From positions 6,543,391 through 6,607,390 of the forward strand of contig OZ252029.1 of the NCBI GenBank assembly GCA_965247515.1: 64,000 nt of DNA, read 5' to 3'. The notes below the pieces were generated by a model. That model saw nothing but the letters and a program-made list of their open reading frames with translations, was not told the DNA's origin and made no database searches. How positions within the stretch are numbered: position 1 is the first letter of the stretch; every line of letters begins with the position of its first letter. Of the stretch, positions 1 through 64,000 are shown one piece after another. Made by a program: the position numbers and the translations under genes. The DNA comes from Bryobacterales bacterium. Lineage in GTDB: Bacteria > Acidobacteriota > Terriglobia > Bryobacterales > UBA6623.

Positions 1-1740
1 GCTTACACGGCGCTGGCGCAGGCACACTACTACCGGCGAGAACTGAGTGCGTTCCGTCCGGCCGCCGATCGAGTGTTGTCTCTCAATCCGCGAGACACGA
101 ACAATGTCGGCTTGATGGGCCTCCTGATTGCGTACAGCGGTGATTGGACTAAGGGATGCTCGATTGTCCGGAAACTCATCCAACTGAACCCTCACCACGC
201 GGGATGGCTGCACTTCGTCTTCGTCTGGGATCACTACCGGAAGCAGGAGTACGCACAAGCGCTTGAAGCCGCCGAGAAGGTCAATATGCCCGGCTATCCG
301 TGGGCAAGCGGCGTGTTAGCCATGGCCAACGCCCAGCTCGGACGGAAAGAGCAGGCGCGGAAGCACGTCAAGAGGTTTGTCGAGCTCTGGCCGGATGGCG
401 CCGGGAACCCGCGGCGCGAGCTACGCAAATGGTGGTTCTCCGAAGAGTTTGTGGAGCAACTCATCGATGGTCTGCGCAAGGCGGGGCTCGAAATCCCCGG
501 AGACACCCAGCCTGCCGTGGCCGCGCCGTCCGAAGTCCCGCGACTGGCTGTGCTGCCGCTCAAGACGCGGGCTGGCGACGCGGAGATCGAGTCCTTTGCA
601 GAGGGGCTGACGGAAGAGATCACGTCGGGACTTTCGCAATTCCGTCACCTGGTTGTTATGTCGGCGAGCGCTGCGGCTCGCTTCAAAGGACCAATCGACA
701 CCAGCGAGGTCGGCAAGCAGCTCGACGCGCGCTTCTTGCTCGAGGGAAGCGCCCGAAAAACCGGATCGAACATCCGGGTGAGCGCGCAGCTAGTCGACGC
801 GACGACAGGCGCTCATTTGTGGGCCGAGCGTTTCGACCGCGACCTCGGCTCCGTCGATATTCTTGCGGTGCAGGACGAGCTGACAGACCGCATCGTGGCC
901 ACCGTAGCCGACTCTTCCGGAGTGCTGACGCGATCGCTAGGCGTTCTAGCGAAGGCGAAGCCCGTCGACAAGCTCACGGCACACGAGTGCGTGCTGCGGA
1001 CGTTTGTCTATTGGCAGCAAGTGATGCCGGATGAACACGCCGAGATGAGGACGGCGCTCGAGGGGGCGCTCGAGCGAGAGCCCAACCACGCCGAGGCATG
1101 GGCCTGTCTCTCGTGGGTGTTTCTCGACGAATTTCGGTTCGATTTCAATGTCCTACCCAATGCGCTGGACCGAGCCCTACAGGCGGCGCAGCGAGCCGTT
1201 AAGCTGGACGCAACGAGCCAGCTAGCCTACCGTGCGCTTGCGGAAGCTCATTACTTCCGCAAGGAGCGTGGGGCGTTCGTTCAAGCCGCAGACCGCGTGT
1301 TGGCGCTCAATCCGCGAGACACGAGCAATGTGGGCATGATCGGCAATCTGATCGCCATTGCCGGCGAATGGGAAAGGGGATGTGAGGCGGTTCGGAAGGT
1401 CATGCAACTCAACCCGCACCACGCCGGTTGGTTGAACTTCGTTTTCGTCGAACATCATTACCACAAGAGGGAGTACGAACAAGCCCTCGAAGCAGCCGAG
1501 AAGGTCAACATGCCCGGCCACTATCCGCTTCACGCCGACCTAGCCATCATCAACGCCCAGCTCGGACGAGCCGAGGAGGCGCGCAAGCACCTGAAAACGT
1601 TCCTCGAGCTGGCGCCCGACGCCGCGCGGAACTTTCGGGCCGAGATGTCGAAATGGTATTTCTCGGACGAGCTCGCCGAGCATAAGCTGGACGGGTTGCG
1701 TAAGGCCGGGCTCGATGTCGATGGCGAGGCGCCGGCGTGA
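1..1740 (+). CDS. TPR-repeat protein with an internal TolB_N-like periplasmic module; 5' end lies off-window; contains two copies of the same ~140-aa C-terminal module
   Basis: Frame 1 is open from base 1 (AYTALAQAHYYRRELSAFRPAADRVLSLNPRDTNNVG). The same stretch recurs later (AYRALAEAHYFRKERGAFVQAADRVLALNPRDTSNVG). The middle carries LAVLPLKTRAGDAEIESFAEGLTEEITSGLS...AQLVDATTGAHLWAERFDR, typical of TolB_N-like domains in cyclase/CadC-type proteins. Confidence 0.6.
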   Translation, partial: AYTALAQAHYYRRELSAFRPAADRVLSLNPRDTNNVGLMGLLIAYSGDWTKGCSIVRKLIQLNPHHAGWLHFVFVWDHYRKQEYAQALEAAEKVNMPGYPWASGVLAMANAQLGRKEQARKHVKRFVELWPDGAGNPRRELRKWWFSEEFVEQLIDGLRKAGLEIPGDTQPAVAAPSEVPRLAVLPLKTRAGDAEIESFAEGLTEEITSGLSQFRHLVVMSASAAARFKGPIDTSEVGKQLDARFLLEGSARKTGSNIRVSAQLVDATTGAHLWAERFDRDLGSVDILAVQDELTDRIVATVADSSGVLTRSLGVLAKAKPVDKLTAHECVLRTFVYWQQVMPDEHAEMRTALEGALEREPNHAEAWACLSWVFLDEFRFDFNVLPNALDRALQAAQRAVKLDATSQLAYRALAEAHYFRKERGAFVQAADRVLALNPRDTSNVGMIGNLIAIAGEWERGCEAVRKVMQLNPHHAGWLNFVFVEHHYHKREYEQALEAAEKVNMPGHYPLHADLAIINAQLGRAEEARKHLKTFLELAPDAARNFRAEMSKWYFSDELAEHKLDGLRKAGLDVDGEAPA

Positions 1741-1750
1741 GACGAATGGC

Positions 1751-1770
1751 GGGCGAGGCATGCCTCGCCC
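1751..1770. repeat. REP family A: 20-bp perfect palindrome GGGCGAGGCATGCCTCGCCC followed by CTACG
   Basis: Perfect self-complementary 20-mer 11 nt after the stop at 1740. The same sequence occurs at 5361-5380 and, with one mismatch, at 55960-55979. Confidence 0.85.
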
Positions 1771-1858
1771 CTACGCGCGCGTTGAGACACGTAAACGCAA
1801 GGAGGACCGCAAACGCCAACAGCGCCCGCGGCCCTGAAACCCTGTCCGAATCCGAAAC

Positions 1859-2206
1859 TTACGAGAAGCTCAAGATCGCGTCGGCTTCGTTGTCGTGCGA
1901 CTCGAAGATCGTGTACAGCTTCATGATTTGCAGCAGATCGTTGACCTTTTTCTGCACGTTGAGCAGCTTCACTTTGGCGCCCGCGTTGGAGGCTGTGGTG
2001 AAGGTCGAAACGAGTTGGCCAAGACCCGAGCTATCGATGTAGCTCACCTCGCCAAGGTTCAACAAGATCTTCTTGGCGCCTCCGTCGAGAATTCCCTTCA
2101 CTGAGTCGCGAAGCTTGCCCGATGATGTGTCACCAAGTGTAATGCGCCCGCCCAGGTCGACAATGGTAACGCCGTCAACCTCGCGAGTTCCTACGTCTAA
2201 GCTCAT
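1859..2206 (-). CDS. STAS-domain anti-sigma-factor antagonist (RsbV/SpoIIAA-like)
   Basis: 115 aa. GRITLGDTS...LLNLGEVSYIDSSGLGQLV...KVKLLNVQKKVNDLLQI is the STAS pattern with the conserved phospho-Ser context (DSSGLG). GGAGG lies upstream of the ATG. Confidence 0.85.
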   Translation of the reverse strand: MSLDVGTREVDGVTIVDLGGRITLGDTSSGKLRDSVKGILDGGAKKILLNLGEVSYIDSSGLGQLVSTFTTASNAGAKVKLLNVQKKVNDLLQIMKLYTIFESHDNEADAILSFS

Positions 2207-2208
2207 GA

Positions 2209-2652
2209 TTATTCCTCCTTCGTACTTTCCGCCGCCGGACCGTGAGCGACAAGCTTGGCTTGCATTCCCCCCGGCTCCGCCCGCTCCAGCGAGAACTCGT
2301 CCACAAGCGCTCGCATTAACAGTAGACCTCGCCCGGAAGTTTTGAGCAGATTTTCGGGCGCGGTCGGATCCGGCGCCTGTTCAGGGTCGAATCCTTCGCC
2401 TTCATCTCTGATCCCGACCGTCAAAGCCTCCGAGCTGGCCTCGACGCGAAAATGTATCGTCTTGTCCTGGCTGTAGCCGTTGCCGTGAGAGAGGGCGTTG
2501 ACCATCGACTCTCGCACGGCCAATCCAAGCTGACCGATCTTGTCTTCGGCGTAACCGGCTTCGCGCGCCAACCCCATAACGATCAGCTCCGCGGCGTCCA
2601 CGCTGTCGATTTTGCTCTCCAGCCGCAGCTCGAGGCTTCTACTTTCCGACAT
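2209..2652 (-). CDS. Anti-sigma regulatory Ser kinase (RsbW/SpoIIAB-like, HATPase_c)
   Basis: 147 aa. ...LAVRESMVNALSHGN...IRDEGEGFDP...SGRGLLLMRALVDEF are the N-box, G1-box and G2-box of GHKL kinases. Its stop is 2 nt before the STAS gene start, so the two form an operon. Confidence 0.8.
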   Translation of the reverse strand: MSESRSLELRLESKIDSVDAAELIVMGLAREAGYAEDKIGQLGLAVRESMVNALSHGNGYSQDKTIHFRVEASSEALTVGIRDEGEGFDPEQAPDPTAPENLLKTSGRGLLLMRALVDEFSLERAEPGGMQAKLVAHGPAAESTKEE

Positions 2653-2788
2653 TCAACGATGCGCCGATCGGCGGTCCGCCGACAAACAGGCAAGATCGCA
2701 TACTGTTTGAACGAAAGTCAAGCGGGGAGAGGTGAGCGGGGAGAGGTGAGCCGTCCGCTGCGCTAAGCTGTCCGCTGCGCTGAACTGT

Positions 2789-2863
2789 GAGCCGTGGGCT
2801 ACCCCCGATGTTACAGCGGTCTCAACTACAGGCCATCACAACCTGTTGGGTAGCCCACGGTTC
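2789..2863. repeat. Hairpin: 16-bp arms GAGCCGTGGGCTACCC / GGGTAGCCCACGGTTC with a 43-nt loop
   Basis: The arms are complementary with one mismatch. The hairpin lies between the sulfatase stop and the rsbW-like start. Confidence 0.7.
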
Positions 2864-2942
2864 AACGAAGTGGACGGTTCAGTGAAACGGACGGTTCAGT
2901 GAAACGGACGGTTCAGTGAAACGGACGGTTCAACGAAGTGGA
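2858..2942. repeat. Tandem array of five 17-bp units in an A-B-B-B-A order
   Basis: Units are CGGTTCAACGAAGTGGA (A) and CGGTTCAGTGAAACGGA (B), head to tail at 2858, 2875, 2892, 2909 and 2926, followed by a degenerate CGGCTCACGCTGG. Confidence 0.9.
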
Positions 2943-2959
2943 CGGCTCACGCTGGCCGG

Positions 2960-4444
2960 CTACCAATTTGGAGGGGGCGTCGCGGTCGGGTCAGGCGTCA
3001 GCCGGCCGCGGAAGATTGGGGCGTGAGCTTCTTCGCTTTTGGTCGTGCCGTGCCGGGGCAAGAGGAACTTCGGATTCTCGACCCAGCCGGCGGGGCGGAT
3101 GCTGGAGCCTGGGTGCTCGTCCCCATCTCCGAGGTCGGCCCGGGCCTCGTCGAGGTAGGTTTCCAGGCGCGCCACGACATGGGGGTATTGGGTGGCCAGA
3201 TCGGTCGACTCGGCCGTGTCGCGATCGAGGTTGTAGAGCTCTCCGGAGGTGTGGAGCTTCCACTCACCGCTGCGGACGGCCCGCAGGTTCGCGCGGCTGT
3301 AGTAGAAAAATTTTTGGTAGGGCGAGCGGGCGCCGGGTTCCCCGCTCAATATCGGCGAAATATCTCCGCCGTCGATTTTGCGGTCAGAGGGGAGCTCGGC
3401 GCCCGCCAGCTTGGCTAGCGTCGGCAGCACGTCCATCGTGCTCGTGACTCCGTCAAACGACGAGCCCGACGAGCCCGGAGCGATTGTACCTGGCCACCAT
3501 GCGATGGTAGGCTCGCGCATTCCGCCTTCGAAGGTCGACCCTTTGCGTCCCCGTAGAGGACCGGCGCTGCCGCGCGCGGGACCATTGTCGGAGGTGAACA
3601 GCACCAGCGTGTTTCCCCCCAGCCCGTGGAGCCGGATCGTGTCGAGGATGCGTCCGACGCTCCAGTCGATCTCTTGAATGGTGTCGCCTAAGATCGGGTT
3701 GTCCGCGTTCCTTGACACTTTTTGGAAGCGCTCGCCGGCAAACAGGGGGACGTGAACCATCGAGTGCGGCAGGTAGAGGAAGAAGGGCTCGTCGAGGTGG
3801 TCTTCGATGAATTTCACCGCTTCTTCGGTGTAATCGCCGGTTAGGCGGTGCTGATCTTTCAAGTTGACTGTCTGGATGACCTCTTCGTTTCGCAGTAAGG
3901 CTAGCGGGGGGTAGTTGCGATTACGAAACTCCGGGGCCTCCGGGATCATGTCGTTCGAATATGGCAGGCCGTAGTAGTAGTCGAACCCATGGCGCGTGGG
4001 CAGATACTCGGGCTGGTCGCCGAGGTGCCATTTGCCGATGCAGGCGGTGGCGTACCCTCGAGTCTTGAGGATCTCGGCAACGGTGATTTCGTCGGCGTGG
4101 ATGCCTTTCTCTTCCCCGGGGAACAGGACGCCCGACCAGGATGTCGAGTCGAGGCTGACGCGTTTGGGGTAGCTGCCAGTCATCAACGAGGCGCGGGACG
4201 GCGTACATACTGGCGCGGCATAGAAGCTGGTGAGCCGCATACCCTCTTCGGCCATTCGGTTGAGCTGTGGGGTGCGGTTGTGGGTCGAGCCGAAGGGTTC
4301 AATGTCGCCGTAGCCCATGTCGTCGACGAAGATGATGACGAAGTTGGGAGATCCGGTGACGCGGGCCGTGCGAGAAGTCGGGGCGGGTCTGCAGGCGACA
4401 AGAAGGGTAGCCAGGGCGAGAGAGAAACAGAGCGTGCGTCTCAT
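2960..4444 (-). CDS. Arylsulfatase (formylglycine-dependent sulfatase family), secreted
   Basis: PNFVIIFVDDMGYGD...CTPSRASLMTG (C-x-P-x-R FGly motif)...GKWHLG. Start set at the internal ATG 4444 (MRRTLCFSLALATLLVAC signal peptide), not the long ORF start at 4546. Confidence 0.9.
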   Translation of the reverse strand: MRRTLCFSLALATLLVACRPAPTSRTARVTGSPNFVIIFVDDMGYGDIEPFGSTHNRTPQLNRMAEEGMRLTSFYAAPVCTPSRASLMTGSYPKRVSLDSTSWSGVLFPGEEKGIHADEITVAEILKTRGYATACIGKWHLGDQPEYLPTRHGFDYYYGLPYSNDMIPEAPEFRNRNYPPLALLRNEEVIQTVNLKDQHRLTGDYTEEAVKFIEDHLDEPFFLYLPHSMVHVPLFAGERFQKVSRNADNPILGDTIQEIDWSVGRILDTIRLHGLGGNTLVLFTSDNGPARGSAGPLRGRKGSTFEGGMREPTIAWWPGTIAPGSSGSSFDGVTSTMDVLPTLAKLAGAELPSDRKIDGGDISPILSGEPGARSPYQKFFYYSRANLRAVRSGEWKLHTSGELYNLDRDTAESTDLATQYPHVVARLETYLDEARADLGDGDEHPGSSIRPAGWVENPKFLLPRHGTTKSEEAHAPIFRGRLTPDPTATPPPNW

Positions 4445-4564
4445 CCGTTGCTCCGGATTGAAAGAATAGCATGGGGTCGCCGGAGCGCGCGCTTGGCCTC
4501 TTGTCCAACCCGTAACCCAGGCGCTTCCAGGCTCGCCTGATAGCAAGTTACTGGAGGAACCTCA

Positions 4565-5335
4565 ATGCAACTTCGTTACATGCTTGCTCTGCTTGCGGCG
4601 GCGACGCTGCTGCCGGGCGCGGCCCATTTGGAATCGGAGCTGTTGCTGCCTGACAACCTCGAGTTGGTCAATAGCACCGCTGAGAAGGACACATTCAAAG
4701 GCAAGGCCGGAGTTAAGATCGCGATCTCCGAGGCTGCCGGCCGGCGCGTCGCCGAGCGGCGTGCCAGTGGCGCAAAGAAAGGAGGGAAGAAAGGCGGCAA
4801 GAAGGGTGGGCCGCCGAACTTCGCTGAGTTGGAGGCAAGTCGCGTCGAGGTGCTGGCTCTGCCAAAGGTCAAGGAATTCAGCAACGGCACGATTGAAGTC
4901 GATCTGGCCGGATCACCCGCGCCCGGAGCCACCGGCGGCTCCCGCGGATTCATCGGCGTGGCGTTTCGCGTACAGCCTGACAAGAAAACCTACGATGCAT
5001 ACTACCTGCGTCCGACAAACGGCCGCGCTGACGACCAGGAGCGCCGGAACCACTCGGCGCAGTACATCCATCACCCGCACGCGCCTTGGTTCAAGAGTCG
5101 CGCGGAGACGCCGAGCAAGTACGAAGCTTATGTCGATATCCAGCCCGACGAATGGATTCACGTCAAGATCACGGTCGACGGCGAGAAGTCGCGCCTGTAT
5201 ATCAACGGGAACGACCACCCGACCCTAGTTGTGAACGACCTGCATTCCGGGGCCGATGGTAAGGGCGCGGTGGCGTTGTGGCTGGAGTCTTCGACCGTGG
5301 CGCGTTATGCGAATCTGAAGGTCACGCATCGCTAG
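4565..5335 (+). CDS. Secreted protein with a concanavalin-A-like/DUF1080-like jelly-roll domain and a KKGGKKGGKKGG low-complexity insert
   Basis: Signal peptide MQLRYMLALLAAATLLPGAAH, with GGAGG 8 nt upstream. The C-terminal part WIHVKITVDGEKSRLYINGNDHPTLVVNDL...GAVALW resembles lectin/glucanase folds. The family call is tentative. Confidence 0.55.
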   Translation: MQLRYMLALLAAATLLPGAAHLESELLLPDNLELVNSTAEKDTFKGKAGVKIAISEAAGRRVAERRASGAKKGGKKGGKKGGPPNFAELEASRVEVLALPKVKEFSNGTIEVDLAGSPAPGATGGSRGFIGVAFRVQPDKKTYDAYYLRPTNGRADDQERRNHSAQYIHHPHAPWFKSRAETPSKYEAYVDIQPDEWIHVKITVDGEKSRLYINGNDHPTLVVNDLHSGADGKGAVALWLESSTVARYANLKVTHR

Positions 5336-5360
5336 TGCTAGTGAGGACGGAAGCAAGTGC

Positions 5361-5380
5361 GGGCGAGGCATGCCTCGCCC
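5361..5380. repeat. REP family A palindrome GGGCGAGGCATGCCTCGCCC
   Basis: Identical to 1751-1770. It starts 26 nt after the stop at 5335, between convergent genes. Confidence 0.85.
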
Positions 5381-5401
5381 CTACGGCCCTGCGTAGGATT
5401 C

Positions 5402-5986
5402 CTAGTCAACCTGTCGCATCAGGATTGACACCAGCTCCTGGCCGCCAAACATTGTGGTCGAAACCGTCATGCCCATCAGCTCGAACCCTTGGCGTCCGGC
5501 CTCGTTGAGCTCGCGCCCCATGGTCTTTGTGCGGGTCGTCGCTAGCAAGCGGTATTCGTATTGACGGTCGGGTTGGTCGAGCGCACGTTCGACGATCACG
5601 AGCACTTCCTGGCCGCCGAAAGACGTCTCGGCGACCGACTGACCGGCGTAGCGGTAGCCTTGTCGCCCAACTGCGGTGATTTCCTTCTGCATTGTTGAAG
5701 TCTTGTTCGTCGCCAGCAGTTTGTATTCGAAGCGTTGCACTCCGGGCTCGACGCTTGGATCGAGGTACATCACGGTGACGACCTCGTCGCCGCCTAGCGT
5801 CTCACCGGCCATCATGTCGACGAATCGATAGCCCGAGCGCGCGGCTTCGTTGATCTCGCTTTCGGTGGTCTTGGTCTTATTCGTGGCGAGCAGGCGGAAG
5901 GGATCGGGTCCGGAATTGGTCGCTAGCTCAGCGGCGCCGGCCGGCAGGCTAACGAGCGCGGCAAAAAAAAGATGCGTCAGTCTCAT
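5402..5986 (-). CDS. Secreted protein made of three ~60-aa internal repeats (LLATxKTxT...GYxF...FGGxE motif)
   Basis: Signal peptide MRLTHLFFAALVSLPAGAAE, with AAGGAG upstream. Repeats: FRLLATNKTKTTESEINEAARSGYRF..., FEYKLLATNKTSTMQKEITAVGRQGYRY..., YEYRLLATTRTKTMGRELNEAGRQGFEL... Confidence 0.7.
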   Translation of the reverse strand: MRLTHLFFAALVSLPAGAAELATNSGPDPFRLLATNKTKTTESEINEAARSGYRFVDMMAGETLGGDEVVTVMYLDPSVEPGVQRFEYKLLATNKTSTMQKEITAVGRQGYRYAGQSVAETSFGGQEVLVIVERALDQPDRQYEYRLLATTRTKTMGRELNEAGRQGFELMGMTVSTTMFGGQELVSILMRQVD

Positions 5987-5997
5987 TCGGTCTCCTT

Positions 5998-6034
5998 GTT
6001 GGCGAACGTCGTTGGCGAACGTCGTTGGCGAAAC
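5998..6034. repeat. 13-bp tandem repeat GTTGGCGAACGTC, about 2.8 copies
   Basis: Copies at 5998, 6011 and a partial one at 6024, directly upstream of the SD/ATG of the 5402-5986 gene (minus strand). Confidence 0.85.
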
Positions 6035-6117
6035 TTTTGTAAAGACGGCGGGTCATCCAGGACGGTTTCATTTCAGCATTCGGCCTCTGTTCATGCCTTG
6101 TCCAGGGCTCAGAGCGA

Positions 6118-6262
6118 GGGGTTGCAGGGGCGCGACATGTCGCGACCTTGTGCCGGGACCGCGACGAGAACATGGAGCCGTCGACGCCATTGCATCCGGG
6201 CATTCACCAAGGCCTCGCCGCGAGGGCGAGTTGAAGGGCGCGACATGTCGCGCCCCTACGCC
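6118..6262. repeat. Composite repeat B, copy 1: about 145 bp bounded by two CGCGACATGTCGCG-core palindromes
   Basis: Palindromes at 6131-6144 and 6236-6255 (GGGCGCGACATGTCGCGCCC). The interior GAGAACATGGAGCCGTCGACG...TTCACCAAGG...GTTGAAGGGCG matches 34148-34487. Confidence 0.7.
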
Positions 6263-6278
6263 ACCAGCAGACGTCAGC

Positions 6279-8918
6279 CTAGCGTTGAATTTGCACCAGG
6301 CCCACCGCCTCGATCGTGCGCTCGCCAATGGTGAGTTTCACGGTCACCGCTCCGGTCTCGAGATCCGGGGGAAGCCGAATATTGATTTGGAGCAGCCCCA
6401 CCAACCCCGGCGTTAGCCCCACAAAAGCGATGTCGGCGGGGCGCCCATCGACCTCCACGCTGACGTCCAGGAGCGGCGAAGGGAGCGGCAACACCGATGG
6501 GGATGGGGCGCCGGTCAGGAGTGGTTGGTTCATCAGGCCCTGGCCGTTCGCGAACAAGACCACTAACTGACTCGGGCGCGCCCGGTTCGCGTTGCTGTTC
6601 ACGCTGCTGTCTTGATTCAGAACCGCTCCAAACAGCCCGGGGTCGGATTCCCTGACGGGCAGCTCAACCCGAGAGCTCACCTGACCGTCAAACTCCACCC
6701 GGATCTCGACAACCTGCGCGCCGGCGACCTCGAACGGAACTTGGCAGTTGATCTGATCGGACCTCACGAAAAACAGGGGCGCGGGGACGCCGTTGAAGAA
6801 CACCGTTACACCGGCGAACGTCGTTGGCAGCCGGCCGGTAGCGGGATCGAAACCGGGAGACACCCCGTCTCTAGGCCCGATTCTCACGCCGAAAATGGAC
6901 ACGATCTGCCCCGGAGCGACGCCGCCGCCCTCGAAGCTAGCCGCGTTGACGATGCCGCGGGAGCTAATCTGGGTTCTGGCCGCGGTGGGTTCCCACGATG
7001 CGCCGGCGTTGACGGTCTTCCAGACGCCGCCGGCGACAACCGAGGCGTAGACCACGCCCGAGCTCCGCGGGTCCGCGACCAGACGCTGAACCGTTCGCCC
7101 ATCTAGTCCGGTATTGGTCGAGTTCCAGGTGCGGCCATGGTCGTCGCTTCGCGCTACTCCAAAACTGGTCGCCGCATAGACTGCGCCGCTGCTCGGATCG
7201 ATTGCGAACGCCTGCGCGATGAAAGTATCGCTAGGAAAGCCGCCGTTGCTAATCACAACGTTTTCGCCGCGGTCTTCGGTCAGCAGAATGCCAAAGCCAG
7301 CCGAGCCGATGAAAACGCGGCGCCCATCGGTTGGATCAACCTCCAAGGCAAGAATCGCCGGCGCCGCGCCGCCCTGTTGAAAATCCTCGGCCTCGTTGTC
7401 GCTCGCCAAGAATAGCCATGAACCGAACGACTCCGCCGCAACGTAGATGTTTCTCCCATTGCTCGGATCAATCGCGATTTGGGCCACGCTCTGCCCCGCA
7501 AGTACAAATCGGTCATCCAGAAAGGCGTCGAAGCTGTCGGCCCGATCGCGCGACCGGAACAGCCCCGTGGTCAACAGGAACCGGTTGCCCGGCGTGCCGA
7601 CCCAAACCGTTCGTCCGTCGCTAGGATGCACGGCGAGCGATTGGACGCCGAATCCCACCTGGACGGCGCCCCAATTTGCGCCGCCGTCAACGCTTCTCGA
7701 TAGAGCGCCGTCATTGGGATTGGTTGGACTCGTGGACCCAACATAGAGCACCTGAGGGTTCGTCGGATCGATCTCGAGGACTCGCGGACTGGTGTGCCGA
7801 AAGCCGTTGCCGGAGTCGAACCAGGAGTCTCCGCCGTCGAGCGACTTGAACATCCTCCCCCCATCCATTCCGGCGTAGAGAGTCGTTGGCGTCTGCGGAT
7901 CGATGGCGAGGCTCAACACGTTGGCGCCGTCGAGACCGGTCGAGCTGGCGACCCAGTTCGCCCCTTGATCGGAGGTCAAGTACACTCCCGAGCCCCCCGC
8001 GCCCATCAGGACTCGGGCGGGTTCGCCGGGCAAAGCTTGGAGTGAAAAAGGAAACGCCAGAGGAAGCCCATTGGAGATCTGGGCATACGTTGCGCCGCCA
8101 TCGCGACTGATCAGCATGCCAAGGTCTTCCGAAGCCGCGTAGAGCACCATACTGTCGGTCGCGTCGAACTCGATATCGAAGTACGAAAGCGCCCCAGCGC
8201 CGGCGACCTGCTCGAACGGTTGTCCCGCGGCGAGACGACGAATCATCCCCTGGCTCGTCGTGCAGTAAACGATGTTGGAGTCGTTGGGGTCGAAGCGGAT
8301 TTTCCGAAACGCCGCCGGCCCGGCGGCCGCCGCCTGCCAGATCAAGCCGCCGTCAACGCTTTCAAAAAATGCGCCGGCGGCGGAAGCGGCGTAGACCAGA
8401 TCGGAGTTATTCGGGTCGATCGCGAGGTCAAGATAGGCGCCGGCTATCAGGCCTGTCCCGGCGCGGATCCAGCCGTCCGCTGAGTTGTCGGAGAAAAAGA
8501 CGCCATCGGCGCGAGTGCCGGCGAATAAGACGTTCGGCCGTTGAGGGTCGTTGGCGACCGAGAGCACCTGCAGGTCGCCGATGCCGTCGCTGGTGAGCTC
8601 CCAGACGCCGCCGTCACGCGATCGGAAAACTCCGCCGCCGTCGAGCGCCGCGAAAAGCTGGGCCGGGCTGCCGCTCAGCGCCACGACGGGGAGTCTCGGC
8701 AGGCCGTCGCGCATCGCGGCCCAGGTGTCGCCTGAATCGTCGCTGCGAAACACGCCGGCGCTGGTCGCGGCGTAAACCAATCCAGGCTGGGCGTCGACTG
8801 CTAGGAAGTCGCTGACGGTCGCGCCAGGGGGGCCGGCCTGTCCGAATACGCTCGCGGCGGCCAAGAAAACAGCAAACCAAACAGTGAGCAACTTCGTTAG
8901 TACCTGTGGAGAGGGCAT
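6279..8918 (-). CDS. Large secreted BNR/sortilin-like beta-propeller repeat protein with a Solibacter-type C-terminal domain (TIGR03437-like)
   Basis: Many S-x-D-x-G-x-T-W type repeats (SDDSGDTWAAM, SRDGGATYAQI, SLDGGDSWFDS, SVDGGANWGAV, SDDHGRTWNST). C-terminus IVNAASFEGGGVAPGQIVSIFG...APLFFVRSDQINCQVPFEV...PGLVGLLQINIRLP. Start set at ATG 8918 (MPSPQVLTKLLTVWFAVFLAAASVFGQ). Confidence 0.8.
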   Translation of the reverse strand: MPSPQVLTKLLTVWFAVFLAAASVFGQAGPPGATVSDFLAVDAQPGLVYAATSAGVFRSDDSGDTWAAMRDGLPRLPVVALSGSPAQLFAALDGGGVFRSRDGGVWELTSDGIGDLQVLSVANDPQRPNVLFAGTRADGVFFSDNSADGWIRAGTGLIAGAYLDLAIDPNNSDLVYAASAAGAFFESVDGGLIWQAAAAGPAAFRKIRFDPNDSNIVYCTTSQGMIRRLAAGQPFEQVAGAGALSYFDIEFDATDSMVLYAASEDLGMLISRDGGATYAQISNGLPLAFPFSLQALPGEPARVLMGAGGSGVYLTSDQGANWVASSTGLDGANVLSLAIDPQTPTTLYAGMDGGRMFKSLDGGDSWFDSGNGFRHTSPRVLEIDPTNPQVLYVGSTSPTNPNDGALSRSVDGGANWGAVQVGFGVQSLAVHPSDGRTVWVGTPGNRFLLTTGLFRSRDRADSFDAFLDDRFVLAGQSVAQIAIDPSNGRNIYVAAESFGSWLFLASDNEAEDFQQGGAAPAILALEVDPTDGRRVFIGSAGFGILLTEDRGENVVISNGGFPSDTFIAQAFAIDPSSGAVYAATSFGVARSDDHGRTWNSTNTGLDGRTVQRLVADPRSSGVVYASVVAGGVWKTVNAGASWEPTAARTQISSRGIVNAASFEGGGVAPGQIVSIFGVRIGPRDGVSPGFDPATGRLPTTFAGVTVFFNGVPAPLFFVRSDQINCQVPFEVAGAQVVEIRVEFDGQVSSRVELPVRESDPGLFGAVLNQDSSVNSNANRARPSQLVVLFANGQGLMNQPLLTGAPSPSVLPLPSPLLDVSVEVDGRPADIAFVGLTPGLVGLLQINIRLPPDLETGAVTVKLTIGERTIEAVGLVQIQR

Positions 8919-9164
8919 TCTGACTGATTTACACCATGCGGTGGCCGAAAAGCACCGAGCTGGTTTAAAGCGACACATTCCAGCTAGACGTGGGAATCGC
9001 CGCAAAGGATGCACATTGGGAAAAACTTACACAGTCGGCGGCAGCCAGCGCGCCGGCTACGAAAAATTTACCTGGATAACCGTTTGACGGCGTTCGACGA
9101 AGGTAGAGGTACAGGCAAAGGGGAGTTTGGCGCAAGACGTGCAAACAGGACGGCCACGGACAAC

Positions 9165-9371
9165 ATGAAAATTCTTGGCATATCGAATCACGGCCTCACG
9201 GTGATCGCCCTTCTGATCGCGGTGCTGTGGAGTGTGATCTTTGTAGAGCGCTCGCTTACGCGGCGGGCGCAGAGCGATTATGATGAGCTGCGCCGGTCTT
9301 GGGGATATACGCCGGTTGAGAATGTTCCGTCGCCCGTGGCGCGGATCCCTGAAAGCCTTCGCGTGGGGTAG
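9165..9371 (+). CDS. Small single-pass membrane protein, hypothetical
   Basis: MKILGISNHGLTVIALLIAVLWSVIFV... contains one hydrophobic helix. No recognisable family. Confidence 0.4.
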   Translation: MKILGISNHGLTVIALLIAVLWSVIFVERSLTRRAQSDYDELRRSWGYTPVENVPSPVARIPESLRVG

Positions 9372-9431
9372 GCGGCCCCGGCGTTTGTTCCTATGTTCAC
9401 ACTGCAGCGAAATACAGCGGTTGGGTTGCGG

Positions 9432-9710
9432 CTAGGACGACGGCGCCACGTAATCGGGCGGCGGGGTCGACCCGCCGTCGCCGAAGAAATAGGCTTCCAT
9501 CTGCGACAGGATCATCTCCTGCGATTCCAACGTCGCGGGATTCAGCCGGAACTCATTGATAATCATCTTGAGGTGCTCGGCCCAGCCTGCCCAGGCTTCC
9601 TTTGAAACGTTGTCGTAGATGCGCTGCCCAAGCGGGTGATCGAACGGGGTCTCATCGAGTCCGGGGAGCTCCTTGTTGAGCTTGACGCATTTCACCAATC
9701 GTTCTGCCAT
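9432..9710 (-). CDS. yggX: Fe(2+)-trafficking / oxidative-damage protection protein YggX
   Basis: VKCVKLNKELPGLDETPFDHPLGQRIYDNVSKEAWAGWAEHLKMIINEFRLNP matches the YggX pattern (...G.RIY..ISKEAW..W...QTMLINE..LN). Confidence 0.85.
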   Translation of the reverse strand: MAERLVKCVKLNKELPGLDETPFDHPLGQRIYDNVSKEAWAGWAEHLKMIINEFRLNPATLESQEMILSQMEAYFFGDGGSTPPPDYVAPSS

Positions 9711-9716
9711 GGCTAC

Positions 9717-11069
9717 CTATTCTACGTGGTCGGGCGAGTCGAGCGACTTGAGCCAAGACGGCGTTTCATCGAGCGCCCGAGCCTCGAAAAGGCGAGCGAT
9801 GTATTCCTGCTTGCGTTCGGGCGCGTAGTACTCCCACACAATCTCTCCATCGGGCGTTACTTCGAAGGCTCGACCGTTGTCGGTCTCGGTGATCAGCGTA
9901 TTTTGGTTCGGCAAGCGTTGGGCCATGCCGCAGCAAAGGGTCAGCATGTCGCCTTCGGGGTCGTCGTACTGCCAAACGACGTCCATATTCCTAGGGTCGA
10001 ATTCGATCACCCTGGACTGCATCGGCTTTCCGGGTTCGGGATAGCCGAAGTTGTCGAATAGCAGGATCGTCCCCGTCGGAAGCAGAACGGGGTCGTGTTG
10101 GAGCGAGAACATTCCCGAGGCGCCCCACTCGACCCGGCCCTCGTCGACGTTTAGAGAGGCGATCATGCTGATCTTTCGCATCGAGATCAGCACGTTTCCC
10201 GCCTTAAAGCCGGGAATGTCCGCGGCATGCGCGCCGTCGAGTAGTTGCAGAGAGTTGGTGTGGAGCACGTCCATCAACGGGTCGTCGGGTTTCAAGCTCT
10301 CGCGGGCCTGCCTGAGGACCGGAGCGAACGAGGACCGGCGAAGCGCTTCGAGAATCGAAACCCGTCTCAATTCGGCGCCCGAGCGGTCGAGCTCGACGAT
10401 GTAGTCGTTCGCCACTTCTCTTGAAGGATCAAACCAGTCGAGAACCTCCCGCTCCCTTGCAAGGCCATAGAAGGTTCCCCTGCCTGTCTCGATGATGGCG
10501 TGGTGAGCCTTCATACCGTTTGTTGCCACGACGTTTGAGTGGATGTCGAGCCAAACCAGCCCATGGTTTTCGTAGAGGGCGAGCAGTCCGCCGTCGGGCC
10601 GCAAGAGGACCGCCCTCCACGATTGGGCGCCAAACTCATCGGACTCGTCGGCCCGATCGGGAAAGGCGCTTCGAAACTCACGGCTCCAGCGATGCAGGAC
10701 GTCGCCTGCGGGGGAGATCAGCTGCGCCTCCGCGCGGTGGCCGAGCGTCAGGAGTCTGGGCTTGTCGTAGGCGGCTTCCGCTTTGTAGACGGTGACTCCG
10801 GAGAATTGCGAGGGGTTGACGGCCCCTAAATAGCTCAGTCCTTCAAGTTGGCTGAGATCTTGGCTAGCCGCGGCGTCGGGGGCTCGGCGCTCCGCGAAAT
10901 GGCGGTACTCCAATGGGATGCCGGCCCGAGTCCATGGATCCCAGAAGCGTATTTTGAGCGCCTTAAAAGTAGCGTGGGGCGGCAGTTTGTAGTAGTACGC
11001 CGCTTCGCCCCAAATCAATCCCACGCTGAGGCAAACAAAGCCCAACAGGATCGAGCGTTGATTCAGCAT
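9717..11069 (-). CDS. Arylsulfotransferase (ASST)-like beta-propeller protein
   Basis: N-terminal membrane anchor. DVLHTNSLQLL...NVLISMRKISMIASLNVDEGRVEWGAS and NTLITETDNGRAFEVTPDGEIVWEY resemble the Arylsulfotran_2 family. The call is from memory of the family pattern only. Confidence 0.5.
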   Translation of the reverse strand: MLNQRSILLGFVCLSVGLIWGEAAYYYKLPPHATFKALKIRFWDPWTRAGIPLEYRHFAERRAPDAAASQDLSQLEGLSYLGAVNPSQFSGVTVYKAEAAYDKPRLLTLGHRAEAQLISPAGDVLHRWSREFRSAFPDRADESDEFGAQSWRAVLLRPDGGLLALYENHGLVWLDIHSNVVATNGMKAHHAIIETGRGTFYGLAREREVLDWFDPSREVANDYIVELDRSGAELRRVSILEALRRSSFAPVLRQARESLKPDDPLMDVLHTNSLQLLDGAHAADIPGFKAGNVLISMRKISMIASLNVDEGRVEWGASGMFSLQHDPVLLPTGTILLFDNFGYPEPGKPMQSRVIEFDPRNMDVVWQYDDPEGDMLTLCCGMAQRLPNQNTLITETDNGRAFEVTPDGEIVWEYYAPERKQEYIARLFEARALDETPSWLKSLDSPDHVE

Positions 11070-11126
11070 TCCACCCGCGGGCCTGGGGACACAATATCAC
11101 GGTACGATACAATCGACTCGGACGTT

Positions 11127-13919
11127 ATGCGCTTGATCCCACTCGCCTTACTCGCCGTTGTCGCGGCGGCCCAAACGCCCGTCACGGATGATTCCGTGCA
11201 GTCGTACCGCATCCGGTTCGGTCTCACCGACACCGCGGAGAAGCGCTGGGACGGCACGGTCACCGTCTCGGGCGGGGAGCTACTGCAGGTGCGAGACATG
11301 CACCCGCGGCCTGAGAACGAGATTCGCGGCCCGAATTCCTGGCGGATGTCGACTCTTCCCGGCGTCAACTACGTCCGCAGGCCATGGGAGCCGCTGGTTA
11401 GCGACAGCCGGCTGGAGTATCTCTGGTCGCCCGGGGTGATCGTCGATGTCAAGGCCTCATCGGGGACCCGCGTCAACGTTCGCACCGAGCAGGGACGATT
11501 CGCATTTAACGTGCGCGAAGTCCCGCTTTCGAAACAGAAGGCGTTTCTTAACGGTGCTGTGGTCGTCGACCGCGTCGCCGGCGTCGAGAACCTAGGCGAC
11601 TCCGAGCATGAGGACGATTACGTCTCGATGTTGAGCGGCGAGGATGGCGAAGTCTGGGTCTGCTGGGTCGCCTACAAGGACGACGCCAACGAGGTGTTTG
11701 TACGGCGCTTTGATGGGACGAGTTGGGGCGCGGTGCAAACCGTCACCGAAAAGCCTGGTGACGTCTTTCTGGCGAAAATGGGTCGTGACGCGCATCGCCG
11801 GCCCTGGGTCGTTTGGTCGAACCAAGTCGGCGGCAACTTCGACCTCTACGGCCGGCGGCTGGACGGGTCGCGCTGGGGCGAAGTCGTGCGGCTGACCGAC
11901 TCGCCGCAGCCGGATATTTTCCACAACCTAGCGACCGACTCCGAGGGACGGCTGTGGCTCACTTGGCAGGGCTTTCGCGATGGTCAGGCCGATATCTTCG
12001 CTCGACTCTACGACGGCGCGGAATGGGGTCCCGAGCAAAAGGTCTCGACGTCGTCGAAGAACGACTGGGAGCCCGTGTTGGCGGCTGATTCGAGCGGCGA
12101 TCTGACGATCGCGTGGGACACCTACGACAAGGGCGACTACGACGTCGTCATGCGGCGTTTCGACGGGGAATCTTGGGGTGAGCAGATCCCGGTCGCGGAT
12201 TCGAAGCTGTATGAGGCTCACGTCTCGCTGGTCTACGACAAGCAAGACCGGCTTTGGGCCGCCTACAACGAAAGCGGCCTGAATTGGGGCAAAGATACCG
12301 GCTACGTACTCAGCGTGGAGGGGACGCGGCTGTACGAGGACCGGCTGATCCGGGTCGCGGTCTGGGACGGCTCTTCGTGGAAACAGCCCGCTTCGGATAT
12401 CAATTCGGCGCTCCCTCAAGATATCGAGCCGCGCTACGACGACTTTCCGCAGCTAGCGCTCGATGGCGACGACCGCGTCTGGGTCTTCGGCCGGCAGCGC
12501 CTGCAACGCCGCCGCGACACTCCGTCCGAGACCCCCTTGCATCGGGCCTGCTGGGAGATCTGGGGCTCCACGCTTGATGGTTCGAATTGGATTGAACCGG
12601 TCTACGTCCCGCGCAGTCAAAGCCGCCAAGACGTCCGCTGGGGCCTGGCTTCTGATGGAAAGGGCAACCTCTTCGCCGCCTGGCAGATGGACAACCGCGA
12701 CTACTCGGAGTTCCTCTACCAGCATGCGGATGTCTATGCGTCCAAGCTCCCGAATCTCGAGCGGACGACGGCCGCGCCGAAGCTGGCCCCGCGTCCGAAG
12801 CTGGAGCTTACCTTCCACGACATGGCGCCGACCGAGACAGAGGACCTAGAGCGCATTCGCAACTACGAAATCAGCTCAGGCGGCAAGACCTACAAGATCT
12901 ACCGCGGCGACACCCACCGCCACAGCGAGATTTCGATGGACGGCAACAACGACGGATCGACTTTCCAGACCTACCGCTACGCGATCGACGCCGCCAAGCT
13001 CGACTACCTGCTCACGAGCGAGCACAACAGCTCGGCCGGCCCCGACCAACCCTACATCAACTGGATGCTGCAGCAATACGTCGACGTCTTCTCGATCGCC
13101 GGCGAGTTCCAGCCTTTCTACGGCTATGAGCGCTCGATCTCCTATCCGGACGGTCACCGCAACATCCTGTTCGCCGAACGTGGCAATCCGGCGCTCGAGA
13201 TCTTGCCGGAAGAGCGCAACCACACCAAGGGGGCCGCGCGGCTCTACGCTTACCTGAAAGAGCGAGACGGCATCGCTATCTCTCACACCTCAGCCACGGG
13301 TATGGGCACCGACTGGCGCGACAACGACCCCGAGGTCGAGCCGTTGGTCGAGATCTTCCAGGGTGACCGTGTCTCAGCCGAATATGAGGGGGCGCACTGG
13401 GCCGCGAACAAGGAGAATCCTGCGTCAGGCCCTGGTGGTTTCCGTCCCGCCGGCTATGTATGGAATGCCTGGGCCAAGGGCTACAAGCTTGGCATCCAGG
13501 CGGCCTCGGACCATCTTTCGACGCACATGTCCTATGCCTGTACGATCGCGGAAGACTTCACTCGCGAATCGATGCTCGACGCGATGAAGAAGCGCCACAG
13601 CTACGGGGCGACCGACAACATCATTCTCGACTATCGCTTGGTGACGGGCGATGGCAAGGAATACCTGCAAGGCGAGGAGGTCACCGTCAACGGCGACTTC
13701 AAACTGTCGGTGAAGGTGATCGGCACGGCGTCGATTCGTCAGATCGACGTGATGAAGAACCAGGAGTTTGTATTCAACCGGCAGAACCAGCCGCGGGAGA
13801 CCAGCTTTACCTATGTCGACGAAGACAAAGCCGCCGGGGAAGACTACTACTACGTTCGTGTGATCCAGAACGACGACAATATTGCCTGGTCGTCGCCTAT
13901 TTGGGTGACGCGGAGGTAG
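11127..13919 (+). CDS. Secreted protein: N-terminal propeller-like W-rich repeats plus a C-terminal PHP/CehA-like metallo-phosphoesterase-type domain
   Basis: Start set at ATG 11127 (MRLIPLALLAVVAAAQ); the longer ORF overlaps the neighbouring gene. About 50-aa blades repeat (FVRRFDGTSWG..., YGRRLDGSRWG..., ARLYDGAEWG..., MRRFDGESWG...). YRGDTHRHSEISMDG and the C-terminus YYYVRVIQNDDNIAWSSPIWV are typical of PHP/DUF3604-like proteins. Confidence 0.6.
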   Translation: MRLIPLALLAVVAAAQTPVTDDSVQSYRIRFGLTDTAEKRWDGTVTVSGGELLQVRDMHPRPENEIRGPNSWRMSTLPGVNYVRRPWEPLVSDSRLEYLWSPGVIVDVKASSGTRVNVRTEQGRFAFNVREVPLSKQKAFLNGAVVVDRVAGVENLGDSEHEDDYVSMLSGEDGEVWVCWVAYKDDANEVFVRRFDGTSWGAVQTVTEKPGDVFLAKMGRDAHRRPWVVWSNQVGGNFDLYGRRLDGSRWGEVVRLTDSPQPDIFHNLATDSEGRLWLTWQGFRDGQADIFARLYDGAEWGPEQKVSTSSKNDWEPVLAADSSGDLTIAWDTYDKGDYDVVMRRFDGESWGEQIPVADSKLYEAHVSLVYDKQDRLWAAYNESGLNWGKDTGYVLSVEGTRLYEDRLIRVAVWDGSSWKQPASDINSALPQDIEPRYDDFPQLALDGDDRVWVFGRQRLQRRRDTPSETPLHRACWEIWGSTLDGSNWIEPVYVPRSQSRQDVRWGLASDGKGNLFAAWQMDNRDYSEFLYQHADVYASKLPNLERTTAAPKLAPRPKLELTFHDMAPTETEDLERIRNYEISSGGKTYKIYRGDTHRHSEISMDGNNDGSTFQTYRYAIDAAKLDYLLTSEHNSSAGPDQPYINWMLQQYVDVFSIAGEFQPFYGYERSISYPDGHRNILFAERGNPALEILPEERNHTKGAARLYAYLKERDGIAISHTSATGMGTDWRDNDPEVEPLVEIFQGDRVSAEYEGAHWAANKENPASGPGGFRPAGYVWNAWAKGYKLGIQAASDHLSTHMSYACTIAEDFTRESMLDAMKKRHSYGATDNIILDYRLVTGDGKEYLQGEEVTVNGDFKLSVKVIGTASIRQIDVMKNQEFVFNRQNQPRETSFTYVDEDKAAGEDYYYVRVIQNDDNIAWSSPIWVTRR

Positions 13920-13920
13920 G

Positions 13921-13938
13921 GGCGTAGCGTGCTACGCC
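13921..13938. terminator. GC hairpin GGCGTAGC-GT-GCTACGCC between convergent genes
   Basis: Perfect 8-bp arms starting 2 nt after the stop at 13919 and 24 nt from the lysA stop. There is no T-tract, so terminator function is only inferred. Confidence 0.4.
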
Positions 13939-13961
13939 CGCGAGACCCTGCCCTGGCCGGC

Positions 13962-15206
13962 CTAGACTTCTCGCTCTCCCCGAACCAAGTCTTCGTACGA
14001 TTCCCGCCGTCGAATCTCGGTCCACTCGTTGCCCTGCACCAGGATTTCGGCGGGCCGGCGCCGGGCGTTGTAGTTTGACGCCAGCACGAACCCGTACGCC
14101 CCCGCCGTGGCGACCGCCAACAGATCACCCGGTTCGGCGGCCGGCATCACGCGGTCTTGCGCCAGAAAGTCGCCTGACTCGCAAACCGGTCCGACGACAT
14201 CGGCGACGATCTCCGGACGGCTCCGCTCGACGACGTGGTAGACCTCGTGATCGGCTTGGTAGAGCGCGGGTCGGATGAGGTCGGTCATCGCGGCGTCGAC
14301 GATGACGAAGGACTTCTGGTCGTCTTGCTTGATGTAGAGCGTCTCGGTCAGCAAGACTCCGGCGCGGGCGACGATCGAGCGGCCCGGCTCGAGCATCACC
14401 AGCAGATCGCGGCCTTTCAAGGCGTTGGTGAGGAGCCGTCCGTAGTCGGCAATCGACGGGGGCTTCCTGGAGTCGTCGTACGGAACCCCGAGTCCTCCGC
14501 CGAGATCGACCGAAGTGATACTGCCATCCAATCGATCGATCAGCGCGAGCACCTTGTCGAGAGCGCCGCCGAACGCCTCGATGTCGAAGATTTGCGAGCC
14601 AATATGGCAGTCCACGCCAACGAGTTGAAGCGGCGCGAACTCGTCGGCGCGGCGGTAGAGGTCTTCAGCCTCGTCCATCGGGATGCCGAATTTGTGCGCC
14701 TTCAGGCCTGTGGCGATGTAGGGGTGGGTGTCGGCGTCGATGTCGGGGTTCACGCGCAGCGCGACCTTCGGACTCAAGCCGGCGTCTATGGCCGCTTGGC
14801 GTAGCGCTTCGAGCTCGCCCGCCGATTCGCAGTTGAAGGATCCGATGCCCGACTTGAGCGCATAGTCCATCTCGGCGCGCGTCTTGCCGACGCCCGAGAA
14901 GACGACTTTGGCCGGGTCTCCGCCGGCTCGCAGGACCCGGTAGAGCTCGCCGCCGGAGACGATGTCGAAGCCGGCGCCTTCTTTCGCCAGCAGCGCGAGA
15001 ATGCCGAGCGAGCCGTTGGCCTTGACGGAGTAGGCGACTTCGGCGTGGAGCTCGGATAACGCGGACCGGTAAGCCCGGTAGTTCTCGACGATGGCTGAGC
15101 CGGAGTAGACGTAGGTTGGGGTTCCGACCTCTTGGGCGATTTGTTCGAGGGAGACGCCTTCGCAGAGCAGGCAGCCTTGGGAGCGGTTGAATCCTTGCAA
15201 CGGCAC
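13962..15206 (-). CDS. lysA: Diaminopimelate decarboxylase
   Basis: GTPTYVYSGSAIVENYRAY...YSVKANGSLGIL...GGGLGVPY...CESGD...GAYGFVLASNYN are PLP-decarboxylase fold III / LysA motifs. Start set at GTG 15206 (VPLQGFNRSQ...), because the upstream ORF extension reads through a REP hairpin and a transposase remnant. Confidence 0.9.
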   Translation of the reverse strand: MPLQGFNRSQGCLLCEGVSLEQIAQEVGTPTYVYSGSAIVENYRAYRSALSELHAEVAYSVKANGSLGILALLAKEGAGFDIVSGGELYRVLRAGGDPAKVVFSGVGKTRAEMDYALKSGIGSFNCESAGELEALRQAAIDAGLSPKVALRVNPDIDADTHPYIATGLKAHKFGIPMDEAEDLYRRADEFAPLQLVGVDCHIGSQIFDIEAFGGALDKVLALIDRLDGSITSVDLGGGLGVPYDDSRKPPSIADYGRLLTNALKGRDLLVMLEPGRSIVARAGVLLTETLYIKQDDQKSFVIVDAAMTDLIRPALYQADHEVYHVVERSRPEIVADVVGPVCESGDFLAQDRVMPAAEPGDLLAVATAGAYGFVLASNYNARRRPAEILVQGNEWTEIRRRESYEDLVRGEREV

Positions 15207-15244
15207 GAGATTCAACCTTAGCGAATTCGAAAACCGGGGCGGGC

Positions 15245-15335
15245 CCGGAGCCGCGCGCGTAAGCAAGCGGTTGCTTGAAGTTGCTGACCGGGCCGCTTGT
15301 TCTAGCAACCGCTCCCTTAACGGTCGCGGCTCCGG
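15245..15335. repeat. REP family C hairpin (CCGGAGCCGCG[CGCG/ACCG]T.AG...GCGGTTGC arms)
   Basis: Left arm 15245-15274 is CCGGAGCCGCGCGCGTAAGCAAGCGGTTGC. Right arm 15305-15335 is GCAACCGCTCCCTTAACGGTCGCGGCTCCGG. The arms are imperfectly complementary. Confidence 0.8.
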
Positions 15336-15642
15336 CCAGACCGCCATGGGCTGGCCCTGTCCCTCGAGCACATATCGAATTGCGTGCAAGACTGGTTCGC
15401 GGCCGTTGATCCGTCTAGTGCTACCGATATTTGCAAACGTCGATGATTGCGCGGAGGACGATCGCGCGGCAGGTCGCGTTTAGGCTGTAGGGCCGTTCTT
15501 TCATCAGCCTGTGCGCGGTTTCATAGCGGGGTTCATCCTCTGGCGGCAGCCATGATCCGGGTAGGTTGTGAAGGCGATCGATTGACCCGCGCTCTTCGCC
15601 GTGAAAGTTGCTTGTCGACGAGCGCCGGGCACGAGCGTTTCT
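15336..15642 (-). pseudogene. Internally deleted remnant of a RAYT-like (IS200/Y1-type, REP-associated) transposase
   Basis: N-terminal piece ...ERPYSLNATCRAIVLRAIIDVCKYR* stops exactly where this family normally continues RGW.LLA.HVR.NHVH.VV (the HUH motif). A different frame about 30 nt downstream reads ...VLHAIRYVLEGQGQPMAVW, which resembles the family C-terminus. REP hairpins flank it on both sides. The family consensus is recalled from memory, not searched. Confidence 0.4.
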
Positions 15643-15730
15643 CGGAGCCGCGCGCGTCAGCAAGCGGTTGCCAGAGTAAGCGACTCAGCTGTGAACTCCA
15701 GCAACCGCTTGCTCACGCGCGCGGCTCCGG
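15643..15730. repeat. REP family C hairpin, near-perfect
   Basis: CGGAGCCGCGCGCGTCAGCAAGCGGTTGC ... GCAACCGCTTGCTCACGCGCGCGGCTCCG: 29-bp arms with one mismatch and a 30-nt loop. Confidence 0.85.
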
Positions 15731-15747
15731 GTCATACAATACGCTAG

Positions 15748-18700
15748 GTGGTCCTTGAAGCGTTCGATCCTTTGATTGCGGAGTGGTTTGAGCGGAAGTT
15801 TGGGCGGCCGACCGAGCCCCAGGTCCAGGGTTGGCCGGAGATTCGGTCGGGGGGCGACGTGCTGATCTCGGCGCCGACCGGGTCGGGCAAGACGCTGGCG
15901 GCGTTTCTGATTTGTCTGGATGGGTTGGTGCGGGCGGCGCGCGAAGGGGCGCTGCCGGATGAGGTTCAGGCGGTTTACGTCTCGCCACTGAAGGCGCTGT
16001 CGAACGACATCCACAAGAACCTCGAACGGCCGTTGGCTGAGATTCGGGAGCTAGCCGCTGAGCGCGGGGTCGAGTTGGCGCCGATTCGGACAGCGGTGCG
16101 GACCGGTGATACCCCGGCGTATCAGCGCCAGAAGATGCTCACCAAACCGCCGCACATTTTGGTGACGACGCCGGAGTCGTTGTTCATCCTGCTGACGGCG
16201 AAGAAAAGCCGCGAGGCGCTCAAGACCGCGCGGACGTTGATCGTCGATGAGATCCACGCGGTGGCCGACGACAAGCGCGGATCGCACTTGGCCCTGTCGA
16301 TCGAGCGGCTCACCAATGTCGTCGGAAAGCTACAGCGGGTGGGACTGTCGGCGACGGTGAGCCCGCTCGAAGAAGTTGCGCGGTTTTTGAGTCCGCAAGC
16401 GAAGACGGTTCAAATCGGACATACGCGTCCGATGGAGTTGGGCGTCGAGGTTCCCGGCGATGAGCTGGGTGCGGTGACCACGCAAGGGCAATGGGACGAG
16501 ATTCGCGACCGGCTGGCGGAGTTGATCCTGCGACATCGCACGACGCTGGTTTTCGTGAACACCCGGCGGCTGGCCGAGCGCTTGACCCATGCCTTGGAAG
16601 ACAAGCTCCCCGAGGGTTCGGTGCTGGCCCACCACGGGAGTTTGTCGCGGAAGATCCGGCTCCAAGCCGAAGAGAAGCTCAAGTCGGGTGAGCTGCGGGC
16701 CGTGGTGGCGACCGCTTCGCTCGAGTTGGGGATCGATGTCGGGACGGTCGACCTGACGTGCCAGATTTCGACGCCGCGGTCGATCGCCGTCACGCTGCAG
16801 AGGATTGGGCGGTCGGGTCACTGGGTGGGGGCGCTGCCGCATGGGCGGATCTTCGCCACCTCGCGCGATGATCTCCTCGAGTGTGCGGCCTTGGTGAGGG
16901 CGATCCGCGGCGGGCGGCTCGACCGGCTGGAGATTCCCACGGCGCCGCTTGATGTCTTAGCTCAGCAGATTGTGGCCGAGCTGGCCTGCGAAGACCAGAC
17001 CGAGGACGAGTGCTTTGAGTGGGTGCGGCGGGCCTACCCGTATCGGGCGCTGCCGCGGGAGAAGTTCGACGAAATCATCACCATGCTCGGCGAAGGGATC
17101 GCTACAGCCCGGGGCCGTTCGGGAGCGTACTTGCACCATGACCGGGTGAACCGCCGGCTCAAGGGACGGCGGGGGGCGCGGTTGGCGGCGATAACCTCGG
17201 GCGGTGCGATTCCCGACTCGGCGCAATATCAGGTGATTGCCGAACCCCAGGGCGGAATGGTCGGCATGTTGGATGAGGACTTCGCGATTGAGTCCTCGAT
17301 CGGCGACATCTTCTTGCTGGGGGCGACATCGTGGCGGATTCGGCGGGTCGAGCCCGGGCGGGTGCGAGTGGAAGACGCGCATGGGGCGGCGCCGACGGTG
17401 CCCTTCTGGCTGGGCGAGGCGCCGGGCCGGACCTGGGAGCTTTCGCAAGAAGTGGGACGTTTGCGGCGGGACATTGACACGCTTTCAGATGAAGACGCGA
17501 TTGAAATGTTGACGTCGGAGTGCGCTTTGGACCGGCGCGGGGCCGAGCAGGCGGTGGAGTACGTGAGGGCGACGCGCAAGGCGCTGGGGGCGGTTCCGAC
17601 GGATACGACGGTTGTCGCCGAGCGGTTCTTCGACGAGTCGGGCGGCATGCAGTTGGTGTTGCATTCGCCGTTTGGCGCGCGGGTGAATCGGGCTTGGGGG
17701 CTTTCGCTCAGGAAGCGGTTTTGCCGGTCGTTCAACCTCGAGCTACAGGCGGCGGCGAATGACAACGGGGTCAATATTTCTCTGACCGAGCAGCACGCGT
17801 TTCCGTTGGAGTTGGTGTTTGAGTTCCTTTCGCCTGAGACGCTCGAACACACCTTGACGCAGGCGCTGCTCGATGCGCCGATGTTTACGACGCGCTGGCG
17901 TTGGAATGTCTCGCGGTCGCTGGCGGTGCCGCGGTTCAGTGGCGGGAGGAAGACGCCGCCGCCGATCCAGCGCATGCGGGCGGAAGACCTGCTGGCGTCG
18001 GTCTTCCCGGATCAGGCGGCTTGCGCGGAGAATCTGGCGGGCGAGATTCGGGTGCCGGATCATCCGCTGGTCGCCGAGACGGTCGACAACTGCCTGCGCG
18101 AGGCGATGGATTTGGACCGATTGACGGGCATCATCGGACAGATTCGGTCGGGGGAGATTGAGTCTGTCGCGGTGGATACGCCAGAACCTTCGCCGTTTTC
18201 GCACGAGTTGCTTAACGCGAATCCCTGGGCGTTTCTCGATGATGCGCCGTTGGAGGAGAGACGGGCGCGGGCGGTCCAGATGCGGCAGACGTTGTCCGAT
18301 GTCGACGCCGGGCTTGGGGCGTTGTCGGCGGAGGCGATTGCGCAGGTCGGCGAGGATATTTGGCCGGTTGCGCGGGATGAGGATGAGCTGCACGACGCGC
18401 TGTTGACGTTAACGGTGATGCCGCCGGCCCCGGAGTGGGAGGAGCTGTTTGGGGCTCTGGTCGAGACCCGGCGTGCCGCGCTTTTGGATAACGGGCTTTG
18501 GGTTGCGGCGGAGCGGTTGGCGCTGGCGCGGCGGGTCTACCCAGGCTGCAAGTGTTCGATCAAGGCGCTTGAACCGCCCACACCGTTGCCGGATTCACGG
18601 GACGCCTGCGTGGCGGAGGTGCTGCGGGGTTGGCTGGATTCGACGGGACCGGCGACCGCCGCGGCGATCGCTGACCGCCTCATGCTTCCGCCGCCGGCGG

Positions 18701-19905
18701 TGGCGCTGGCGCAGCTGGAGTCGGAAGGCCAGGCGATGCAGGGGCGCTATTCGCCCGACTTGCCTGAGGGCGAAATCGAGTGGTGCAGCCGGCGGGTGTT
18801 GGCGCGGATCCATCGGCTGACGCTGCGTCGGTTGCGGCGCGAGATCGAGCCGGTCACGAGTGCGGACTTCATGCGGTTCGCCCTGCGATGGCAGCACGTC
18901 ACGCCGGGCGGGCGCTTGCACGGGGCGGACGGGACCTTGCAGATTCTCAAGCAGTTGCAGGGGTATGAGGCTCCGGCGGCGGCGTGGGAGGCTCACATTT
19001 TGCCGGCTCGGGTGAAGGGGTACGTCCCTGGCTACTTGGATGAGCTTTGCCTTTCCGGCGAGGTGATGTGGGGCCGGTTGTCGCCGCATCCGGCGCTGGA
19101 GGATGCGCCCGGAGAGCGCGGTGGACGGCGGGTTCGGCCGACACGGGCGGCGCCGCTGTCGGTGTTCTTGCGGGAAGAGGCGCCGGCTTTGATTCCGGTG
19201 AGGCCCCCGATGGCGGGGGAGTTGAGTCATCCTGCGCGGGAGCTGTTTGAGGCGCTGCAGACGCGCGGGGCGTCGTTCTTTGCGGAGCTCTCGGCGGCGA
19301 CGGGGCGTTTGGCGAGTGAGGTCGAGGAAGGGCTTTGGGAGCTCGTCGCGGCAGGTCTGGTGACGGCGGATGGGTTTGACAACTTGCGGTCGTTGATCGA
19401 TCCCAAGCGGCGGGCCGGCCAAGGTCGGGGAAGGCTGGCGCGTCCGCGGCATGCTGGGGGGCGTTGGGCGTTGCTTGCCCGCGGCGGCGAAGTTCGCGAC
19501 ATGGAGGCGTTCGCGCGCCAGTTGCTGGCGCGTTGGGGGGTGGTCTTTCGGGATCTGATGAAGCGAGAATCGTTGGCGCCTGCCTGGCGGGATATGCTGG
19601 TCGTGCTGCGGCGGATGGAGGCCCGAGGGGAGGTTCGCGGCGGGAGATTCGTGGCGGCGTTTCTTGGCGAGCAGTTTGCATTGCCCGAGGCGCTGGATTT
19701 GATGCGGGCGGTGCGGCGGTCCGAGCCCGGTGGAGAGGAGCTGCGGCTCAGCGCGGCGGATCCCTTGAACTTGGCGGGGTTTGTTTTGCCGGGTCCGCGC
19801 GTGCCCCAGGGGAGCGGGCGGGAGTTGCGGCTGCGGGACGGGGTGATGGCGGAGGATCCGGACCGAATAAGGACTTCGCTTGCTGGGCTGTCCGCGGCGT
19901 CTTAG
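15748..19905 (+). CDS. lhr: Lhr-family large ATP-dependent DEXH-box helicase
   Basis: 1385 aa, GTG start. ISAPTGSGKTLAAFL (motif I), LIVDEIHAVADDKRGSHLAL (DEIH), VGLSATV, LVFVNTRRLAE, HHGSLS, ATASLELGIDVG, QRIGRSGH. The long C-terminal extension is typical of Lhr. Confidence 0.85.
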   Translation: MVLEAFDPLIAEWFERKFGRPTEPQVQGWPEIRSGGDVLISAPTGSGKTLAAFLICLDGLVRAAREGALPDEVQAVYVSPLKALSNDIHKNLERPLAEIRELAAERGVELAPIRTAVRTGDTPAYQRQKMLTKPPHILVTTPESLFILLTAKKSREALKTARTLIVDEIHAVADDKRGSHLALSIERLTNVVGKLQRVGLSATVSPLEEVARFLSPQAKTVQIGHTRPMELGVEVPGDELGAVTTQGQWDEIRDRLAELILRHRTTLVFVNTRRLAERLTHALEDKLPEGSVLAHHGSLSRKIRLQAEEKLKSGELRAVVATASLELGIDVGTVDLTCQISTPRSIAVTLQRIGRSGHWVGALPHGRIFATSRDDLLECAALVRAIRGGRLDRLEIPTAPLDVLAQQIVAELACEDQTEDECFEWVRRAYPYRALPREKFDEIITMLGEGIATARGRSGAYLHHDRVNRRLKGRRGARLAAITSGGAIPDSAQYQVIAEPQGGMVGMLDEDFAIESSIGDIFLLGATSWRIRRVEPGRVRVEDAHGAAPTVPFWLGEAPGRTWELSQEVGRLRRDIDTLSDEDAIEMLTSECALDRRGAEQAVEYVRATRKALGAVPTDTTVVAERFFDESGGMQLVLHSPFGARVNRAWGLSLRKRFCRSFNLELQAAANDNGVNISLTEQHAFPLELVFEFLSPETLEHTLTQALLDAPMFTTRWRWNVSRSLAVPRFSGGRKTPPPIQRMRAEDLLASVFPDQAACAENLAGEIRVPDHPLVAETVDNCLREAMDLDRLTGIIGQIRSGEIESVAVDTPEPSPFSHELLNANPWAFLDDAPLEERRARAVQMRQTLSDVDAGLGALSAEAIAQVGEDIWPVARDEDELHDALLTLTVMPPAPEWEELFGALVETRRAALLDNGLWVAAERLALARRVYPGCKCSIKALEPPTPLPDSRDACVAEVLRGWLDSTGPATAAAIADRLMLPPPAVALAQLESEGQAMQGRYSPDLPEGEIEWCSRRVLARIHRLTLRRLRREIEPVTSADFMRFALRWQHVTPGGRLHGADGTLQILKQLQGYEAPAAAWEAHILPARVKGYVPGYLDELCLSGEVMWGRLSPHPALEDAPGERGGRRVRPTRAAPLSVFLREEAPALIPVRPPMAGELSHPARELFEALQTRGASFFAELSAATGRLASEVEEGLWELVAAGLVTADGFDNLRSLIDPKRRAGQGRGRLARPRHAGGRWALLARGGEVRDMEAFARQLLARWGVVFRDLMKRESLAPAWRDMLVVLRRMEARGEVRGGRFVAAFLGEQFALPEALDLMRAVRRSEPGGEELRLSAADPLNLAGFVLPGPRVPQGSGRELRLRDGVMAEDPDRIRTSLAGLSAAS

Positions 19906-19938
19906 GAGCGTGATACCATTATGCATACGGAGGTGCAT

Positions 19939-20184
19939 ATGGAGCTATCGAAGAAAACAACAATCCTCCTATCCCCTGCACAGCACTCGCACCTTTCGCG
20001 GATCGCGAAGCGGCGGCGTGTGAGCTTGGGTGAAGTGATTCGCGAAGCCTGCACAGAGCGCTACGGATCGCTGGACGTGGAGAAACGTTTGGCGGCCGTA
20101 AAGGTTTTGTCGGAGCTCAACTTGCCGGTGAGCGACCCCGCAACGATGAAGGAAGAATCCACCGCGCCGCCCAGAGAACTGTGA
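19939..20184 (+). CDS. vapB: Ribbon-helix-helix antitoxin (VapB-like)
   Basis: MELSKKTTILLSPAQHSHLSRIAKRRRVSLGEVIREA is an RHH pattern. GGAGG lies 6 nt before ATG 19939. The gene overlaps the PIN gene start by 4 nt. Confidence 0.7.
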   Translation: MELSKKTTILLSPAQHSHLSRIAKRRRVSLGEVIREACTERYGSLDVEKRLAAVKVLSELNLPVSDPATMKEESTAPPREL

Positions 20185-20603
20185 TCCTTGTCGACGCGAA
20201 CATCTTCATGTACGCCGCCGGCGGCGACGACCCGCACAGGGCCCCCAGCATCGAGTTGCTGGAAGCAGTAGCCAGACATCGGATCGAAGCTGCGATTGAC
20301 GCTGAAACCCTTCAGGAGATCTTGCATCGCTATATCGCGATCGGCAGGTGGCCAGAGGGGCGGATCGTTTACGACCAGGCGAGGGAGCTCATGCCCGTAG
20401 TGGTTCCGATCACCGCGACGGTGATGGACCTGGCGCGGGCGATCGTCGATTCGAAGTTGAATCTCAGGGCCCGGGACGCGATCCACGCCGCGGTCTATCA
20501 GCTTGAGGAAGCGGAATGCGTCTGCAGCTATGACAGGGACTTTGATCGGGTCCCAGCCCTCAAGCGCCGAGAGCCCGAGCAACTATTGGCGCGGCTAAGT
20601 TAG
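20181..20603 (+). CDS. vapC: PIN-domain toxin VapC
   Basis: GTG start overlaps the antitoxin stop. ILVDANIFMYAAG...(D)...ETLQEILHRY...RDAIHAA...SYDRDFDR carries the acidic PIN residues. Confidence 0.85.
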   Translation: MILVDANIFMYAAGGDDPHRAPSIELLEAVARHRIEAAIDAETLQEILHRYIAIGRWPEGRIVYDQARELMPVVVPITATVMDLARAIVDSKLNLRARDAIHAAVYQLEEAECVCSYDRDFDRVPALKRREPEQLLARLS

Positions 20604-20638
20604 TCGGCCCGGCATTGTGGCGCTACAATCAGCCTCAG

Positions 20639-20824
20639 ATGACGTACAAGGTTGCGCTTCGAAAGACCGAGGAAGGGTACAGCGTGTCGTGCCCGGGATT
20701 GCCCGGTTGTTGGTCGCAGGGCGCCAGCGAATCGGAGGCCATCGAGAACATTCGCATCGCGATCAAGGAGTACCTCGAAGTCCTCGCCGAGCGGATGGCG
20801 CACTCCGGCTCCGCGAAGTCGTAG
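20639..20824 (+). CDS. HicB-like antitoxin (UPF0150 family), with no adjacent HicA
   Basis: MTYKVALRKTEEGYSVSCPGLPGCWSQGASESEAIENIRIAIKEYLEVL is the canonical HicB N-terminal domain pattern. Confidence 0.8.
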   Translation: MTYKVALRKTEEGYSVSCPGLPGCWSQGASESEAIENIRIAIKEYLEVLAERMAHSGSAKS

Positions 20825-20828
20825 CAAT

Positions 20829-20921
20829 CTATCGCCGGTAGTGATAGCGGGCCTGCACGAAGTCAATCCGGTCGTCCCAGACCTTGTAGATGCTAGCCCA
20901 GCCGGTCTGAGGATCTTGCTC
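20829..20921 (-). pseudogene. Possible C-terminal remnant of a RelE/ParE-type toxin
   Basis: Minus-strand frame reads ...QTGWASIYKVWDDRIDFVQARYHYRR*, resembling toxin C-termini (.RIIY.V.DD.I.I..V.H...). An upstream in-frame stop limits it to about 30 codons. Confidence 0.2.
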
Positions 20922-20949
20922 TCAGACTTGATCACAGACGGTTCTCGTC

Positions 20950-21189
20950 GTGAGCCGTGAGCCGCAAACCGTGAGCCGTAGCACCCGCGGCGCCCGTCGT
21001 CGAAAGACGATTGACCGCCGACCGCTGAGCTGACCCAACGCGACAGAGCCCCTGACCTGAGCCGCGACCGGCAGGGAGCGTTTCCGATCGGAGGCCGCCC
21101 TACGAAAGTCTGGACCATGAGCCAGAACCGCGACCTCACCCGCTCAGGCCGGCTCACGGCTTAGCGCAGCGGACGGTTCACGGCTCACG
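20950..21189. repeat. About 240-bp region bounded by inverted GTGAGCCG-type repeat blocks
   Basis: Left block GTGAGCCGTGAGCCGCAAACCGTGAGCCG (20950-20978). Right block CGGCTCACGGCTTAGCGCAGCGGACGGTTCACGGCTCACG (21150-21189). The 18-mer GCTTAGCGCAGCGGACGG (21159-21176) is the reverse complement of 2751-2768. Confidence 0.6.
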
Positions 21190-21255
21190 AAATCGCCGAC
21201 GCCCCTACCCAAATTTCAGATATCTTTGGCTAGGCTTAGACAATTAGATCTGAAT

Positions 21256-21348
21256 GCGGAACCCGCTCTTTTGCATACATACAGAATGTTACAGAATGTA
21301 TGTGAATTTTACATAGATTCTGTATGTATGCAAAAGAGCGGGTTCCGC
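21256..21348. repeat. Perfect 32-bp inverted repeat with a 29-nt AT-rich loop
   Basis: GCGGAACCCGCTCTTTTGCATACATACAGAAT (21256-21287) and its exact reverse complement (21317-21348). Loop is GTTACAGAATGTATGTGAATTTTACATAG. The outer 13 nt GCGGAACCCGCTC recur in other repeats. Confidence 0.9.
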
Positions 21349-21431
21349 AAAACTTAAGCTACAGTCGGCTGTTAAGTGAAGGCGGGGCCTTGTTTTTTGG
21401 CCTTCGCTTTCGGCTCCTTGGGCGGCGGCGG

Positions 21432-21710
21432 CTACGGTCCCACGGGCGTGGCCATATCCGCTTGGACCTCCGGGGCGGTCAGCGCCCGGTTGTAGATTCG
21501 CCAACCTCTGCCGTCTGTGGCCCGGGATTTGTCAACAAGGGCGGCTGGTTCGCTGGCCCTCCTGCTCCGCCTGATGTGACCGCCGTATTGAGATCAGACA
21601 AAATTTCAGACCCGCTTAGCGCGCGATTGTAGATTCGCAGGTCGTCAACCTGGCCGGCAAAGCCGAGAATGAACGAGCCTTGGAAATTAACACGGACGTG
21701 GGTCGCTTAC
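21432..21710 (-). pseudogene. Frameshifted C-terminal remnant of a LamG/ConA-like domain protein
   Basis: One frame reads ...GFAGQVDDLRIYNRALSGSEILSDLNTAV.... A second frame reads ...GWRIYNRALTAPEVQADMATPVGP*. These are two copies of the LamG-type (V/L)RIYNRAL(S/T)..E motif. A stop codon lies immediately upstream of the first piece. Confidence 0.5.
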
Positions 21711-21764
21711 ACCCGCCGCGTGACGCCCAAGCAAGCTCCCAACCCGGCGCCGCCGGCGCCGGGC

Positions 21765-24334
21765 TCAATCAGGCAAGAGCTGGTCGAGCTCCTCCACCCA
21801 ATTGACGATCACGTGGATCTTGTTGGCGGGCGAGGTTTCCCCGCGCTCGATCATCAGAAAGCGCCGGCCGCTGGGATCGACGTCGTATTGACTTAACAGA
21901 GGGTTATCGAACAGCTCCCGGGGCGTCCCGACTTTGAGCGGCGGCCCGGGGTCGATGGTCGCCGCCATCATCTTGGAGCCGTCGAGGTAGAACAGCTCGC
22001 GCCCATCTCCCGACCAGCGCGGACGCTCTCCGCCGCCGAATGAGACGGGTTGACGCCCGCCTCCTTCGGGAAACCGTTGTACGTAGACCGCGCTGTCGTC
22101 CGACTCGTCGGTAACGAAGGCCAGCCAGCGGCCGTTAGGCGAAATCTGAGCTTGTATCTCGTTCTGCGCGGAATCGAGCAGCGGGCGCGGCTCTCCGCCC
22201 AGAGGCAGCACCCAGGTGTCGTTTTCGGTATCCGGGCTCCGCTTCTGATACAGGAGGTTCTCACCGTCGGGTGACCAGCTGCGCGGGAACACTCGTGCGT
22301 CGGACTCGAGTAAGACCTCGACGGGCCTGCTAGCGTCAGAGATACGCTGCTCGATGCGCTCGGGATAGTTGGACTGGAACGCCACGCGCCGCGAGTCCCA
22401 AGACCAAACCGGAGACCGATGAACCGCCTCATGGGTCAAGCGGGTGCGCCGGGTTGTTTCGAGGTCGTAGACCCAGATGTCTCGGTCGTGGGCCGAGCTG
22501 ATCTGGACCGCCGCCCGCCTGCCGTTGGGCGATATGTCGATCCACCCGTATTCGGCGCGATCGTCGATCAACGGCTGAACCGCCCCCTCTCGGTCGACCC
22601 AGACGAGTCGGTCCCCACTCAGCTCGCCGGATATATAGGCCAGCGTGCCGGACTCCGACACGGCGAAATTTCCGTTGCCGAAGTAGCCCCCCGCTCGTAG
22701 TAAGCCATCGAGCGCCGGCAGGGGGGAGCCCACTAGCCGCCCTTTGCTGAAATCGAAGCGTGCGGCCATCAAGCCGTCTAGCTCGCCGAAGATTAGAAAC
22801 CCTCTCTCGAGCAACGTGGCGTTGCGGCCATCGACCGCGCGATGCAGAGTTCGCCGCTCGCCTCCTTCGAGCGTGACGGCGCTGCACACGACACCGTCAC
22901 CTTCGTATGTCCTGATCGCGACGAATAGCTCCTTTCCGCCGGGAAGCCGCCGCGGCGCCCCGGGGTAGCCCTCGCCTAGATCGGGCTCGGCATTCATCAA
23001 GATCTCAGGCGCGCCGCCCCCCAGCGATGTACGACTGATGCTTAGGTCGCCTACGAAGCCGAGCTTGTAGAGGATCTCGTCGTCCCTCCAGTGCGCCTCC
23101 ATAAGAGGGCCGTCCAACTCGAACATCTTCTGGGGGGATCCGCCCAGGACGGACGCTTTCCAAACCGCCCCTCTGGCCTGAAAGCCGACCCACTGGCCGT
23201 CCGGCGAAAAGAACACAGCCCCCGAGTTCTCCGAGCTGGGAACGGTGACGGCTTCGAAGGCGTCGATCGGGCGCAGATAGAGACGTGGCGGGCCCTCGGG
23301 CCCTCGGGCCAGATAGGCCAAAGTCGTGCCGTCGGGCGAAATGTCCAGCTGGCTGCGAAGCTCGTGGCCCTCGGGCAGTGGGATGATGAGGCGCTGCACC
23401 CCCGGCGTCGACGGAGCGCGATTAAAGAAGCTCCAACAAGCCAGGGCGGCGCAGGCGGCTGCGATCGCCCAGGGGACGAACCGCTTGGCCTCGACGGGCT
23501 TCGGCGACGGCTTGGGCTGCGCGGCCCCCTTGTCGAGCCGCCGCAGGTCGACAAGCATTTCATCGACGTGCTGATAGCGCTCCTCGGGCTCCTTCGCCAG
23601 CGCCTTGTCGAGGACCCGGTCGAGCGCTGGCGGCAACCCCGAGCGCCGCGCCGTCACCGGCTCGGGGTCTTCGTTCAAGATGCCGTAGGCGATCGCCTGC
23701 TCGTATTCCGCTTCGAACGGCGTGTGTTGGGTGAGCATCTCATAGCAAACGCACCCCAGCGCCCAGATGTCGGCACGGCGGTCGGCCTGCTTGCCTTCGA
23801 GCTGCTCCGGCTCCATGTAGGCCGGGGTCCCCAGCATGGTCCCGCTCTTGGTCAGCTTCGAGCGGCCCGCCAGCGACGCTAGCCCGAAATCCATGATCTT
23901 CACCTGCCCCTTGGCGGTGAGCATGATGTTCTGGGGCTTGATATCGCGGTGGACGATGCCTTTCTCGTGGGCTTCCAGCAAGCCCTCGCCGATCTGGCAA
24001 GCGATGTCGAGCGCCTCATCGAGCGGCAGTGGGCGTTCTTTGACTTTTTCCGCCAGCGACGGCCCGTCGACGTAGGCCATCGCGATGAAGGTCCGCCCCT
24101 GTTCCTCGTGAATGCCGAAGACCTGGCAGATATGTTGTGGTCGAGGGAGGCTGAAGCCTGCGCCTCGCGAATCAACCGAGCTTTGGTCTCACTATCCCCG
24201 ACGGTCTCGGACGAAAGGAATTTGAGGGCGACCGTGCGGCGGAGCTGGGTGTCCTCGGCTTTGAACACCTCGCCCATGCCGCCCGATCCCAGCTTTTCGA
24301 GGATCTTGTAATGGCTGATCGTACGCTCCACCAA
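21765..24334 (-). pseudogene. Ser/Thr protein kinase fused to a TolB/PD40-type beta-propeller; split by one frameshift near 24131-24140
   Basis: The N-lobe (ISHYKILEKLGSGGMGEVFKAEDTQLRRTVALKFL...REAQASASLDH) is in the frame starting at 24334. The rest (ICQVFGIHEEQGRTFIAMAYVDG...HRDIKPQNIML...DFGLA...TPAYMEPEQ, a TM segment, then PD40 repeats) is in the 21765-24080 frame. A single-base indel in GACCACAACATATCTGCCAG joins them. Confidence 0.85.
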
Positions 24335-24444
24335 GATGTCTGAATTCTAGCGCTATTTGTTCTCGACGACACTGTCCGGAAGACGGGCCGGAAGACGGGC
24401 TGGCCCCCACGGACCGTCTACTCACGAGCGCAAATCAGTTCGAC

Positions 24445-24636
24445 GTGGTCTGGAACGGACGAGTTCAGCAGGAGACGTTCCGAGGAGTTGCGCCGGGGCA
24501 GAGTTGCACCTTGGGCCAGTACAACGGAGTTGCGAATACCGGGGCGCCGGCCGGCGGTTCACCCTTCAACGGCCCGATCTTCGCCGATGGGTTCGAATCC
24601 GGTGATACGACGGCATGGTCGTCGACGGTTCCATGA
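24445..24636 (+). other. Short ORF, possibly the orphan C-terminal piece of a secreted protein (…IFADGFESGDTTAWSSTVP*)
   Basis: The DGFESGD..W motif is common in secreted proteins of soil bacteria. No credible N-terminus or signal peptide is present. Confidence 0.25.
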
Positions 24637-24846
24637 TTAGACTTCTCCCTTCAGCATGAGTTGGACGAGTTAGCCGCCGGCCGCGACGAGGAGGGTGTGC
24701 GACATAAATGTGAGCGAAAGGCGTAACTGCAATGGATAAACGCTTGTCCGAGCGTACACCTACGTGGGGCGCGGGCGCAGGCCATCCGAAACAATCATAG
24801 CCCCGGGATTCATCCCGGGGAAACCGAGGGTATAGCCCAGGGCAGA

Positions 24847-26235
24847 TAGGTAACACAATTCCCCGATCACATGGGTAACACATTGGCATCCTAGAACAAA
24901 AGGAGGACTTTTGTTTTGGGATGGAAGGAGACCCGTGTGCAAGACGAAAGATTGCGATTCGTTCAAGAGGTTCTAACCCGGGAGGATGCCATGGCCGCCG
25001 TCTGTCGGCGCTTCGGCGTCAGCCGCAAGACCGGCTACAAATGGCTCGATCGCTACGCCCAACAAGGCGTCGCCGGATTGGCCGATCAATCCAAAGCGCC
25101 CAAACGGCAAGCGCAAGCCTTTCCCGCCGAGATCGAGCGAGAGATCCTGGCCTTGCGGGCGCGCTATCCCACTTGGGGCAAAGACAAGCTCAAAGCGCGA
25201 CTCGAGCGCACCAACCCTGACATCAATTGGCCGGCGCACTCCACTATCGGGGCGCTGCTGAAACGCCACGGACTCACCCACCCCGGTAAGCGCCGGCGCC
25301 ACGCCACGCCTTCCAGTAAGCTCACCAGCGCCAAGGCGCCCAACCAAGTTTGGGCGATCGATTTCAAGGGTTGGTTCGACACCGGCGACGGCAAACGCTG
25401 CGATCCGCTGACGATTTCCGATACGGCGAGCCGCTATCTGTTGCGTTGTCAAAGGGTCGCGCGCAGCGACACGGCGCACGTGCGGCCGCTGATGGAAGCG
25501 ACTTTCCGGGAGTACGGCCTGCCCACGAGGATCCTTTCCGATAACGGTCCGCCGTTCGCCTCGACGGGCTTGGCGGGGCTTTCGCGGCTCAGCGTGTGGT
25601 GGATCCGGCTCGGGATTCAACTGCAGCGAATCGACCTCGGACACCCTGAGCAAAACGGGCGTCATGAGCGCATGCATCGGACGCTCAAGGCCGAGACGGC
25701 GACGCCGCCGGAGCGCAACTTGCGAGCGCAACAGCGGGCGTTCGATCGTTTTCGGCAGATCTACAACCAGGAGCGTCCGCACGAGTCGCTAGCGATGGCA
25801 ACGCCGGCGAGCGTGTATCAGCCGTCGTGGAGGCCGTATCCGGAGCGCTTGCCGGAGCTGGAGTATCCGGATCGGATGCTGCCGCGGCGAGTGCAGAGCA
25901 AGGGCGACATTGGGTTGCTGGGGCGTCAGTTGTTTCTCAGCGAGACCTTGGCGGGCGAGACGGTGGGCCTGGAAGAGCATGAGCACGGCTGGGCGGTCTG
26001 GTTTGGGCCGCTGGAGCTGGACTGGCTCGAGCGTAGCCTATTCGAGGGCCCGCGGCCGGGCAGGGGGGAGCACCGACTGCGGCGGAAACGCTCGGGGGGC
26101 GCCTCCTCCGCTCGCCCTACGGGCTCGCTCCCCCGGCGCCCCCCGAGCGTTTCCGGGAAGGATTTCGTGCAAAGAACCTTCTCTTGGTTCAACCCTTAAA
26201 CTGTTACCTATGTGGTTGGGGAAAAGTGTTACCTA
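24847..26235 (+). mobile_element. IS481-family insertion sequence (~1.39 kb) with ~38-bp imperfect terminal inverted repeats
   Basis: Left end TAGGTAACACAATTCCCCGATCACATGGGTAACACATT. Reverse complement of right end TAGGTAACACTTTTCCCCAACCACATAGGTAACAGTTT (about 31/38 matches). Each end carries two GGTAACA boxes. No clear target-site duplication was seen. Confidence 0.75.
24916..26199 (+). CDS. IS481-family DDE transposase (HTH + rve integrase core)
   Basis: RFGVSRKTGYKWLDRY (HTH), WAIDFKG (D), ILSDNGPPF (D), HPEQNGRHERMHRTLK (E). Confidence 0.85.
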   Translation: MGWKETRVQDERLRFVQEVLTREDAMAAVCRRFGVSRKTGYKWLDRYAQQGVAGLADQSKAPKRQAQAFPAEIEREILALRARYPTWGKDKLKARLERTNPDINWPAHSTIGALLKRHGLTHPGKRRRHATPSSKLTSAKAPNQVWAIDFKGWFDTGDGKRCDPLTISDTASRYLLRCQRVARSDTAHVRPLMEATFREYGLPTRILSDNGPPFASTGLAGLSRLSVWWIRLGIQLQRIDLGHPEQNGRHERMHRTLKAETATPPERNLRAQQRAFDRFRQIYNQERPHESLAMATPASVYQPSWRPYPERLPELEYPDRMLPRRVQSKGDIGLLGRQLFLSETLAGETVGLEEHEHGWAVWFGPLELDWLERSLFEGPRPGRGEHRLRRKRSGGASSARPTGSLPRRPPSVSGKDFVQRTFSWFNP

Positions 26236-26628
26236 GGTGGGGCTGTTCAGATTGTTCGGCCAAGCGCCGCCGGCAGTCACAAATTTGTCGCGCACCCCGA
26301 CGAGGACCTCTCTCAGGTCGCTGATCGCCAGATTGCAAAGTCTTGGCGTTTTGGCTCCAGTTCGACTTGCCGGCGGGACGATCCGCGGAGATGTGACCTC
26401 ACTAGACGATCGCTACTCGAGAGCGGCGTATTTCAGCAATCCGCGGGGTGGCCCATGAAAATAATTCACGATGACTCAACCACCGCTTGAAACTGCCCAG
26501 AGCGCCTTGAATAGGGTCTGAGAGCGTTCTAGGCACGGTTTTGGGAGGCGCTGAGCGGAGAGTGTATTCGATTGTTTGTTGTCACTACATAGCCGAGTCA
26601 AGGCCCTGAGCGCTAAAATCGACGCATC

Positions 26629-29316
26629 TTGGTTGGGCAGACAATCAGCCATTACAAGGTCCTCGACAAGCTGGGCCAGGGCGGCATGGGAGTCGTCTAC
26701 CGGGCCCAGGACACCAAGCTCGATCGAACCGTCGCGCTGAAGTTCCTGCCAGCGCATCTACTCGGCGACGAGGACATCCGCAAGCGCTTCGAACGTGAGG
26801 CGAAAGCGGCCGCTTCTCTCCACCATCCGAACATCTGTCCGGTCTACGAGATTGACGATGTTGACGAGAAGGCATTCATCGCGATGGCCTTCATCGAGGG
26901 CGAGTCGCTCGACAAGAAGATCGAGCAAGGACCGCTGAAGCTCGATCAAGCTCTTGCGATCGCTCAGCAGGTTGCACAGGGCCTGGAAGCCGCCCACGAA
27001 AAGGGGATACATCACCGCGACATCAAGCCGGAAAACTTGATGGTTGACGCCAAGGGCCACGTCACGATCATGGACTTTGGGTTGGCGCAGTTGACTGAGG
27101 CCTCGCGGCTCACGCGCACTGACGAGACGCTCGGGACGACCTCCTACATGTCACCCGAGCAGACGGAAGGATCAGGGACCGATCACCGCACCGACATCTG
27201 GGCCCTCGGCGTCGTGCTCTACGAAATGATCGTCGGCGACCAGCCCTTCAAAGGCGACTACGACAAGGCGATCATGTACTCCATCCTCAACGAGGAGCCT
27301 GAACCGATCACGGCCTTGCGGACTGGCGTCCCGATGGAGCTGGAGGTTGGCGTTGGAAAGTGCCTGGAAAAGGAGCCCCAGCGTCGCTACCAGAATACAG
27401 CCGACTTGGTCGTCGACCTGGAGAACATCGGGCGGCGCTTCCAGTCTGGGCGCTCTACGGTGGCGCGCGTAGCTTCGCTGTCGGATCGTCCCACGGCGCC
27501 GTCGTCGTCTCCTCCTCGGGCCTCATCCCGCGAACAGTGGGCGTGGGCGATAGCCGCGATTTGCTTGATCGGCTTCGTCGGTTCGCTGACGTTCTCCGGT
27601 AGAGGCTCCGTTTCGGCGCCGGAGGGCGATTCGGCGATTCGGCGTTTTTCGTTTACCCCGGATTCGCTCGTGACCTTCGGCAATCGCGTTGGAATCTCGC
27701 CGAACGGTCGGCACATCGTCTATGCAGTGGAACGGGGCGGCGTGACAAAGCTCGAGGTTCGCGACCTGAACAGCGAGCAGCCGCGCGAACTGGCGGGGAC
27801 CGACGGCGCACAGCGGCCTTTCTGGTCGCCTGACAGCCGGATGATCGGGTTTGCGTCGGACGGCGAGCTGAAAAAGATTCCTGTGTCCGGCGGAGAGGCT
27901 GCAACGATTTGCCCGCTGCCGAGTCCAATTTTTCGGGGCGGCGCCTGGAGTCCTGGCGGACGAGAGATTGTTTTCAGCTCAGGCGACAGTGCGCCGACGG
28001 TTCTTTATCAGGTTCCCGCGCTCGGGGGCCGCCCCGAGCCGCTGCCCGGCCTGGATCAGACGCTCCCAAAAGTGAATCCGCACTTTCTCCCGCTGGAGTT
28101 CGGACGCGCGATCCTTTACGAACATACGCCGGGCCGCGGCGCTCGCGTCCACCTCTTCAATATCGAAACAGCCGAAGAGGCCGTCGTAGGCGAAGGGGGG
28201 CGGCCTGTTTACCATGCGAGCGGCCATGTCCTCTCCGAAATCGGAAATCCCGCTGAGGTCTGGGCCCAGCCGATCTCGGTTGAAGAGATGAAGCCGACAG
28301 GCCAGGCGTTCCCGGTCGTGCGGAATGCGGGCGAACCAAGCGTCTCGGCGGATGGTGTTCTAACCTTCGTACACGACTTTCCGTTTAACAACGCCCAGAT
28401 CGTGTGGCGAGATCGCCAGGGGCGCCGGCTGGGCGTCGTAGGCAGCCCCCGACGAGGCCTTAACATGCTGGCGCTGGGGCCGAACGACCGACAGGCGGCC
28501 TTCGTCGCCGTGGATGCGAACAACGCTGACATTTGGGTTCACGACATTGCACGCTCCATCGACACGCGCGTTACTTTCTCCCCTGCGGCGGACTTGCACC
28601 CTGCCTGGTCTAAGTCAGGTCGAGAGATCGTGTTTGACTCATCACGCAATGGGAGATCCGCCATCTATCGGCGGAGCGTGAGCGCGACCGCCGAGGCTGT
28701 TCCCGTCGGGTCGTCTTTGTCTTATGCGCTAGCGCCGGACTGGTCCCCGAACGGCGAGCATGTGCTTCTCCACGAGCGTGCTGCCGGCACGATGGACGAC
28801 ATCTGGATGGCCTCGTTGAAACCCGACGGCGAATGGGAGAGCAGAGTATTTCTCCAGACACCGTTCCGAGAGCAGACCGCCAAGTTCTCGCCGGACGGCC
28901 GGTACATCGCGTATCTTTCCGACGAATCGGGACGCATGGAGCTCTGGGTCAGGCCGTTTCCGAACGGCGAAGAGAAATGGCGCATCTCTGGGAACGGGGC
29001 ATCTCAGCCGCGTTGGCGAAAGGATGGAAAGGAGATTTTGTATGTGGAGCCGGGCGGCGTCTTGTTCGGTGTCGAGGTGACGACCGAGCCGACCTTCTCA
29101 GCGGGCAGCCCGGTCAGACTCTTCCAGGACAATCGATTGATCCAAACCTCGAACAACCCGAGGTATGACGTCACTGCTGATGGGCAGCGGATCATCATGT
29201 TCGAGCGGGTCGAAGAGGAAGGCGAGCGTCCGCCGGCCTCAATTCACATCGTAGAGAACTGGTACGAGGAGTTTCGGGACCGCGAACCTAACCCTCAATA
29301 CAGCAATGGCTTATGA
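26629..29316 (+). CDS. Ser/Thr protein kinase fused to a TolB/PD40-type beta-propeller (intact paralogue)
   Basis: TTG start. ISHYKVLDKLGQGGMGVVYRAQD...VALKFL...HRDIKPENLMV...DFGLA...TSYMSPEQ, a TM segment, then repeated PD40-like blades (FSPDGRYIAYLSDESGRMELWV...). Confidence 0.9.
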   Translation: MVGQTISHYKVLDKLGQGGMGVVYRAQDTKLDRTVALKFLPAHLLGDEDIRKRFEREAKAAASLHHPNICPVYEIDDVDEKAFIAMAFIEGESLDKKIEQGPLKLDQALAIAQQVAQGLEAAHEKGIHHRDIKPENLMVDAKGHVTIMDFGLAQLTEASRLTRTDETLGTTSYMSPEQTEGSGTDHRTDIWALGVVLYEMIVGDQPFKGDYDKAIMYSILNEEPEPITALRTGVPMELEVGVGKCLEKEPQRRYQNTADLVVDLENIGRRFQSGRSTVARVASLSDRPTAPSSSPPRASSREQWAWAIAAICLIGFVGSLTFSGRGSVSAPEGDSAIRRFSFTPDSLVTFGNRVGISPNGRHIVYAVERGGVTKLEVRDLNSEQPRELAGTDGAQRPFWSPDSRMIGFASDGELKKIPVSGGEAATICPLPSPIFRGGAWSPGGREIVFSSGDSAPTVLYQVPALGGRPEPLPGLDQTLPKVNPHFLPLEFGRAILYEHTPGRGARVHLFNIETAEEAVVGEGGRPVYHASGHVLSEIGNPAEVWAQPISVEEMKPTGQAFPVVRNAGEPSVSADGVLTFVHDFPFNNAQIVWRDRQGRRLGVVGSPRRGLNMLALGPNDRQAAFVAVDANNADIWVHDIARSIDTRVTFSPAADLHPAWSKSGREIVFDSSRNGRSAIYRRSVSATAEAVPVGSSLSYALAPDWSPNGEHVLLHERAAGTMDDIWMASLKPDGEWESRVFLQTPFREQTAKFSPDGRYIAYLSDESGRMELWVRPFPNGEEKWRISGNGASQPRWRKDGKEILYVEPGGVLFGVEVTTEPTFSAGSPVRLFQDNRLIQTSNNPRYDVTADGQRIIMFERVEEEGERPPASIHIVENWYEEFRDREPNPQYSNGL

Positions 29317-29538
29317 GTGATTCGGGCCGAACCTGTCGGGAAATCTCAATCGCATAAACGGTCCCGGCTAACCGCGCTCGGGGGTACAATCTGACCGAAC
29401 CCGTCACACGGGCCGCGGATCATGGTCGTCTCCCGCATCAGCCGCTACCAGGTAGTCGAGAAGCTCGGCTGCAAGGACATGAGCGAGGCCAAGCAGCCCC
29501 AAGAAACGCAGTCGCAGCGGCCGCGGTTTACAGATCAT

Positions 29539-29990
29539 GTGAGACCCTGGCCCGCTTCCCGGAGGCGATTCCTAGGAGCCCGGCGCAGGCGGCGCCTGGC
29601 TGAGCGGGTGCGGCCTGGGCGTTTTTGCGGAGCTCAGCCCGGCCAACGCGGCCGAGGCCGAAGTCACCCCCGACCTCGTCCAACTCCGTCCCGAGATCGA
29701 ACCGCTGGTTCGGATGCTCGACGAATCGTCCAGAGAAGAAGTCGTCGAGCTGGTCGTGCGGCAACTGCAACAAGGCGTACCGTATCGCGGCGCGCACGCT
29801 GCTCTCGGTCAAGGCGACGGTCAACGCTCATGACTACAAGTTCTCGATTGCGATATTGGAGGATTTGAACTGGGTGAGCCCCGCCTGGCGGCCCCATTTG
29901 CAGGCGGCTTTGGTGCACTACCTGCCGGGGGCCGAACAAGAGAACGCCCCGGCGATCGAACGGGCCAAGCGGGCGCTCAGGCGCGGGTAG
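29539..29990 (+). pseudogene. Decayed gene with a Tat signal peptide, at least two frameshifts, and truncation
   Basis: GTG 29539 gives VRPWPASRRRFLGA. It continues in another frame as GAGGAWLSGCGLGVFAELSPANAAEAEVTPDLVQLRPEIEPLVRMLDESSREEVVELVVRQLQQGVPYR, then in a third frame as ...VNAHDYKFSIAILEDLNWVSPAWRPHLQAALVHYLPG...*. Family not recognised. Confidence 0.4.
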
Positions 29991-30023
29991 CGGCGCTATC
30001 TTTTGCGGAACCCGCCGGGACCG

Positions 30024-30134
30024 CAAGGGAGTGCCCCATGGGCCTGACTGCCCACCCAAAGCGATGAAAACGGTCGCCCCGGAGCCGCGACCGTGAGGGA
30101 GCGGTTGTCGCAGCCGGGGACAACCGCTTGCTCA
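30024..30134. repeat. Left part of composite repeat D (REP family C type), interrupted by the IS1182 copy
   Basis: GCAAGGGAGT...GATGAAAACGGTCGCCCCGGAGCCGCGACCGTGAGGGAGCGGTTGTCGCA...CAACCGCTTGCTCA aligns with 50440-50548. Confidence 0.65.
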
Positions 30135-32030
30135 GGGGCCGTGAAGAAAACCTATTGTCGCGTCGGCGCGCGGGAGCGCCAAGCGCACGCCAAGCTCAGC
30201 GCTGCCGAACGCCGCCCCTGCCGAAACCGCAACTTCTGCGCCTCGACTCCTGATTGACCGCCTGAGCGGCCCGGAAACGGTCGTTTCGGGCCGTTTCCCG
30301 GCCCTTTTCGCCCCCCCCACCGCCGCTACGCCGCCGCTTGCGCCGCCAGCCCGCACTCGGGCCCACGACGCCAGACCAGCCGGATCCAAGCCGCAATGTT
30401 GTACGCCAAAACCCCCCACAAAAGCTCCGATCGCGCCTTCCGCAGCCCTCGTACTCGAAACTTGCGCACCCCCAATCGCTCTTTCAACCAGGCGTTCGGA
30501 AACTCCGCCGTCTCGGACCGCTTGCGATACGCCGCCCGCCCACGCTCGCTCTCCATCCAGCGCCGATGTTTCGCCATCACCGCGTTCTCTTCGCTGCGGC
30601 TCAACGTTCGATGACCGCTCTTGGGGCAGCACTTGTGCCGCTGTGCGCATTCGCGACAATCAGATGCTTTTGCCTGATACTGCCGATATTTGCGCTTCCG
30701 CTTCAGCGACGATCGCTGATACGTCAAGGTCCGCTGGGCCGGACACAGAAACGTGTCCGTCGCCTCGTCGTAGATGAAAAACTTCGGCGCGTAGCGCGGC
30801 CCAATTCCCGCCGCCTTCAACGCCGCCTTCGAGCCCTTGTCCGGCGCCGGCGCCGGCGTCGCGTATTCGATTTCAGCGGCTGCCAGCGCCTCGATGTTGG
30901 CCTGGTTGGCGTAGCCCCCGTCCGCTAACACTTGCTTCGGGGTTCGCTCGAAGCGCCCTTCCACATCGTCCAGCGTCGGGGTCAGCTGGCCCGCATCGGA
31001 GGCGTTGTTGGTCAACTCCACGCCGACCACGATCTTCTCTTTGGCGTCGGTCGCCAGCTGCGCGTTGTAGCCGAGTCCCCAACCGCCGTTGGATTCGTGT
31101 TGCGGGCGCGCTTCCGGCTCGCTCTCGCTCACCCGCGCCTGGCGTCGTTGCTCTTCGTCGCGCTTGCCCGCTTCGACCTTGGGCAGTTCCTCCAGCGCCT
31201 GCTCCATCCGCTCGACTCGCTCCCGCAAGGTCCGCTTACGCGCCGCCTGACGCCGCCGATTCGAACCTTCGTCGTCGGCTTCTTCCGAGAGTTGACGCAC
31301 CGCTTCGCGCGCTTGTTCGAGATGCCGCTCGAGCGTCGGACGCCTGCGTTGCGACCCGCCCGAGGCTTGCGCCCGGATCCGCGTGCCGTCGACGGCCACC
31401 TGCTCGAGATCCACCAGCCCCTCTTGACTCAGCAGCGCCAATACCTGTGTCAACAAGTTCTCGAGAGCTTTTGAGTGGAATACCCGAAAATCCGAAAGAG
31501 TGTGATGATTGACGACCGCCATGCCGCACAACCACTCCAACTCCGGCCGATAGCGGCTTTGACGCGCGATCTCACGCGCCGAGCTCATCCTTTCCGAATA
31601 CGCCCAGATCCAGATCGCGACCAGCAACCGCGGATCCCATGCCGGCCGCCCGGCGGACTCCTTGCGGGTTTCCAGATGAGCAGCGAAGCCGGACAGGTCG
31701 AGCATGCCGCTCAGCTCCCAGACGGCGCGCACCAGATGGTCGGCCGGCACGAGCCGTTCGACGTCGATCGCGGCATAGGTGAATTGGTCGCGATTGGGCT
31801 GTCGCAGCTGCAGTTGGTCAACGGGCACGGCTTGGCGCGGCTTGGCGGGGCGTTGCTCGAGCTCGACTAAGACCTGTTGTTCGCCCATATAATAAGGGCG
31901 TTGGACGCCGCCGCCAAGTTATCCGAACATTCGTTTGCCCTCATGTTTTATCCCATTTTGATCCACTCGCGCCATTCCGAACCGCCCCAGGGGAGCTTCG
32001 GCGGCCACGACGGGTTTATTTCACAGCCCC
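30135..32030 (-). mobile_element. IS1182-family insertion sequence (~1.9 kb)
   Basis: Terminal inverted repeats GGGGCCGTGAAGAAAACC (30135-30152) and GGGTTTATTTCACAGCCCC (32012-32030) enclose a single transposase gene. It splits a repeat that is intact at 50440-50632. Confidence 0.8.
30326..31888 (-). CDS. IS1182-family DDE transposase
   Basis: 520 aa. ...VPADHLVRAVWELSGMLDLS...GRPAWDPRLLVAIWIWAY...VAVDGTRIRA...VLADGGYAN...CRECAQRHKCC...ETAEFPNAWLKERLGVRKFRVRGL are layout and motifs typical of IS1182/IS5-like transposases. Confidence 0.85.
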   Translation of the reverse strand: MGEQQVLVELEQRPAKPRQAVPVDQLQLRQPNRDQFTYAAIDVERLVPADHLVRAVWELSGMLDLSGFAAHLETRKESAGRPAWDPRLLVAIWIWAYSERMSSAREIARQSRYRPELEWLCGMAVVNHHTLSDFRVFHSKALENLLTQVLALLSQEGLVDLEQVAVDGTRIRAQASGGSQRRRPTLERHLEQAREAVRQLSEEADDEGSNRRRQAARKRTLRERVERMEQALEELPKVEAGKRDEEQRRQARVSESEPEARPQHESNGGWGLGYNAQLATDAKEKIVVGVELTNNASDAGQLTPTLDDVEGRFERTPKQVLADGGYANQANIEALAAAEIEYATPAPAPDKGSKAALKAAGIGPRYAPKFFIYDEATDTFLCPAQRTLTYQRSSLKRKRKYRQYQAKASDCRECAQRHKCCPKSGHRTLSRSEENAVMAKHRRWMESERGRAAYRKRSETAEFPNAWLKERLGVRKFRVRGLRKARSELLWGVLAYNIAAWIRLVWRRGPECGLAAQAAA

Positions 32031-32120
32031 ATAGAGGGCGGCTCCGGGGCCGCGGCGCATTCCGCGGTGGTCGGCGGTCGGCAGTCAGCGGGTTTTCGAC
32101 AGAGCGGGTTCCGCAATCTG
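32031..32120. repeat. Right part of composite repeat D, displaced by the IS1182 insertion
   Basis: ...GCGGCTCCGGGGCCGCGGCGCATTCCGCGGTGGTCGGCGGTCGGCAGTCAGCGGGTTTTCGACAGAGCGGGTTCCGCAATC aligns with 50556-50632. Confidence 0.65.
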
Positions 32121-32146
32121 TTAGCTTCGCGAGAGAGAATGAGGCT

Positions 32147-33463
32147 GTGTCCGCCTTTCATGGGCCCTCCCTGCTGCTTATTGCGGCGGTGATGCCGACA
32201 GGTTTTCTAGCGGCCGACGACTGGCCCGAATGGCGGGGCGCTGGACGCGGCGGCGTCTGGAATGAAACCGGCGTGCTCGAGCGGTTCCCCGAAAAGGGCC
32301 TCGCCGTGCGCTGGAGGACTCCCCTCGGCTCTGGATACGCCGGACCAAGCGTAGCTGACGGGCGCGTGTTCGTGACCGATTTCCGATCGGATGGTGGAAC
32401 AAAGGGCCACGAGAATCTTGTCGCGCTTGACCAATCAACCGGGCGCCGGCTCTGGTCGCGTAGCTGGGCCGTCGACTACGCCCTAATCGATTACGCGTCG
32501 GGACCGCGGGCAACCCCTACGGTGGACGAGAATCGAGTGTATGTGTTGGGGGCGGCAGGAGACCTCGTCTGTTTGCAGACTAACGACGGAGCTGAGCTTT
32601 GGCGCTGCAACTTCCCGCGCGATCTCGGCGCCGAGCTCCCGCCTTGGGGCATGACGGCGGCTCCGCTGATCCACAATGACCTGGTGATCGCGGTCGCCGC
32701 CGGCCGTCCCGGCGCGAAGGTAGTTGCCTTTGACAAATTCTCCGGGAAAGAGGTCTGGCGGGCGCTCTCATCCGCGGAGTCGGGCCCTGGTTACTCTCAA
32801 CCCATGCTGGTCGAAATCGAACGACGGCCGACGCTGATCGTGTGGCATGCCGGAGCGCTTGTTGGTCTCAACCCTGAGAACGGGGAACTCCGGTGGGAGC
32901 AGCCGTTTCGCATCCGCATGGAGACTCCGATCGCTACCCCGCTGTGGAGCGAGCCGCATCTGATGGTGTCCTCTTTCTTCAACGGCTCGCGACTGTATAG
33001 GCTTACCGACAGTGGCGCGGAGTTAGCTTGGAAGGGATCGAGCGACAGTGGGATCTAGACCGATGGGCTCCACTCGTTGATGAACTCTCCGGCGATCGAC
33101 GGCGATTACGTCTACGGCATCTGCAGCTTCGGGCAACTCCGCTGCCTAAGGCTCTCGACCGGGGAACGAGTCTGGGAAACCCAAGCTGTCACACGTGAAA
33201 AGACTCGCAACGCATCGGCTTTCGTGGTTCGCAACGGTGATCGGTATTTCATCAACAATGATCGCGGCGAACTGATCATTGCACGCTTTAGTCGGGCCGG
33301 TTACGACGAGATCAGCCGCACTCAGCTGATCCGCCCGACCTCGAAGCCTGGCGCTCGCCGTGAGCTAGGGGCGGTCAACTGGTCGCACCCGGCGTATGCC
33401 GGCCGACACATCTTCGCGCGCAACGACGAGGAAATCATCTGCGCGTCGCTCGCGGCCGAGTGA
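32147..33463 (+). pseudogene. PQQ-like (BamB-like) beta-propeller repeat protein interrupted by an in-frame TAG at 33056-33058
   Basis: DDWPEWRGAGRGGVWNE...GYAGPSVADGRVFVTD...LVALDQSTGRRLWS...VLGAAGDLVCLQTNDGAELW... The two ORFs 31877-33058 and 33077-33463 share one frame, and homology continues across the stop (...WKGSSDSGI*TDGLHSLMNSPAIDGDYVYGICSFGQLRCLRLSTGERVWE). Start is inferred at GTG 32147. Confidence 0.75.
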
Positions 33464-33525
33464 GCCGGCCCGAAGCATGCTGGGGGAGTGACTGTTCGAT
33501 ACCATAAGAACCGAAGCGAGCTCTA

Positions 33526-34011
33526 GTGGCCCACCCGCGCAGATTCGTTCCCGCCTTGGTCATTTGCGTGATCGCCGCGGCCATCCTCTATGCCGGCTGG
33601 GCCACGCTGCGGGCGCCGGCGGATCTCTCTTGTAGCGTCTGTGGGAGGCCGGTTCACCTTGCCTCCCGTGTTGATGGCGTCGAGAACGGGAAGACCTTGA
33701 CGTTCTGTTGCGCCGCCTGCGCTTTGAGAAAGCAAGATCGGGAGAGTCTTCGTGTTACTCGCGTGTTCGACTACGAGTCCGGGACGGCGCTCGAGCCGGA
33801 GGCCGCGACTGCCGTGGTAGGCAGCAACGTCAATCTGTGCATGCGCGAGCATGTGCTGATGGACGCGCACAAAGAGGCAAGCGAGCTGCACTTTGACCGA
33901 TGCGCCCCCAGCGTTCTCACCTTTGCGAGCAGGGACGCCGCCGAGCGATTCCGCGACACGCAGGGGGGCGTCGTGGAGCGATTCACCGACTTGGAAGCCA
34001 CCTTGAAGTAG
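33526..34011 (+). CDS. Membrane-anchored putative metal-binding protein (TRASH/YHS-like Cys motif + NosL-like C-terminal part)
   Basis: N-terminal TM helix. CSVCGRPV...(about 22 aa)...FCCAACAL fits the C-x2-C...C-x3-C TRASH pattern. The C-terminal ...VLTFASRDAAERFRDTQGGVVERFTDL resembles NosL-type proteins. The call is tentative. Confidence 0.4.
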   Translation: MAHPRRFVPALVICVIAAAILYAGWATLRAPADLSCSVCGRPVHLASRVDGVENGKTLTFCCAACALRKQDRESLRVTRVFDYESGTALEPEAATAVVGSNVNLCMREHVLMDAHKEASELHFDRCAPSVLTFASRDAAERFRDTQGGVVERFTDLEATLK

Positions 34012-34147
34012 CAGATCTAGCTAAGTCTGCAACCTCGAACCGACGAGTCACGGTTCTGGTTGTGGCTGCGCAAGCGAGGCTCGTGTAGTGCGCCAAGCAG
34101 ATCGCAACTTATTTTCTCGCGCCTTATCCACGAGCCACGGCGGGGCG

Positions 34148-34487
34148 TCGCAGGGGCGCGACATGTCGCGCCCTTATGCTAATACTCGTTACTTAAGAGC
34201 CGGCGGTTGTTGAAGTTTGCGGAACCCGCTCCCTAGCGGTCGCGGCTCTGACTTCGCGAGTCAAACGTCAACCGAAGGGCGTCAGAGCCGCGACCGCTAG
34301 GGAGCGGGTTCCGCGCCTTCCCGACATACCCAGCTACACCTCAACCGACGCTTAAGTAACGAGTATTAGCCCTTATGCTGGTGGCCGAGATGAGAACATG
34401 GAGCCGTCGACGTGCCTGCATTTGGGTTTCACCAAGGTTTTGCCGAAAGGGCAGGTTGAAGGGCGCGACATGTCGCGCCCTTGCGCC
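34148..34487. repeat. Composite repeat B, copy 2, carrying a nested 188-bp insertion
   Basis: Bounded by GGGCGCGACATGTCGCGCCC at 34154-34173 and 34461-34480. After removing 34181-34368 and one direct-repeat copy, it aligns along its length with 6118-6262. Confidence 0.7.
34181..34368. mobile_element. 188-bp MITE-like palindromic element flanked by an 11-bp direct repeat
   Basis: Direct repeats GCCCTTATGCT at 34170-34180 and 34369-34379. Outer inverted repeats AATACTCGTTACTTAAG / CTTAAGTAACGAGTATT. Inner perfect 34-bp inverted repeat GCGGAACCCGCTCCCTAGCGGTCGCGGCTCTGAC (34219-34252 / 34281-34314). Confidence 0.7.
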
Positions 34488-34578
34488 GGCTAGCCTCTGC
34501 TTGGGTATCTGACGATAGGTCAGCCTATTTCTGGCGCACTATACTACGGCCTAAGGTCTCGTCGGCGGTCGATCTCGT

Positions 34579-34636
34579 AGAGGCGGAGCTTCAGACCACG
34601 ATAGAATAGAGGCGGAGCTTCAGACCACGATAGAAT
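34579..34636. repeat. Exact tandem duplication of a 29-bp unit across a gene's 3' end
   Basis: AGAGGCGGAGCTTCAGACCACGATAGAAT occurs at 34579-34607 and again at 34608-34636. Confidence 0.9.
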
Positions 34637-35274
34637 TCTGCGTCCAACGGCTGTTTCAAGGCGAACTTGTAGACGCGAGGCTTCCGAAACGCCCCCGGGT
34701 TCCCTTCGTAGGCATGCACCTCGAGGCGATAGGGGTCAGACGACCAGACTGAGTGGATATCGCGGTCGAGGATCCATTCGCGAGAGCGTTCCTCCGCCTC
34801 GCTGGAGTAGACGATTCGCTCGGGAGCGAAATACAGCGTTCCCTGGGAACCGCCGAGGGTCGTGATGTGCTTGGCGGGAAGTTCCTGCTGCACATTGGCG
34901 GGCTCCACTACCACTCGGTCGGTTGCGGGTTTGCCGATCCGGGCGGTTACCTGCTCGAAGAGTGCGTCGAAGAGCTCGCCAGAGGTGATCTCGAAGTCGT
35001 AGCCGCGGTCGCGGCCGAGCTTCCAGGCGACGTCTTCGTAGCTGAGCAGTCGGAACTCCTTCCGGCTGACCCGGTCGAAGAACTGGATGTCGCGGTAGGC
35101 CCAGCTGACGGTCTCGGCTTTCTTTCCCGACGGCTGGAAGGAGATTCCGGTGTCCCCGAATTCAACCGAGCCCTTGCGGCCGAACCAGAGGGGCTTGTCG
35201 ATTTCCACTTCAAAGACTTGCGCCGCGCCAACGGCGGCGAGAAGGTGTGCTAGAAGCAAGATGTAACGTGTCAT
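34591..35274 (-). CDS. Periplasmic protein of unknown function, translationally coupled to cusA (two PH/GRAM-like halves suspected)
   Basis: ATG 35274 overlaps the cusA stop (ATGA). Signal peptide MTRYILLLAHLLAAVGAAQ. Two similar halves: GSVEFGDTGISFQPSGKKAETVSWAYRDIQFF... and GSQGTLYFAPERIVYSSEAEERSREWILDRDIHSV... Confidence 0.6.
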   Translation of the reverse strand: MTRYILLLAHLLAAVGAAQVFEVEIDKPLWFGRKGSVEFGDTGISFQPSGKKAETVSWAYRDIQFFDRVSRKEFRLLSYEDVAWKLGRDRGYDFEITSGELFDALFEQVTARIGKPATDRVVVEPANVQQELPAKHITTLGGSQGTLYFAPERIVYSSEAEERSREWILDRDIHSVWSSDPYRLEVHAYEGNPGAFRKPRVYKFALKQPLDAEFYRGLKLRLYSIVV

Positions 35275-38200
35275 TGTGTCCTCACATGCGGCAGGCCGCG
35301 AGCTCTCCAGAGGTAGTAAACAATCGGGTAGACAACCAAGACAACGATGCCGGAGGTGACGACCCCGCCGACAAGCGGAGTCGCAACCCGCTTCATGACG
35401 TCCGCCCCCGTGCCCGTGCTCCACATGATCGGCAGAAGCCCGATCACGTCGGTCGCGATGGTCATTAGAATCGGCCGGACCCGTTTCACCGAACCGTCCT
35501 TGATGGCTTCGACGAGAGCGCCGCGGTCGCTGAGCAGGCCACGCTTTCGGTAGTCGTTATATGAAATGTTCAAGTAGAGCAGCAGAACGATGGCGGTCTC
35601 GGCGTAGAGTCCGGCCAGCGCGATCATGCCGACCCAGACGGCGATGCTGAGGTTGTAGTCGAGAACGTAGAGCAGCCAGATCGACCCGGTTAGGGCGAAC
35701 GGCACGCCCAGCAGCACGAAGAGCGTTTCGGCGATGGACTTGGTGTTCACGTAAATGATGACGAAAATCAGCAGGAGCGTGAGTGGGACGACGTACATCA
35801 GGCGTTGCTGAGCGCGCTGCATGTATTCGTACTGTCCGCTCCAGGCGATGGTGTATCCCGTGGGGACCGTGATTTGTTCGGCGACCGCACGCTGGGCGGC
35901 CTCGACATAGCTGCCGAGATCAATGTTGCGGATGTCGACGTAGACCCAGGCGTTGGGCTTCGCGCTCTCGCTCTTGATGCTAGGGGGGCCGACGACGTAC
36001 TGGATGTTGGCCAGTCGCCCCAGAGGGATCTGAGGACCGGCTGGGGTGGGCACGAGAACAGAGCGTAGGGACGGCAAGTCGTCCCGTAGCTCTCGGCTGT
36101 AACGCAGGTTCACGGGATAGCGCTCGAGGCCCTCGACCGTGGTCGTGATGTTCATTCCCCCAATGGCGGTCTGGATCACCTGCTGCACGTCGCGAACGGT
36201 CAGGCCGTAGCGGGCGATTGCAGTGCGGTCGATCTTGAAGTCGAGGTAGTTGCCGCCCATCACGCGCTCGGCGTAGACGCTCAGCGTGCCCGGGACATCG
36301 CGGATGACGCCTTCAATCTCCTTGCCGAGGCGCTCTAGCTCGGGCAGGTCGGGACCAGCGATCTTGATTCCGACCGGAGTCTTGATACCGGTCGAGAGCA
36401 TGTCGATACGGGTCTTGATGGGCATCGTCCAAGCGTTGGTCAACCCGGGGACTTGGATGGCCGCGTTCATCTCGTCAGTAAGCTTTTCCGGGGTCATGCC
36501 CGGCCGCCATTCGCTCTGGGGCTTGAGCGTGATCGTGGTCTCGATCATCGAAAGCGGCGCCGGGTCGGTCGCCGTCTCGGCGCGGCCGATCTTGCCGAAG
36601 ACGTTTTCGACTTCAGGAAAAGTCTTGATGATCCTGTCGGTCTGTTGCAGGATCTCTCGCGCCTTAGTGATCGAGATACCAGGCAACGTGGTCGGCATGT
36701 AAAGCAAGTCGCCTTCCCACAGGGGCGGCATGAACTCGGAACCAAGCCGTGAAAACGGCGCGAAGGTGACCGCCAGAGCGAGCAGAGCGAGCAGCAAGAC
36801 CGGGAACTTGAAGCGGAGCGCGAAGGTGACAACAGGCTGGTAGAGAAAGATGAGCAGCCGGCTGATCGGGTTCCGGTTCTCGGGTAGAATTCGGCCCCGC
36901 ACCCAATAGCCCACAAGGACGGGGACCAGCGTGACGGAAAGCAACGCCGCGGCGGCCATCGCATAGGTCTTGGTGAAGGCAAGCGGCTTGAAGAGCCTTC
37001 CCTCTTGGGCCTCCAGGGTGAACACCGGCATGAATGAAACCGTGATCACCAGCAGGGAGAAGAACAACGAAGGGCCGACTTCTCGGGACGAGGCGGCGAT
37101 GGTCTCCCAGTGGGGCTTGCTGCCGCGGTCGCGCGCGAGATGCTTGTGGGCGTTCTCGACCATCACGATACCGGCGTCGACCATCGTGCCGATCGCCACC
37201 GCAATGCCGCCCAGCGACATGATGTTGACATTGAGGCCCTGGAAATAGATGACGATGAAGGCCATCAGTATCCCGACGGGCAACGTGATGATGGCGACGA
37301 GCCCGCTTCGCACATGAAATAGGAAGACCAAGCAGACCGCGCCAACGATGAGGAATTGCTGCGTCAGGCTCGTTTGCAGACTGTCAACGGCGCGTTCGAT
37401 CAGTGCGGTGCGGTCGTAGGCGACTTCGATTTCGACCCCTTCCGGGAGCCCGGCTTTCACCTGCTCGAGCTTGGCCTTGACGTCACGGATGACCTGAAGC
37501 GTATCCGCGCCGTAGCGAACGACGACGATGCCGCCGACAGTCTCACCTTCGCCGTTCCACTCCGCTAGACCGCGGCGCATTTCGGGCCCCACACTCACTC
37601 GCGCCACGTCTTGGAGCAGGACGGGCGTGCCGGTCTCGTTGACTCCCAGGGCGATCTTGCGAATGTCATCAAGCGATTCGATATAGCCGAGCCCTCGAAT
37701 CATGAACTCCTTCTCGGCGACTTCTAGCAAGCGGCCGCCTACGTCGCTATTGCTGTTCTGAACCGCGGTGCGAATCTTCGAGATCGAAATGCGGTGCGCG
37801 CGCAGGCGGTTGGGGTCGACGGTGATCTGGTACTGGCGAACAAAGCCGCCGACGCTGGCCACTTCCGCGACCCCTGGAACGCTCGTCAGCTCGTACTTGA
37901 GAAACCAATCCTGGATCGAACGGAGCTCCGAGAGGTCATGCCGGTCCGACTTCAAGGCATACATGAATGCCCAGCCGACTCCGGTGGCGTCGGGCCCGAG
38001 GGTGGGAGAGACGCCGGGTGGCAGCTTCCCAGACACATAGTTCAAGTACTCAAGCACCCGGCTGCGGGCCCAGTACATGTCTGTACCGTCCTCGAAGATG
38101 ATGTAGACAAACGAGAAGCCGAAGAACGAATAGCCGCGAACGACCTTGGCGAACGGCACGGAAAGCATCTGCGTTGTCAGGGGATACGTGACCTGGTCTT

Positions 38201-38384
38201 CGACGATGCGCGGGGCCTGGCCCGGATACTCGGTGTAGACGATCACCTGCACGTACGAGAGGTCGGGAATGGCATCAAGCGGCGTTTGCGACAGCGAGTA
38301 CAAGCCCGCCGCCACAACGAACAGAGTCCCCAGCACAACCAAGAACCTGTTGTGGATCGACCAGTCGATGAGGCGTTCGAACAT
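35271..38384 (-). CDS. cusA: Heavy-metal efflux RND pump, CusA/CzcA family
   Basis: 1037 aa. MFERLIDWSIHNRFLVVLGTLFVVAAGLYSL...DAIPDLSYVQVIVYTEYPGQAPRIVEDQVTYPLTT... is the HME-RND N-terminus. 12-TM RND layout. Confidence 0.9.
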   Translation of the reverse strand: MFERLIDWSIHNRFLVVLGTLFVVAAGLYSLSQTPLDAIPDLSYVQVIVYTEYPGQAPRIVEDQVTYPLTTQMLSVPFAKVVRGYSFFGFSFVYIIFEDGTDMYWARSRVLEYLNYVSGKLPPGVSPTLGPDATGVGWAFMYALKSDRHDLSELRSIQDWFLKYELTSVPGVAEVASVGGFVRQYQITVDPNRLRAHRISISKIRTAVQNSNSDVGGRLLEVAEKEFMIRGLGYIESLDDIRKIALGVNETGTPVLLQDVARVSVGPEMRRGLAEWNGEGETVGGIVVVRYGADTLQVIRDVKAKLEQVKAGLPEGVEIEVAYDRTALIERAVDSLQTSLTQQFLIVGAVCLVFLFHVRSGLVAIITLPVGILMAFIVIYFQGLNVNIMSLGGIAVAIGTMVDAGIVMVENAHKHLARDRGSKPHWETIAASSREVGPSLFFSLLVITVSFMPVFTLEAQEGRLFKPLAFTKTYAMAAAALLSVTLVPVLVGYWVRGRILPENRNPISRLLIFLYQPVVTFALRFKFPVLLLALLALAVTFAPFSRLGSEFMPPLWEGDLLYMPTTLPGISITKAREILQQTDRIIKTFPEVENVFGKIGRAETATDPAPLSMIETTITLKPQSEWRPGMTPEKLTDEMNAAIQVPGLTNAWTMPIKTRIDMLSTGIKTPVGIKIAGPDLPELERLGKEIEGVIRDVPGTLSVYAERVMGGNYLDFKIDRTAIARYGLTVRDVQQVIQTAIGGMNITTTVEGLERYPVNLRYSRELRDDLPSLRSVLVPTPAGPQIPLGRLANIQYVVGPPSIKSESAKPNAWVYVDIRNIDLGSYVEAAQRAVAEQITVPTGYTIAWSGQYEYMQRAQQRLMYVVPLTLLLIFVIIYVNTKSIAETLFVLLGVPFALTGSIWLLYVLDYNLSIAVWVGMIALAGLYAETAIVLLLYLNISYNDYRKRGLLSDRGALVEAIKDGSVKRVRPILMTIATDVIGLLPIMWSTGTGADVMKRVATPLVGGVVTSGIVVLVVYPIVYYLWRARGLPHVRTQ

Positions 38385-38394
38385 TGTTTCCGCC

Positions 38395-39864
38395 TTATTG
38401 CTGATGGGTCATCGGCATCGCCGGCGCCGGCTTGCCGGGCTGGCCGCCTCTGTCGCTCAAGAGCTGGGAGATGGCCGCCTTGAGGTTGCTCTCGGAGTCA
38501 ATCAGGAACTGTGAAGAGGTCACGACCATTTCCCCTGGGGAGAGACCGGCGGTCACCTCTTGCATGCCGTCGCCGCTCACGCCGAGCTGCACTTCTCGCG
38601 GCTCGAAGACTCCGCCGCCCTTGGCGACGATCACCACCGCCCGCTCGCCGCTGTGAAGCACCGCTTCCGCCGGGGCGATGACGGCGTTGGATGAGCCCCC
38701 AACACGCGCCGAGACGTTGACATACATCATGGGGCGAAGTCTCAGGTCGGGGTTGTCCACCTCGACAAAACCGGTCAGGGTACGCGTCTGGGGGTTGACG
38801 GCGGGGCGGAAGAACAGGACCTTCCCGCTCCAACGCCGGCCCGGAAAGGCGGCGACCTCGATTGAAACGCGCCGGCCCTCACGAACGTGCCGCAGGTCGT
38901 CTTCGTAGAACTCGACCTCAGCCCACAGAGTTGAGTGGTCGGCAAGCTTTAGAACCGTCATGCCGGGGCTTAGCTTCATACCCTCGAGCGAGTCGCCCAT
39001 CTTGTCGACGATGAAGCCTGAGGCGGGCGAGAAGAAGCGCACCGTACGAGCGGCTGTCTTGGACTGTTCGAGGTCGCTAATCTGTTCCTCGGTGATATCC
39101 CAGTGACGCAGCCGCTCTTTGGCCGAGGCGAGCAGGGACTGGGCGCGCACGACCGCGTCTGGGTAGGCCTCGTTCTGCTTGAGCCGCTCGACATAGTCCA
39201 TCGCCGCCAGGTACTCGCGCTGTGTGGTGACCAACTGCGGGCTGTAGATTTCGAATAGAACGTCGCCCTTCTTGACCAGCTCGCCGACGTTGTTGACGCG
39301 GGCCTTTTCAATCCAACCCTCGAACTTCGTGTTGACCGAGACGACCTTCTCCTCGTTGTGGGCGAGGACTCCGACAGTTCGAATCGAAACCGGCATGGCG
39401 CCTCGTGTGACCTCGGTCGTGCGCACCGCGAAGTTCTGCAGAAAGCTCGGGCTGACGCGGACGCCGCCGTCCCGCGCGACTTCATCCGCGTAGACCGGGA
39501 CCAGGTCCATCCCCATCGGCGATTTGCCTGGCTCCTCAGAGGTGTAGTTGGGGTCCATCGGCGCGCGCCAGTAGAGAATCTTGCGCTCGCCGCGCGCCGT
39601 CTCCGGCGCCGAGTCCCTGACCGGGACCAGCTTCATGCCGCAGATCGGGCACTCTCCCGGCTCGTCTTGAATCACGTGGGGGTGCATGCCGCAGGTGTAG
39701 AGCGCCTTGCCTTGGCCGTCTATAACGGCATGGGCTTCGTGTGAACGGCCCAACAGATGGTCGACCTCCGCCCAGCCAAAGGGATTCCAAATCAACATCG
39801 CGCAAACGCCGATGCCGAGTGCGACTCCGCTGAGTAGTAATAGGAAACCGCCAAGCTTCGTCAT
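38395..39864 (-). CDS. cusB: RND efflux periplasmic adaptor (CusB-like) with an N-terminal heavy-metal-binding Cys motif
   Basis: YTCGMHPHVIQDEPGECPICGMKLVP (metal-binding domain common in CusB-like MFPs) followed by biotinyl-lipoyl/beta-barrel MFP regions. Confidence 0.85.
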   Translation of the reverse strand: MTKLGGFLLLLSGVALGIGVCAMLIWNPFGWAEVDHLLGRSHEAHAVIDGQGKALYTCGMHPHVIQDEPGECPICGMKLVPVRDSAPETARGERKILYWRAPMDPNYTSEEPGKSPMGMDLVPVYADEVARDGGVRVSPSFLQNFAVRTTEVTRGAMPVSIRTVGVLAHNEEKVVSVNTKFEGWIEKARVNNVGELVKKGDVLFEIYSPQLVTTQREYLAAMDYVERLKQNEAYPDAVVRAQSLLASAKERLRHWDITEEQISDLEQSKTAARTVRFFSPASGFIVDKMGDSLEGMKLSPGMTVLKLADHSTLWAEVEFYEDDLRHVREGRRVSIEVAAFPGRRWSGKVLFFRPAVNPQTRTLTGFVEVDNPDLRLRPMMYVNVSARVGGSSNAVIAPAEAVLHSGERAVVIVAKGGGVFEPREVQLGVSGDGMQEVTAGLSPGEMVVTSSQFLIDSESNLKAAISQLLSDRGGQPGKPAPAMPMTHQQ

Positions 39865-41180
39865 GGTCTCTCCGTCATGGTCTCTTCTGGGGGGAAGGCT
39901 GATCCGATGGCGCGTTCCATCTCAGCCAAGGCTTTCATGTAGTCGGTTTCAAGACGCGCCAGCCCGAGACGGACGTCCAGCAGGACACGCTCGCTGTCAA
40001 GCAGATCCAAGACGCCGATCGTGCCGGTCGAATAGGCGTCCTCGGTTGAGCGCAAGGCCAGCTCAGCCTGCGGCAGCAGCGCCCTCTCGAAGAGCGCGAT
40101 CTGCTCGTCGATCGTTGTCAGCCGGAAGCCGATCGAGCGGACGGCAAGCTCAACATTGTTGACGACGCTTCGATAGGCTTCCTTGTCGGCGGAGAATCGC
40201 TCGGACGCCTCCTGTACTCCCGCGTGGTACTTCGAGCGGAAGATGGGGATGTTCACCCCGACCGTCACGCTGTAGACGTCCTTGCCGTTGCCCGGCGGAG
40301 GATTCATGCGTCCCGGTTCGTCGCGGCGGCCGAGGACGTTTCCCCAGGCCGCCCCTACCAAGAAGTCGGGCCGGTTCTGACGCTGCGCCAGGTGAACGCC
40401 CTTTTCGCTGCTTTCGATTTGCAGCAAGGCCGCCTTGACCTCCGGCCTGTCGTGGCGCGCGATCGCGAAAAGGCGGCCGCCGTCGACCTGAACGTCTGGC
40501 CGATCGACGAGCTTGACCCCTGGAATCGCGGAACGAACCGGCTGATCGCGCAACACATTGAGCACAGCCTCGGCGTCAACTCTTTGCCGCAGAAGCTCTT
40601 GCTGACGGTTCAGGACCCGTGTGATTTCGGCCTGGAGTTTAACGACCGCTTGCTGAAGGCCTACCCCCTGGGAGTAGCGCGCCTGGGCCAACGTCTCGTA
40701 ATGCCGCAGTAGTTGCGCGTCCTGCTCGGTTACGGCGAGCGCCTGGTCGATGTACCCCAGGTCGTAGTAGGCCAGTTTGACCCGGCGGACCACCTCCGCT
40801 CGTTGCGCTTGGTAGATCTCATCGTGCACCGCGGCCTTCTTGGCGGCGATCTTGCCTTGATCGGACAACTTGCCGAACCATGGAAGCTTCTGGCTAATCG
40901 TGAGGACAGTGGTCTGTGGGCCGACTCGAGTCTCCGGCGTGCGCGCGTGTTGCGTGACGGCGAGCATCGGATCAGGAAGGGCCGTGACCTGAGGAACTCG
41001 CTGCCGCGCGGCCTGGTACTGCGAGAACGCCCCGCGAACTTGGGGGTTTCTTTCTAGCGACTCCTCGATAAGGGCGGCGAGCTTGGGATCTCCGTTGGGC
41101 GAGTACGCGCCTGCAAGCGAGTCGGCCCGCGCCGCGGCGACCACTGCTAGCAGCAGCCACACACAAGAGCGAAGCAGCAT
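39861..41180 (-). CDS. cusC: TolC-family outer-membrane efflux factor (CusC-like)
   Basis: Start set at ATG 41180 (MLLRSCVWLLLAVVAAARA). It shows the two-repeat OEP pattern (LAALIEESLERNPQV..., LTISQKLPWFGKL..., YSVTVGVNIPIF...). The stop overlaps the cusB start (ATGA). Confidence 0.8.
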   Translation of the reverse strand: MLLRSCVWLLLAVVAAARADSLAGAYSPNGDPKLAALIEESLERNPQVRGAFSQYQAARQRVPQVTALPDPMLAVTQHARTPETRVGPQTTVLTISQKLPWFGKLSDQGKIAAKKAAVHDEIYQAQRAEVVRRVKLAYYDLGYIDQALAVTEQDAQLLRHYETLAQARYSQGVGLQQAVVKLQAEITRVLNRQQELLRQRVDAEAVLNVLRDQPVRSAIPGVKLVDRPDVQVDGGRLFAIARHDRPEVKAALLQIESSEKGVHLAQRQNRPDFLVGAAWGNVLGRRDEPGRMNPPPGNGKDVYSVTVGVNIPIFRSKYHAGVQEASERFSADKEAYRSVVNNVELAVRSIGFRLTTIDEQIALFERALLPQAELALRSTEDAYSTGTIGVLDLLDSERVLLDVRLGLARLETDYMKALAEMERAIGSAFPPEETMTERP

Positions 41181-41377
41181 GAACTTCCTCCGAAAGCGTT
41201 GTCTAAGTCGTTTGCGGGCTTTGCGGCGCGATATCTCCCGAATAGGAAACACGCCTCGCCCGCGAGCAGCAAAATCGGAGTTGCCCGGCAAATCGGGCAA
41301 CCATCGTCTGGAGACGACCGGACGCGCACGGGCGCCTTCGGCCTCGTGGTCCCGGTCAATTCAGCAGGAAGCTGCTT

Positions 41378-41746
41378 CTAGATGAGGAAGGCCGCGTGCA
41401 ACACGTACAGAGGCGGGTGATTGTCTGGCGGACGAATGGGAAGGCAAACCGCGGCTGACGCTTCGCCTAGCAGAGGCCAACTAGCGGCCCCAGCGGCAAG
41501 CAGGACCGCGGAAACTTCAGTTTTCTGAACGCCCTGCTTCTGCGCAACAGTGAACGGACTGCCGCTGATGGCGCACAGCAGCTCACAAGTCGTTTTCGGG
41601 TCACTAGAATGCTTGCTCGAATGGTCGCAACACTCGTGGCCCGATTGGGAGCCAATCATCCACGCCGAGCACGGCAGGACGCCAATCACGAACGTAAGGC
41701 TGGCTGCTAGCGCGAAATTGGCTACGCGACGACTCACTAATTTCAT
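41378..41746 (-). CDS. Small secreted Cys/His-rich protein upstream of cusCBA (putative metal-binding or regulatory)
   Basis: 122 aa with an N-terminal hydrophobic segment, then GSQSGHECCDHSSKHSSDPKTTCELLC. No family recognised. Its position is equivalent to the small accessory ORFs of czc/cus operons. Confidence 0.45.
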   Translation of the reverse strand: MKLVSRRVANFALAASLTFVIGVLPCSAWMIGSQSGHECCDHSSKHSSDPKTTCELLCAISGSPFTVAQKQGVQKTEVSAVLLAAGAASWPLLGEASAAVCLPIRPPDNHPPLYVLHAAFLI

Positions 41747-41842
41747 GTTAAGCCCAATCTCCTAAGCGGTCAACACTGAGCGACAGGCGGGGTGCGCCAC
41801 ATGAGGCGAGATCGCCGAGGTGTTTCCCGCGTCTGGCGCTGG

Positions 41843-42253
41843 TCAGAACCGTTCATCCATCCAGCCGCTGACCTGCGAGTTTGCAGCGCTGATCAGCTCG
41901 ACGTTCTCCTGATCGGGCCTTTCCATTTCGTCGAGCAGGCCGCGGCGCCGGGCCTTGTTGCGCTGGTAGGCTCCACAAAGATGAAAACCGATGCAGCCGG
42001 GGTTGTCGAAAAGCGCCGCCAATACATCCGCGTACCATTCGCCGTCGTTGCGGGTGAAGCCTTCGGGGGTATCGGGACGAATGAGCCCCGCCGCGTCGGC
42101 CAGAAGCACCGGCCTGCTGGTTTTCTTGTGCCACTCGTCGAGGTGGGGCGCCGGGTCGCGGAAGTCTTGGAACGACAGCACGTCAAACGGCGAGGTAAAG
42201 CAGGATTCGGATATTTCGTTGCAACGATGGTCCGTTCCCGAAGGGGTCTCCAT
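41843..42253 (-). pseudogene. C-terminal fragment of a glycoside-hydrolase-like protein (paralogue of 57639-58439)
   Basis: SPFDVLSFQDF...RPVLLADAAGLI...NPGCIGFHLCGAYQRN...RRGLLDEMERP aligns by eye with RFTDVVFYQMYG...KPVINGDSAFTMI...RPEFVGWHYCGLIDAP...HSGLLDGFGRP of the other copy. The N-terminal two-thirds is missing. Confidence 0.4.
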
Positions 42254-42392
42254 TCTGTCGCAACATTATGAGCTTGCCGCGGGCGACATCATTCTGACGG
42301 GAACACCAGCGAACATCGGACTCGTCGAGAAAGGCGACGTAATCCGCGCTGGAATAGAGGGCCTCGGCGAAATCGAAGTTCTCGTCACCTGA
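42245..42392 (+). pseudogene. C-terminal ~45-codon fragment of a fumarylacetoacetate hydrolase (FAH) family protein
   Basis: ...ILSQHYELAAGDIILTGTPANIGLVEKGDVIRAGIEGLGEIEVLVT* is the FAH-family C-terminal signature (L.PGD.I.TGTP.GVG....GD.....I.GLG). There is no upstream coding continuation. Confidence 0.6.
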
Positions 42393-42516
42393 TTGACCGT
42401 TGCAGGTTTCATGGCGCCGACGCTGGTCAGGAGCAGAATGGAACGACCGGCGCGCGGCTGTTCGGTGCTTCCCTATTGGGCAACGCCGAGGCTGCGTCAA
42501 GTTACAATAGGCTGCG

Positions 42517-44052
42517 GTGGGAGAGCTTCGAGAGCCCCGGCCGGATTGGCCGATTTTGGGCGCGGCGATGGGGTTGCTGGTTCTGGTTTGCCTGCCTCTT
42601 TTCCTTTTCCCGCAACAGAGCGAAGTTTGGATTCAGCGGATCTATTTCCCGCTGACGCACTATCTCGGCGTCTTCTATCTTTGGGGCGCGGTTGCTGTCC
42701 TGGCGTTCTGCGTTTGGATCGCCGCTAGCCGGCATGGGGCGGTCAAGCTGGGCGGCCCGGAATCACAGCCTCGGTTCTCGACTTACAGTTGGGCCTCGAT
42801 GCTGTTTTGCGCAGGCGTCGCGACGGGGCTTCTCTATTGGGGAACGATCGAGTGGGCCTACTACTACGATGCGCCTCCGTTCGGACTGGAACCGCGCTCG
42901 GCGGAGGCCGTCCGCTGGGCGAGCGTGTTCGGCATCTTCCATTGGGGCCCGGCGGGTTGGGCGTTCTACTGCTTACCGGCGTTAGCGATGGGACATGCGC
43001 ACTATGTCCGCGGGATTCCGCGCTTGCGGCTGAGCACGGCATGCAGCGCAGCTCTGGGCAAGGCCGCGGACGGCGCGGCGGGAAGGCTAATTGACCTTTG
43101 CTTCATCATCGGCCTTTTGGGAGCGACGGGCACATCGTTGGGGTTCGGCGCTCCGATGATCGCAGCCGGCGCCAGCCGCGTCTTCGGGATCGAGGAGTCG
43201 TATTTGTTGACGGTTTCGATTTCGGCTGTTTGCGCGACGATCTTCGGGATGAGCGTCTATCTCGGCCTGGAGAGAGGCATTCGGCGGTTGAGCAACGTGA
43301 ACATGGCTTTGGCGCTGGCGTTTTTGGCGTTCGTTGCCGCGGTCGGGCCGACCGGGTTCTTGCTACGGCGCGCGGCGGTAGGCGTGAGCGCGCTCGCTGC
43401 GGGGGCGTTGAAGATGCACGCGCTTTGGGGCCCTTTGGATGCGGCGCACTACGGTTTCGCGCGGGAATGGACGGTTTTCTACTGGGCGTGGTGGATCGCG
43501 GTGGGACCGTTCATGGGCGTGTTCATCGCACAGATTTCGGGCGGGCGCACGTTCCGGCAGATCGTGGTGGGGACGCTGGCGTTGGGAACCCTGGGCTCTG
43601 CGCTGTTCTATTTCGTTCTGGGAAACTATGCGCTTTCGCTGCAATTGCATGGCGTCGAAGATGTAGTAGCCGTGAAAGACGCGATGGGCGCGCCGCACGC
43701 GATTGTGAGCGTGATCGCTTCGCTGCCGCTCGCCCACGTGGTCACGCCGCTTTTCTGCGTAATCAGTCTCGTGTTTCTCGCGACGACTTACGATTCGGCG
43801 TCTTACGCTCTGGCTGCGAGCGCGTCGACAAAGTTGAGCGAGGGGCAGGCGCCCGGTCGGCGGCACAGGTTGTTGTGGGCGGTTCTGCTGGCGTTGTTGC
43901 CGATGGCGCTGTTGGCGGGCGACTCGGGCGGCGGGCGGCTGCGCTCGATGCAGACGGCGTCGTTGATTGCGTCAGCGCCTTTGCTTCTGATATTCGTCGT
44001 GACTGCGTTTTCGCTGGTGAAGGCGTTGCGCGAAGACGAGCGGAGGACGTGA
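42517..44052 (+). CDS. BCCT-family (betaine/carnitine/choline) transporter
   Basis: WTVFYWAWWIAVGPFMGVFIAQISGGRTFRQ is the BCCT signature segment. Multiple TM helices. Confidence 0.85.
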   Translation: MGELREPRPDWPILGAAMGLLVLVCLPLFLFPQQSEVWIQRIYFPLTHYLGVFYLWGAVAVLAFCVWIAASRHGAVKLGGPESQPRFSTYSWASMLFCAGVATGLLYWGTIEWAYYYDAPPFGLEPRSAEAVRWASVFGIFHWGPAGWAFYCLPALAMGHAHYVRGIPRLRLSTACSAALGKAADGAAGRLIDLCFIIGLLGATGTSLGFGAPMIAAGASRVFGIEESYLLTVSISAVCATIFGMSVYLGLERGIRRLSNVNMALALAFLAFVAAVGPTGFLLRRAAVGVSALAAGALKMHALWGPLDAAHYGFAREWTVFYWAWWIAVGPFMGVFIAQISGGRTFRQIVVGTLALGTLGSALFYFVLGNYALSLQLHGVEDVVAVKDAMGAPHAIVSVIASLPLAHVVTPLFCVISLVFLATTYDSASYALAASASTKLSEGQAPGRRHRLLWAVLLALLPMALLAGDSGGGRLRSMQTASLIASAPLLLIFVVTAFSLVKALREDERRT

Positions 44053-44055
44053 GTC

Positions 44056-44940
44056 ATGTTGACGTTGCTGGATGGAGGGATGGGCCGCGAGTTGATTCGG
44101 CGCGGTGCGGCGACGCGGAAAGGACTATGGTCGGCCCAGGCTCTGCTTGACGCTCCGCAGACGGTGGTGGAGGTGCACCGCGACTACATCGCGGCGGGCG
44201 CGCGCATCATCACGACGAACAGCTACTCTTGCGTACCGAGTTACTTGAGCAAGGTGAACCAGGGCGAACGCTATGCCGAGCTACCGGGTCTGGCCGGCGA
44301 GCTGGCGCGCACGGCGGCGCGGGACGCGGAAGGGAATGTGTTGGTGGCGGGCGGGCTGCCGCCGCTCTCAGAGAGCTATCGGTCCGATTTGGTCGCCGCC
44401 GACGCTGAGGCGCGGCCGATCTATGCGGGACTGGCCGAAGCGCTCGAACCGCATGTCGATCTGTTCTTGTGCGAGACGATGTCGAGCATTCGTGAATCGC
44501 GCAACGCCGCGACCGAGGCGATTCGGGCGGCCGCGCGGCGCGGCTTGCCGGTTTACGTGTCGTGGACGCTCAAGGAAGAGCCGGGCGCCGGCTTGCGCAG
44601 CGGCGAGAGCGTAGAGCAAGCCTTCGAAGCGCTGCAGGACTCGGGAGTCAGCGCGTTTCTCTTCAACTGCACGCACCCGGATGCGATCGAGGCGGGGATC
44701 GAAGTCATGGCGGGGCTGACGGACAAGCCCACGGGCGGCTATCCGAATCGGTTCGACGTACCCGAGGGGTTTACGCTCGATAATGAAGTCTCGGTGGAGC
44801 CGCGCGAAGATTTCGGCCGCGAGCAGTTTGTGCGTGCGGCGCTGCGGTGTCGCGACCGTGGGGCGACGTTCTTCGGCGGCTGTTGCGGCGTCGGGCCGGA
44901 GGACATTGCGGCGTTGTCGGTTAACAACGCCTTGCGTTAG
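44056..44940 (+). CDS. Homocysteine S-methyltransferase family protein (MmuM/BHMT-like)
   Basis: LLDGGMGRELIRRGA...LWSAQALLDAP..VVEVHRDYIAAGARIITTNSY...FLFNC...GGCCGVGPEDIAAL carries the Zn-binding Cys pattern of Pfam S-methyl_trans. Confidence 0.8.
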   Translation: MLTLLDGGMGRELIRRGAATRKGLWSAQALLDAPQTVVEVHRDYIAAGARIITTNSYSCVPSYLSKVNQGERYAELPGLAGELARTAARDAEGNVLVAGGLPPLSESYRSDLVAADAEARPIYAGLAEALEPHVDLFLCETMSSIRESRNAATEAIRAAARRGLPVYVSWTLKEEPGAGLRSGESVEQAFEALQDSGVSAFLFNCTHPDAIEAGIEVMAGLTDKPTGGYPNRFDVPEGFTLDNEVSVEPREDFGREQFVRAALRCRDRGATFFGGCCGVGPEDIAALSVNNALR

Positions 44941-45070
44941 CTCGGCCCTCAAAACTGCCTCACGACGGCGTCGCGCCCGCTCATCGAACCGACGTGAAAG
45001 CTCGCGCGCCACGTCGGGGCGTCAGCCAGCCAAGCTGAGCTAAGCTGATGTGGACTTCAAGGAGACCAAA

Positions 45071-45494
45071 TTGAAACACGCCGTCGCCCTCTCAATTGCC
45101 CTTGGGTACGGCCTCGGCGCGGCCGCTGCCGAGCCCCCCAACATCATCCTCGTGATGGCCGACGACCAGGGTTGGGGACAGACCGGCTACTACAACCACC
45201 CCCTGCTCAAGACGCCGAACCTCGACGCGATGGCAGCGGCGGGATTGCGGTTCGACCGCTTTTACGCCGGGGCGCCGGTCTGCTCGCCGACCCGCGCGAC
45301 GGTGATGACCGGCCGCACCAACGATCGAACCGGCGTGCAAAACCACGGCTTCGGCCTGCGCCGCCAAGAGCGCACCGTCGCTCAAGCGTTGCGCCACGCG
45401 GGGTACGCGACCGGGCACTTCGGCAAGTGGCACCTTAACGGGATTCGTGGGCCGGGCGTGCCCATCTTCGCCGATGACGACCAAAGCCCATCCG
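45071..45494 (+). pseudogene. Sulfatase, N-terminal ~141 codons only, truncated by IS3 copy A
   Basis: AAGGAG then TTG 45071. [17 protein letters not shown]...[12 protein letters not shown] (FGly motif)...GKWHLNG. The reading frame runs straight into the IS terminus at 45495. Confidence 0.8.
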
Positions 45495-47097
45495 TGGAGT
45501 GAACCCCAAGCGTGAGACAGTCGAAATCGGGACAGGTTACGATTCACCGCAAAACGCTTGCCTTCTTCGCTGTATCGTCGCACGCTGGTCCTAGCCGGGG
45601 AAGCGGAAGCGGGCTCTGCTGGAGAGCAACCCGCCAAGGAATACCCGGCCGCAAACTCATCAAGACGATGAGCGCCGGGGGCGGCCGCCAAGGTCGCTCC
45701 CGGCTTCTCCAACGCCGGCGATGTCTCCCTGCCCGCCCAGGGCCCATCGGATTGATAGATTTGCCTATGCCTCTCAAAACTCATACTTCGGATTCCTCGC
45801 TGCTGTTGCCGCCGGCCGCGCCAGCGCTTCAAACTCCGCCGGCGGACGATATCCCAACGCCGAATGCAGCCGGCGTTGGTTGTAGATCTCATCAATGAAC
45901 TCGCCGATCGATGCGCGCGCCTCGTCAAGCGTGCGATAACGCTGCAACCAAACCTCCTCCGCCTTCAACGTCTTCATGAAACTCTCCGCCCGCGCGTTGT
46001 CGTAGGGGTTGCCGCGGCGGCTCATCGAGATGATCGCGCCGTGCTGCTCCAGCAGCTCGACATAGGCGCTCGAAGCGTACTGTACGCCTTGGTCGGAATG
46101 ATGCATCCACCCCGCGGCAGGGCGTCTGAGCTCGAGCGCATCGCGCAACGCCCCTACAGCCAGCTCAGCTTTGAGCGTCGTCCCCAGCCGCCAGCCGACC
46201 ACGCGTCGCGAGTAGGCGTCCAACACCACGGCGAGGTAGACGAACGCCTCGCGCAAGCGAATGTAGGTGATATCGGATTGCCACAACTGATCGACGCCGT
46301 CCACATTCAGGTGCGCCGCTAGATTCGGATAAACAGGTAAGAAGTGGTTCGAATCCGTTGTTAGCACGAAGCGCCGCTTGAGTACCGCCAGCAAGTTGTC
46401 CTTACGCATCATCCGCAGGACCTTTTTGTGATTGACGAGGAAGCCTTGGCGGCGCAGCTCGGCCGTCACGCGGCGGTAGCCGCAACGACGATTCTCGAGC
46501 GAAATCCGCTGCATGCGGTCACGCAATTCCATGTCGCACTCGGCGGGCGACGACACGGCGAGCCGGCGATAGAACCCGGCGCGATTCACGCGTCCGAGCT
46601 CGCAGGCGTGTTCGACGCTGAGCGAGCCTTTGGCGCTGATCTGCTCGACGATGGAGTAGATCCGCTCGCGCCACCGGCGTCGTTGGTCGGGGCTGCGAGG
46701 TTCAAGGCGCGAAAGGCTTGTCCGAAAAAATCGAGCTCTGCGGCTTGTTTGCCGAGCAGTCGTTCGAGCTCTGCGATGCGTTCGTCGCGCGGATCGCGAG
46801 GGATCTTGGGCGGCGCCGAGCGGCCGGGTTTCGGCCGGCCTCGCCGCCGGCTCAAGCCGTTGACGCCTTCCTGGCGATAGGCGTCCCGCCAGCGGTACAG
46901 CAGGCTGCGCTTGACGTCCAACTCGCGGCTTAGCGCTGTGCCGCTCTGGCCGGCTAGGAGCCGCCTGGCGGCGGCTTCCTTGAACTCCACCGTGAACTCC
47001 CGCGGCTTGCGCGGCTTGAGACTTTCCATCCTGGACTCCTTTCCATTCGCTGAAATTCGTCCCGAATTTCAATGTCTCATTTTTAGGGTTCACTCCA
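45495..47097 (-). mobile_element. IS3-family insertion sequence, copy A (1603 bp)
   Basis: Termini TGGAGTGAACCC... / ...GGGTTCACTCCA (TG...CA). orfA/orfB with a T_TTT_TTC slippery site. Near-identical to 60447-62037. The 3-bp flanks differ (CCG vs CCA). Confidence 0.9.
45774..47029 (-). CDS. IS3-family transposase OrfAB (programmed -1 frameshift; orfA 46586-47029, orfB 45774-~46735)
   Basis: orfA: MESLKPRKPREFTVEFKEAAARRLL...LYRWRDAY...ELERLLGKQAAELDFF. orfB: ...WQSDITYI (D)...HHSDQGVQY (D)...GNPYDNARAESF (E). GATTTTTTCGG lies at the frame junction (46725-46730 on the + strand). Confidence 0.85.
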
Positions 47098-47103
47098 CCA
47101 CCG

Positions 47104-47231
47104 GGAGTTCGGGGACAGCCCCCGAATTCGTCGTGGACTCCTGAGATGTGCGCGGAACCACCATGTTTTCAATGCATTACGCTCGCGCGGAGGCCTGTGA
47201 TCGCGTGTTGGGGGGCTGTCCCCGAACTCCA
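47104..47231. repeat. 128-bp element bounded by 20-bp inverted repeats (T/G)GGAGTTCGGGGACAGCCCCC
   Basis: GGAGTTCGGGGACAGCCCCC at 47104-47123 and its reverse complement at 47211-47230. It sits exactly where kinase homology stops and 6 nt from the IS3 end. The terminus TGGAGT resembles the IS3 end TGGAGTGAACCC. Confidence 0.55.
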
Positions 47232-47807
47232 CAGCGACCAGATATCCGAGCGGCGGTCTGTTGGCCGGGCTTGCGCCTGCTCGGGAGACATGTAGGAAGG
47301 CGTCCCGATCGTCGTTCCGCTCTTGGTTAGCTCACTCTTGCCTCCCACCTGAGCGAGGCCGAAATCCATGACTTTGACTTGACCCTTGCGGGTCACCATC
47401 AAGTTCGCACTCTTGATGTCTCGATGGACGATGCCGTGCTCGTGCGCCTCCTGGATTCCCCGAGCTGCCTGAATCGCTATTTCCAGAGCCTCGTTAAGTG
47501 GAAGAGGACTCTCGCCTACTTTCTCCCTGACGTTTTGCCCGTCAACGACCTCCATTGCGATGAACGGACGTCCGCGGTCTTTGCCGATCTCGTAGACGGT
47601 ACAGATGTTGCTGTGGTTCAGCGAGGCCGCGGCTTGCGCTTCTCGGACTAATCGCGCCCTTACTTCGTCGTCCAGAGTGTCGGTTGAGAGAAACTTCAGG
47701 GCAACAGTCCGATTGAGGCTGACGTCCTCAGCCTTCCACACCTCGCCCATGCCGCCCTCACCGAGCTTTTCGAGGATCTTGTAGTGGCTGATCGTGGTCC
47801 CGATCAC
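47232..47807 (-). pseudogene. Ser/Thr kinase, N-terminal 192 codons only (third paralogue), truncated
   Basis: MIGTTISHYKILEKLGEGGMGEVWKAEDVSLNRTVALKFL...HRDIKSANLMV...DFGLA...TPSYMSPEQ...RRSDIWSL, after which the frame reads into the inverted-repeat element (WSSGTAPQ...*). Confidence 0.85.
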
Positions 47808-47955
47808 GACGCTGAGATTGTACCGCCTAGCGGACCAGACCGGCTCTCAGCGGCCGGAAACTCAACCGAGCTCACCGTCTGGTCCTGATTCGACATCGTC
47901 AGGCGGATAGCTTGGGCGCCACGGCTTGTGGCCTCTGGGCGAATGCGGCCGATAG

Positions 47956-47984
47956 TTGACACGGCTCGGTTCACACTCTATCCT
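47956..47984 (+). promoter_or_regulatory. Candidate sigma70-type promoter TTGACA-17 nt-TATCCT
   Basis: TTGACA at 47956-47961, a 17-nt spacer, then TATCCT at 47979-47984. GTG 47991 lies 6 nt downstream, which would give a leaderless or very short-leader mRNA. Pattern match only. Confidence 0.3.
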
Positions 47985-47990
47985 GCGCCG

Positions 47991-48755
47991 GTGGGCCGAG
48001 CTTTTCTCGCGTTGCTGGTTTGCGGCTTGGCGGCCGCACAAGAGAACCCGTTTCGCGACAGCGCCGAAGATATCGACGTTGCGCGGGCCATGTTTCGTAT
48101 TTACTGTTCACCCTGTCATGGAATCGGGGCGCGGGGCGGCCGCGGGCCTGATTTGACTCTGGGCGTGTATAACGCCGGGGAAACCGATCACGACTTGTAT
48201 GAAGTAGTCGCCGACGGCGTCCCCGGTTCTGAGATGCCGGGGTATGGCGAGCGCATGAACTCCGATTCGATCTGGCGGATGGTTGCTTATGTGCGTTCGG
48301 TCGCGAAGCCGGATACGACGCCGGCGACGGGAAATGCGGATGCCGGACGGCGGCTCTATGCCGAGAACGGTTGCGCCGTTTGCCATCAGATCGGGGTGAC
48401 CGGAGGCCGCTTGGGACCTGAGCTGACACGGATCGGCCGCAGCCGGAGCCTCAAGTATCTTCGCGAGGCGTTAGTCGCGCCGAACGCCGAGATTACCGGC
48501 GGTTATCGGACGGTCGAGGTCGTCACTCTTGCCGGCGAAAAGATCGCGGGCGTCGAGAAGAGCTTGACGAATTTCTCCGTCGTGTTGATGGACGCCGGCG
48601 AGAAGCTGCGCTCCTTCGACCGGACCCAACTGCGCTCATCCGAGCGTACGACCCGCTCGCTAATGCCTTCCTATGAAGCTTCGCTAACGGGCGCGCGGCT
48701 GGATGACATGCTGGCCTACTTGAGAAGCCTGCGCGGCGAGAAGGAGTCGGAATGA
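47991..48755 (+). CDS. Dihaem c-type cytochrome
   Basis: Two CxxCH motifs (CSPCHG, CAVCHQ). Signal-like N-terminus VGRAFLALLVCGLAAAQ. The start is uncertain (GTG 47991, ATG 47943 or GTG 47928). The stop overlaps the next gene's ATG (ATGA). Confidence 0.75.
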   Translation: MGRAFLALLVCGLAAAQENPFRDSAEDIDVARAMFRIYCSPCHGIGARGGRGPDLTLGVYNAGETDHDLYEVVADGVPGSEMPGYGERMNSDSIWRMVAYVRSVAKPDTTPATGNADAGRRLYAENGCAVCHQIGVTGGRLGPELTRIGRSRSLKYLREALVAPNAEITGGYRTVEVVTLAGEKIAGVEKSLTNFSVVLMDAGEKLRSFDRTQLRSSERTTRSLMPSYEASLTGARLDDMLAYLRSLRGEKESE

Positions 48756-50335
48756 GACCGTTTCTGTGGCTGTTGGTTGCGGCAAGCGCCTTGCCGGCGC
48801 AGATATCCTTCGACACGCTCAAGGCCGCCCAACAGGACGCCGGCTCGTGGTTGGGCTATGGCAAGAACTACTTCGGCTGGAGGCACAGCCCGCTAACCCA
48901 GATCAATCGGGGAAACGTGGCCCGCTTGACTCCGCGGTGGGTTTTCCAGACCGGCTCCGACGGCAAACTGCAGGCGACCCCGCTGGTCCACGACGGCGTG
49001 ATGTACCTGACCGGGCCTTCGAACACGGCGTTTGCGCTCGATCTCAAGACCGGCGCTCAGATTTGGCGCTACGCGAAGAAGGTTCCGCCCGGCGCTCAGG
49101 GCTGCTGCTCCGATCCCAACAGAGGGTTCGCGATCCTGGGCGACCGGCTCTTCAAAGTCAATTTCGAGGCGACTCTGACGGCGCTCGACAGCAAGACGGG
49201 CCGGGAGATCTGGGAGACCGAAATTGCCGATTACCGCAAGGGGTTTTCGGCGACCAACGCGCCGCTGATCGTCAAGGATATGGTGATCACCGGGATCGCC
49301 GGCGCCGAGTTCGGCACAAGAGACTTCATCGACGCCTACTCTGCTGAGACGGGCGAACGCGTCTGGCGTTTCTGGACCATACCCGAGCCCGGCCAGCCCG
49401 GCGGCGACACCTGGGAAGGCGATGCCTGGAAGCGCGGCGGGGGCTCGAGCTGGATCACCGGGACGTACGACCCGGAGCTCAACCTTGTCTATTGGGGCAC
49501 AGGCAATCCCGGTCCCGACATGGACGGAGACGTGCGCCCCGGCGACAACCTCTACACCTGCAGCGTCGTGGCGCTTGACGCCGACACGGGCGAGCTGCGC
49601 TGGCACTTCCAGTTCACGCCGCATGACGTCCACGACTGGGACGCCGTGGCCGACCCCGTGCTGGTTGACGTCATGGTCGACGGCAAACAAACAAAGGCGG
49701 TCATTCAGGCGAATCGCAACGGGTTCTTCTATGCTCTCGACCGGGTCAGCGGCAAATTCCTGTTCGCGCGGCCCTACACCGAGGTGAGCTGGGCGGACGG
49801 CATCGGCATGAATGGCCGGCCGATTCTGATACCCGGAAGGGAACCCACCGAGGAGGGCAACGCGGCTTGTCCGGGGCTTGGCGGAGGTCACAACTGGCAG
49901 GCGACTTCGTTTAGTCCGGCGACAGGGCTGTATTACTTTCAGACGACCGATGGCTGCCATGTCTACTACAAGACAAGGCAGGGCTATATCGAAGGCCAGT
50001 GGTATCAGGGCAGCACCGTCAGCGGCGTGCCGCACCAGCCTCAGACGGGCTCGATCGTGGCCCTCGACCCGGCGAACGGGGACATCCGTTGGCGATTCGA
50101 GATGGTCAGCACGCCTTCGGCCGGGATTTTGTCTACCGGCGGGAGCCTTGTCTTTTCCGGCGACCCTCAGGGATATGTGTTCGCGTTGGACGCTGAGTCC
50201 GGCGAGGCGCTTTGGCGCTTTCCAGCCGGCGGCGCCGTGCGGGGTTCACCGATCAGCTACGAGCTCGAAGGGAGGCAGTATGTTGCTACGGCGGCGGGCG
50301 GGTCGATGTTCGTTTTTGGGCTCCCCGAGGAGTAG
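48752..50335 (+). CDS. PQQ-dependent dehydrogenase, methanol/ethanol family (quinoprotein)
   Basis: Signal peptide. GWRHSPLTQIN, vicinal Cys pair QGCCSDPNRG, GAEFGTRDF, GGGSSW, NRNGFFYALDR and FTPHDVHDWDAV are hallmark motifs of type I PQQ-ADH/MDH/XoxF propellers. Confidence 0.85.
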   Translation: MRPFLWLLVAASALPAQISFDTLKAAQQDAGSWLGYGKNYFGWRHSPLTQINRGNVARLTPRWVFQTGSDGKLQATPLVHDGVMYLTGPSNTAFALDLKTGAQIWRYAKKVPPGAQGCCSDPNRGFAILGDRLFKVNFEATLTALDSKTGREIWETEIADYRKGFSATNAPLIVKDMVITGIAGAEFGTRDFIDAYSAETGERVWRFWTIPEPGQPGGDTWEGDAWKRGGGSSWITGTYDPELNLVYWGTGNPGPDMDGDVRPGDNLYTCSVVALDADTGELRWHFQFTPHDVHDWDAVADPVLVDVMVDGKQTKAVIQANRNGFFYALDRVSGKFLFARPYTEVSWADGIGMNGRPILIPGREPTEEGNAACPGLGGGHNWQATSFSPATGLYYFQTTDGCHVYYKTRQGYIEGQWYQGSTVSGVPHQPQTGSIVALDPANGDIRWRFEMVSTPSAGILSTGGSLVFSGDPQGYVFALDAESGEALWRFPAGGAVRGSPISYELEGRQYVATAAGGSMFVFGLPEE

Positions 50336-50439
50336 CGGCGGGCTGTCGAGACCTTAGCGCCGACGTCCGCATATACGATGACGTATCCAGGTCTTTGCGG
50401 CTCTGAAACCTGCGATTCAAAGGTTGTCAGCGCGCGACT

Positions 50440-50632
50440 GCAAGGGAGTATCTGATGGCCTCACAGGCCACCCATGAGGATGAAAACGGTTGCCCCGGAG
50501 CCGCGACCGTGAGGGAGCGGTTGTCGCAACCTCGAGCAACCGCTTGCTGACGCGCGCGGCTCCGGGGCGGTGGCGCATTCGGTCGGCGGTCGGCGGTCAG
50601 CGGGTTTTCGACGCAGCGGGTTCCGCAATCCG
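50440..50632. repeat. Composite repeat D, intact copy (~190 bp)
   Basis: GCAAGGGAGT...GATGAAAACGGTTGCCCCGGAGCCGCGACCGTGAGGGAGCGGTTGTCGCAACCTCGAGCAACCGCTTGCTGACGCGCGCGGCTCCGGGGCGG...CAGCGGGTTTTCGACGCAGCGGGTTCCGCAATC is colinear with 30024-30134 plus 32031-32120. Confidence 0.7.
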
Positions 50633-50640
50633 GCAACTGC

Positions 50641-51882
50641 TTACCCCCACCAGCTTTCGCCCGGCGCAAGGTGAGCCGTGACGACATCCGGGTTCAGCTC
50701 GATCCCCAGTCCGGGCTTATCCGGAACCTCCACGAAGCCCCCCTTCGCAAGAGGCCCGTCGTGGACGATAACATCATCCATCCAGCCGCCGTCGAAGAAC
50801 ACGGTTTCGCACGCAAAGTAGTCGCGGATCGTCGAGGCCCAGTGGATGCTGGCCATACCATTCACGATGCTGCCGGTGTTGTGGTTTGCCATAGGCAGAA
50901 AGTAGAGCTCAGCCAGGTCCGCCATGCGCTTGTTCTCGAGGAACCCGCCCGAGTTGCGGAGGTCGGGGTGCAGGATGTCGATCGCGGCGTTCACGACGAA
51001 AGGCAGCGCCTCGGCGCGTCGCATCCAGTTCTCCCCGGTGCAAATCGGAACGGGCGACATCTCGGCCAACCGTTTCCAACTCTCCGAATAGGCGATCGGC
51101 AGGGGGTCTTCCAGGAAGCGCGGCTTGACGTCGCTAAGGGCCACTGCCATGTCGATGGCGCTTCGCAGGTCGAACTCCCAATGGCAGCCGATCAGAATGT
51201 CGTGCTCGAAGCCGAGCGCCTCGCGGCAATTCTCGAACCCTTGTCGCATTCGCCGCAACTCGTCGCTCGATAGCATGCGATTCGACGGGTCCCGTCCCGG
51301 GTCCATGGCTGGACTGTTCCGTAGCGGCCCGAACTTGTGCATGTTGATGCCATAGGGGCTTGCTTTGACCTGCTGCGCCCAATCGCGCAATACAGCCTTG
51401 TCGAAAAAGTCTCGCGGGGTTGAATGATCGTAGAGGCGAACCTTGTCGCGAAACTTTCCCCCCAGCAGCGCGTGCGTGGGAACGTCAAGCAACTTGCCGG
51501 CAAGATCCCAGAGCGCCATCTCGATGCCGCTCATCGCCCGTTGCTGAGCGTGGGCGCTGCCGTCGGTATAGCGGTAACCGGTATAGAGCCGGTCGATTTG
51601 CAGCGGATCCTTGCCGACGAACATTTCGCGCAGACCCTGAATCGCCTCCCGGTCCCCCAGCCCCGGGGATCCGTAAGCCTCAGCGAAACCGTGCACGCCG
51701 GCGTCGGTATCGATACGGACCAGCGTATAGGTTCGCGGCCCCTGCAAGATCATCGTCTTGATGTCAGTGATCTTGACCTTGTTGCGGTCGGCCGCGCTGA
51801 GTCGATGGTAGCCGGCGAGCCAGGAGGGTACGGCGGCGGTTGCGAGCGACGCGAGGAATGAACGGCGGGAGGTATGGCGCAT
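50641..51882 (-). CDS. Enolase-superfamily enzyme (mandelate racemase/muconate lactonizing family, sugar-acid dehydratase-like) with a Tat signal
   Basis: Start set at ATG 51882: MRHTSRRSFLASLATAAVPSWLAG (twin-arginine motif). KITDIKTMILQGPRTYTLVRIDTDAGVHGFAEAYG... and the later ...LEDPLP...PICTGE... barrel motifs follow. Confidence 0.8.
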   Translation of the reverse strand: MRHTSRRSFLASLATAAVPSWLAGYHRLSAADRNKVKITDIKTMILQGPRTYTLVRIDTDAGVHGFAEAYGSPGLGDREAIQGLREMFVGKDPLQIDRLYTGYRYTDGSAHAQQRAMSGIEMALWDLAGKLLDVPTHALLGGKFRDKVRLYDHSTPRDFFDKAVLRDWAQQVKASPYGINMHKFGPLRNSPAMDPGRDPSNRMLSSDELRRMRQGFENCREALGFEHDILIGCHWEFDLRSAIDMAVALSDVKPRFLEDPLPIAYSESWKRLAEMSPVPICTGENWMRRAEALPFVVNAAIDILHPDLRNSGGFLENKRMADLAELYFLPMANHNTGSIVNGMASIHWASTIRDYFACETVFFDGGWMDDVIVHDGPLAKGGFVEVPDKPGLGIELNPDVVTAHLAPGESWWG

Positions 51883-51963
51883 GGGATGGCCGTCATTATA
51901 GGCGCCGGCCAACGGTTCCCGCACGGGACCGCTAGAATAGTGGACCGCGAGTGGCCCGGGAAA

Positions 51964-52063
51964 TCCGAGCACCCTGCGTGAGCGGGGTGTCTTCCAACAA
52001 CCCTGGCGACGGACACAACTGTAAGCGGAAGACACCCCGCTCACCTCACGCAGGGTGCTCGGA
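51964..52063. repeat. About 100-bp hairpin upstream of the enolase-family gene
   Basis: TCCGAGCACCCTGCGTGAGCGGGGTGTCTTCC (51964-51995) pairs with GGAAGACACCCCGCTCACCTCACGCAGGGTGCTCGGA (52027-52063). One arm has an extra GTGAG. The loop is 31 nt. Confidence 0.8.
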
Positions 52064-52553
52064 AAAAGCGCCGAACCTTTGACCCTTTGGTTCCGGCTCG
52101 GCCGGGTTACGCTGAGGTCCAATACTGTTTACTTGGCGGCCGGCCGTGACTTAGTGCACCGTTTCAGAAGTCCGCTCACGTATTGCAGAACCCAGCAGGC
52201 AGCCGGCAAGACGTCTGCCTGACTCCCCGATCTTCGTGGACTATGTTTTCGAGAAGGGCGCTCTACGTCCTGCCGGCGCGTCTGGCTCTACACTGGCCGA
52301 CCAGGGCGGATCTAGCAGCTCGGGACAGTGCTCGGTGTCGGCTTCCGGGCGTTCTCGTGCCGATCGGTCGCGATTGAGCCGTCTACGCATAGATGTTCGA
52401 AAATGATTTCACGCTGACCCAACGACCACTCGAAATCGCCCCAAGGCCTGCAAACAGGGGCTTAGTGCGCTCTGGAAGGCCTTTTGTGAGCTTCTCAGAC
52501 GGTCATTCAAGCAAACGCTTGTTCCCATTACCTATCCGCGATAGACTCCCTCT

Positions 52554-52960
52554 ATGCCTGATGGAGCGATGTCGTTTCCCCAGGACCATCACAGTATCGT
52601 TGTACGGCGGAATCGCTTAGGAATCCTTCGCTTAGCGGCCGCGACGATCGTTCTGATCATGTGGCAGCCGCTGTTCGGTCAGCAGACCGCGACAGATCGC
52701 GGTGCACTCTATCGCAGCGCCGTTGAACTCTCGCGGCAAGTCGGCGGAACTGTTAACCCCCATTGGATGGCCGACGGCTCGAGTTTCTGGTACGCAGAAC
52801 AGACCGGGACGGAAACCTTGATGTGGAAGGTCGATCCGGCGGCCAACTCGCGCGAGCCCTTCCTTGATGTTCCACGACTGCGTGAGGCGCTCAAGAAGGA
52901 GACGGATTTAAAGCCCGCCGGGAGTGGGCTGCCCTTTCGGAACTTTGAGTTGGATGAGCG
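52554..52960 (+). pseudogene. N-terminal ~130 codons of an S9/DPP-IV-like peptidase, truncated
   Basis: Signal/TM segment, then ...ALYRSAVELSRQVGGTVNPHWMADGSSFWYAEQTGTETLMWKVDPAANSREPFLDVPRLREAL..., which resembles the DPP-IV N-terminal region. Homology ends where the convergent outer-membrane gene ends (52963). Confidence 0.45.
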
Positions 52961-52962
52961 GG

Positions 52963-55632
52963 CTAGAACTCCAGCTGCAGCCGGAACCGGAACGTCCGGC
53001 CGTCGTTCAGCGTATTCGTGATTCGGCCGAAGTTGGGATCCGCCGCCGAGCGGCCCGGCTCGGCGAATTGCGGCGTGTTGAACAGGTTGATCGACTCGGC
53101 CCGCAGCTCGACCATCGCGTCTCCGTGCAACCCCCAGCGCCGGGCCAACGCCGCGTTGACATTGCGAATCCCGTCCTTACGAAACGTGTTCCGGCCCAGC
53201 GTGCCCGCCCGCTCTCCCGGTGCGATGAAGCTGAACCCCGAGGCCGGCAAGCTTTCGACCGATGTGTCCGGGTGGTCGATCGAGCGCCCCAGAAGCGACA
53301 GGTCCAGCAGATTCGGCCGGTCGCTGGTCGAGCCGTCCACGTTGCCGAATCCCGGTCCGTCCGATCCCGACGATACGGTGAAAGGCGTCCCGCCCTTCAG
53401 CAACACCACGCCGGAAATCTCCCAGCGCCCCAGGATGCGTCGAGCCCAGCCCGGCGCCCCGCTGAGCCCGGGCGTCTGGTACACCACCCGCGTCAGCAGG
53501 GAGTGCCGCTGATCGAACACGCTCACCGCCTTCAGGTCGTTGTGAGCCTCGTACTGCCATTGCGGTTCGGCCCCCGCCGAGCCGAACTCGCCTCCGGTTG
53601 TCGTGTAATCTCCGCCCAAATCGATCGCCTTGCTCAACCAATACGAGGTCTCGAGCGACAGGCCCCGCCAGCTAGGAATCGTCAGCGTCGCCTTGGCGGC
53701 GTCGAAGTAGGCCCGCGACCCGTTCAGGAATCGCTTCACCTCCAGCGACGCCGCATCCGGGCGTCGTTCGTTGATCGTCCCCGTGGTCTGCGGAATTCCT
53801 TCAACGGGAGCGGCCCGATTCTGAGGCCAGGTCGCAATCAGTTGGTGTGACCGCTCTCCCGCGTATCCCAGCGAGAGCCGCCAGTCGCGAGCCAATTCCA
53901 GCTCCCAACTGAAGTTGTAACTGTGCGAATAAGGCGTGGAGAAGTTCGGCGAGACTTCGAACAGAATCGACCGAGTGTCGGCCGGCAAATTGTTCACGTC
54001 GGTCCCAGCCAAAGGATTGACCAGGTCCGGAGTCTGCACCCCCAGCCGCCGGTTCAGCGGCGGGTTGAAGCGGCTGTGCCCGAAGGTGACCGGAAAGATC
54101 TCGCCGTAGTGGATGCCGTAGGCGCCGCGCACTACGCCGGCGGCCCCTCCCAGCCGGTAGGCGAATCCAAAGCGCGGCGAGAGATTGTTGCAGTCGCAGG
54201 GATAGGGAGTCGGATTCAGTCCGTTCACTTCGCTCGGCGCGGTCACCGCCGAGAAATGAAGGCCCAAGCTCAACGTCAGATTCTGCAGCGCCCTCCACTG
54301 ATCGCCGGCGTAGAGCACGGATCGCCAGTTGCGAAAGCCGCGGTGCACGTTGCCGATCGAGACCGAGTACATCGTCGCCCGGCCCAATCGCAAGTTCGTG
54401 ATCGCACTCGCCCCCAGGTCGTTGCGGAAGGTGAACAGGCCACGATGGGTGTTGCTCTTCGAGCCGTTCACCTGTTGCCGAATCAGCTCCGCTCCGAGGG
54501 TCCATTGATGGCGCCCCTGAGTCTGCTGGCGCTGCGCGGAGTAGCTGAAGTCGTTCAACGCCCGGTCCGTGGGGATTCGGCTGCCGGCCCCTAAACGCGA
54601 AATCGCCGAGCCCGCCGATATCAGCGGCCCGCCCCAAGACTCATCGGGCGTGAGCAAGGACCCCACTCGCCCGAACCTCGCCGAAACCCGCGTCACCGCC
54701 GTCCCACGCTCCCTGAGCCAAGTCACTCGCGCGTCGTGCGACTTCGTTCTCGTGTCCGGATTCTGCCCGGCTACAAGCTGAAACGCCTCCACCCCTTGAG
54801 CCGTGAAGCGATAGCGAAACAGGAATCGATTCCGCTCGCCCGCCGCCTGATCGAGTTGGATCCCGGCGCTGTCGTTGTCAATCAGCTGCGGGGCGTTCGT
54901 GTTGAGAGCGCGCGGGTCGAGGTCGGTGCGGTTGGGCAGCTCGGCCGGATATGCCGACAGGATGGCCTCCACGAACGCCCGCGTCGCAGGGTCGGTCGCT
55001 AGCGGCGTCCGCTCTTCCAGGCTCGGCGTCAGCACATTGCCGTTGACGTTGCCGCTAATCTTCCGCTGACTGCCGTCGAGGGTGAGGAACCCGCCTTCCC
55101 AGCTCGGCAAGCTGAGCCCGAATCCGTACTCGTTCTCTCGCGCCGGCGCCACCGGACCCGCCTGAAAGAAAGATCGAGCGCTGAAAATGCTGTTGTTATG
55201 CCCGTAATAAAGACGTCCGTGGACCCCCGCGCCCGGGGTGGCCGAGACGTGCGGCGGAGTCTGTGGACTGCCGCCGTAAATCGCGCCAAAGTACTCATTG
55301 TCGACTTCGAAGCTCTCGACAATCGTCGCGCTGGCCCCAAGCCGCTGGTTGAGCTCTTTGAGGACGTTGTTGTCGATCAGGTTGATGCGGACGTTCTCGT
55401 TGCGGCGGCTCTCTCCGCTCTCGGCGTCGGTTTGCCCAAGCAGGTTAAGCTCTTCGCGGCCGGGAGAATCGCCTGCCGTCGCAGCGGCGCCGCCCAGCGA
55501 CGAAGCCACCGCCGCTGGATCTTCAGCCTCTGCATTGGGGGCTTTCCCCGAATCGCCGGCGACCCCGGCGTCGGCCGCGGGGATCACACTCAGCGTCAGC
55601 GCCAAAGCGACGAGTCGCCAGAGGCCGAGCAA
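52963..55632 (-). CDS. TonB-dependent-receptor-like (Oar-type) outer-membrane beta-barrel protein
   Basis: TTG start preceded by GGAGGA, then a signal peptide. RNENVRINLIDNNVLKELNQRLG...YFGAIYGG is typical of acidobacterial Oar-like TBDRs. The C-terminus ...FRFRLQLEF* ends in the aromatic residue typical of OM barrels. Confidence 0.7.
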   Translation of the reverse strand: MLGLWRLVALALTLSVIPAADAGVAGDSGKAPNAEAEDPAAVASSLGGAAATAGDSPGREELNLLGQTDAESGESRRNENVRINLIDNNVLKELNQRLGASATIVESFEVDNEYFGAIYGGSPQTPPHVSATPGAGVHGRLYYGHNNSIFSARSFFQAGPVAPARENEYGFGLSLPSWEGGFLTLDGSQRKISGNVNGNVLTPSLEERTPLATDPATRAFVEAILSAYPAELPNRTDLDPRALNTNAPQLIDNDSAGIQLDQAAGERNRFLFRYRFTAQGVEAFQLVAGQNPDTRTKSHDARVTWLRERGTAVTRVSARFGRVGSLLTPDESWGGPLISAGSAISRLGAGSRIPTDRALNDFSYSAQRQQTQGRHQWTLGAELIRQQVNGSKSNTHRGLFTFRNDLGASAITNLRLGRATMYSVSIGNVHRGFRNWRSVLYAGDQWRALQNLTLSLGLHFSAVTAPSEVNGLNPTPYPCDCNNLSPRFGFAYRLGGAAGVVRGAYGIHYGEIFPVTFGHSRFNPPLNRRLGVQTPDLVNPLAGTDVNNLPADTRSILFEVSPNFSTPYSHSYNFSWELELARDWRLSLGYAGERSHQLIATWPQNRAAPVEGIPQTTGTINERRPDAASLEVKRFLNGSRAYFDAAKATLTIPSWRGLSLETSYWLSKAIDLGGDYTTTGGEFGSAGAEPQWQYEAHNDLKAVSVFDQRHSLLTRVVYQTPGLSGAPGWARRILGRWEISGVVLLKGGTPFTVSSGSDGPGFGNVDGSTSDRPNLLDLSLLGRSIDHPDTSVESLPASGFSFIAPGERAGTLGRNTFRKDGIRNVNAALARRWGLHGDAMVELRAESINLFNTPQFAEPGRSAADPNFGRITNTLNDGRTFRFRLQLEF

Positions 55633-55867
55633 GAATCCTCCGCGCCCGATTCACCAATCGTCAGCCGGCTGCATGACACACCCCTCCCTGGGCGAGGCTC
55701 CGCGCAAGGTTCTACCCTGCACGCTTATCCGCCCCGCGGCAAGGCGCCGAACCGTCGGCGAACCGTTGCCCTCGGATGCGAGATCCCGCCTCCACTGCCG
55801 CCGTGAGCTGAATTATCGATCGCCTTCTAGCCCCAATACTGTCGGACATAGGCGTCGAGACCGCGAC

Positions 55868-55922
55868 CGGAGCCGCGACCGGAAGGGAGCGGTTGCCTGA
55901 GACTCCGGCAACCGCTTGCTCA
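55868..55922. repeat. REP family C unit forming the left flank of the MITE
   Basis: CCGGAGCCGCGACCGGAAGGGAGCGGTTGCCTGAGACTCCGGCAACCGCTTGCTCA. The complementary tail TTCCGGTCGCGGCTCC follows the MITE at 56073-56088. Confidence 0.75.
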
Positions 55923-56072
55923 GGGGCTGTGAAAAAATCGCCCGTTGAGCGCGAAAGACGGGCGAGGCATGCGTCGCCCCTACCGACGATCGTTTGTTTT
56001 CAACGACGTAGGGGCTTGGCATGCCAAGCCCGTCTTGCCGGAATTGGATCCCCGACATTTTTTCACAGCCCC
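55923..56072. mobile_element. 150-bp MITE sharing terminal inverted repeats with the IS1182-family element
   Basis: Termini GGGGCTGTGAAAAAATCG / CGACATTTTTTCACAGCCCC, compared with IS termini GGGGCCGTGAAGAAAACC / GGGTTTATTTCACAGCCCC. The interior is palindromic and includes a REP-A copy (GGGCGAGGCATGCGTCGCCC). There is no coding capacity. Confidence 0.7.
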
Positions 56073-56163
56073 TTCCGGTCGCGGCTCCAAGGAATCGTTG
56101 TCTGCTTTAGCATGCGTGGCCCCTGACCGCGCGGTCTTACGCCGTAGTAAGCAGGAGAACACA

Positions 56164-57252
56164 ATGCGACAGCTGCTTCTGATTTCCCTTTTACTCGCCG
56201 GTTTAGGCGGCGCGGCGGCCGCGGCGGAACCCGTCGTGGTCAACTCGAATTGCACTGCCCCCGAAGACGCCGATCTTCGAACTTGCGCGTACACGGTCGC
56301 CTTTGCGGGAGCGACGGTCGGAGAGCCGATTGAAGTTGGATTTCCGGCCCCCAAGGAGGTCGAACACTTTGTCGACTGGAAGATGTGTACGCCCGATTGC
56401 GTTGTTGAGAATGCCGTCCGCAACCGGCGCGGCAGCCATCTCTCGTACGACCTGACCGTGAAAATGGCTGAAGGCGAATTCAGCTTCTCCACGGTGGCGG
56501 CGAAGGACGACTATTCGCCGGCGAAGAAGAACTACTTCGTAAAATTCGCAGGCGAGAGTACTACGCCCGGCGGGGACGGCAAAGTCGACGTCCTGGTCAA
56601 AGACACGAAGATCTCGAAGGTTCGGCCGGTGATCGGCGGCGGCATCACGCATCTGAGCGACGACTTCGTCGATTTCAAAGTTGTCGAAGACGATGCGACT
56701 CACATCTTCAGCGACAACGACAGCCGCTGGCGGGCGGAAGTCGTCACCGGCGCGCTCTTCAAGCTCAAGGAGTGGGAGAAGGGTGGGATGCCCAAGACTT
56801 TTGACGCCGCGGTAAACTTCGAGTTCGCGGAGGGAGGCAACAGCGTCTTGGACGGCTTGTTCTTCGGCGCCGGGATCGGGCTGACTTCGTCGATCGAATT
56901 GGTCGCCGGCTATTCGTTGGCGCGCGGAAAGGAACTGAGCTTCGGCTTCCAGCGGGCGATGGGGCAGTTTGTTCGGCGCGTACAAGCCGATACCGCCGGT
57001 TCCGCCTTCCCAATGATGTCGGAGCAAGACAGGGCGCGCATTAACGGGATCACGCTGAACGGTGAGGGGCTCGTGCCGGACGAGAGGGCCTTCGACGGTT
57101 TGCCGCTGAATTACGAAGACGCCGCGGGCATGATGCACGGCGTCTTCCCCGGCAACCCGATCAACAACAGCTTCAATCACAAGTTCAGCGTGGGATTCGT
57201 GATCCCGATCGACATTTGGAGGGCGGTCAAGGAGGCCGGGGAGGACGAATAG
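56164..57252 (+). CDS. Secreted hypothetical protein
   Basis: Start set at ATG 56164 (MRQLLLISLLLAGLGGAAAAAEP); the longer ORF start lies inside the MITE. No family recognised. Confidence 0.6.
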   Translation: MRQLLLISLLLAGLGGAAAAAEPVVVNSNCTAPEDADLRTCAYTVAFAGATVGEPIEVGFPAPKEVEHFVDWKMCTPDCVVENAVRNRRGSHLSYDLTVKMAEGEFSFSTVAAKDDYSPAKKNYFVKFAGESTTPGGDGKVDVLVKDTKISKVRPVIGGGITHLSDDFVDFKVVEDDATHIFSDNDSRWRAEVVTGALFKLKEWEKGGMPKTFDAAVNFEFAEGGNSVLDGLFFGAGIGLTSSIELVAGYSLARGKELSFGFQRAMGQFVRRVQADTAGSAFPMMSEQDRARINGITLNGEGLVPDERAFDGLPLNYEDAAGMMHGVFPGNPINNSFNHKFSVGFVIPIDIWRAVKEAGEDE

Positions 57253-57289
57253 ACCAGGGGCCGGCGGGGGAGCGGAGCCCTGTCCCCGG

Positions 57290-57568
57290 CGGAGCAGGCG
57301 CAGCCTGTCCCTATCGGCGGGCGGCAACGCCGCAACGACTTCTTTGATCTTGTTGAGGTGCTTGGCGTCCCATAGACGCGTTGTCTGGGGGGCGAGCACG
57401 TAGCTCGGGTATTCGGAGCGTATCTGCTTTTGGCCAAGAAGCCCGTTCCAAAACGCGCAGTTGTTTGCGGTTATCCGTCCCTCCGCCCCCGCCGCAATGC
57501 AGGGAAACGATGACCGGGCAGCTTTTGCCGGAGTCGAAACCGAGAGGCCTCATCAGGCGGTAGGGCAT
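57290..57568 (-). pseudogene. Frameshifted and truncated remnant of an alpha/beta-hydrolase (esterase/PHB-depolymerase-like)
   Basis: MPYRLMRPLGFDSGKSCPVIVSLHCGGGGGTDNRKQL (typical N-terminus), then after a frameshift ...QIRSEYPSYVLAPQTTRLWDAKHLNKIKEVVAALP. The nucleophile-elbow region is absent. Confidence 0.5.
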
Positions 57569-57638
57569 TTCGCTATCGACGTGAGGTTATAGAGACGAAC
57601 CCAGTCTTCCGAGGCCTCCCTGTCCGCGACTTGGGCGT

Positions 57639-58439
57639 GTGCCGGGATGGTCAGCAACAAGGTTGCCAGCTCGACGGGAAAGTCGCATCGGCTGGCCGCG
57701 TCGTCTTCGGAATCTGCCGCAGTCGGCTCCGGGAAAGCAGGCTTACGTCGAAACGATGCGCGATCTTTATCGCGGCGAAATCGCCGAGCTCAACCGAACC
57801 TACGACACAACGTTCGACTCGTTCGACGCGCTTGCAGCGGCCAAACAGTGGCGGCCGCGGACCGATCTGTCAAACGCCAACGAGACTCGCGACAATGTCG
57901 AGTTTCTCCAGCGGGTCGTCGCCAAGTACTACCAAACAGCGCGGGACGCGATCCGTCGATACGACCCGAATCACATGTTCTTCGGCGACAAGGTCAACGC
58001 CAACACCGACTCGCTCGATACGGTCTTGCCCGTGACAAGCCGATTCACCGATGTCGTCTTCTATCAGATGTACGGACGATACGAAGTGCAAGAGCCGGGA
58101 CTCGATCGCTGGTCCAAACTGGTCGACAAGCCGGTGATCAACGGCGACTCCGCATTCACGATGATCACCGACACGATGCCTCGCCCTTACGGCCCAGTCG
58201 CGGATAGCCTCGAGCAGCGTATCAACTGGACGGTTGAGTTTTTCCGAAACGCCTTCGCGCGCCCGGAGTTCGTGGGCTGGCACTATTGCGGATTGATCGA
58301 CGCTCCGAACCAGGTCCCGCGCAAGGGTGCGCGGCAGCATTCAGGGCTGCTTGACGGCTTCGGCCGGCCCCGTCCGACGCTTCAAAAAGCCGTCGCCGAT
58401 TGCGCGATGAATCTATATCAGATCGCTTCGACGCCGTAA
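57639..58439 (+). CDS. Glycoside-hydrolase-like protein, probably lacking its N-terminal part (paralogue of the 41843-42253 fragment)
   Basis: ...AELNRTYDTTFDSFDAL...RYDPNHMFFGDKV...FTDVVFYQMYG...FVGWHYCGLIDAP.... No signal peptide or plausible N-terminal domain was found upstream in any frame. Family assignment is weak. Confidence 0.4.
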   Translation: MPGWSATRLPARRESRIGWPRRLRNLPQSAPGKQAYVETMRDLYRGEIAELNRTYDTTFDSFDALAAAKQWRPRTDLSNANETRDNVEFLQRVVAKYYQTARDAIRRYDPNHMFFGDKVNANTDSLDTVLPVTSRFTDVVFYQMYGRYEVQEPGLDRWSKLVDKPVINGDSAFTMITDTMPRPYGPVADSLEQRINWTVEFFRNAFARPEFVGWHYCGLIDAPNQVPRKGARQHSGLLDGFGRPRPTLQKAVADCAMNLYQIASTP

Positions 58440-58531
58440 AGCAGGTCATCGCAGAGTCCTCTAGCGCTGGTCTCTTCAAGACCTGCGCTACGGACTAGAG
58501 GCGTGACTCGCCCGCATTCGCATGCGCGCCG

Positions 58532-60141
58532 CTACTTCCCGCCGGTGAACGGCGGACCCTCGTAGCGCGGCGGATCTTCGGTCACTCTGGGGTCGCCGCT
58601 CCCTTCGAGAATCTTCATCAGTCGTCCTGCCAGCTCGCGCTTCGCATCGGCGTAACTGGGATCATCAGCAACATTAGTCAACTGGTGCGGATCCCGCGTC
58701 ATGTCGTACAGCTCCTCGGCCGGGCGCTGGATCAGATCGCGCTCGAAATGCGGTTTCGCTTGTCGGTCGTCGCGATGCGTCACCAGCCACGCTTTGGTCG
58801 GACTCGCGTCGAGATCCGCGAACGCTACGGTCGTCTTTTCCCTCAAATCCTGGTACGGAGGCATCTCGCCGGGGGGCAGGCCGAAGCCCGGCGCGACGCC
58901 CATTGGCCATCGCTCCGGTTTGAAGTTGCGAATGTACAGAAAGCGGTCGGTGCGCAGCGCCCGCATCGGGTAAGGTAAGTTCCCCGGACGCGCGTTTCCC
59001 ACATGTCGCTCCCGGCCCGCCAGCACATGGTCGCGGGCGGCGTCGACGCGGCCGGCTTGCTTCGACTCGAGCACCGGAACGAGACTGCGCGCCGTCATCG
59101 TCTTGGGCGGGGCGACGTTGGCGACTTCAAGGAACGTCGGCGCCAGGTCGGGCAACGAAACAAAGTCGGTTAGCACTCGGCCCGCCGGGAATCGCTTGGG
59201 CCATCGGATGGCCAGCGGAACCCGCAGCCCCAAGTCGTAAAGGTCGCACTTGCCGCGCGGGAAGCCGGGCAGCCCATGGTCGCCGCTAACCGCCACGATT
59301 GTGTTGTCGAGCTCGCCGATTCGTTCGAGCTCCGCGAGCAGAACTCCCAGCCCGGCGTCAAACGCCATTGCTTCGCCGAGATAATCGGCCAGGTCTTCTC
59401 GAACGGTTGGCACGTCCGGCAAATCGGCCGGCATCTTCCCCTTGAGCTCATCGGGATCGACCCCCAAAGCTTCTTGCCCGAGCCTTGGATCCACTTGCGA
59501 TGGACGTTGGTGGGACCGAACCAATAGCAAAACGGTTGGCCGTCTTTTCTACGCCCGAGGAAGTCGTTAAAGTTGCCGCGAACTTCATCGTAGAGTTGCT
59601 GTTTGGCATTTTCGGGATCGTCGGCCTGGCTGACAAACTGCGAGAAGCGGTTGAAGTTTACGCCTCGCTTGGCGTAGGCCGCCGCCTGACCGCCATGCGG
59701 CGCGTCCCTGGGAGTTCCGGGCGACCAGACTTTGTAGGTGAATCCGATGTGATAGCCCTCGTCGCGCAGCAGCAAGGGATAAGTCGGGATCGACGAATCC
59801 CAAACGGCGCCGCTGAGGATAGCGCCCTGCCCGGTCCTCCAGAAGTATTGTCCGGAAAGCAACGAGCTGCGGCACGGGGTGCAGGAGGGCGCATTCACAA
59901 AAGCGTTCGTGAACAACGCGCCTTCGTCCGCGATTCGGTCGAAGTTGGGCGTACGGATGAGGTCGCTCGGGGTCCCGGGTTCGAGCGCGGCGTAGGCGCT
60001 CGCAAACTTTCCCCAGTCATCGGCGAAAGCGAAGACGATGTTCGGCCGCCGCGGCGTTTCGGTTCTTTGGGCCGCTACGGCGACGACAAGCGCGAGGGCG
60101 CATATTGCGAGGGCGAATCGTTTGATGTTCACAGCCACCAT
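58532..60141 (-). pseudogene. Sulfatase split by a frameshift in a 5-nt homopolymer (59461-59465)
   Basis: N-terminal part: signal peptide, [24 protein letters not shown] (FGly motif) ... [21 protein letters not shown]-terminal part, in another frame, continues [30 protein letters not shown]...VSGDHG.... The two join at CTTTGGGGGTCGAT. Confidence 0.85.
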
Positions 60142-60446
60142 CCCGCCGCGCCTATTATACTGACAACTCGGTGACCTAAAGGCCACGCCTATAGCTTGGG
60201 AAAACCGGTTTCAGAGTATGTTTCGGCGATTGCCGATTTGGCGGGAGCAAGCATCGCTTAGGGTGTTCAGAGTTTCGATTGCCCCCTCGATTCGACCCGC
60301 ATCGGCGCGCTGCAGCCGCCGTGTGTCGATCTGCTGGCGCAGGTCCCGGATTTGCTCGATCAAGGCAGAGACTTCTGCGCTGTGCGCCGACCTCTTTGGA
60401 CCTCTTGGGGACGCGAGGAAAGGACGTGTCGGCGGTTTCGACGATT

Positions 60447-62037
60447 TGGAGTGAACCCCAAGCGTGAGACAGTCGAAATCGGGACAGGTTACGATTCACC
60501 GCAAAACGCTTGCCTTCTTCGCTGTATCGTCGCACGCTGGTCCTAGCCGGGGAAGCGGAAACGGGCTCTGCTGGAGAGCAACCCGCCAAGGAATACCCGG
60601 CCGCAAACTCATCAAGACGATGAGCGCCGGGGGCGGCCGCCAAGGTCGCTCCCGGCTTCTCCAACGCCGGCGATGTCTCCCTGCCCGCCCAGGGCCCATC
60701 GGATTGATAGATTTGCCTATGCCTCTCAAAACTCATACTTCGGATTCCTCGCTGCTGTTGCCGCCGGCCGCGCCAGCGCTTCAAACTCCGCCGGCGGACG
60801 ATATCCCAACGCCGAATGCAGCCGGCGTTGGTTGTAGATCTCATCAATGAACTCGCCGATCGATGCGCGCGCCTCGTCAAGCGTGCGATAACGCTGCAAC
60901 CAAACCTCCTCCGCCTTCAACGTCTTCATGAAACTCTCCGCCCGCGCGTTGTCGTAGGGGTTGCCGCGGCGGCTCATCGAGATGATCGCGCCGTGCTGCT
61001 CCAGCAGCTCGACATAGGCGCTCGAAGCGTACTGTACGCCTTGGTCGGAATGATGCATCCACCCCGCGGCAGGGCGTCTGAGCTCGAGCGCATCGCGCAA
61101 CGCCCCTACAGCCAGCTCAGCTTTGAGCGTCGTCCCCAGCCGCCAGCCGACCACGCGTCGCGAGTAGGCGTCCAACACCACGGCGAGGTAGACGAACGCC
61201 TCGCGCAAGCGAATGTAGGTGATATCGGATTGCCACAACTGATCGACGCCGTCCACATTCAGGTGCGCCGCTAGATTCGGATAAACAGGTAAGAAGTGGT
61301 TCGAATCCGTTGTTAGCACGAAGCGCCGCTTGAGTACCGCCAGCAAGTTGTCCTTACGCATCATCCGCAGGACCTTTTTGTGATTGACGAGGAAGCCTTG
61401 GCGGCGCAGCTCGGCCGTCACGCGGCGGTAGCCGCAACGACGATTCTCGAGCGAAATCCGCTGCATGCGGTCACGCAATTCCATGTCGCACTCGGCGGGC
61501 GACGACACGGCGAGCCGGCGATAGAACCCGGCGCGATTCACGCGTCCGAGCTCGCAGGCGTGTTCGACGCTGAGCGAGCCTTTGGCGCTGATCTGCTCGA
61601 CGATGGAGTAGATCCGCTCGCGCCACCGGCGTCGTTGGTCGGGGCTGCGAGGTTCAAGGCGCGAAAGGCTTGTCCGAAAAAATCGAGCTCTGCGGCTTGT
61701 TTGCCGAGCAGTCGTTCGAGCTCTGCGATGCGTTCGTCGCGCGGATCGCGAGGGATCTTGGGCGGCGCCGAGCGGCCGGGTTTCGGCCGGCCTCGCCGCC
61801 GGCTCAAGCCGTTGACGCCTTCCTGGCGATAGGCGTCCCGCCAGCGGTACAGCAGGCTGCGCTTGACGTCCAACTCGCGGCTTAGCGCTGTGCCGCTCTG
61901 GCCGGCTAGGAGCCGCCTGGCGGCGGCTTCCTTGAACTCCCGCGGCTTGCGCGGCTTGAGACTTTCCATCCTGGACTCCTTTCCATTCGCTGAAATTCGT
62001 CCCAAATTTCAATGTCTCATTTTTAGGGTTCACTCCA
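60447..62037 (-). mobile_element. IS3-family insertion sequence, copy B (1591 bp) with a 3-bp target-site duplication ATT
   Basis: Same termini as copy A. ATT at 60444-60446 and at 62038-62040. It differs from copy A by a 12-bp indel in orfA and a few substitutions. Confidence 0.9.
60726..61969 (-). CDS. IS3-family transposase OrfAB (programmed -1 frameshift)
   Basis: orfA MESLKPRKPREFKEAAARRLL... lacks the TVEF of copy A. The orfB translation is identical to copy A in the ORF track. Confidence 0.85.
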
Positions 62038-62040
62038 ATT

Positions 62041-62228
62041 TGTCCCAGGTGAATCGCCGCCACAGTTAGGGCGCGCCTTTGAAACGCCTGCTTGGCGAGA
62101 TTCGCTTCCTCTCGAATCTTGCGAAATGCGGCATCTGAATCGGAACGCAGGAATCTCCAAACGGTAATGCAGCTCCCCGCAGCTCCAAACAGTCCCAAGA
62201 CGATTCCTAAGAAGCTCACGAAGTCCAT
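62041..62228 (-). pseudogene. 5' part of a small membrane-protein ORF interrupted by IS3 copy B
   Basis: MDFVSFLGIVLGLFGAAGSCITVWRFLRSDSDAAFRKIREEANLAKQAFQRRALTVAAIHLGQ then reads into the IS end. Removing the IS and one ATT keeps an open frame to 60176, but the distal coding frame is ambiguous. Confidence 0.35.
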
Positions 62229-62264
62229 TTGATCGGTCCCTCGAGCAGAAAGCGGACGGCAACC

Positions 62265-62667
62265 CTACGCGCCCTCCTCATCTACGAAGTCCGCCAGAAC
62301 GTAGCGCCCGTTCGGCATCCTAGTCACCTTTCCCGACTTCCGCCAAAGTCCCCAATGTGGTGTTGACGTAAGTTGTGGAGGGCACTTCGTCTTCACCCTT
62401 TAGCTTCTCCCGGATTTCTTTCGGCGAAAGCCCGTCGACCTCGGACTCCTGCAGCACGCGCACCATCAAGGCGGCCTTGCGCCCCCACACCTTCGAGTTG
62501 GATTGGTTTTGACAGGCCTTTAGAAACTCGATCTTCTCGTCAATCGCCGCCGTCAACTCGCGTCTTGCAGCGATGCGCTCGTTCAACGCAGCGAGGATGT
62601 CCTTCTCCACTGAATCGTAGGAATCTTCTGGTGTGGGGTTCTCAGAGTTCGTGCGTTCGCTCGCCAT
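62265..62667 (-). pseudogene. Small putative winged-helix protein with a C-terminal frameshift near 62323-62331
   Basis: MASERTNSEN...LSPKEIREKLKGEDEVPSTTYVNTTLGTLAEVGKGD*. One base later the frame reads VTRMPNGRYVLADFVDEEGA*, a typical wHTH wing. The region is less GC-rich than its surroundings. Confidence 0.4.
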
Positions 62668-63101
62668 CTCGACACGAAGGATCGCAGAGCATGACGGCCT
62701 CGCTGTCAATAGATATGCCAGTAATTGTGCTAGTTAATTTGCCTTCTAGTTGAACTCGACGAAGTAAACACGAACAAAAAACGAAACTAGTGACGAAGTC
62801 GATCCCTTTTGGTTTGCGTGCCCAGCCATCGAGGCAATTTTGCCTCAAGGGCGACATCGGCGATGTCCGGTGCTGTCCAGTACCCGCAGTGCCCAAAAGT
62901 CTTGTGGCGTCGGCCCCAAGAAGGATGCAGTTGTAGGCTAGATGCCCTCAGGCGCTCCTGCGATGGCGGGTTCCACTCTGGCATGGAGTCGAGCGCGCGC
63001 TGCAACTCGGTGCGTGTTGCTTCGGAGGCGGCGAAGGAGTGCTGCTCTAGCTGGTCTTTGGATATGTCATAGAAGCGCCCGTCGTGGTAGAGCTTGTAGC
63101 G

Positions 63102-63141
63102 GCGGAACCCGCTCCCTTTCGGTCGCGGCTCTGACGCCGCG
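63102..63141. repeat. Solo half of the GCGGAACCCGCTCCCT..CGGTCGCGGCTCTGAC repeat
   Basis: GCGGAACCCGCTCCCTTTCGGTCGCGGCTCTGACGCCGCG matches one arm of the 34-bp inverted repeat at 34219-34252, with no partner arm nearby. Confidence 0.6.
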
Positions 63142-63155
63142 TTTCAACGATTCCA

Positions 63156-64000
63156 CTACGGGGTCGCACACGAGAAGTTCGCCGCGTCGTTCACGTCGCC
63201 CGAGCCATTGTATTTGGCCACTTGCGGGTAAGGGCAGAGCGGTCGCGTCATCTTAGTTTTGCCGCCGATGACGCGGGCGGCTCCGAGCCGTTCGGGAGCC
63301 TTGCCCGCTTCGACCCAGTCAACCAGGGCGCCCAGGTAGTCCGCTTGGAAGACGCCCAACCCATTCGAGCAGTGAAACATCCCCGGAACCATGAACAGCC
63401 GATAGAATTCGGTAGTTTCAGGCCCCATCGTCTCCAATACATCTTCGTAGTAGTCGACGCCCATCATCGGATTGAGGGCCGTATCGGCCCAGCCGAAGTA
63501 CATCAGCATCTTGGCGTCCGCGTCGCGAAAGCCGCTTAGGTCGGGATCGGTTGCGTCGAGAATCGAGCGGATGAAGCCCATCTTGTAGGGGTCTTCTTCG
63601 TAGTCAAACCCGCGCCAGTCGTAGTTCGGGTCGTCCTTGTTGAACGCCAAGTACGGGAAGAACGTCTCGGCATACACTTGCTGCCGGCTTGGGCCGTCTT
63701 CGTTGATCAGCCATCCATTCCAGCCGCTCACGTGACGCGGGCCGCTGCTCGGTGCGGCTTCAGAGCCGAACGGCTGGCCAGGGAACAGCACCTTGCCACG
63801 GCTCATAACGCCGTAGATCTTTTCCAGCGCGCCGACTTCAGCTTCGGTCAGGCAGCGGCCGGAAACATCCGAATTGCAGATGGGCAGGTGCTCGCGAGGC
63901 TCGAAGTCACACGCACGCGGATCTTCGAGCAGACCGTCCTCGACGCCGTCCAACTTGTCGCAGCGGTCGTAAACCGCATCCGCGACGATGCCGATTTTCT
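63156..64000 (-). CDS. Tannase/feruloyl-esterase family protein, 5' end off-window
   Basis: The frame is open to the window edge (…KIGIVADAVYDRCDKLDGVEDGLLEDPRACDFEP...). The C-terminus ...FMVPGMFHCSNG...TRPLCPYPQVAKYNGSGDVNDAANFSCATP* is the family signature. Confidence 0.8.
   Translation of the reverse strand, partial: KIGIVADAVYDRCDKLDGVEDGLLEDPRACDFEPREHLPICNSDVSGRCLTEAEVGALEKIYGVMSRGKVLFPGQPFGSEAAPSSGPRHVSGWNGWLINEDGPSRQQVYAETFFPYLAFNKDDPNYDWRGFDYEEDPYKMGFIRSILDATDPDLSGFRDADAKMLMYFGWADTALNPMMGVDYYEDVLETMGPETTEFYRLFMVPGMFHCSNGLGVFQADYLGALVDWVEAGKAPERLGAARVIGGKTKMTRPLCPYPQVAKYNGSGDVNDAANFSCATP

What the first reader, a model, noticed from the sequence alone, without database searches (positions are those of the whole stretch)
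15245..15730. REP-flanked, internally deleted RAYT-like transposase remnant next to lysA
Two family-C REP hairpins (15245-15335, 15643-15730) bracket about 300 bp. This stretch encodes an N-terminal piece (...ERPYSLNATCRAIVLRAIIDVCKYR*). In another frame it encodes a C-terminal piece (...VLHAIRYVLEGQGQPMAVW). Both resemble, from memory, the ends of a Y1/HUH (IS200-like, REP-associated) transposase family. The catalytic core of that family (RGW.LLA.HVR.NHVH.VV...Y) would lie exactly in the missing middle. Family-C REPs (CCGGAGCCGCG..GT.AG...GCGGTTGC) recur at 30077, 50487, 55868 and in hybrid form elsewhere. This locus may therefore be a dead copy of the enzyme that spread the REPs in this window. 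It also explains the artificial 60-codon N-terminal extension of the lysA ORF.
Basis: partly seen in the sequence, partly recalled or inferred. Interest (0 to 1): 0.6.

Follow-up and report, generated by a model that had tools for sequence, protein, structure and literature searches.

The report
Dead REP-associated tyrosine transposase gene remnant
The 300 bp between lysA and the Lhr helicase gene is a broken copy of a known small DNA-cutting enzyme gene (class 3 Y1/HUH transposase), still flanked by the palindromic repeats this enzyme family travels with; it is an ordinary pseudogene of a described system.

Summary
Two strong hairpins (15245-15335 and 15643-15730) bracket 307 bp. Each hairpin is a doublet of two inverted ~25-nt REP units.

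On the minus strand this stretch holds two out-of-frame pieces of a Y1/HUH transposase:
- An N piece (15612-15424), profile E = 4.5e-20.
- A C piece (15425-15336), profile E = 2.9e-5.

About 167 nt between the pieces are deleted. The deletion removes the invariant Trp, the NHVH (HUH) motif and the W[TA] motif. The first ~16 codons are also missing.

It survives in the C piece as YVLEGQ.

Intact homologues (~165-190 aa) reach Pfam PF01797. In 62 of 74 genomic loci they have the same repeat unit, CnGA-GCCGCG(AC/CG)CGTNAG(GG/CA)AGCGG, within 250 nt. This matches the "class 3 TnpA-Y1" family of Quentin et al. 2018. JGI routinely annotates its members as RayT.

The lysA ORF extension (61 codons) is an artefact; the real start is GTG 15206.

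Whether an intact copy exists in this genome is undetermined. Seen in passing: an IS1182-family element and its MITE insert into the loop of these REP units.

The parts
15245..15335 (.). Left REP doublet (REPIN-like hairpin). It consists of a B-type unit at 15246-15274 (+) and an A-type unit with a 1-nt insertion at 15305-15335 (-). It lies downstream of the remnant in gene direction.
   Evidence: ssDNA fold -33.9 kcal/mol on the + strand, z -5.3
15336..15425 (-). C piece of the transposase remnant: GSTRRINGREPVLHAIRYVLEGQGQPMAVW. It corresponds to the last ~30 residues of intact proteins and carries the Y motif YVLEGQ (Tyr codon 15374-15372). It is in the frame of the spurious lysA extension.
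   Evidence: E=2.9e-5, profile positions ~125-164; 53-63% identity to the C-termini of 47 intact loci.
15423..15426 (-). Deletion junction (TATCGG|TAGCAC). About 167 nt (~55 codons plus a frameshift) are missing, including the invariant Trp, AHVRxNHVHxVV (HUH), the invariant Lys and the RW[TA]RH motif.
   Evidence: The same junction is present in the sister assembly L001.
15424..15612 (-). N piece of the remnant: SNFHGEERGSIDRLHNLPGSWLPPEDEPRYETAHRLMKERPYSLNATCRAIVLRAIIDVCKYR. It covers profile positions 17-79, and a stop codon follows at 15421-15423.
   Evidence: phmmer, 109 hits. E=4.5e-20; 41-49% identity to all 80 intact loci.
15643..15730 (.). Right REP doublet (B-type units 15643-15671 (+) and 15701-15729 (-), 35-nt arms). 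It abuts the 5'-truncated end of the remnant.
   Evidence: z -9.3 on the + strand, -11.6 on the - strand
13962..15206 (-). lysA (diaminopimelate decarboxylase), 414 aa, real start GTG at 15206. The ORF 15207-15389 upstream is an artefactual extension through the REP doublet and the C piece.
15748..19905 (+). Lhr-type helicase gene, the divergent neighbour.
50496..50564 (.). Intact A/B REP doublet elsewhere in the window. It serves as the reference copy of the repeat.
   Evidence: z -6.8
30080..30133 (.). REP doublet whose B arm is interrupted at the loop by the IS1182-family element at 30134-32030.
55868..56088 (.). REP doublet split by a 150-bp MITE (55923-56072) that has the same terminal inverted repeats as the IS.

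Best explanation
The 307 bp between the two hairpins is a pseudogene of a class 3 Y1/HUH single-strand DNA transposase (TnpA-Y1 class 3 of Quentin et al. 2018, usually annotated 'RayT'). It lies on the minus strand and is still embedded in its cognate REP units.

Intact family members are ~165-190 aa. They carry the motifs LHGDERGSVDRxHN, RGWxLxAxHVRxNHVHxVV (HUH), RW[TA]RHGSTR and YVxx(E/G)QG (Tyr). They sit between inverted copies of a ~25-nt unit. The unit is a CnGA foot followed by a small hairpin: GCCGC, then GA, then CC, a GTNA loop, GG, GA, and GCGG.

By analogy with IS200/IS605 TnpA and E. coli TnpA-REP, the enzyme would bind this hairpin in single-stranded DNA. It would cleave next to the foot using the HUH-bound metal and the Tyr nucleophile, and so mobilise REP units or doublets. 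This step is inferred and was not tested here.

In this locus the gene has lost ~167 nt, which removes the HUH motif and shifts the frame. It has also lost its first ~16 codons, start codon included. It therefore cannot make an active enzyme. Any ongoing mobility of the REP doublets in this genome must depend on another copy, if one exists.

The decayed gene plus REP doublets simply fill the divergent lysA-lhr intergenic region. They generate a spurious 61-codon 5' extension of the lysA ORF.
For: - Homology of the N piece: exhaustive phmmer, 109 hits at E<=1e-3. Family profile against the whole-window six-frame translation gives E=4.5e-20 for the N piece and 2.9e-5 for the C piece, with nothing else significant.
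- Intact hits are Y1 transposases. PF01797 scores 23.1-27.6 bits against a cut-off of 23 for 8 of 10 tested, with a ninth at 20.2 bits. A PDB profile search hits the IS200-type transposases 2f4f and 2ec2, and ISDra2 TnpA. There are weak hits to both NF047646 and NF033573.
- Alignment shows invariant W82, H93 and H95 in the deleted part and near-invariant Y153 in the retained part.
- Positions on intact genes: the N piece maps to nt ~34-222 and the C piece to nt ~388-477, so ~165 nt plus a 2-nt overlap are missing.
- REP association: of 74 loci with enough flank, 51 have a unit upstream in + orientation, 51 have one downstream in - orientation, 42 have both, and 62 have any unit within 250 nt. 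Median distances are 28 and 33 nt. Unit density is 4.4/kb near the gene against 0.14/kb elsewhere. Flank-to-flank repeats score 30-100 bits against at most 26 bits for controls.
- Both unit variants of this window (A = GCGACCGTGAGGGAGCGG, B = GCGCGCGTNAGCAAGCGG) flank intact genes elsewhere.
- Unit hairpin is supported by covariation. Pair 14-21 reads C-G in 135 units, G-C in 45, A-T in 5 and T-A in 4.
- The literature description matches: NHVH, W[TA], YV[VI][AENY]EQ, CnGA foot, Acidobacteria and Planctomycetes, ~600 repeats in Solibacter usitatus, and 5 of 10 members lacking motifs.
- The family has more than 7,700 90%-identity clusters, many named RayT by JGI.
- The same deletion junction occurs in a second assembly.
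Against: - Neither piece hits Pfam or NCBIfam directly.
- The closest intact relatives are only 41-49% identical to the N piece. The only closer hit (P0002, 64%) is itself degenerate. The copy is therefore old or from a poorly sampled branch.
- The arrangement of units differs from the typical intact locus. A full hairpin doublet abuts the truncated 5' end, and the first downstream unit points the 'wrong' way. The flanking doublets may thus be later arrivals rather than the gene's original flanks.
- No cleavage or mobility data exist for class 3 enzymes. The mechanism is by analogy.
Confidence: 0.9

Rival explanations
1. The truncated N-terminal ORF (80 aa from TTG 15663, or the 63-aa product called in the sister assembly) is still expressed. 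It would act as a REP-binding regulator or inhibitor of an active paralogue, as truncated transposase inhibitors do.
For: The N piece is an uninterrupted 87-codon open frame. A gene caller predicted a 63-aa product in L001. Class 3 proteins have an unusually conserved N-terminal region.
Against: - The first ~16 profile positions (the first beta-strand region) and a proper start are missing.
- No promoter-like site was found.
- Long open frames are common at 62% GC.
- The sister assembly carries a 108-bp tandem duplication inside this ORF, as expected for neutral DNA.
- No other protein shares this truncated architecture at high identity.
Confidence: 0.04
2. The peptide resemblance is chance, or comes from translated REP sequence, and the 300 bp is just intergenic spacer between two REP doublets.
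For: Direct Pfam and NCBIfam scans give no hits. The word-index homology search found only the self hit. Many database ORFs of this family run into REPs.
Against: The query excluded REP sequence, yet the N piece gives E=4.5e-20 and the C piece 2.9e-5 against a family profile. The two pieces are collinear and on the same strand. All 80 intact loci match the N piece.
Confidence: 0.01
3. The internal deletion is an assembly artefact, for example a collapse, and the real genome holds an intact gene here.
For: The locus is repeat-rich and differs between two assemblies.
Against: The junction sequence TATCGGTAGCAC and both pieces are identical in L001, which otherwise differs by an IS, a MITE and a duplication. 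No internal repeat that could cause a collapse flanks the junction.
Confidence: 0.03

Closest known systems
Class 3 TnpA-Y1 (Quentin, Siguier, Chandler, Fichant 2018, BMC Genomics 19:475; PMC6006769)
   Same: The extended conserved N-terminal region, the Y----Q tyrosine motif (YVLEGQ here), and flanking 'atypical' hairpins with a 5' CnGA foot (CGGA here). The taxonomic range is Acidobacteria and Planctomycetes. Repeat copy number is high, and copies lacking motifs are frequent.
   Different: This copy lacks the NHVH and W[TA] motifs and the first ~16 residues, and it is frameshifted, so it is a pseudogene. Its Y motif deviates from the published consensus YV[VI][AENY]EQ (L at position 3, G at position 5).
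RAYT / TnpA-REP (class 2; E. coli YafM, Nunvar 2010, Ton-Hoang 2012; NCBIfam NF047646)
   Same: The system logic is the same: a small HUH/Tyr gene bracketed by inverted REP units that also occur dispersed and as hairpin doublets (REPINs). JGI annotates family members as RayT.
   Different: Intact homologues score only 17-29 bits against a cut-off of 80. The Y motif is Y----Q rather than YIxxNP. The foot is CnGA rather than GTAG. The N-terminal domain is different.
IS200/IS605 TnpA (class 1; PF01797, NF033573; PDB 2f4f, 2ec2, 2xm3)
   Same: The HUH plus Tyr-helix core. PF01797 is reached by most intact homologues, and the best PDB sequence matches are these proteins. The Y----Q motif is related.
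   Different: There are no IS ends and no tnpB partner. The flanks are short repeated hairpins that are also dispersed across the genome. NF033573 scores 18-31 bits against a cut-off of 55.
REPINs (Bertels & Rainey 2011)
   Same: The two flanking hairpins, and the copy at 50496-50564, are doublets of inverted REP units separated by a short spacer.
   Different: Arms are often of two unit variants (A and B), which gives fixed mismatches in the stem. Mobility as a unit was not shown here.

Membership tests
Class 3 TnpA-Y1 (Quentin et al. 2018) | Significant similarity to the class-specific extended N-terminal and core profile | tested here: met
   N piece E=4.5e-20 on profile positions 17-79 and C piece E=2.9e-5 on positions ~125-164. 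phmmer gives 109 hits.
Class 3 TnpA-Y1 (Quentin et al. 2018) | HuH motif NHVH | tested here: not met
   It lies in the ~167-nt deletion between 15424 and 15425. It is present and invariant in intact homologues.
Class 3 TnpA-Y1 (Quentin et al. 2018) | W[TA] motif (RW[TA]RHG) | tested here: not met
   The C piece starts at GSTR, just after this motif.
Class 3 TnpA-Y1 (Quentin et al. 2018) | Y motif Y----Q (YV[VI][AENY]EQ) | tested here: met
   YVLEGQ at 15374-15357 (-). It aligns with near-invariant Y153. Two positions deviate from the published consensus.
Class 3 TnpA-Y1 (Quentin et al. 2018) | Gene flanked by atypical hairpins with a 5' CnGA foot, also present in many copies | tested here: met
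   Units with a CGGA foot lie on both sides. There are 11 or more units in 64 kb against 0.18 expected. The same unit lies within 250 nt of the gene in 62 of 74 intact loci.
RAYT / TnpA-REP equivalog (NCBIfam NF047646) | Score at or above the curated cut-off (80 bits) | tested here: not met
   Intact homologues score 17-29 bits. The remnant pieces give no hit.
IS200/IS605 transposase (PF01797 / NF033573) | Score at or above the Pfam gathering score (23 bits) or the NCBIfam cut-off (55 bits) | tested here: inconclusive
   8 of 10 intact homologues score 23.1-27.6 bits on PF01797, but only 18-31 bits on NF033573. The remnant pieces give no hit.
Y1/HUH endonuclease, functional | ssDNA hairpin binding and cleavage with a 5'-phosphotyrosine intermediate | not testable with these tools
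   This needs biochemistry. The remnant lacks HUH and cannot be active.
REPIN | Two REP units in inverted orientation forming a hairpin, repeated in the genome | tested here: met
   Fold z-scores from -5.3 to -11.6. Doublets occur at 15245, 15643, 30080, 50496 and 55868.

The most novel reading that the evidence does not exclude
The remnant's surviving N-terminal domain might still be made. It would then act as a catalytically dead REP-hairpin-binding protein that modulates REP mobilisation or expression of the neighbouring lysA and lhr genes. Internal deletions that remove the HUH region recur in this family (P0020 and P0095; 5 of 10 class 3 members in the literature). That recurrence could reflect selection for such inhibitors rather than plain decay.
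Probability: 0.04. Interest if true: 0.5.

Novelty: already known. Interest (0 to 1): 0.2.

Why it matters
There are three practical consequences.
- Annotation. The lysA start should be GTG 15206 (414 aa), not the 475-aa ORF. The small ORFs in 15336-15663 should be marked as a transposase pseudogene.
- Method. Class 3 Y1 remnants are invisible to Pfam and NCBIfam scans and need a family-specific profile.
- Biology. The locus adds one more decayed copy to a family in which decay is already reported as common.

The wider survey done here extends the 2018 description, which was based on 24 proteins. It covered 80 loci, found more than 7,700 protein clusters, showed 32-fold enrichment of the CnGA-footed unit next to the gene, and found covariation supporting the unit hairpin. 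It does not change the picture.

Tried and rejected
- Direct hmmscan of the N piece, the C piece and their concatenation against Pfam and NCBIfam gave no hits even at E<=10.
- An Rfam scan of 14900-16100 gave only sub-threshold miRNA-precursor models matching the hairpins, which is chance.
- The word-index protein search with the concatenated pieces returned only the product of the same locus in a sister assembly.
- A tblastn hit of the C piece at 28195-28272 (E=7e-4) lies inside an 895-aa kinase/TolB-like ORF and is chance. It disappears with the profile search.
- A weak profile hit at 2784-2882 (E=0.2) was judged chance.
- The 26-sequence alignment A1 was too diverse for the search for related loci. 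A 5-sequence alignment worked.
- The idea that RRQATFT in a third frame is the missing first beta-strand was considered. It overlaps the same DNA as NFHGEE and scores nothing, so it was dropped.
- The promoter and terminator scan of 15100-15850 found nothing.
- The search for an intact paralogue in the same genome failed. There is none in the 64-kb window. None of the 120 listed family proteins sits on the 981,566-bp contig that carries the sister locus. The rest of the genome could not be read.
- Structure prediction was not run. Pfam, PDB-sequence and literature evidence already settle the fold family.

Full report
**Setting**

The finding lies in the 541-bp divergent intergenic region between two genes.
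- lysA is on the minus strand. Its ORF is listed as 13962-15389.
- A 1385-aa Lhr-type helicase gene is on the plus strand at 15748-19905.

The window is 62.4% G+C. The window's source and taxon were not identified. The relatives of the element studied here are mostly Bryobacterales and other Acidobacteriota, which makes an acidobacterial origin an inference only.

**The repeats are real**

- The 28-nt pattern GGAGCCGCGCGCGTNAGCAAGCGGTTGC occurs at 15247(+), 15644(+), 15701(-) and 50536(-). Shuffles give 0 matches.
- A looser unit pattern (CNGAGCCGCGNNCGTNAGNNAGCGG, up to 3 mismatches) gives 11 matches against 0.18 expected.
- The matches are at 15246, 15643, 15705(-), 21057, 30080, 34226(-), 34283, 50496, 50540(-), 55868 and 63109(-).
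- One more unit at 15305-15335(-) is missed by the pattern because of a 1-nt insertion.

Folded as single-stranded DNA, the doublets are far more stable than shuffles. Their z-scores are -5.3 (15242-15338, + strand), -9.3 and -11.6 (15640-15733, + and - strands) and -6.8 (50490-50570).

Two unit variants coexist, and many doublets pair an A arm with a B arm.
- A: GCCGCGACCGTGAGGGAGCGG
- B: GCCGCGCGCGTNAGCAAGCGG

**The 307 bp between the doublets is a broken Y1/HUH transposase gene**

Direct scans of both peptides against Pfam and NCBIfam gave nothing. A word-index search found only the same locus in another assembly.

An exhaustive phmmer search used the N piece with REP-derived residues excluded (window:15424-15642:-). 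It found 109 proteins at E<=1e-3, most of them 160-220 aa.

Of ten full-length hits, eight reach the Pfam PF01797 (Y1_Tnp) gathering score, with 23.1-27.6 bits against a cut-off of 23. A ninth scores 20.2 bits. A profile of the family weakly hits the solved IS200-type transposases 2f4f and 2ec2, and ISDra2 TnpA.

I built an HMM from 31 full-length homologues and searched all 1851 six-frame segments of the window.
- The N piece scores E=4.5e-20 on profile positions 17-79 of 167.
- The C piece is in the frame that runs on into lysA. It scores E=2.9e-5 on positions ~125-164.
- Nothing else is significant.

On the 80 intact loci fetched from genomes, the N piece aligns to nt ~34-222 of the gene in all 80 loci, at 41-49% identity. 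The C piece aligns to nt ~388-477 in 47 loci, at 53-63% identity.

In the window the two pieces overlap by 2 nt at 15424-15425 (sequence TATCGG|TAGCAC). About 167 nt are therefore missing and the frame is shifted.

The alignment shows what the gap held:
- the invariant Trp (RGW);
- the invariant H-x-H of AHVRxNHVHxVV;
- an invariant Lys;
- the RW[TA]RH motif.

Profile positions 1-16 (..YLITFxCYG.) are also absent. The right-hand doublet abuts the truncated 5' end.

The same junction is present in the sister assembly L001, so it is not an assembly collapse.

The tyrosine in 'KAYASR', inside the gap, is not conserved across the family. It is replaced by W, R, N, H, I or S.

The near-invariant tyrosine is Y153, in YVxx(E/G)QG. 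That is the Y----Q motif which Quentin et al. give as the class's Y motif.

This motif survives in the C piece as RYVLEGQ, with the Tyr codon at 15374-15372. So only half of the catalytic apparatus (HUH) was deleted.

**The family is REP-associated and uses the same repeats as this window**

A genome scan with a 5-sequence alignment found 284 relatives, of which the best 80 loci were kept. Most are from Bryobacterales, Solibacteraceae and other Acidobacteriota. Others are from Planctomycetota, Verrucomicrobiota and Chloroflexota, and one is from cultured Paludibaculum fermentans.

I compared 300 nt upstream with 300 nt downstream of each gene. Most loci share a 20-70-nt repeat at 30-100 bits, typically 15-60 nt from the gene ends. 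Controls taken 1.5 kb away never exceed 26 bits.

The shared repeat is (C)nGA-GCCGCGACCGT(A/G)AGGGAGCGG, which is the A unit of this window. It points towards the gene on both sides.

Quantified over the 74 loci with at least 250 nt of flank on both sides:

| Measure | Result |
|---|---|
| Unit upstream in + orientation | 51 loci |
| Unit downstream in - orientation | 51 loci |
| Both | 42 loci |
| Any unit within 250 nt | 62 loci |
| Median distance upstream / downstream | 28 / 33 nt |
| Unit density near the gene | 4.4 per kb |
| Unit density elsewhere in the same loci | 0.14 per kb |
| Commonest feet | CCGA, CAGA, CGGA, CTGA |

The B unit flanks intact genes in L006, L063, L068 and L081. 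A and B units occur together in L008, L044 and L047, as they do here.

Across 224 distinct units, positions 14 and 21 covary: C-G in 135, G-C in 45, A-T in 5 and T-A in 4. Pairs 15-20 and 10-25 also show compensated changes.

This supports a small hairpin with the following parts:
- a CnGA foot;
- a GCCG(C)/(G)CGG stem;
- a tandem G.A/A.G mismatch;
- a two-pair CC/GG stem;
- a GTNA loop.

A single unit on its own is not more stable than shuffles. This fits the published term 'atypical secondary structures'.

**Comparison with what is known**

Quentin, Siguier, Chandler and Fichant (2018, PMC6006769) defined 'class 3' TnpA-Y1 with these features:
- mean length ~178 aa;
- HuH motif NHVH, a W[TA] motif, and Y motif YV[VI][AENY]EQ;
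- extended N-terminal conservation;
- occurrence in Planctomycetes, Acidobacteria and Proteobacteria;
- genes flanked by atypical hairpins with a 5' CnGA foot;
- ~600 such repeats and three genes in Solibacter usitatus;
- 5 of the first 10 members lacking HuH or Y motifs.

Every feature matches the family found here.

By NCBI's curated models the family is neither classical RayT (17-29 bits against a cut-off of 80) nor IS200 (18-31 bits against 55). JGI nevertheless names many members 'REP element-mobilizing transposase RayT', and NCBI names them 'transposase'. The family has more than 7,700 90%-identity clusters.

The object is therefore a decayed member of a described and routinely annotated family. 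Its mechanism is inferred from IS608 and E. coli TnpA-REP and has not been tested for class 3. The inferred steps are binding of the ssDNA hairpin, cleavage beside the foot by HUH-bound metal and the Tyr, and mobilisation of REP units or doublets.

**What remains open**

- The remnant is only 41-49% identical to any intact protein found. The one closer hit, at 64%, is itself frameshifted.
- No intact paralogue is in the window or among the 120 listed proteins on the sister contig.
- Whether this genome still has an active copy, and whether this copy ever mobilised the local REPs, cannot be decided.
- The unit arrangement is atypical: a full doublet directly abuts the truncated 5' end, and the first downstream unit is inverted relative to the norm. 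The doublets may have arrived after the gene died.

**lysA**

The sister assembly calls lysA from the GTG that corresponds to window 15206, giving 414 aa. In the 475-aa ORF the decarboxylase domains begin at residues 93-99. The 61-codon extension is an artefact of an open frame running through the REP doublet and the C piece.

**Side observations**

The sister assembly L001 is 99.6-100% identical to the window across the aligned stretches of this locus, but it differs in three ways.
- It has a 108-bp in-frame tandem duplication of window 15435-15542.
- It has a 1897-bp IS1182-family element (NF033551, 404.8 bits) inserted in the left B unit with a TTA duplication.
- It has a MITE with the same terminal repeats (a 150-bp copy lies in the window at 55923-56072) inserted in the right B unit with a TGA duplication.

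In the window, the same IS (30134-32030) and MITE (55923-56072) also sit at that same position of a B unit. The duplicated TNA is the loop of the unit hairpin.

REP targeting is known for IS3, IS110, IS4, IS256 and IS5 elements (PMC1525189). An IS1182-family case on class 3 REPs would be a modest addition.

**Verdict**

The object is ordinary and belongs to a known kind, so interest is low.

Noticed in passing
window 30134-32030 and 55923-56072; L001 2640-2790 and 3354-5250: A 1897-bp IS1182-family element (520-aa transposase, NF033551 404.8 bits) and a MITE with the same terminal repeats (GGGGCYGTGAA...; the window copy is 150 bp). All four observed insertions are at the same position of a B-type REP unit (GCTTGCT-TNA-CGCGCG). 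Two empty-site versus filled-site comparisons between the window and L001 show clean 3-bp TNA duplications. The TNA is the loop of the REP unit hairpin. Two window copies lack a matching duplication on one side.
   Followed up: partly
L001 2963-3178 (= window 15435-15542 duplicated): The sister assembly carries an in-frame 108-bp tandem duplication inside the remnant's N piece. This produces the 63-aa predicted protein P0001. The locus is polymorphic between near-identical genomes.
   Followed up: partly
window 45495-47097 and 60447-62037: Two 99.1%-identical copies of a ~1.6-kb IS3-family element (orfB NF033516, 302 bits). The first copy begins right where a sulfatase-like ORF (45050-45502) ends, so it probably interrupts that gene.
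   Followed up: partly
window 30016-30132 + 32038-32118 versus 50433-50630: The REP doublet at 50496-50564 sits inside a larger ~200-bp repeat. A second copy of this repeat (84-86% identical) is the one split by the IS at 30134-32030. Some REP doublets here are therefore part of a longer repeated unit whose nature was not examined.
   Followed up: no
REP units in window and L002-L081: Covariation across 224 distinct units supports a defined small hairpin: a CnGA foot, a 4-5-bp GC stem, a tandem G.A/A.G mismatch, 2 bp, and a GTNA (GNRA-like) loop. The A and B variants differ by a compensated C-G to G-C swap at pair 14-21.
   Followed up: yes
proteins P0002, P0020, P0095 (other genomes): Other family members also carry lesions around the HUH region. 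P0020 has an in-frame deletion from HVR to RWARHG. P0095 has lost the RGW...HVH segment. P0002 is frameshifted at the same place as this remnant. Loss of this region is recurrent in the family.
   Followed up: no
proteins P0003, P0012, P0013, P0014, P0036, P0041, P0043, P0063: Many database ORFs of this family are over-extended into the flanking REP units. This gives characteristic pseudo-peptides (..ATVRER.., ..DREGA.., ..SLTVAAP.., ..DARGS..) at their N- or C-termini, which is a systematic annotation artefact.
   Followed up: partly
window 6146-6262 / 34371-34487 and 24251-24322 / 47724-47795: Two further short dispersed repeats (80-88% identity). The first lies next to the REP unit pair at 34226-34307. 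They were not characterised.
   Followed up: no

Follow-up and report, generated by a model that had tools for sequence, protein, structure and literature searches.

The 1896 bp at positions 30135-32030 of the window, as we call the whole 64,000-nt stretch of Bryobacterales DNA analyzed here, are most probably (with a probability of roughly 85%, judged from sequence comparison) a copy of a recently active, high-copy insertion sequence (IS) of the IS1182 family that inserts with specificity for a REP-like palindromic repeat. The target would be a T-N-A triplet that centers a pseudo-symmetric unit (A/G)R-CCGC-N4-5-TNA-N4-5-GCGG-Y, with the canonical form GGAGCCGCG-NNCG-TNA-G-NN-AGCGGTTG. Two inverted units would build a hairpin of 70-90 nt with their TNAs opposite each other. 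In the proposed mechanism, a DDE transposase makes 3-bp staggered cuts at TNA and gap repair then yields TNA[IS]TNA, with insertion in both orientations as a two-fold-symmetric target predicts. In a composite element of ~190 bp, the window copy would have struck the TNA of the 3' arm, and the composite at 50.4-50.6 kb would be a like target that is empty in the window strain. The features on which this model is based are listed in Table 1.

Table 1. Positions of the insertion sequence, its split and uninterrupted targets and the REP-like units in the window.
Feature	Position	Strand	Basis or remark
Three unoccupied REP units, cluster	15248-15727		15248-15270 (+), 15645-15667 (+), 15705-15727 (-)
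Degenerate REP unit, center GCA	21059-21081	+	Unit pattern match
Left part of split composite REP element, including inner hairpin	30016-30134	+	Colinearity with 50-kb element
Intact 5'-arm REP unit in left part	30082-30104		Center TGA at 30094-30096
Left copy of 3-bp target duplication, TCA	30132-30134	+	L034/L035/L037 read TCA[IS]TCA at the orthologous insertion
IS1182-family insertion sequence, 1896 bp	30135-32030	-	Full-length 99.2-99.7% matches to 29 other copies
Terminal inverted repeat, transposase 3' end: GGGGCCGTGAAGAAAACC	30135-30152	.	Direct reading; 15/18 against reverse complement of other end
Transposase gene, 520 aa	30326-31888	-	Pfam DUF772, DDE_Tnp_1, DDE_Tnp_1_6; NCBIfam NF033551
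Terminal inverted repeat, transposase 5' end: GGTTTATTTCACAGCCCC	32013-32030	.	Direct reading
Altered right junction ATAGAGG	32031-32037	+	Sibling strains TCACGCGC or TTACGCGC
Right part of split composite: outer 3' arm GCGGCTCCGGGGC and outer extension	32038-32118	+	Colinearity with 50-kb element
Two unoccupied REP units, non-TNA center (CTA)	34226-34307	.	Unit pattern match
Uninterrupted composite element	50433-50630	+	Core hairpin 50490-50575; REP units 50498-50520 (+), 50540-50562 (-)
Empty target triplet TGA	50548-50550	+	Filled in other strains
REP unit, 5' arm of hairpin hit by MITE	55870-55892	+	Unit pattern match
150-bp MITE, ends as in IS	55923-56072	.	Further copies L011 2099-2248, L010 644-793, flanked by REP TNA
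REP unit, center AAA	63109-63131	-	Unit pattern match

The element is filled by a single open reading frame, whose product combines an N-terminal DUF772 domain with DDE_Tnp_1 / DDE_Tnp_1_6 and matches the IS1182 equivalog model NF033551 over its full length (404.8 bits, cutoff 270; residues 31-503 against model positions 2-487/488). The models for IS5, ISNCY, IS1634 and IS1380 all score under their respective cutoffs. In the ISfinder classification, members of the IS1182 family measure ~1.3-1.95 kb, and both the length of the element and its 18-bp inverted repeats fit this family. At least ten of the other full-length copies align with it from end to end, and its length is that of the initial annotation, which had likewise named the IS1182 family and 1896 bp. 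The window holds one copy only. A cluster representative that is 100% identical to the transposase lies on a contig of 9,113,711 bp, and the 90%-identity clusters contain 147 and 48 protein variants. Scans with the transposase of genome and metagenome contig collections that do not include the window's own genome returned distant or fragmentary relatives only. A resemblance between the IS ends and REP halves was also considered and set aside as too weak, the common elements being GGG/CCC and a CCGTGA hexamer only.

The copies of this IS occupy one defined position. The survey covers 30 full-length copies at no fewer than 28 separate sites; their upstream flanks come in 30 different sequences and their downstream flanks in 28. 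Every one of these copies lies between REP halves in the same register, the occupied site being the TNA at the center of a REP-like unit GAGCCGCG-NNCG-TNA-G-NN-AGCGG. TNA borders the element upstream in 29/30 copies and downstream in 29/30, and is found on at least one side of every occupied site. The duplication is identical on both sides in 21 copies, each time as TNA, while the flanking triplets differ in the other nine, among them the window copy (TCA ... ATA). Across the loci, 61 distinct REP units are unoccupied and 32 of these have a TNA center; units with another center are never occupied (Fisher p = 5e-7 for TNA in occupied versus unoccupied units, and p = 3e-5 with matched duplications only). 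The sample consists of closely related metagenome-assembled strains, so that some insertions are shared by descent. The initial annotation had asked for such a survey of IS copies and had named insertions into unrelated sequence as evidence against its reading; none was encountered. An account without any real target preference, in which the IS inserts anywhere and survives only in harmless REP spacers, could draw on the intergenic position of all copies and on the plausible neutrality of REPs. Yet the insertions fall on the same triplet every time with single-nucleotide precision, one TGA (at 50 kb) received independent insertions of opposite orientation in different strains, and REPs account for only a minor part of intergenic DNA (~12 units in 62 kb of the window). 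Such an account is highly improbable and effectively refuted. The constant REP position of the insertions, the independent hits on one site and the enrichment of TNA place the element among the REP-targeting ISs.

Target and element can be told apart by comparing empty and filled alleles of the 50-kb composite. Its TGA is empty in three strains (the window strain, L045 and L049), and in other strains the orthologous triplet carries an IS in either orientation or two ISs: L042/L043 read TGA[IS-]TGA, L047 reads TTA[IS+]TGA, and a double IS is present in L048/L025 and L044. The 50.5-kb copy, proposed earlier as an internal empty-site control, is thus a stronger control than claimed, since orthologous loci carry the IS exactly at TGA with the TGA duplicated. 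The same alleles refute the idea that the IS brings its REP-like flanks along as a part of the mobile unit, to which we attach practically no weight. Such flanks are indeed present at every copy, but their type and orientation vary (outer or inner half on either side), 61 REP units exist without an IS, and the unit is continuous in empty alleles, with a single TNA in place of the two of filled alleles. The element has moved recently: presence/absence polymorphism among near-identical strains, together with an inter-copy identity of 99.2-99.7%, suggests at the sequence level that the transposase is active. The outer parts of the 190-bp composite, searched in all loci, recur nowhere but at the two window loci and the corresponding loci of other strains, apart from a partial match in L010; hence only the core of the composite is a high-copy repeat. 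An Rfam search of the whole window at gathering thresholds gave no match, and the composite is therefore not a known RNA family.

At 30 kb, both flanks of the IS align in the same order and orientation with this one uninterrupted element (30016-30132 versus 50433-50548, 82.9% over 117 nt, E 3e-29; 32038-32118 versus 50556-50630, 86.4% over 81 nt, E 3e-23). This colinearity bears out the claim of the initial annotation that the IS lies inside a REP-type composite element, and the junction strings quoted there are correct. The insertion point, however, is not loop-proximal as stated there but lies in mid-stem, at the sole mismatch, which sets the outer stem of the long hairpin apart from the inner one. 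The junction itself, then left undecided, proves to be a 3-bp TNA duplication, and the mismatched bases reported there are real and correspond to a change private to the window strain. In the sibling strains L034/L035/L037 the orthologous insertion reads GCTTGC-TCA[IS]TCA-CGCGCGCGG, a clean 3-bp duplication; on the right side of the window copy, an 8-to-7-base change affects the right triplet and the next five bases in the window strain alone. Because the three siblings keep the perfect TCA duplication, the junction state of the window is derived and arose after insertion. We consider it very unlikely that the mismatch instead reflects an IS1272-like insertion that deleted or replaced target bases. 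A right junction without matching triplet and one base short of expectation would suit such an event, and target deletion has a precedent in the IS1182 family, but the orthologous insertion of the siblings shows the perfect duplication in an otherwise identical flank. A search for the 30-kb site in its empty state was negative, as the strains sampled, with all long contigs among them, carry the IS throughout.

We infer that the odd right junction of the window and the other mismatched duplications probably go back to gene conversion or recombination between IS copies, with co-conversion of the homologous REP flank. In support of co-conversion, L047 departs from the empty allele both in the center of the duplication and in the adjacent hairpin loop, several loci have just one flank in common, and the genes on the left side differ between L035 and L036. 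The ATAGAGG junction resembles the TTA-GAGGGCGG flank of IS copy L021.

The 23-nt pattern of the REP unit matches 11 times in the window, against 0.42 matches expected from shuffles. Taken singly, units have folding energies of -5.5 and -5.1 kcal/mol (z +0.1 and +1.3) and are no stable palindromes as expected of a REP, having only a weak CCGC...GCGG symmetry. Since its fold is no better than that of shuffles, the single unit was discarded as the principal hairpin, and with it an insertion into the apical loop. The stable structure is the doublet. The second and third units of the 15-kb cluster form a near-perfect 31-bp stem with its sole mismatch at the TNA center (-44.7 kcal/mol, z -10.3), and the core hairpin of the 50-kb composite, folded as single-stranded DNA, reaches -38.2 kcal/mol (z -6.3). 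The transposase might accordingly recognize not the bases but the extruded hairpin or cruciform with its mismatched TNA·TNA step, as has been proposed for IS1272. IS1272 and TnSha1 enter hairpins without a primary-sequence consensus (PMC4923244, PMC5678879), the folds of the REP doublets are much more stable than those of shuffled sequences, the TNA coincides exactly with the one mismatch (T and A paired, N unpaired), and the sites L008 and L027b (outer arm-TAA[IS]TTA-outer arm) resemble a replaced inner hairpin. We nevertheless regard structure-dependent targeting as rather doubtful. Insertion of IS1272 removes the stem-loop in part or completely and leaves no duplication, whereas the insertions studied here preserve the arms and duplicate 3 bp; REP units of the same fold with a non-TNA center are never occupied; one primary sequence is common to all targets; and L008-type sites are explicable by an L020-like double insertion followed by IS-IS recombination. 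The transposase probably reads the symmetry of the duplex sequence and not the extruded hairpin. Recognition of sequence and of structure are inseparable here because every target has both, and both could contribute, which makes structural recognition partly compatible with the sequence-specific REP targeting that we favor.

The REP target is shared with other elements. The MITE carries a 15-bp perfect terminal inverted repeat equal to the IS end and occurs in three full copies (95-100% identity), all at REP TNA. It has the properties of an IS derivative, being short, non-coding and multicopy, with IS terminal repeats and the same target and duplication. A second, related IS uses the same REP target, and relatives that are 66-69% identical and have the same target are present on Bryobacterales MAG contigs L001 and L003 and on the unassigned metagenome contig L004, with insertion sites of the form GCTTGC TGA[IS]TGA CGTGCGCGGCT. 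A more speculative and unlikely extension is that the IS stands between canonical DDE insertion and the stem-loop replacement of IS1272. It would then recognize the TNA·TNA mismatch step in extruded REP cruciforms and produce, depending on the strands attacked, a 3-bp duplication or a replacement of the inner hairpin (L008-type), with REPs, MITE and two IS species forming one co-evolving Bryobacterales system. The IS would, in that case, not only exploit the repeats but also remodel them by double insertions, composite IS-hairpin-IS units and co-conversion of flanks.

This is a clear case of a site-specific IS, though not an unprecedented one, as REP-targeting ISs and palindrome-targeting members of IS1182 are already known. 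Its value lies in an unusually clean natural data set on target choice in a poorly studied family, with dozens of copies on one triplet, empty and filled alleles in sibling strains, and a MITE and a second IS sharing the target. The sequence CCGC-N4-5-TNA-N4-5-GCGG is defined and directly testable in vitro. In addition, IS and REPs together drive strain-level rearrangement, as seen in shared single flanks, double insertions and remnants, a principle that is not new.

Among the known REP-targeting elements, the transposase's own role in target choice has been shown experimentally for IS1397, ISKpn1 and IS621, and IS110-type elements are RNA-guided DEDD recombinases with an unrelated mechanism. 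The elements described comprise IS1397 and ISKpn1 (IS3), IS621, ISPpu9, ISPpu10 and ISPa11 (IS110), ISRm22 (IS4), ISRm5 (IS256) and ISNm1106 (IS5) (Tobes and Pareja, 2006; PMC1525189), as well as an IS481-family element of P. fluorescens SBW25 (PMC11708052). A bioRxiv/mBio paper that mentions both IS1182 and REP actually concerns IS481 and IS5. In common with these systems, (nearly) all copies of the IS described here sit at a single fixed point within repeated extragenic palindromes, the insertions are intergenic and of the 'safe-haven' type, and REP clusters alongside act as recombination substrates. In contrast, IS1182 is absent from the five families of PMC1525189 and the host here belongs to Bryobacterales, the nearest named homologues pointing to a Bryobacterales-like acidobacterium. 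REP targeting thereby reaches a sixth or seventh IS family and, given this host assignment, the Acidobacteriota. The target also differs, being a TNA that coincides with the mismatch in a long REP doublet and is duplicated as 3 bp.

TNA or YTAR targets are used by the IS1031 and IS427 groups of the IS5 family in the ISfinder classification. These groups share with our element a short T-A-centered duplication and DDE transposases related to those of IS1182, as reflected in weak hits of IS5 models, which for the window transposase stay below the cutoffs for membership. These IS5 elements are not reported to depend on a surrounding REP context.

REPINs and BIMEs are REP doublets mobilized by RAYT transposases (PMC3116915, PMC3333891, PMC2817692). 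The repeat described here is likewise a short, GC-rich and abundant intergenic unit, usually arranged in inverted doublets that fold into long hairpins, but differs in the poor folding of its single unit and in showing the conserved GTAG/CGTC tag only inconsistently. No RAYT gene was seen, and the gene tables retrieved for the loci list no Y1_Tnp domain, a sample that is uninformative for a once-per-genome gene.

The closest parallel within the family is provided by IS1272/TnSha1 of staphylococci, which belong to IS1182 and insert in both orientations into palindromic, hairpin-forming targets (PMC4923244, PMC5678879); that palindromes are targeted by some IS1182 members is also stated by Siguier et al. 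(2015), as quoted in these two papers. The targets of IS1272 have no common sequence, and the stem-loop is partly or wholly deleted without duplication. The IS of the window instead targets one repeat family and, as the comparison of empty and filled alleles demonstrates, retains both arms of the hairpin and duplicates the 3 bp of TNA.

The insertion sequence at 30 kb (main IS) carries an 18-bp terminal inverted repeat with 15 of 18 positions matched, and its transposase combines the Pfam domains DUF772, DDE_Tnp_1 and DDE_Tnp_1_6. Its assignment to the IS1182 family in the initial annotation was confirmed by a full-length match to the NCBIfam IS1182 equivalog (404.8 bits; cutoff 270), and every score against the IS5, ISNCY, IS1634 and IS1380 models stayed below the respective cutoff. 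The window contains one copy. Another 29 full-length copies on contigs of sibling strains align end to end with it at 99.2-99.7% identity, which fixes its boundaries.

Positions of the elements and alleles of the TGA triplet in the uninterrupted 50.5-kb element (window coordinates unless a comparison locus, L, is named)
Feature	Position	Strand	Size or state	Details
IS1182-family IS (main IS)	30135-32030		1896 bp, discrete	termini GGGGCCGTGAAGAAAACC (start) / GGTTTATTTCACAGCCCC (end), plus strand
Transposase ORF	31888..30326	minus	520 aa	single ORF occupying main IS
MITE	55923-56072		150 bp	perfect 15-bp ends, identical to IS end
Second IS	L016 880-2355; L019 880-2355; L036 (beside main IS)			ends CAGCCCGTGG...CCACGGGCTG
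TGA triplet	50548-50550		empty	window, L045, L049
TGA triplet	50548-50550		TGA[IS, minus orientation]TGA	L042, L043
TGA triplet	50548-50550		TTA[IS, plus orientation]TGA	L047
TGA triplet	50548-50550		TGA[IS]TGA-55 bp-TGA[IS]TGA	L048
TGA triplet	50548-50550		double IS as in L048, other inner triplets (TAA/TTA vs TGA/TGA)	L044
TGA triplet	50548-50550		135-bp IS remnant, 3' arm lost	L046

As initially described, both flanks of main IS are colinear with one uninterrupted stretch at 50.4-50.6 kb, in the same order and on the same strand: positions 30016-30132 match 50433-50548 (82.9% identity, 117 nt) and 32038-32118 match 50556-50630 (86.4% identity, 81 nt); the junction strings quoted at that time are correct on re-reading. 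The core shared by the two elements is a unit of 23-32 nt with the canonical form GGAGCCGCG-NNCG-TNA-G-NN-AGCGGTTG, which may be called REP-like or REPIN-like; an Rfam search of the window returned no match. Its 23-nt pattern occurs 11 times in the window versus 0.42 expected from shuffles, and the units are mostly arranged as inverted doublets. The outer 60 nt per side, which extend the element to a composite of ~190 bp, are confined to the two window loci, their orthologues and, in part, L010. As single-stranded DNA, the doublets at 50490-50575 and 15640-15735 fold with -38.2 and -44.7 kcal/mol (z -6.3 and -10.3 versus shuffled controls), while a lone unit folds no better than chance. Within the hairpin, TNA lies opposite TNA across the arms with T and A paired and the middle base mismatched, and this central mismatch separates the outer stem (GGAGCCGCG) from the inner stem (AGCGGTTG). 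This places the insertion mid-stem, away from the loop, and the loop-proximal position first proposed does not hold. The doublet at 15640-15735 is near-perfect, with a 31-bp stem whose sole mismatch is the C·C at its TCA/TCA centre; it is unoccupied and represents the same kind of site as main IS uses.

Near-identical transposases, grouped at 90% identity into clusters with 147 and 48 protein variants, gave access to long-read metagenome contigs of sibling strains, yielding 30 copies including that of the window. REP-unit halves are present on both sides and in the same register in 30/30, and the flanks comprise 30 different upstream and 28 different downstream sequences; the survey of copies that the initial annotation had suggested thus finds all of them REP-inserted. 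Junctions have the general form TNA-IS-TNA, the triplets match on both sides in 21 copies (TTA 10, TAA 6, TGA 4, TCA 1), and the IS lies in one or the other orientation to the unit with roughly equal frequency. Each flank, when read in the direction of the triplet, contains (A/G)R-CCGC-N4-5, which makes CCGC-N4-5-TNA-N4-5-GCGG a pseudo-symmetric target. No occupied site lacks TNA on both sides (29/30 for the upstream and 29/30 for the downstream flanks), and the 21 matched duplications are without exception TNA, whereas of 61 different unoccupied units in the retrieved sequences only 32 have a TNA centre, the other 29 being chiefly GAA, CAA, GCA, GGA and CTA (Fisher p 5e-7; 3e-5 with matched duplications only).

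The uninterrupted 50.5-kb copy, put forward earlier as an internal control, is indeed a true empty site whose TGA is filled in sibling strains. L025/L048 is orthologous to this locus, with 100% DNA identity in the adjoining 527-aa gene and almost identical flanks. The filled alleles amount to at least three independent insertions at one TGA triplet, and the occurrence of both empty and filled states proves a 3-bp target duplication. Together with the single-nucleotide precision of insertion, these alleles refute both random insertion with a pattern created by selective survival alone and the idea that the REP flanks travel with the IS. In L046, 135 bp of the IS 5' end (6786-6920; ~50530-50570 in the window) stand in place of the hairpin 3' arm, constituting an IS-associated deletion allele of this site. 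L025/L048 and L044 carry two ISs in direct orientation around an inner REP hairpin of 55 bp, which the empty allele lacks, with TGA outside; this arrangement looks like a composite transposon (IS-hairpin-IS) from a donor like L020, in which both hairpin arms are occupied.

At the 30-kb locus all orthologues contain the IS. L034, L035 and L037 read CAACCGCTTGC-TCA-IS-TCA-CGCGCGCGGCTCC, a clean duplication, and the empty site reconstructed from them differs from the 50.5-kb element only at the triplet's middle base. The right junction ATAGAGG-GCGGCTCC is unique to the window, with seven bases in place of eight and the remaining flank unchanged. The mismatch that had left the target change unclear is thus a later, strain-private alteration rather than a property of the insertion, and the effect of the insertion on its target can now be read as a 3-bp duplication. 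The replacement ATAGAGG is similar to the TTA-GAGGGCGG flank of the IS copy L021. In L047 the altered triplet is accompanied by an altered hairpin loop; L016/L019/L030, L015/L018 and L008/L027b have one flank only in common; and left of the orthologous IS in L035 and L036, OMP/PycTM or Peptidase_M19/Vsr gene sets replace the Ser/Thr kinase of window 26.6-30.1 kb, which indicates that the IS marks the breakpoint of rearrangements. All three observations suggest that IS copies exchange sequence by recombination or gene conversion, and we infer that such exchange extends into the homologous REP flank, accounting for the mismatched triplets in 9 of the 30 copies. Among strains, the middle base differs at orthologous insertions, TCA/TTA on the right of L034-L040 (TTA in L038, L039 and L040) and TGA/TTA on the left of L047, within DNA that is ~100% identical; the suspected cause is co-conversion with further IS copies that have REP flanks.

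Other elements use this target as well. The MITE occupies the TNA position of another REP doublet with unequal triplets (GCTTGC-TCA-MITE-TTC-CGGTCGCGGCTCC); further copies in L011 (2099-2248) and L010 (644-793) each lie at a REP TNA, and partial copies occur in L023, L024 and L031. The second IS, encoding a 464-471-aa transposase with the DUF772/DDE domain make-up of main IS, adjoins the same REP TNA triplets in L016, L019 and L036, often in tandem with main IS. Relatives with 66-69% protein identity from two contigs of one Bryobacterales MAG (L001 2918-4766, L003 2918-4755) and an unassigned metagenome contig (L004 484-2303) show junctions such as GCTTGC-TGA-IS-TGA-CGTGCGCGGCT; in another Bryobacterales MAG, a relative with 47% identity (L002 2918-4753) has TCA/TGA flanks and no clear REP context. 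GGGGCYGTGAA ends are kept in all four, and the target CCGCTTRC-TGA-IS-TGA-SGTGCGCGGCT in three. The common target of the MITE, the second IS and the L001, L003 and L004 relatives argues that target choice is a property of this IS clade. The host itself is probably an uncultured bacterium of the Bryobacterales or a related lineage, since its Lhr helicase has the nearest named homologues (66-68% identity) in Bryobacteraceae/Bryobacterales. The window also encodes an IS3-like transposase (60726-62228, minus strand; 500 aa, HTH_21 and rve integrase core), ~0.9 kb from the REP unit at 63109-63131.

The best-supported account for main IS is 3-bp staggered cutting at a REP-selected TNA: the transposase would choose TNA via the symmetric REP context, its DDE activity would cut there with a 3-bp stagger, and gap repair would duplicate the triplet. 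Recognition of the structure itself, as argued for the IS1182-family element IS1272, is the alternative and may contribute because TNA sits at the sole mismatch of a very stable hairpin. Yet IS1272 inserts into hairpins of unrelated sequence and removes the stem-loop without duplication (PMC4923244, PMC5678879), whereas main IS retains the arms, duplicates 3 bp and spares non-TNA units. Our search of a limited literature turned up no IS1182-family element described as targeting one REP family with TNA duplication; palindrome targeting is on record for some IS1182 members (PMC4923244, PMC5678879), and REP-targeting ISs are known from the IS3, IS110, IS4, IS256 and IS5 families (PMC1525189) and from an IS481 element (PMC11708052). 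Main IS is well supported as a further member of this known REP-targeting class, rather than as a new principle.

Follow-up and report, generated by a model that had tools for sequence, protein, structure and literature searches.

A small element with IS4-type ends nested in an intergenic repeat of a Bryobacterales acidobacterium: a probable type II MITE

An intergenic repeat of a Bryobacterales acidobacterium, located in the 64-kb stretch of DNA analyzed here (hereafter "the window"), is interrupted by a short non-coding insert which is, with high probability, a non-autonomous type II MITE of 189 bp bounded by terminal inverted repeats of the IS4 subgroup (IS4 family) and moved in trans by a transposase of this type. 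The assignment to the IS4 subgroup is read from the ends of the element, which are identical to those of insertion sequences found in other genomes of the same order, whereas its core, foreign to these insertion sequences, is one copy of a palindromic repeat dispersed in the lineage. The mechanism implied is not new, and the element, however tidy, is an unexceptional representative of a class already known; the new information consists in its assignment to a family and in the account of a family of MITEs having a hairpin core.

Structure of the insert and of its insertion site

The sequence-only reading of the window had described a non-coding MITE nested in another repeat and flanked by a target-site duplication, and the repeats, the duplication and a colinear paralog of the host repeat all agree with this description. 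The same 11-mer, GCCCTTATGCT, is found on both sides of the insert (34170-34180 and 34369-34379, 11/11 identical) and the similarity between the two flanks ends there, on both sides. The outer inverted repeats, also claimed beforehand, are a perfect pair of the 17-mer AATACTCGTTACTTAAG (34181-34197 on the plus strand and 34351-34367 on the minus strand), these being the only two sites within three mismatches of this sequence in the 64-kb window, against 0.02 expected by chance. The inner inverted repeat is perfect over 34 bp, with 28 nt between the arms (Table 1), and the modules GCGGAACCCGCTC and CGGTCGCGGCTC, said to recur in other repeats, are indeed matched 7 and 10 times in the window as opposed to the 0.46 and 2.3 matches expected. 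The lack of coding capacity is borne out as well, no ORF longer than 41 aa touching the insert, and the insert folded as single-stranded DNA reaches -75.4 kcal/mol (z = -12.8). The generic definition of a MITE (50-1000 bp, terminal inverted repeats, target-site duplication and no transposase; PMC4596501) thus describes the insert well, with its 189 bp, its 18/18 repeats, its perfect duplication and its non-coding nature.

Table 1. Features of the insert, of its host repeat and of related sequences in the window
Feature	Position	Strand	Remarks
Host repeat carrying the MITE	34151-34482	.	bounded by GGGCGCGACATGTCGCGCCC palindromes at 34154-34173 and 34461-34480
Left target-site duplication GCCCTTATGC	34170-34179	.	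11 bp if T34180 is counted as target; overlaps the final 4 bp of the host palindrome
Left terminal inverted repeat TAATACTCGTTACTTAAG	34180-34197	+	28% G+C; fits the IS4-subgroup consensus -AATR--------WTW
Left subterminal spacer AGCCGGCGGTTGTTGAAGTTT	34198-34218	+	diverged form AGCCGGCTGTAG... in L105, L108 and window 21349-21371
Left arm of the inner 34-bp inverted repeat	34219-34252	+	half of the lineage-specific ~96-bp palindromic repeat
Inner hairpin loop TTCGCGAGTCAAACGTCAACCGAAGGGC	34253-34280	+	resembles loops of solo hairpin-repeat copies
Right arm of the inner 34-bp inverted repeat	34281-34314	-	
Right subterminal spacer	34315-34350	+	without similarity to any transposase gene
Right terminal inverted repeat, reverse complement of TAATACTCGTTACTTAAG	34351-34368	-	
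Right target-site duplication GCCCTTATGC	34369-34378	.	followed by T at 34379
Uninterrupted paralog of the host repeat (empty site)	6126-6257	.	82% identical; equivalent target GACCTTGTGC at 6144-6153
Decayed MITE family member	21256-21382	.	GCGGAACCCGCTC hairpin stems, right subterminal CTACAGTCGGCTG, truncated repeat TTAAGTGAAGG; left end lost
Solo half-copy of the hairpin-repeat arm GCGGAACCCGCTCCCTTTCGGTCGCGGCTCTGAC	63102-63135	+	

The boundaries of the insert deserve a comment. An extra A at its right end (34368) pairs with the T at 34180, so that two descriptions fit the sequence equally well, namely an element of 188 bp with an 11-bp duplication, as originally proposed, or one of 189 bp whose repeats measure 18 bp and whose duplication measures 10 bp. 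The latter, in which the perfect repeats are TAATACTCGTTACTTAAG and the duplication is GCCCTTATGC, is the likelier by homology, since the ends of the IS4 subgroup have a variable first nucleotide followed by AAT and since clean 10-bp duplications accompany the relatives of the element (see below); possibly, however, the boundary is that of the 188-bp form, with an 11-bp duplication GCCCTTATGC(T).

The uninterrupted copy of the host repeat had been indicated as the empty site with which the interrupted one should be compared. Upon in silico removal of the insert and of one copy of the direct repeat, 34151-34482 becomes colinear with 6126-6257, 110 of the 134 aligned columns being identical (82%). 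No longer duplication of host sequence, of which the 11-mer could be a part, is seen, so that the nested insertion is genuine and not the product of a longer tandem duplication. The nesting consists of three layers, a palindromic repeat lying within a MITE that lies within a palindrome-bounded repeat, and the latter is located between two convergent genes (33526-34011 on the plus strand and 34591-35292 on the minus strand). A local 29-bp tandem duplication is present near the insert in the window strain. An IS1182-like transposase with DUF772 and DDE_Tnp_1_6 domains is encoded nearby (30326-31888) and was considered as the mobilizer, but it belongs to another family and the window contains no matching ends. 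The earlier statement that no element of the window has ends matching those of the insert holds for intact elements, whereas a decayed member of the same family was recognized at 21256-21382.

The terminal repeats point to the IS4 subgroup

According to De Palmenaer, Siguier & Mahillon (2008, PMC2266710), members of the IS4 subgroup measure 1400-1650 bp, are flanked by direct repeats of 10-13 bp and have ends of the type -AATR--------WTW, in which the first nucleotide is relaxed. TAATACTCGTTACTTAAG agrees with this consensus at 7/7 specified positions at both ends of the insert and the perfect duplication, be it of 10 or 11 bp, falls within the range typical of the subgroup; the classical IS4 of E. 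coli K-12, having ends TAATGCCAGTCAGTTAAG and TAATGCCGATCAGTTAAG and a 12-bp duplication, has repeats of the same 18-bp length, 11/18 positions of which are identical to the window repeat. On the other hand, the 189-bp element lacks the DDE transposase with YREK motif and the 1400-1650 bp length of the subgroup, shows no similarity to IS4-type transposases by tblastn and has nothing in common with the insertion sequences beyond the 18-bp ends; having no transposase ORF, it is not an insertion sequence but only a non-autonomous user of IS4-type ends.

Far more specific are the data obtained by scanning one genome per prokaryotic species (596 Gb) for the exact 17-mer, which yielded 70 loci, the window's own genome not being among the matches. 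Since about 70 matches to a 17-mer are expected in 596 Gb, some 15 singleton matches in other phyla are probably due to chance. Five of the 70 loci belong to Bryobacterales (Acidobacteriota) MAGs and in these the 17-mer constitutes the end of a repeated element of ~1.0-1.45 kb, the identity between the ends of the window element and those of the Bryobacterales insertion sequences ranging from 17/17 to 18/18. The best-preserved copy (L062, 473-1924; ~1454 bp) has ends CAATACTCGTGACTTAAG and AAATACTCGTTACTTAAG and contains a 401-aa ORF whose product is matched by the Pfam profiles Nterm_IS4 (7e-22) and DDE_Tnp_1 (1e-18) and by the NCBIfam model transpos_IS4_1 (NF033592; 230 bits with a cutoff of 115), is 28% identical to InsG of E. 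coli IS4 (E = 3e-35) and carries YHERWEIENALDELK, which can be read as the Y-2-R-3-E-6-K motif. An IS4-type transposase is likewise encoded by three decayed full-length elements sharing these ends (L015, L019 and L063), all of them, like L062, in other Bryobacterales genomes only; the right ends of L015 and L063 are identical to the window repeat at 18/18 positions.

The ends identify the putative transposase of the insert as one of the IS4 family, IS4 subgroup. The sequence-only reading had considered the mobilizing transposase unknown. The identical ends now allow its family to be stated, whereas an autonomous copy was not found in ~0.5 Mb of sequence from the window lineage.

Exact copies of the 17-bp end are also present on ~50 MITE copies in Lentisphaeria genomes. 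One Lentisphaeria locus (L012) was considered as a 1.27-kb element between inverted 17-mers and was discarded, as it contains no transposase ORF and consists of two separate MITEs. A scan of JGI metagenomes with the 18-mer returned four unrelated matches and no further copy, and nothing was found in scans of viral contigs.

Length of the duplication and target preference of the relatives

More than 8000 homologues of the L062 transposase are present in the database at E < 1e-30, and for the best 120 the identity amounts to 69-97% over 400-459 aa, in most cases 401-406. For one of them (P0019, 76% identical to the L062 transposase) ten genomic copies were compared. The corresponding elements have ends CAATACTCTTCACTTTAG...GAGTATTG, in all ten cases with a terminal C...G outside the AATACTC core, and three of the ten (L085, L086 and L087) are flanked by clean 10-bp duplications (AGGCTAGCTG, GGTCTAGCTG and GGCCTAGCGT), the third of these copies ruling out an 11-bp reading. 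Nearly all 10-bp flanks of these elements conform to nGGYTAGnnn and many of them lie within conserved "target arms", a pattern in line with the "spectacular apparent insertion specificity" that members of the IS4 subgroup are reported to have (PMC2266710). The target of the window element, GCCCTTATGC, does not fit the nGGYTAGnnn preference, in which respect it differs from the targets of its IS4 relatives.

From the established behavior of IS4-family DDE transposases we infer that the mobilization took place in trans. In the mechanism proposed, an IS4-subgroup transposase consisting of an Nterm_IS4 DNA-binding domain and a DDE/YREK catalytic domain would bind both 18-bp ends and bring them into synapsis; the element, excised or copied, would then be joined to cuts staggered by 10 bp (possibly 11), i.e., about one helical turn, in the tail of the host palindrome and the repair of the gaps would generate the GCCCTTATGC(T) duplication.

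The hairpin core and its family

Sampling of the lineage beyond the 64-kb window relied on the abundant IS1182-like transposases, through which ~430 kb were fetched, so that the sequence available amounts to ~0.5 Mb, or ~5% of the genome. In this material the hairpin that forms the core of the insert is also found alone, without terminal repeats (L103 8282-8377; L115 1587-1680 and 4118-4215; L114 13705-13798); the loops are similar and the central triplet of the arms co-varies from copy to copy (TAG/CTA, TTG/CAA, TGG/CCA). As judged from these comparisons, the core is not the remnant of a transposase but one copy of an independent, lineage-specific palindromic repeat of ~96 bp. Since this core is foreign to insertion sequences and only the 18-bp ends are in common, the insert belongs to the MITEs termed "type II" in PMC4596501.

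The search for further copies suggested by the sequence-only reading was partly fruitful: the ~0.5 Mb of lineage sequence contain four family relatives, mostly decayed and with variant ends, but no second copy with the exact ends. One of them is the decayed member of the window (Table 1). In another (L105, ~17853-18007) the inner arms are identical to the window 34-mer and the ends are decayed, and in a third, also decayed (L108, 3665 to ~3800), the left end CAATACTCGTTACTCAAC is followed by AGCCGGCTGTAG, the equivalent sequence of the window element being AGCCGGCGGTTG. The fourth (L110, 19086-19198; L118 represents this locus as well) measures 113 bp, has P0019-type ends (CAATACTCTTCACTTAAG...TAAGTGAAGAGTATTG) and a GCGGAACCCGCTCCC hairpin core, the same as in the window element, and its flanks, CCGCTAGCCC and CCGCTATCCC, match at 9 of 10 positions; these near-intact ends and matching flanks indicate that IS4-type activity occurred more than once in the lineage.

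As to the origin of the family, it could be imagined that IS4-subgroup ends came to flank a palindromic repeat of the host, thereby founding a lineage-specific MITE family, and that the exact 17-bp end common to insertion sequences and MITEs of Acidobacteriota and to MITEs of Lentisphaeria reflects the recent spread of a single IS4 clade between phyla, with the MITEs outliving their transposase; we regard this scenario as rather unlikely. Were it true, an IS4-type transposase would disseminate a hairpin module of the host, possibly a terminator or an mRNA-stability element, otherwise found solo after stop codons.

Host genome and search for the cognate transposase

The window has a G+C content of 62% and its proteins map to a contig of 9,113,711 bp. 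The product of one window ORF (6279-9014, minus strand) matches TIGR03437, the "Solibacter C-terminal domain", with 190 bits (cutoff 29), and that of another matches TIGR04528 (acido_non_PQQ) with 526 bits, below the cutoff of 650. The host, a Solibacter-like Bryobacterales acidobacterium whose genome measures ~9.1 Mb, belongs to the same order as the bearers of the matching insertion sequences.

A tblastn search of the window and of the ~430 kb of additional lineage sequence detected no gene for an IS4-type transposase, and in the homologue clusters of the L062 transposase no member from the 9.11-Mb contig is present among the best 120 listed or in the ten that were expanded. An insertion sequence of the L062 type is present, at 34x coverage, in sample ERZ25071132, in which the window lineage is covered 29-34x. 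The hypothesis that both reside in the same genome was rejected. In fact, four repeat motifs of the lineage, occurring at 0.27 per kb and present in 20/20 lineage loci, are all absent from ~50 kb surrounding the L062-type copies (Poisson P ~1e-5 for the 42 kb of L098 and L121), the flanks of these copies have 59-60% G+C compared to the 62% of the lineage, and no insertion sequences are common to both; these three properties indicate that the owner of the L062-type element is a different, co-occurring Bryobacterales species.

Seven metagenomic contigs from six assemblies span the insertion site and all seven carry the insert at the identical position, without any polymorphic empty site among them; the insertion is fixed in the sampled population. 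In one of the seven (L074) a stretch of 85 bp, equivalent to the inner hairpin, is missing while the outer ends and the duplication are retained, a loss that looks like a palindrome deletion or is possibly due to assembly collapse.

Comparison with known elements

The likeness to the IS4 subgroup concerns the 18-bp ends (nAATR...WTW/TTAAG) with their variable first nucleotide and the length of the direct repeat; furthermore, the Bryobacterales relatives with 17/17 identical ends encode transposases of the Nterm_IS4 plus DDE/YREK type and display the target-arm specificity known from this subgroup (PMC2266710). The difference lies in the size (189 bp vs. 1400-1650 bp), in the non-coding nature and in the fact that only the 18-bp ends are in common.

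Type II MITEs are elements having only the terminal repeats in common with an insertion sequence, such as Neisseria ATR with ISNme1 and P. gingivalis BrickBuilt with ISPg1/9 (PMC4596501). Like these, the window element is short and non-coding, has terminal repeats identical, or nearly so, to those of full-length insertion sequences and a core unrelated to a transposase, and takes part in nested insertions; the core carries a palindromic repeat where that of BrickBuilt carries a minisatellite. Whereas these examples are of the IS5 family and their duplications are short or irregular, the window element has IS4-subgroup ends and a duplication of 10-11 bp, and its parent insertion sequence was not found in the ~0.5 Mb of the same lineage.

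Closer as regards the family is MIC231/IS231 (IS4 family, IS231 subgroup) of the Bacillus cereus group, also non-autonomous, with IS4-family ends and a duplication of ~10-12 bp. MIC231 is mobilized in trans by its cognate transposase, a behavior that we infer for the window element; nevertheless, it belongs to another subgroup, has CAT... ends, is larger, carries passenger genes and occurs in Firmicutes rather than in Acidobacteriota. Finally, the core hairpin resembles REP/REPIN sequences, being a dispersed, lineage-specific intergenic palindrome that is also found solo and often just after stop codons. REP/REPINs, however, which are linked to a RAYT gene, have neither terminal inverted repeats nor a target duplication, whereas the window insert is delimited by both; the inserted unit is therefore not a REP/REPIN, a class to which the inner hairpin alone may belong.

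MITE-type derivatives of the IS4 subgroup are not mentioned in the IS4 survey (PMC2266710). A MITE whose transposase was considered unknown becomes assignable, as the ends alone place it in the IS4 subgroup, with the duplication of ~10 bp that is expected there. In addition, the three-layer nesting illustrates how repeat-rich intergenic regions build up in large acidobacterial genomes. On the practical side, annotation or masking of Bryobacterales genomes can now include both the MITEs and the hairpin family, and the 18-bp end is a handy probe.

Alternative explanations

An explanation to which we assign somewhat less than an even chance is that the element is an orphan fossil, i.e., that an IS4-type transposase once moved it, that the cognate enzyme is now gone and that what remains is fixed, immobile DNA kept at most for its hairpin. 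Its presence at the same position in all spanning contigs, the decay of most relatives (L105, L108 and the one at 21256-21382), the absence of an IS4-type transposase from the ~0.5 Mb of lineage sequence and that of a 9.11-Mb-contig member from the closest transposase clusters listed speak in favor of this possibility. Nevertheless, the terminal repeats (18/18), the duplication (10/10 or 11/11) and the inner repeat (34/34) are all perfect, which argues for a recent event or an ongoing constraint; moreover, L110 has near-intact ends with flanks matching at 9/10 positions, and the sequence sampled represents only ~5% of the genome. In any case, since loss of the enzyme concerns the present activity of the element and not its origin, it is compatible with the IS4 assignment.

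Two other explanations concern the nature of the insert itself. In one, the mobile unit is the inner ~96-bp palindrome, propagated in a REP/REPIN-like manner by a Y1/RAYT-type or other enzyme, while the outer repeats and the direct repeat are incidental. The solo hairpins in L103, L115 and L114, the co-variation of the arm triplets and the existence of Y1_Tnp genes in the lineage (e.g., in L116) are consistent with this view, which is nonetheless very improbable, because the break in the host repeat is located exactly at the outer repeats, the duplication flanks these repeats and not the hairpin, the outer repeats recur unchanged as the ends of IS4-type insertion sequences, and L074, which has no hairpin, keeps both outer ends and duplication. 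The local tandem duplication mentioned above could suggest that the insert is instead a product of local duplication or slippage, just as its very stable fold could suggest a structured RNA gene, such as a cis-regulatory hairpin of the mraW type. Indeed, Rfam mraW (RF01746) matches 34207-34322 on the minus strand over the full model with 47.6 bits; this is below the curated gathering threshold of 50 bits, and unrelated microRNA-precursor models score comparably (41, 40 and 29 bits), so that the match was rejected as a generic similarity among long G+C-rich hairpins. Furthermore, no Rfam match reaches the gathering level in the window, the direct repeat is only 10-11 bp long with different flanks, and the terminal repeats equal the ends of insertion sequences; both possibilities appear exceedingly improbable.

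Within the preferred reading of the insert as a MITE mobilized by an IS4-subgroup transposase, it may be conjectured that the stable hairpin acts on the two convergent transcripts. A pattern scan detected neither promoter-like nor terminator-like sites inside the insert, the single terminator-like match of the scan being located outside it, at 34509-34523.

Target sites and distribution of the MITE ends

The sequence tcgcgtgctttggccgtcaggcggtgagaWaagcagg is a conserved flank that recurs beside the IS4-type elements and MITEs of Bryobacterales. Since this flank is inverted on the opposite side of the element and the 10-bp flanks conform to nGGYTAGnnn, these sequences suggest that insertion is site-specific, the target being the midpoint of a host repeat that is itself palindromic.

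Lentisphaeria/Oligosphaeraceae MAGs (JBMNFR01, JAPXLT01 and JAAZKR01, among loci L001-L069) contain ~50 MITE copies of 180-260 bp, whose left end is identical to the terminal 17-mer of the window MITE and whose right end is AATACTCTTAACTTAAC. At the sequence level, the end is thus exactly common to these MITEs and to the Acidobacteriota elements, across phyla. Nearly all the Lentisphaeria copies lie, in either orientation, inside genome-specific arrays of G-rich heptamers, (GGGGCGA)n or (GGGTGCA)n; no transposase was found near them in the fetched flanks.

Variants of the window MITE

The metagenome contig L074 carries the MITE copy of one strain from which 85 bp, i.e., the inner hairpin, are missing, the breakpoints being located 3' of GCGGAACCCGCT and 5' of CCTTCC; either a deletion of the palindrome or a collapse of the long-read assembly would account for this gap. 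A second, decayed member of the family, whose left end is gone, is present in the window; it retains an AT-rich loop between GCGGAACCCGCTC stems, the right subterminal sequence CTACAGTCGGCTG and the truncated end TTAAGTGAAGG.

Coordinates of the features (L103, L106, L110, L112, L114 and L115, loci of the window's lineage)
Feature	Locus	Positions
MITE copy lacking 85 bp	L074	6700-6800 (= window 34231-34315)
Second family member	window	21256-21382
Lentisphaeria MITE (example)	L017	6643-6899
Lentisphaeria MITE (example)	L025	5415-5663
Conserved flank, left side	L085, L088, L092, L093	
Conserved flank, right side	L062, L084, L092, L110	
Palindrome GGGCGCGACATGTCGCGCCC	window	6128-6147, 6236-6255, 34154-34173, 34461-34480
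Palindrome GGGCGCGACATGTCGCGCCC, single	L106	12175
Palindrome GGGCGCGACATGTCGCGCCC, single	L112	16143
Palindrome GGGCGCGACATGTCGCGCCC, single	L114	4206
~96-bp repeat, solo	L103	8282-8377
~96-bp repeat, solo	L115	1587-1680
~96-bp repeat, solo	L115	4118-4215
~96-bp repeat, solo	L114	13705-13798
~96-bp repeat, half copy	window	63102-63135
29-bp tandem duplication	window	34578-34635
Other transposase genes	window	24916-26199, 30326-31888, 45774-47093, 60726-62228

Other repeats and transposase genes

GGGCGCGACATGTCGCGCCC is a perfect 20-bp palindrome, two copies of which, together with a conserved GAGAACATGGAGCCGTCGACG core, make up a ~130-bp unit; the two examples of this unit that were observed both lie in the window. 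Another palindromic repeat, of ~96 bp and lineage-specific, has the layout GCGGAACCCGCTCCC-NNN-CGGTCGCGGCTCTGACGCC...GGCGTCAGAGCCGCGACCG-NNN'-GGGAGCGGGTTCCGC, its central triplet undergoing compensating changes between the arms (TAG/CTA, TTG/CAA, TGG/CCA). The solo copies are intergenic, often directly 3' of stop codons, and the motifs were not found in the co-occurring Bryobacterales genome.

Beside the MITE locus, a perfect 29-bp tandem duplication, found in the window strain only and absent from six other contigs, causes a frameshift at the C-terminus of a 233-aa minus-strand gene, whose product changes from ...LRLYEIDRRRDLRP* to ...LRLYSIVV*.

The window holds at least four other transposase genes: one is IS481-like, one IS1182/IS5-like (domains DUF772 and DDE_Tnp_1_6) and the remaining two are IS3-like. 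The lineage carries very many copies of the IS1182-like element (a 147-member cluster), frequently two of them within 10 kb.

Follow-up and report, generated by a model that had tools for sequence, protein, structure and literature searches.

MITEs derived from insertion sequences (ISs) of the IS1182 family are already known from the ISMac2-related elements of Methanosarcina acetivorans (PMC3852290). The 150-bp element studied in this work resembles those MITEs, of 160–169 bp, in being short and non-coding, in having IS1182-family ends and in occurring in several copies per genome. However, the ISMac2 MITEs are archaeal, carry repeats of 25–26 bp with duplications of 0–4 bp and have no reported REP targeting (PMC3852290), whereas the element described here belongs to an acidobacterial host, has a 3-bp duplication (perfect in three of its five full-length copies), is REP-specific and has as its core a doublet of another REP family. 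Members of the IS1182 family are also known to target palindromes, an example being the staphylococcal IS1272 (PMC5678879, citing Siguier et al.). IS1272 shares with the elements described here the IS1182 transposase family, terminal repeats of about 16 bp, the choice of inverted repeats or stem-loops as targets and occasional insertions without duplication. However, IS1272 is reported to replace unrelated stem-loops, without duplication and without sequence consensus (PMC5678879), whereas our elements sit at a single, defined site within one repeat family and, as a rule, are flanked by a 3-bp TNA duplication (33 of 48 junctions).

REP targeting has been documented for the IS3, IS110, IS4, IS256 and IS5 families, the targeting elements including IS1397 and ISKpn1 (IS3), IS621, ISPpu9, ISPpu10 and ISPa11 (IS110), ISRm22 (IS4) and ISNm1106 (IS5) (PMC1525189). 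As in those ISs, nearly all the copies analysed here were found at a fixed REP position, the REP being a high-copy intergenic safe haven (PMC1525189). In contrast, IS1182 is absent from the five families of that survey (PMC1525189), and in the present case a cognate MITE shares the target. Text searches of the literature found no report of REP targeting by the IS1182 family. MITEs derived from IS1182 elements, the targeting of palindromes by members of that family and the use of REPs as targets by ISs of other families have all been published before. The present case of one repeat family living inside another is well documented but fairly ordinary, and it is no new kind of system. The locus described here adds IS1182 to the IS families that use REPs as safe havens, with an unusually clean definition of the target (one TNA triplet in a hairpin repeat of about 75 bp, from 48 junctions) and with natural filled and empty alleles. 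It also provides a matched autonomous and non-autonomous pair from an uncultured soil acidobacterial lineage, which could show how a DDE transposase of the IS5/IS1182 type reads a hairpin target, and it accounts for a number of repeats and for rearrangements between strains in Bryobacterales assemblies, which is of value for their annotation.

A further likeness, suggested by the TNA duplication, is with the PIF/Harbinger elements of eukaryotes and their Tourist MITEs (mPing/Ping/Pong). Their DDE transposases are related to the IS5/IS1182 group, they produce a 3-bp TNA/TWA duplication, and their short non-autonomous partners share only the termini with them. PIF/Harbinger elements, which occur in eukaryotes, depend on a second, Myb-like protein and are not known to target REPs.

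The stretch of DNA analysed (64 kb, hereafter the window) was compared with metagenome-assembled syntenic strains (L058–L069), obtained by exact-protein look-ups with window genes, and with another 20 loci of 21 kb from the same species (L078–L087 and L105–L114), reached through the near-identical transposases P0121 and P0122. The exact look-up of the window transposase itself and of its cluster representative, P0001, returned no record of either. The named homologues of the Lhr helicase encoded in the window, at 61–68% identity, were all from Bryobacteraceae or Bryobacterales, and housekeeping DNA of the species was 68% identical to that of a Bryobacterales MAG. The host was accordingly assigned to the acidobacterial order Bryobacterales, and a planctomycete origin, to which the PSCyt/PSD/DUF1501 and sulfatase genes of the window had seemed to point, was rejected.

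The 150-bp MITE, the 1896-bp IS and their ends

The full-length IS of the window (IS1896; 1896 bp, positions 30135–32030, minus strand) belongs to the IS1182 family, whose members are about 1.3–2 kb long (ISfinder). It contains a single ORF (30326–31888, minus strand) encoding a DDE transposase of 520 amino acids, which matched the NCBIfam equivalog model NF033551 (transpos_IS1182) with 404.8 bits (cutoff 270) over residues 31–503 and, also over their cutoffs, the Pfam domains PF05598 (DUF772, N-terminal), PF01609 (DDE_Tnp_1) and PF13751 (DDE_Tnp_1_6). The ends of the element are GGGGCCGTGAAGAAAA and, reverse-complemented, GGGGCTGTGAAATAAA, and they agree with each other at 13 of the 16 terminal bases. 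Copies of IS1896 in other strains and at other loci were at least 99% identical, indicating recent activity; these copies, together with the filled and empty alleles described below, suggest that the element is active.

The second element (55923–56072, without assigned strand) is a non-coding MITE of 150 bp with perfect terminal inverted repeats of 16 bp, GGGGCTGTGAAAAAAT on the left (55923–55938, plus strand) and ATTTTTTCACAGCCCC on the right (56057–56072, minus strand), or of 17 bp with the flanking A/T included. It has no coding capacity, the sole ORF overlapping it being produced by mechanically extending the downstream gene to a TTG start. Folded as single-stranded DNA, the 220 nt comprising the MITE and its surrounding REP-C gave −85.7 kcal/mol (z = −13 against shuffled sequences). 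With IS1182-type ends and four further full-length copies at other loci, the 150-bp element behaves as a MITE.

The preliminary description of this DNA had reported that the MITE and the IS have similar ends and unrelated interiors, and both points were confirmed. The first 11 nt, GGGGCYGTGAA, are common to the four ends, and the MITE repeat agrees with the two IS1896 ends at 14 and 13 of 16 positions, while beyond about 17 nt the two elements are unrelated. A 15-mer taken from the ends and searched with up to two mismatches gave four matches in the window, where 0.35 were expected by chance, and they were precisely the four element ends. We considered that the likeness could nevertheless be coincidental, the 150 bp being just a local REP-A doublet with fortuitous inverted ends, since the core of the MITE is indeed a doublet of REP-A palindromes and REP-A also exists outside it. 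However, all the end matches fall on the two elements, the complete 150-bp unit recurs with its ends at other loci where it is flanked by duplications, and MITEs delimited by the same ends occur in many genomes. Chance similarity is refuted by the count of ends and by the recurring units with duplications, and we consider this explanation extremely improbable.

When 185,579 species genomes were scanned for the pattern GGGGCYGTGAA...TTCACRGCCCC, 57 short elements bounded by it were identified, in hosts including Ruminococcus, Clostridiales, Armatimonadota, Planctomycetota and Bryobacterales MAGs, and duplications of 3–4 bp flanked many of these elements. MITE formation is thus common in this IS1182 clade. 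No full-length IS with these ends was found in the 8-kb pieces around the 57 loci in other genomes. The short elements (L001–L057, 132–162 bp) were often located inside local palindromes, with 3–4-bp duplications such as TCCG in an Armatimonadota MAG; example loci are L003 and L028 (Armatimonadota), L036 and L057 (Planctomycetota) and L001 and L005 (Ruminococcus). In other Bryobacterales MAGs, MITEs with the same termini occupied the same REP-C position as in the window (L018, L055, L020 and L042). As the host and those MAGs are all Bryobacterales, REP-C and the related MITEs are shared within an order and not across phyla. Among relatives of the window transposase, the element encoding P0037 (54% amino acid identity) has the ends GGGGCTGTGAAAAATA and shares GGGGCYGTGAA with the IS and the MITE, as does the 61%-identical relative described below. 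The motif GGGGNNGTGAA was absent from the ends of the element encoding P0113 (47% identity, Bryobacteraceae), which indicates that only the closer clade has it.

The closest match to the MITE ends was provided by another relative, IS1860, of 1860 bp and with a transposase of 529 amino acids (61% amino acid identity), represented by ten copies (L088–L097). Its ends, GGGGCTGTGAAAAAAT(C), are identical to the MITE repeat at 16 of 16 positions. It sits at the same REP-C position, and nine of the ten copies have TTA or TAA duplications. The preliminary description had proposed that the IS1182 transposase mobilises the MITE. The shared ends, the common target and the multiple copies are in favour of such a mobilisation, but the identity with the IS1860 termini means that the IS of the window is not necessarily the parent or the sole mobiliser, and judging from these termini the IS1860 lineage may have played this role. 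It could even be that the MITE belongs to IS1860 and is moved by its 529-aa transposase, IS1896 sharing only the target and cross-reacting poorly or not at all. The MITE copies, 91–99% identical to one another, are also more diverged than those of IS1896 (at least 99%), which suggests an older burst. However, a BLAST search of the DNA sampled from the window species, about 0.7 Mb, found no copy of IS1860, only the 67%-identical IS1896 being matched. In addition, the MITE repeat differs from IS1896 at positions 6, 12 and 13, just where the two ends of IS1896 also differ from each other, so that its transposase evidently tolerates variation there and cross-mobilisation by the transposase of the window is plausible. 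Finally, the MITE and IS1896 are found together in the same REPs. For these reasons we hold an exclusive role of IS1860 to be rather unlikely, although it has to be kept in mind.

Besides, a second IS1182-family element, with a transposase of 464–466 amino acids and ends CAGCCCGTGG..., was seen repeatedly abutting the 1896-bp IS (L059:19703-21180, L065:7660-9110, L086:8437-9858 and L105:8437-9858).

The target triplet of the REP-C repeats

The MITE of the window interrupts a REP-C, the two parts of which are on the plus strand. The left part (55869–55922) consists of the outer stem GGAGCCGCGACCG (55869–55881), the triplet GAA (55882–55884), the left inner stem GGGAGCGGTTGC (55885–55896), a loop of 11 nt (55897–55907), the right inner stem GCAACCGCTTGC (55908–55919) and the triplet TCA (55920–55922). 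The right part (56073–56088) contains the triplet TTC (56073–56075) and the outer stem CGGTCGCGGCTCC (56076–56088). The MITE is bracketed by a perfect complement of 19 nt (55869–55887 and 56070–56088). The IS is inserted in the same way: the left part of its REP-C (30081–30134, plus strand) ends in the inner stem CAACCGCTTGC followed by TCA, and the remainder lies to its right (32031–32049, plus strand). REP-C outer-arm motifs were found 14 times in the window and 2–7 times per 21-kb locus, and the REP-C hairpins are stable (z from −4.7 to −8.7).

According to the preliminary description, both elements are preceded by an identical 14-mer and followed by the rest of a REP, the insertion taking place at a defined site of the hairpin. 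The exact 14-mer CAACCGCTTGCTCA was indeed found before the IS and before the MITE and, a third and last time in the window, at 15702 in an empty REP-C (15635–15731, plus strand), where it is directly followed by CGCGCGCGGCTCC. With up to two mismatches it was found nine times, against 0.47 expected. The remainder of the REP is likewise present behind both elements, as ...TTCCGGTCGCGGCTCC after the MITE and ...GCGGCTCCGGGG after the IS. However, the 14-mer does not hold as a general target, since other copies carry CAACCGCTCCCTCA, GACCACTCCCTCA or the opposite arm in its place; the exact sequence is dispensable, and what stays constant in the target is a TNA triplet with the inner stem on one side and the outer stem on the other.

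This was established from the flanks of 48 distinct junction pairs, comprising the IS1896 loci of the window species, the ten IS1860 copies and five full-length MITEs. Once aligned, 47 of the 48 were located at one position of the REP-C arm, ...AACCGCT(TG/CC)C-TNA-CG(CG/GT)CGCGGCTC, which supports the defined site that had been postulated. The lone junction off REP-C (L109) is also at the centre of a small palindrome. T-N-A was present on both sides in 45 junctions, and the 3-bp duplication was perfect in 33, the other 15 being without a perfect one. Both arms of REP-C and both orientations are used. When the empty REP at 15635–15731 was folded, the central base of TNA appeared as an unpaired single-base mismatch within a long stem. 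Two empty REP-Cs, 15635–15731 (TCA/TCA) and 50494–50568 (TGA/TGA), have the same triplet in both arms, the mismatch being exactly at the insertion point.

The most direct evidence for a target common to the IS and the MITE is a REP at L080 that is occupied by both, with an IS in the left arm (TTA/TTA) and a MITE in the right arm (TCA/TCA), at mirror-image positions.

We give a probability of roughly 80% to the reading that the MITE is moved in trans by an IS1182-type transposase into the REP-C TNA site that it shares with the IS. The geneless MITE would carry the terminal repeats of about 16 bp that are bound by the DDE transposase of this lineage, and the enzyme would be supplied in trans by a full-length element, either the 1896-bp IS of the window or a closely related IS whose ends are identical. 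This transposase would put both IS and MITE into the TNA triplet that separates the inner stem (AACCGCTYSC) from the outer stem (CGSKCGCGGCTC), in either arm of REP-C and in either orientation, with duplication of the 3-bp triplet. The target would probably be recognised through the REP sequence, the hairpin structure or both. Mobilisation of the MITE by this transposase is, at the sequence level, the likely source of its copies.

Copies, alleles and possible exchanges at REP-C sites

At least five full-length MITE loci, all of 150 bp, were present in the DNA sampled from the window species (about 0.7 Mb). Apart from the copy at window position 55923 (flanking triplets TCA/TTC, right REP arm), they are L080:8144 (TCA/TCA, right arm), L081:9599 (TCA/TTA, right arm), L081:21398 (TAA/TAA, left arm) and L086:5912 (TCA/TCA, left arm and opposite orientation). 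The 3-bp duplication is therefore perfect in three of the five, and it is missing at the window copy and at L081:9599. Partial MITEs lacking the left 28 nt were identified at L081:16, the same site as L110:8197, and at L084:18520, and another partial copy at L109:12942. When metagenomes were scanned with a 22-mer specific to the MITE, the eight matches were either unrelated or related to it only at the ends, and no further copy of the MITE was found.

Concerning the IS, a clear case of filled and empty alleles was provided by the REP-C at 50494–50568 (plus strand), in which the target TGA (50548–50550) follows the inner-stem match (50537–50547). As in the window, this REP is empty in L065 and L069, the contig of the latter ending just past the target triplet, and it is IS-filled in L062, L063, L064, L067 and L068. 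The arrangement in L062 and L063 is ...CAACCGCTTGC TGA-IS-TGA CGCGCGCGGCTCC, L067 has the IS in the opposite orientation, and L064 and L068 carry two ISs with the inner REP hairpin between them. At the same site, L066 (11786–11920) retains only a 135-bp remnant of one IS end, and the right REP arm is deleted. This remnant and the loss of the arm resemble an IS-associated deletion. Polymorphic empty sites, which the preliminary description had put forward as a check of its proposal, thus exist for the IS, but comparison of the strains revealed no clean empty allele for any MITE site, only IS and MITE alternating at two of them.

At the first of these two sites, an old degraded IS (L110:17573-18933; 82% identical, TTA/TTA) is found where another strain has a MITE (L081:9599-9748; TCA/TTA), with otherwise identical flanks. 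At the second, the IS at L078:9859-11754 corresponds to the MITE at L081:21398-21547. The presence of an IS in one strain and of a MITE in another at the same REP suggests that elements are replaced at occupied sites. It could thus be argued that the window copy, and perhaps most copies, arrived when REP arms underwent homologous recombination or gene conversion, which brought part of the donor flank along, and not by transposition. The flanks of the MITE in the window are of mixed type, in line with such an exchange: the left one, TTGC TCA, is of another REP-arm subtype than the right one, and the right one, TTC CGGTCGCGGCTCC, is the perfect complement of the left arm of its own REP (...CCG GAA GGG...). 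Unmatched triplets at 15 of 48 junctions, in spite of the youth of the IS copies, also agree with this explanation. However, the perfect IS-type duplications of three of the five MITEs would not be created by conversion, and the homology between REP arms is short (about 12–30 bp). A recombination pathway could supplement transposition but not replace it, and as the principal origin of the MITE copies it seems doubtful to us. Under the preferred reading, in which the copies arise by transposition into the TNA site, most of the junctions without matching triplets, that of the window MITE included, would have become so afterwards, when elements or REP arms recombined or underwent gene conversion through their shared ends.

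The MITE of the window is itself an atypical copy, either old or rearranged. Its flanks, TCA and TTC, form no target-site duplication and its site is filled in seven of seven syntenic strains, so that it gives no sign of recent movement. In one strain (L065:17173-17400, syntenic with window 55923–56090) the last 27 bp of the MITE are replaced by a 61-bp segment similar to window 55778–55830, followed by ATTTTTTCAC, a second REP inner arm (TCCGGCACCGCTTGC) and then CCCTTCCGGTCGCGGCTCC.

The IS of the window also lacks a target-site duplication (TCA/ATA), whereas the same site in four other syntenic strains has a perfect one, TCA-IS-TCA followed by CGCGCGCGGCTCC. Immediately to the right of the IS (32031–32037), the window alone has ATAGAGG in place of the TCACGCGC of those four strains, and this change from 8 to 7 nt eliminates the TCA duplication as well as some of the REP outer stem.

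Single REPs with elements in both arms, either two ISs or an IS and a MITE, were observed at L106:7922-11760, L064:11801-15589, L068:2573-6431 and L080:6202-8293, and the IS-hairpin-IS units among them look like potential composite transposons. At L078, the IS lies between TAA and TTA outer stems and the inner hairpin is missing, and this was considered as a stem-loop replacement of the type reported for IS1272. However, L112, which is partly syntenic with L078 and shares the region downstream of the IS, contains two adjacent, directly repeated ISs, and recombination between them gives the L078 arrangement, for which reason the replacement reading was downgraded. Unlike the replacements reported for IS1272 (PMC5678879), the seeming ones found here are explicable by recombination between neighbouring copies (L112 versus L078).

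The REP-A core of the MITE and the surrounding DNA

The core of the MITE (55955–56036, without assigned strand) consists of two GTAG-headed REP-A palindromes in inverted orientation, separated by a spacer of 24 nt and forming a REPIN-like doublet, with arms of 29 nt that are 83% complementary. The preliminary description had noticed a REP-A palindrome in the interior; there are in fact two, and the palindrome CGGGCGAGGCATGCCTCGCCCCTAC recurs as singlets at window positions 1750 and 5360. A REP-A doublet located outside any MITE was found at L086:12379-12446. REP-A (GTAGGGGCGAGGCATGCCTCGCCCG) is a GTAG-headed palindromic family seen both as singlets (window 1750–1774 and 5360–5384) and as doublets, and ten GTAGGGGC heads were counted in the window.

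Two other Bryobacterales MAGs contain MITEs with the same layout and with about 70% identity to that of the window, and the palindromes of these MITEs differ from those of the window through paired, compensatory changes. These palindrome variants were not seen outside the MITEs in the small samples of those genomes. The MITE might accordingly be viewed as a conserved chimera of IS1182-type ends around a GTAG-headed REP doublet (REPIN), whose pairing is kept across Bryobacterales. Such a chimera could have two unrelated movers, a DDE transposase acting through the ends and a Y1 RAYT acting through the core, and it might be exchanged with full-length ISs at occupied REPs, by recombination via the REP arms or by transposase-mediated end replacement as proposed for IS1272. 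We offer this view as a speculation with the odds well against it; if it were true, three repeat families would be nested in and co-evolving with one another. Genes with a Y1_Tnp domain, possibly RAYTs, were observed at L083:15335-15790, in the window species, and at L098:2155-2633, directly downstream of an IS1182 transposase gene from Bryobacteraceae.

No match to any Rfam family was obtained anywhere in the window. The window is rich in mobile elements, and two further transposase ORFs were located at 24916–26199 and 60726–62228, one of them IS481-like (HTH, rve and LZ_Tnp_IS481 domains) and the other IS3-like (HTH_21 and rve). Its gene content also includes PSCyt/PSD/DUF1501 and sulfatase genes.
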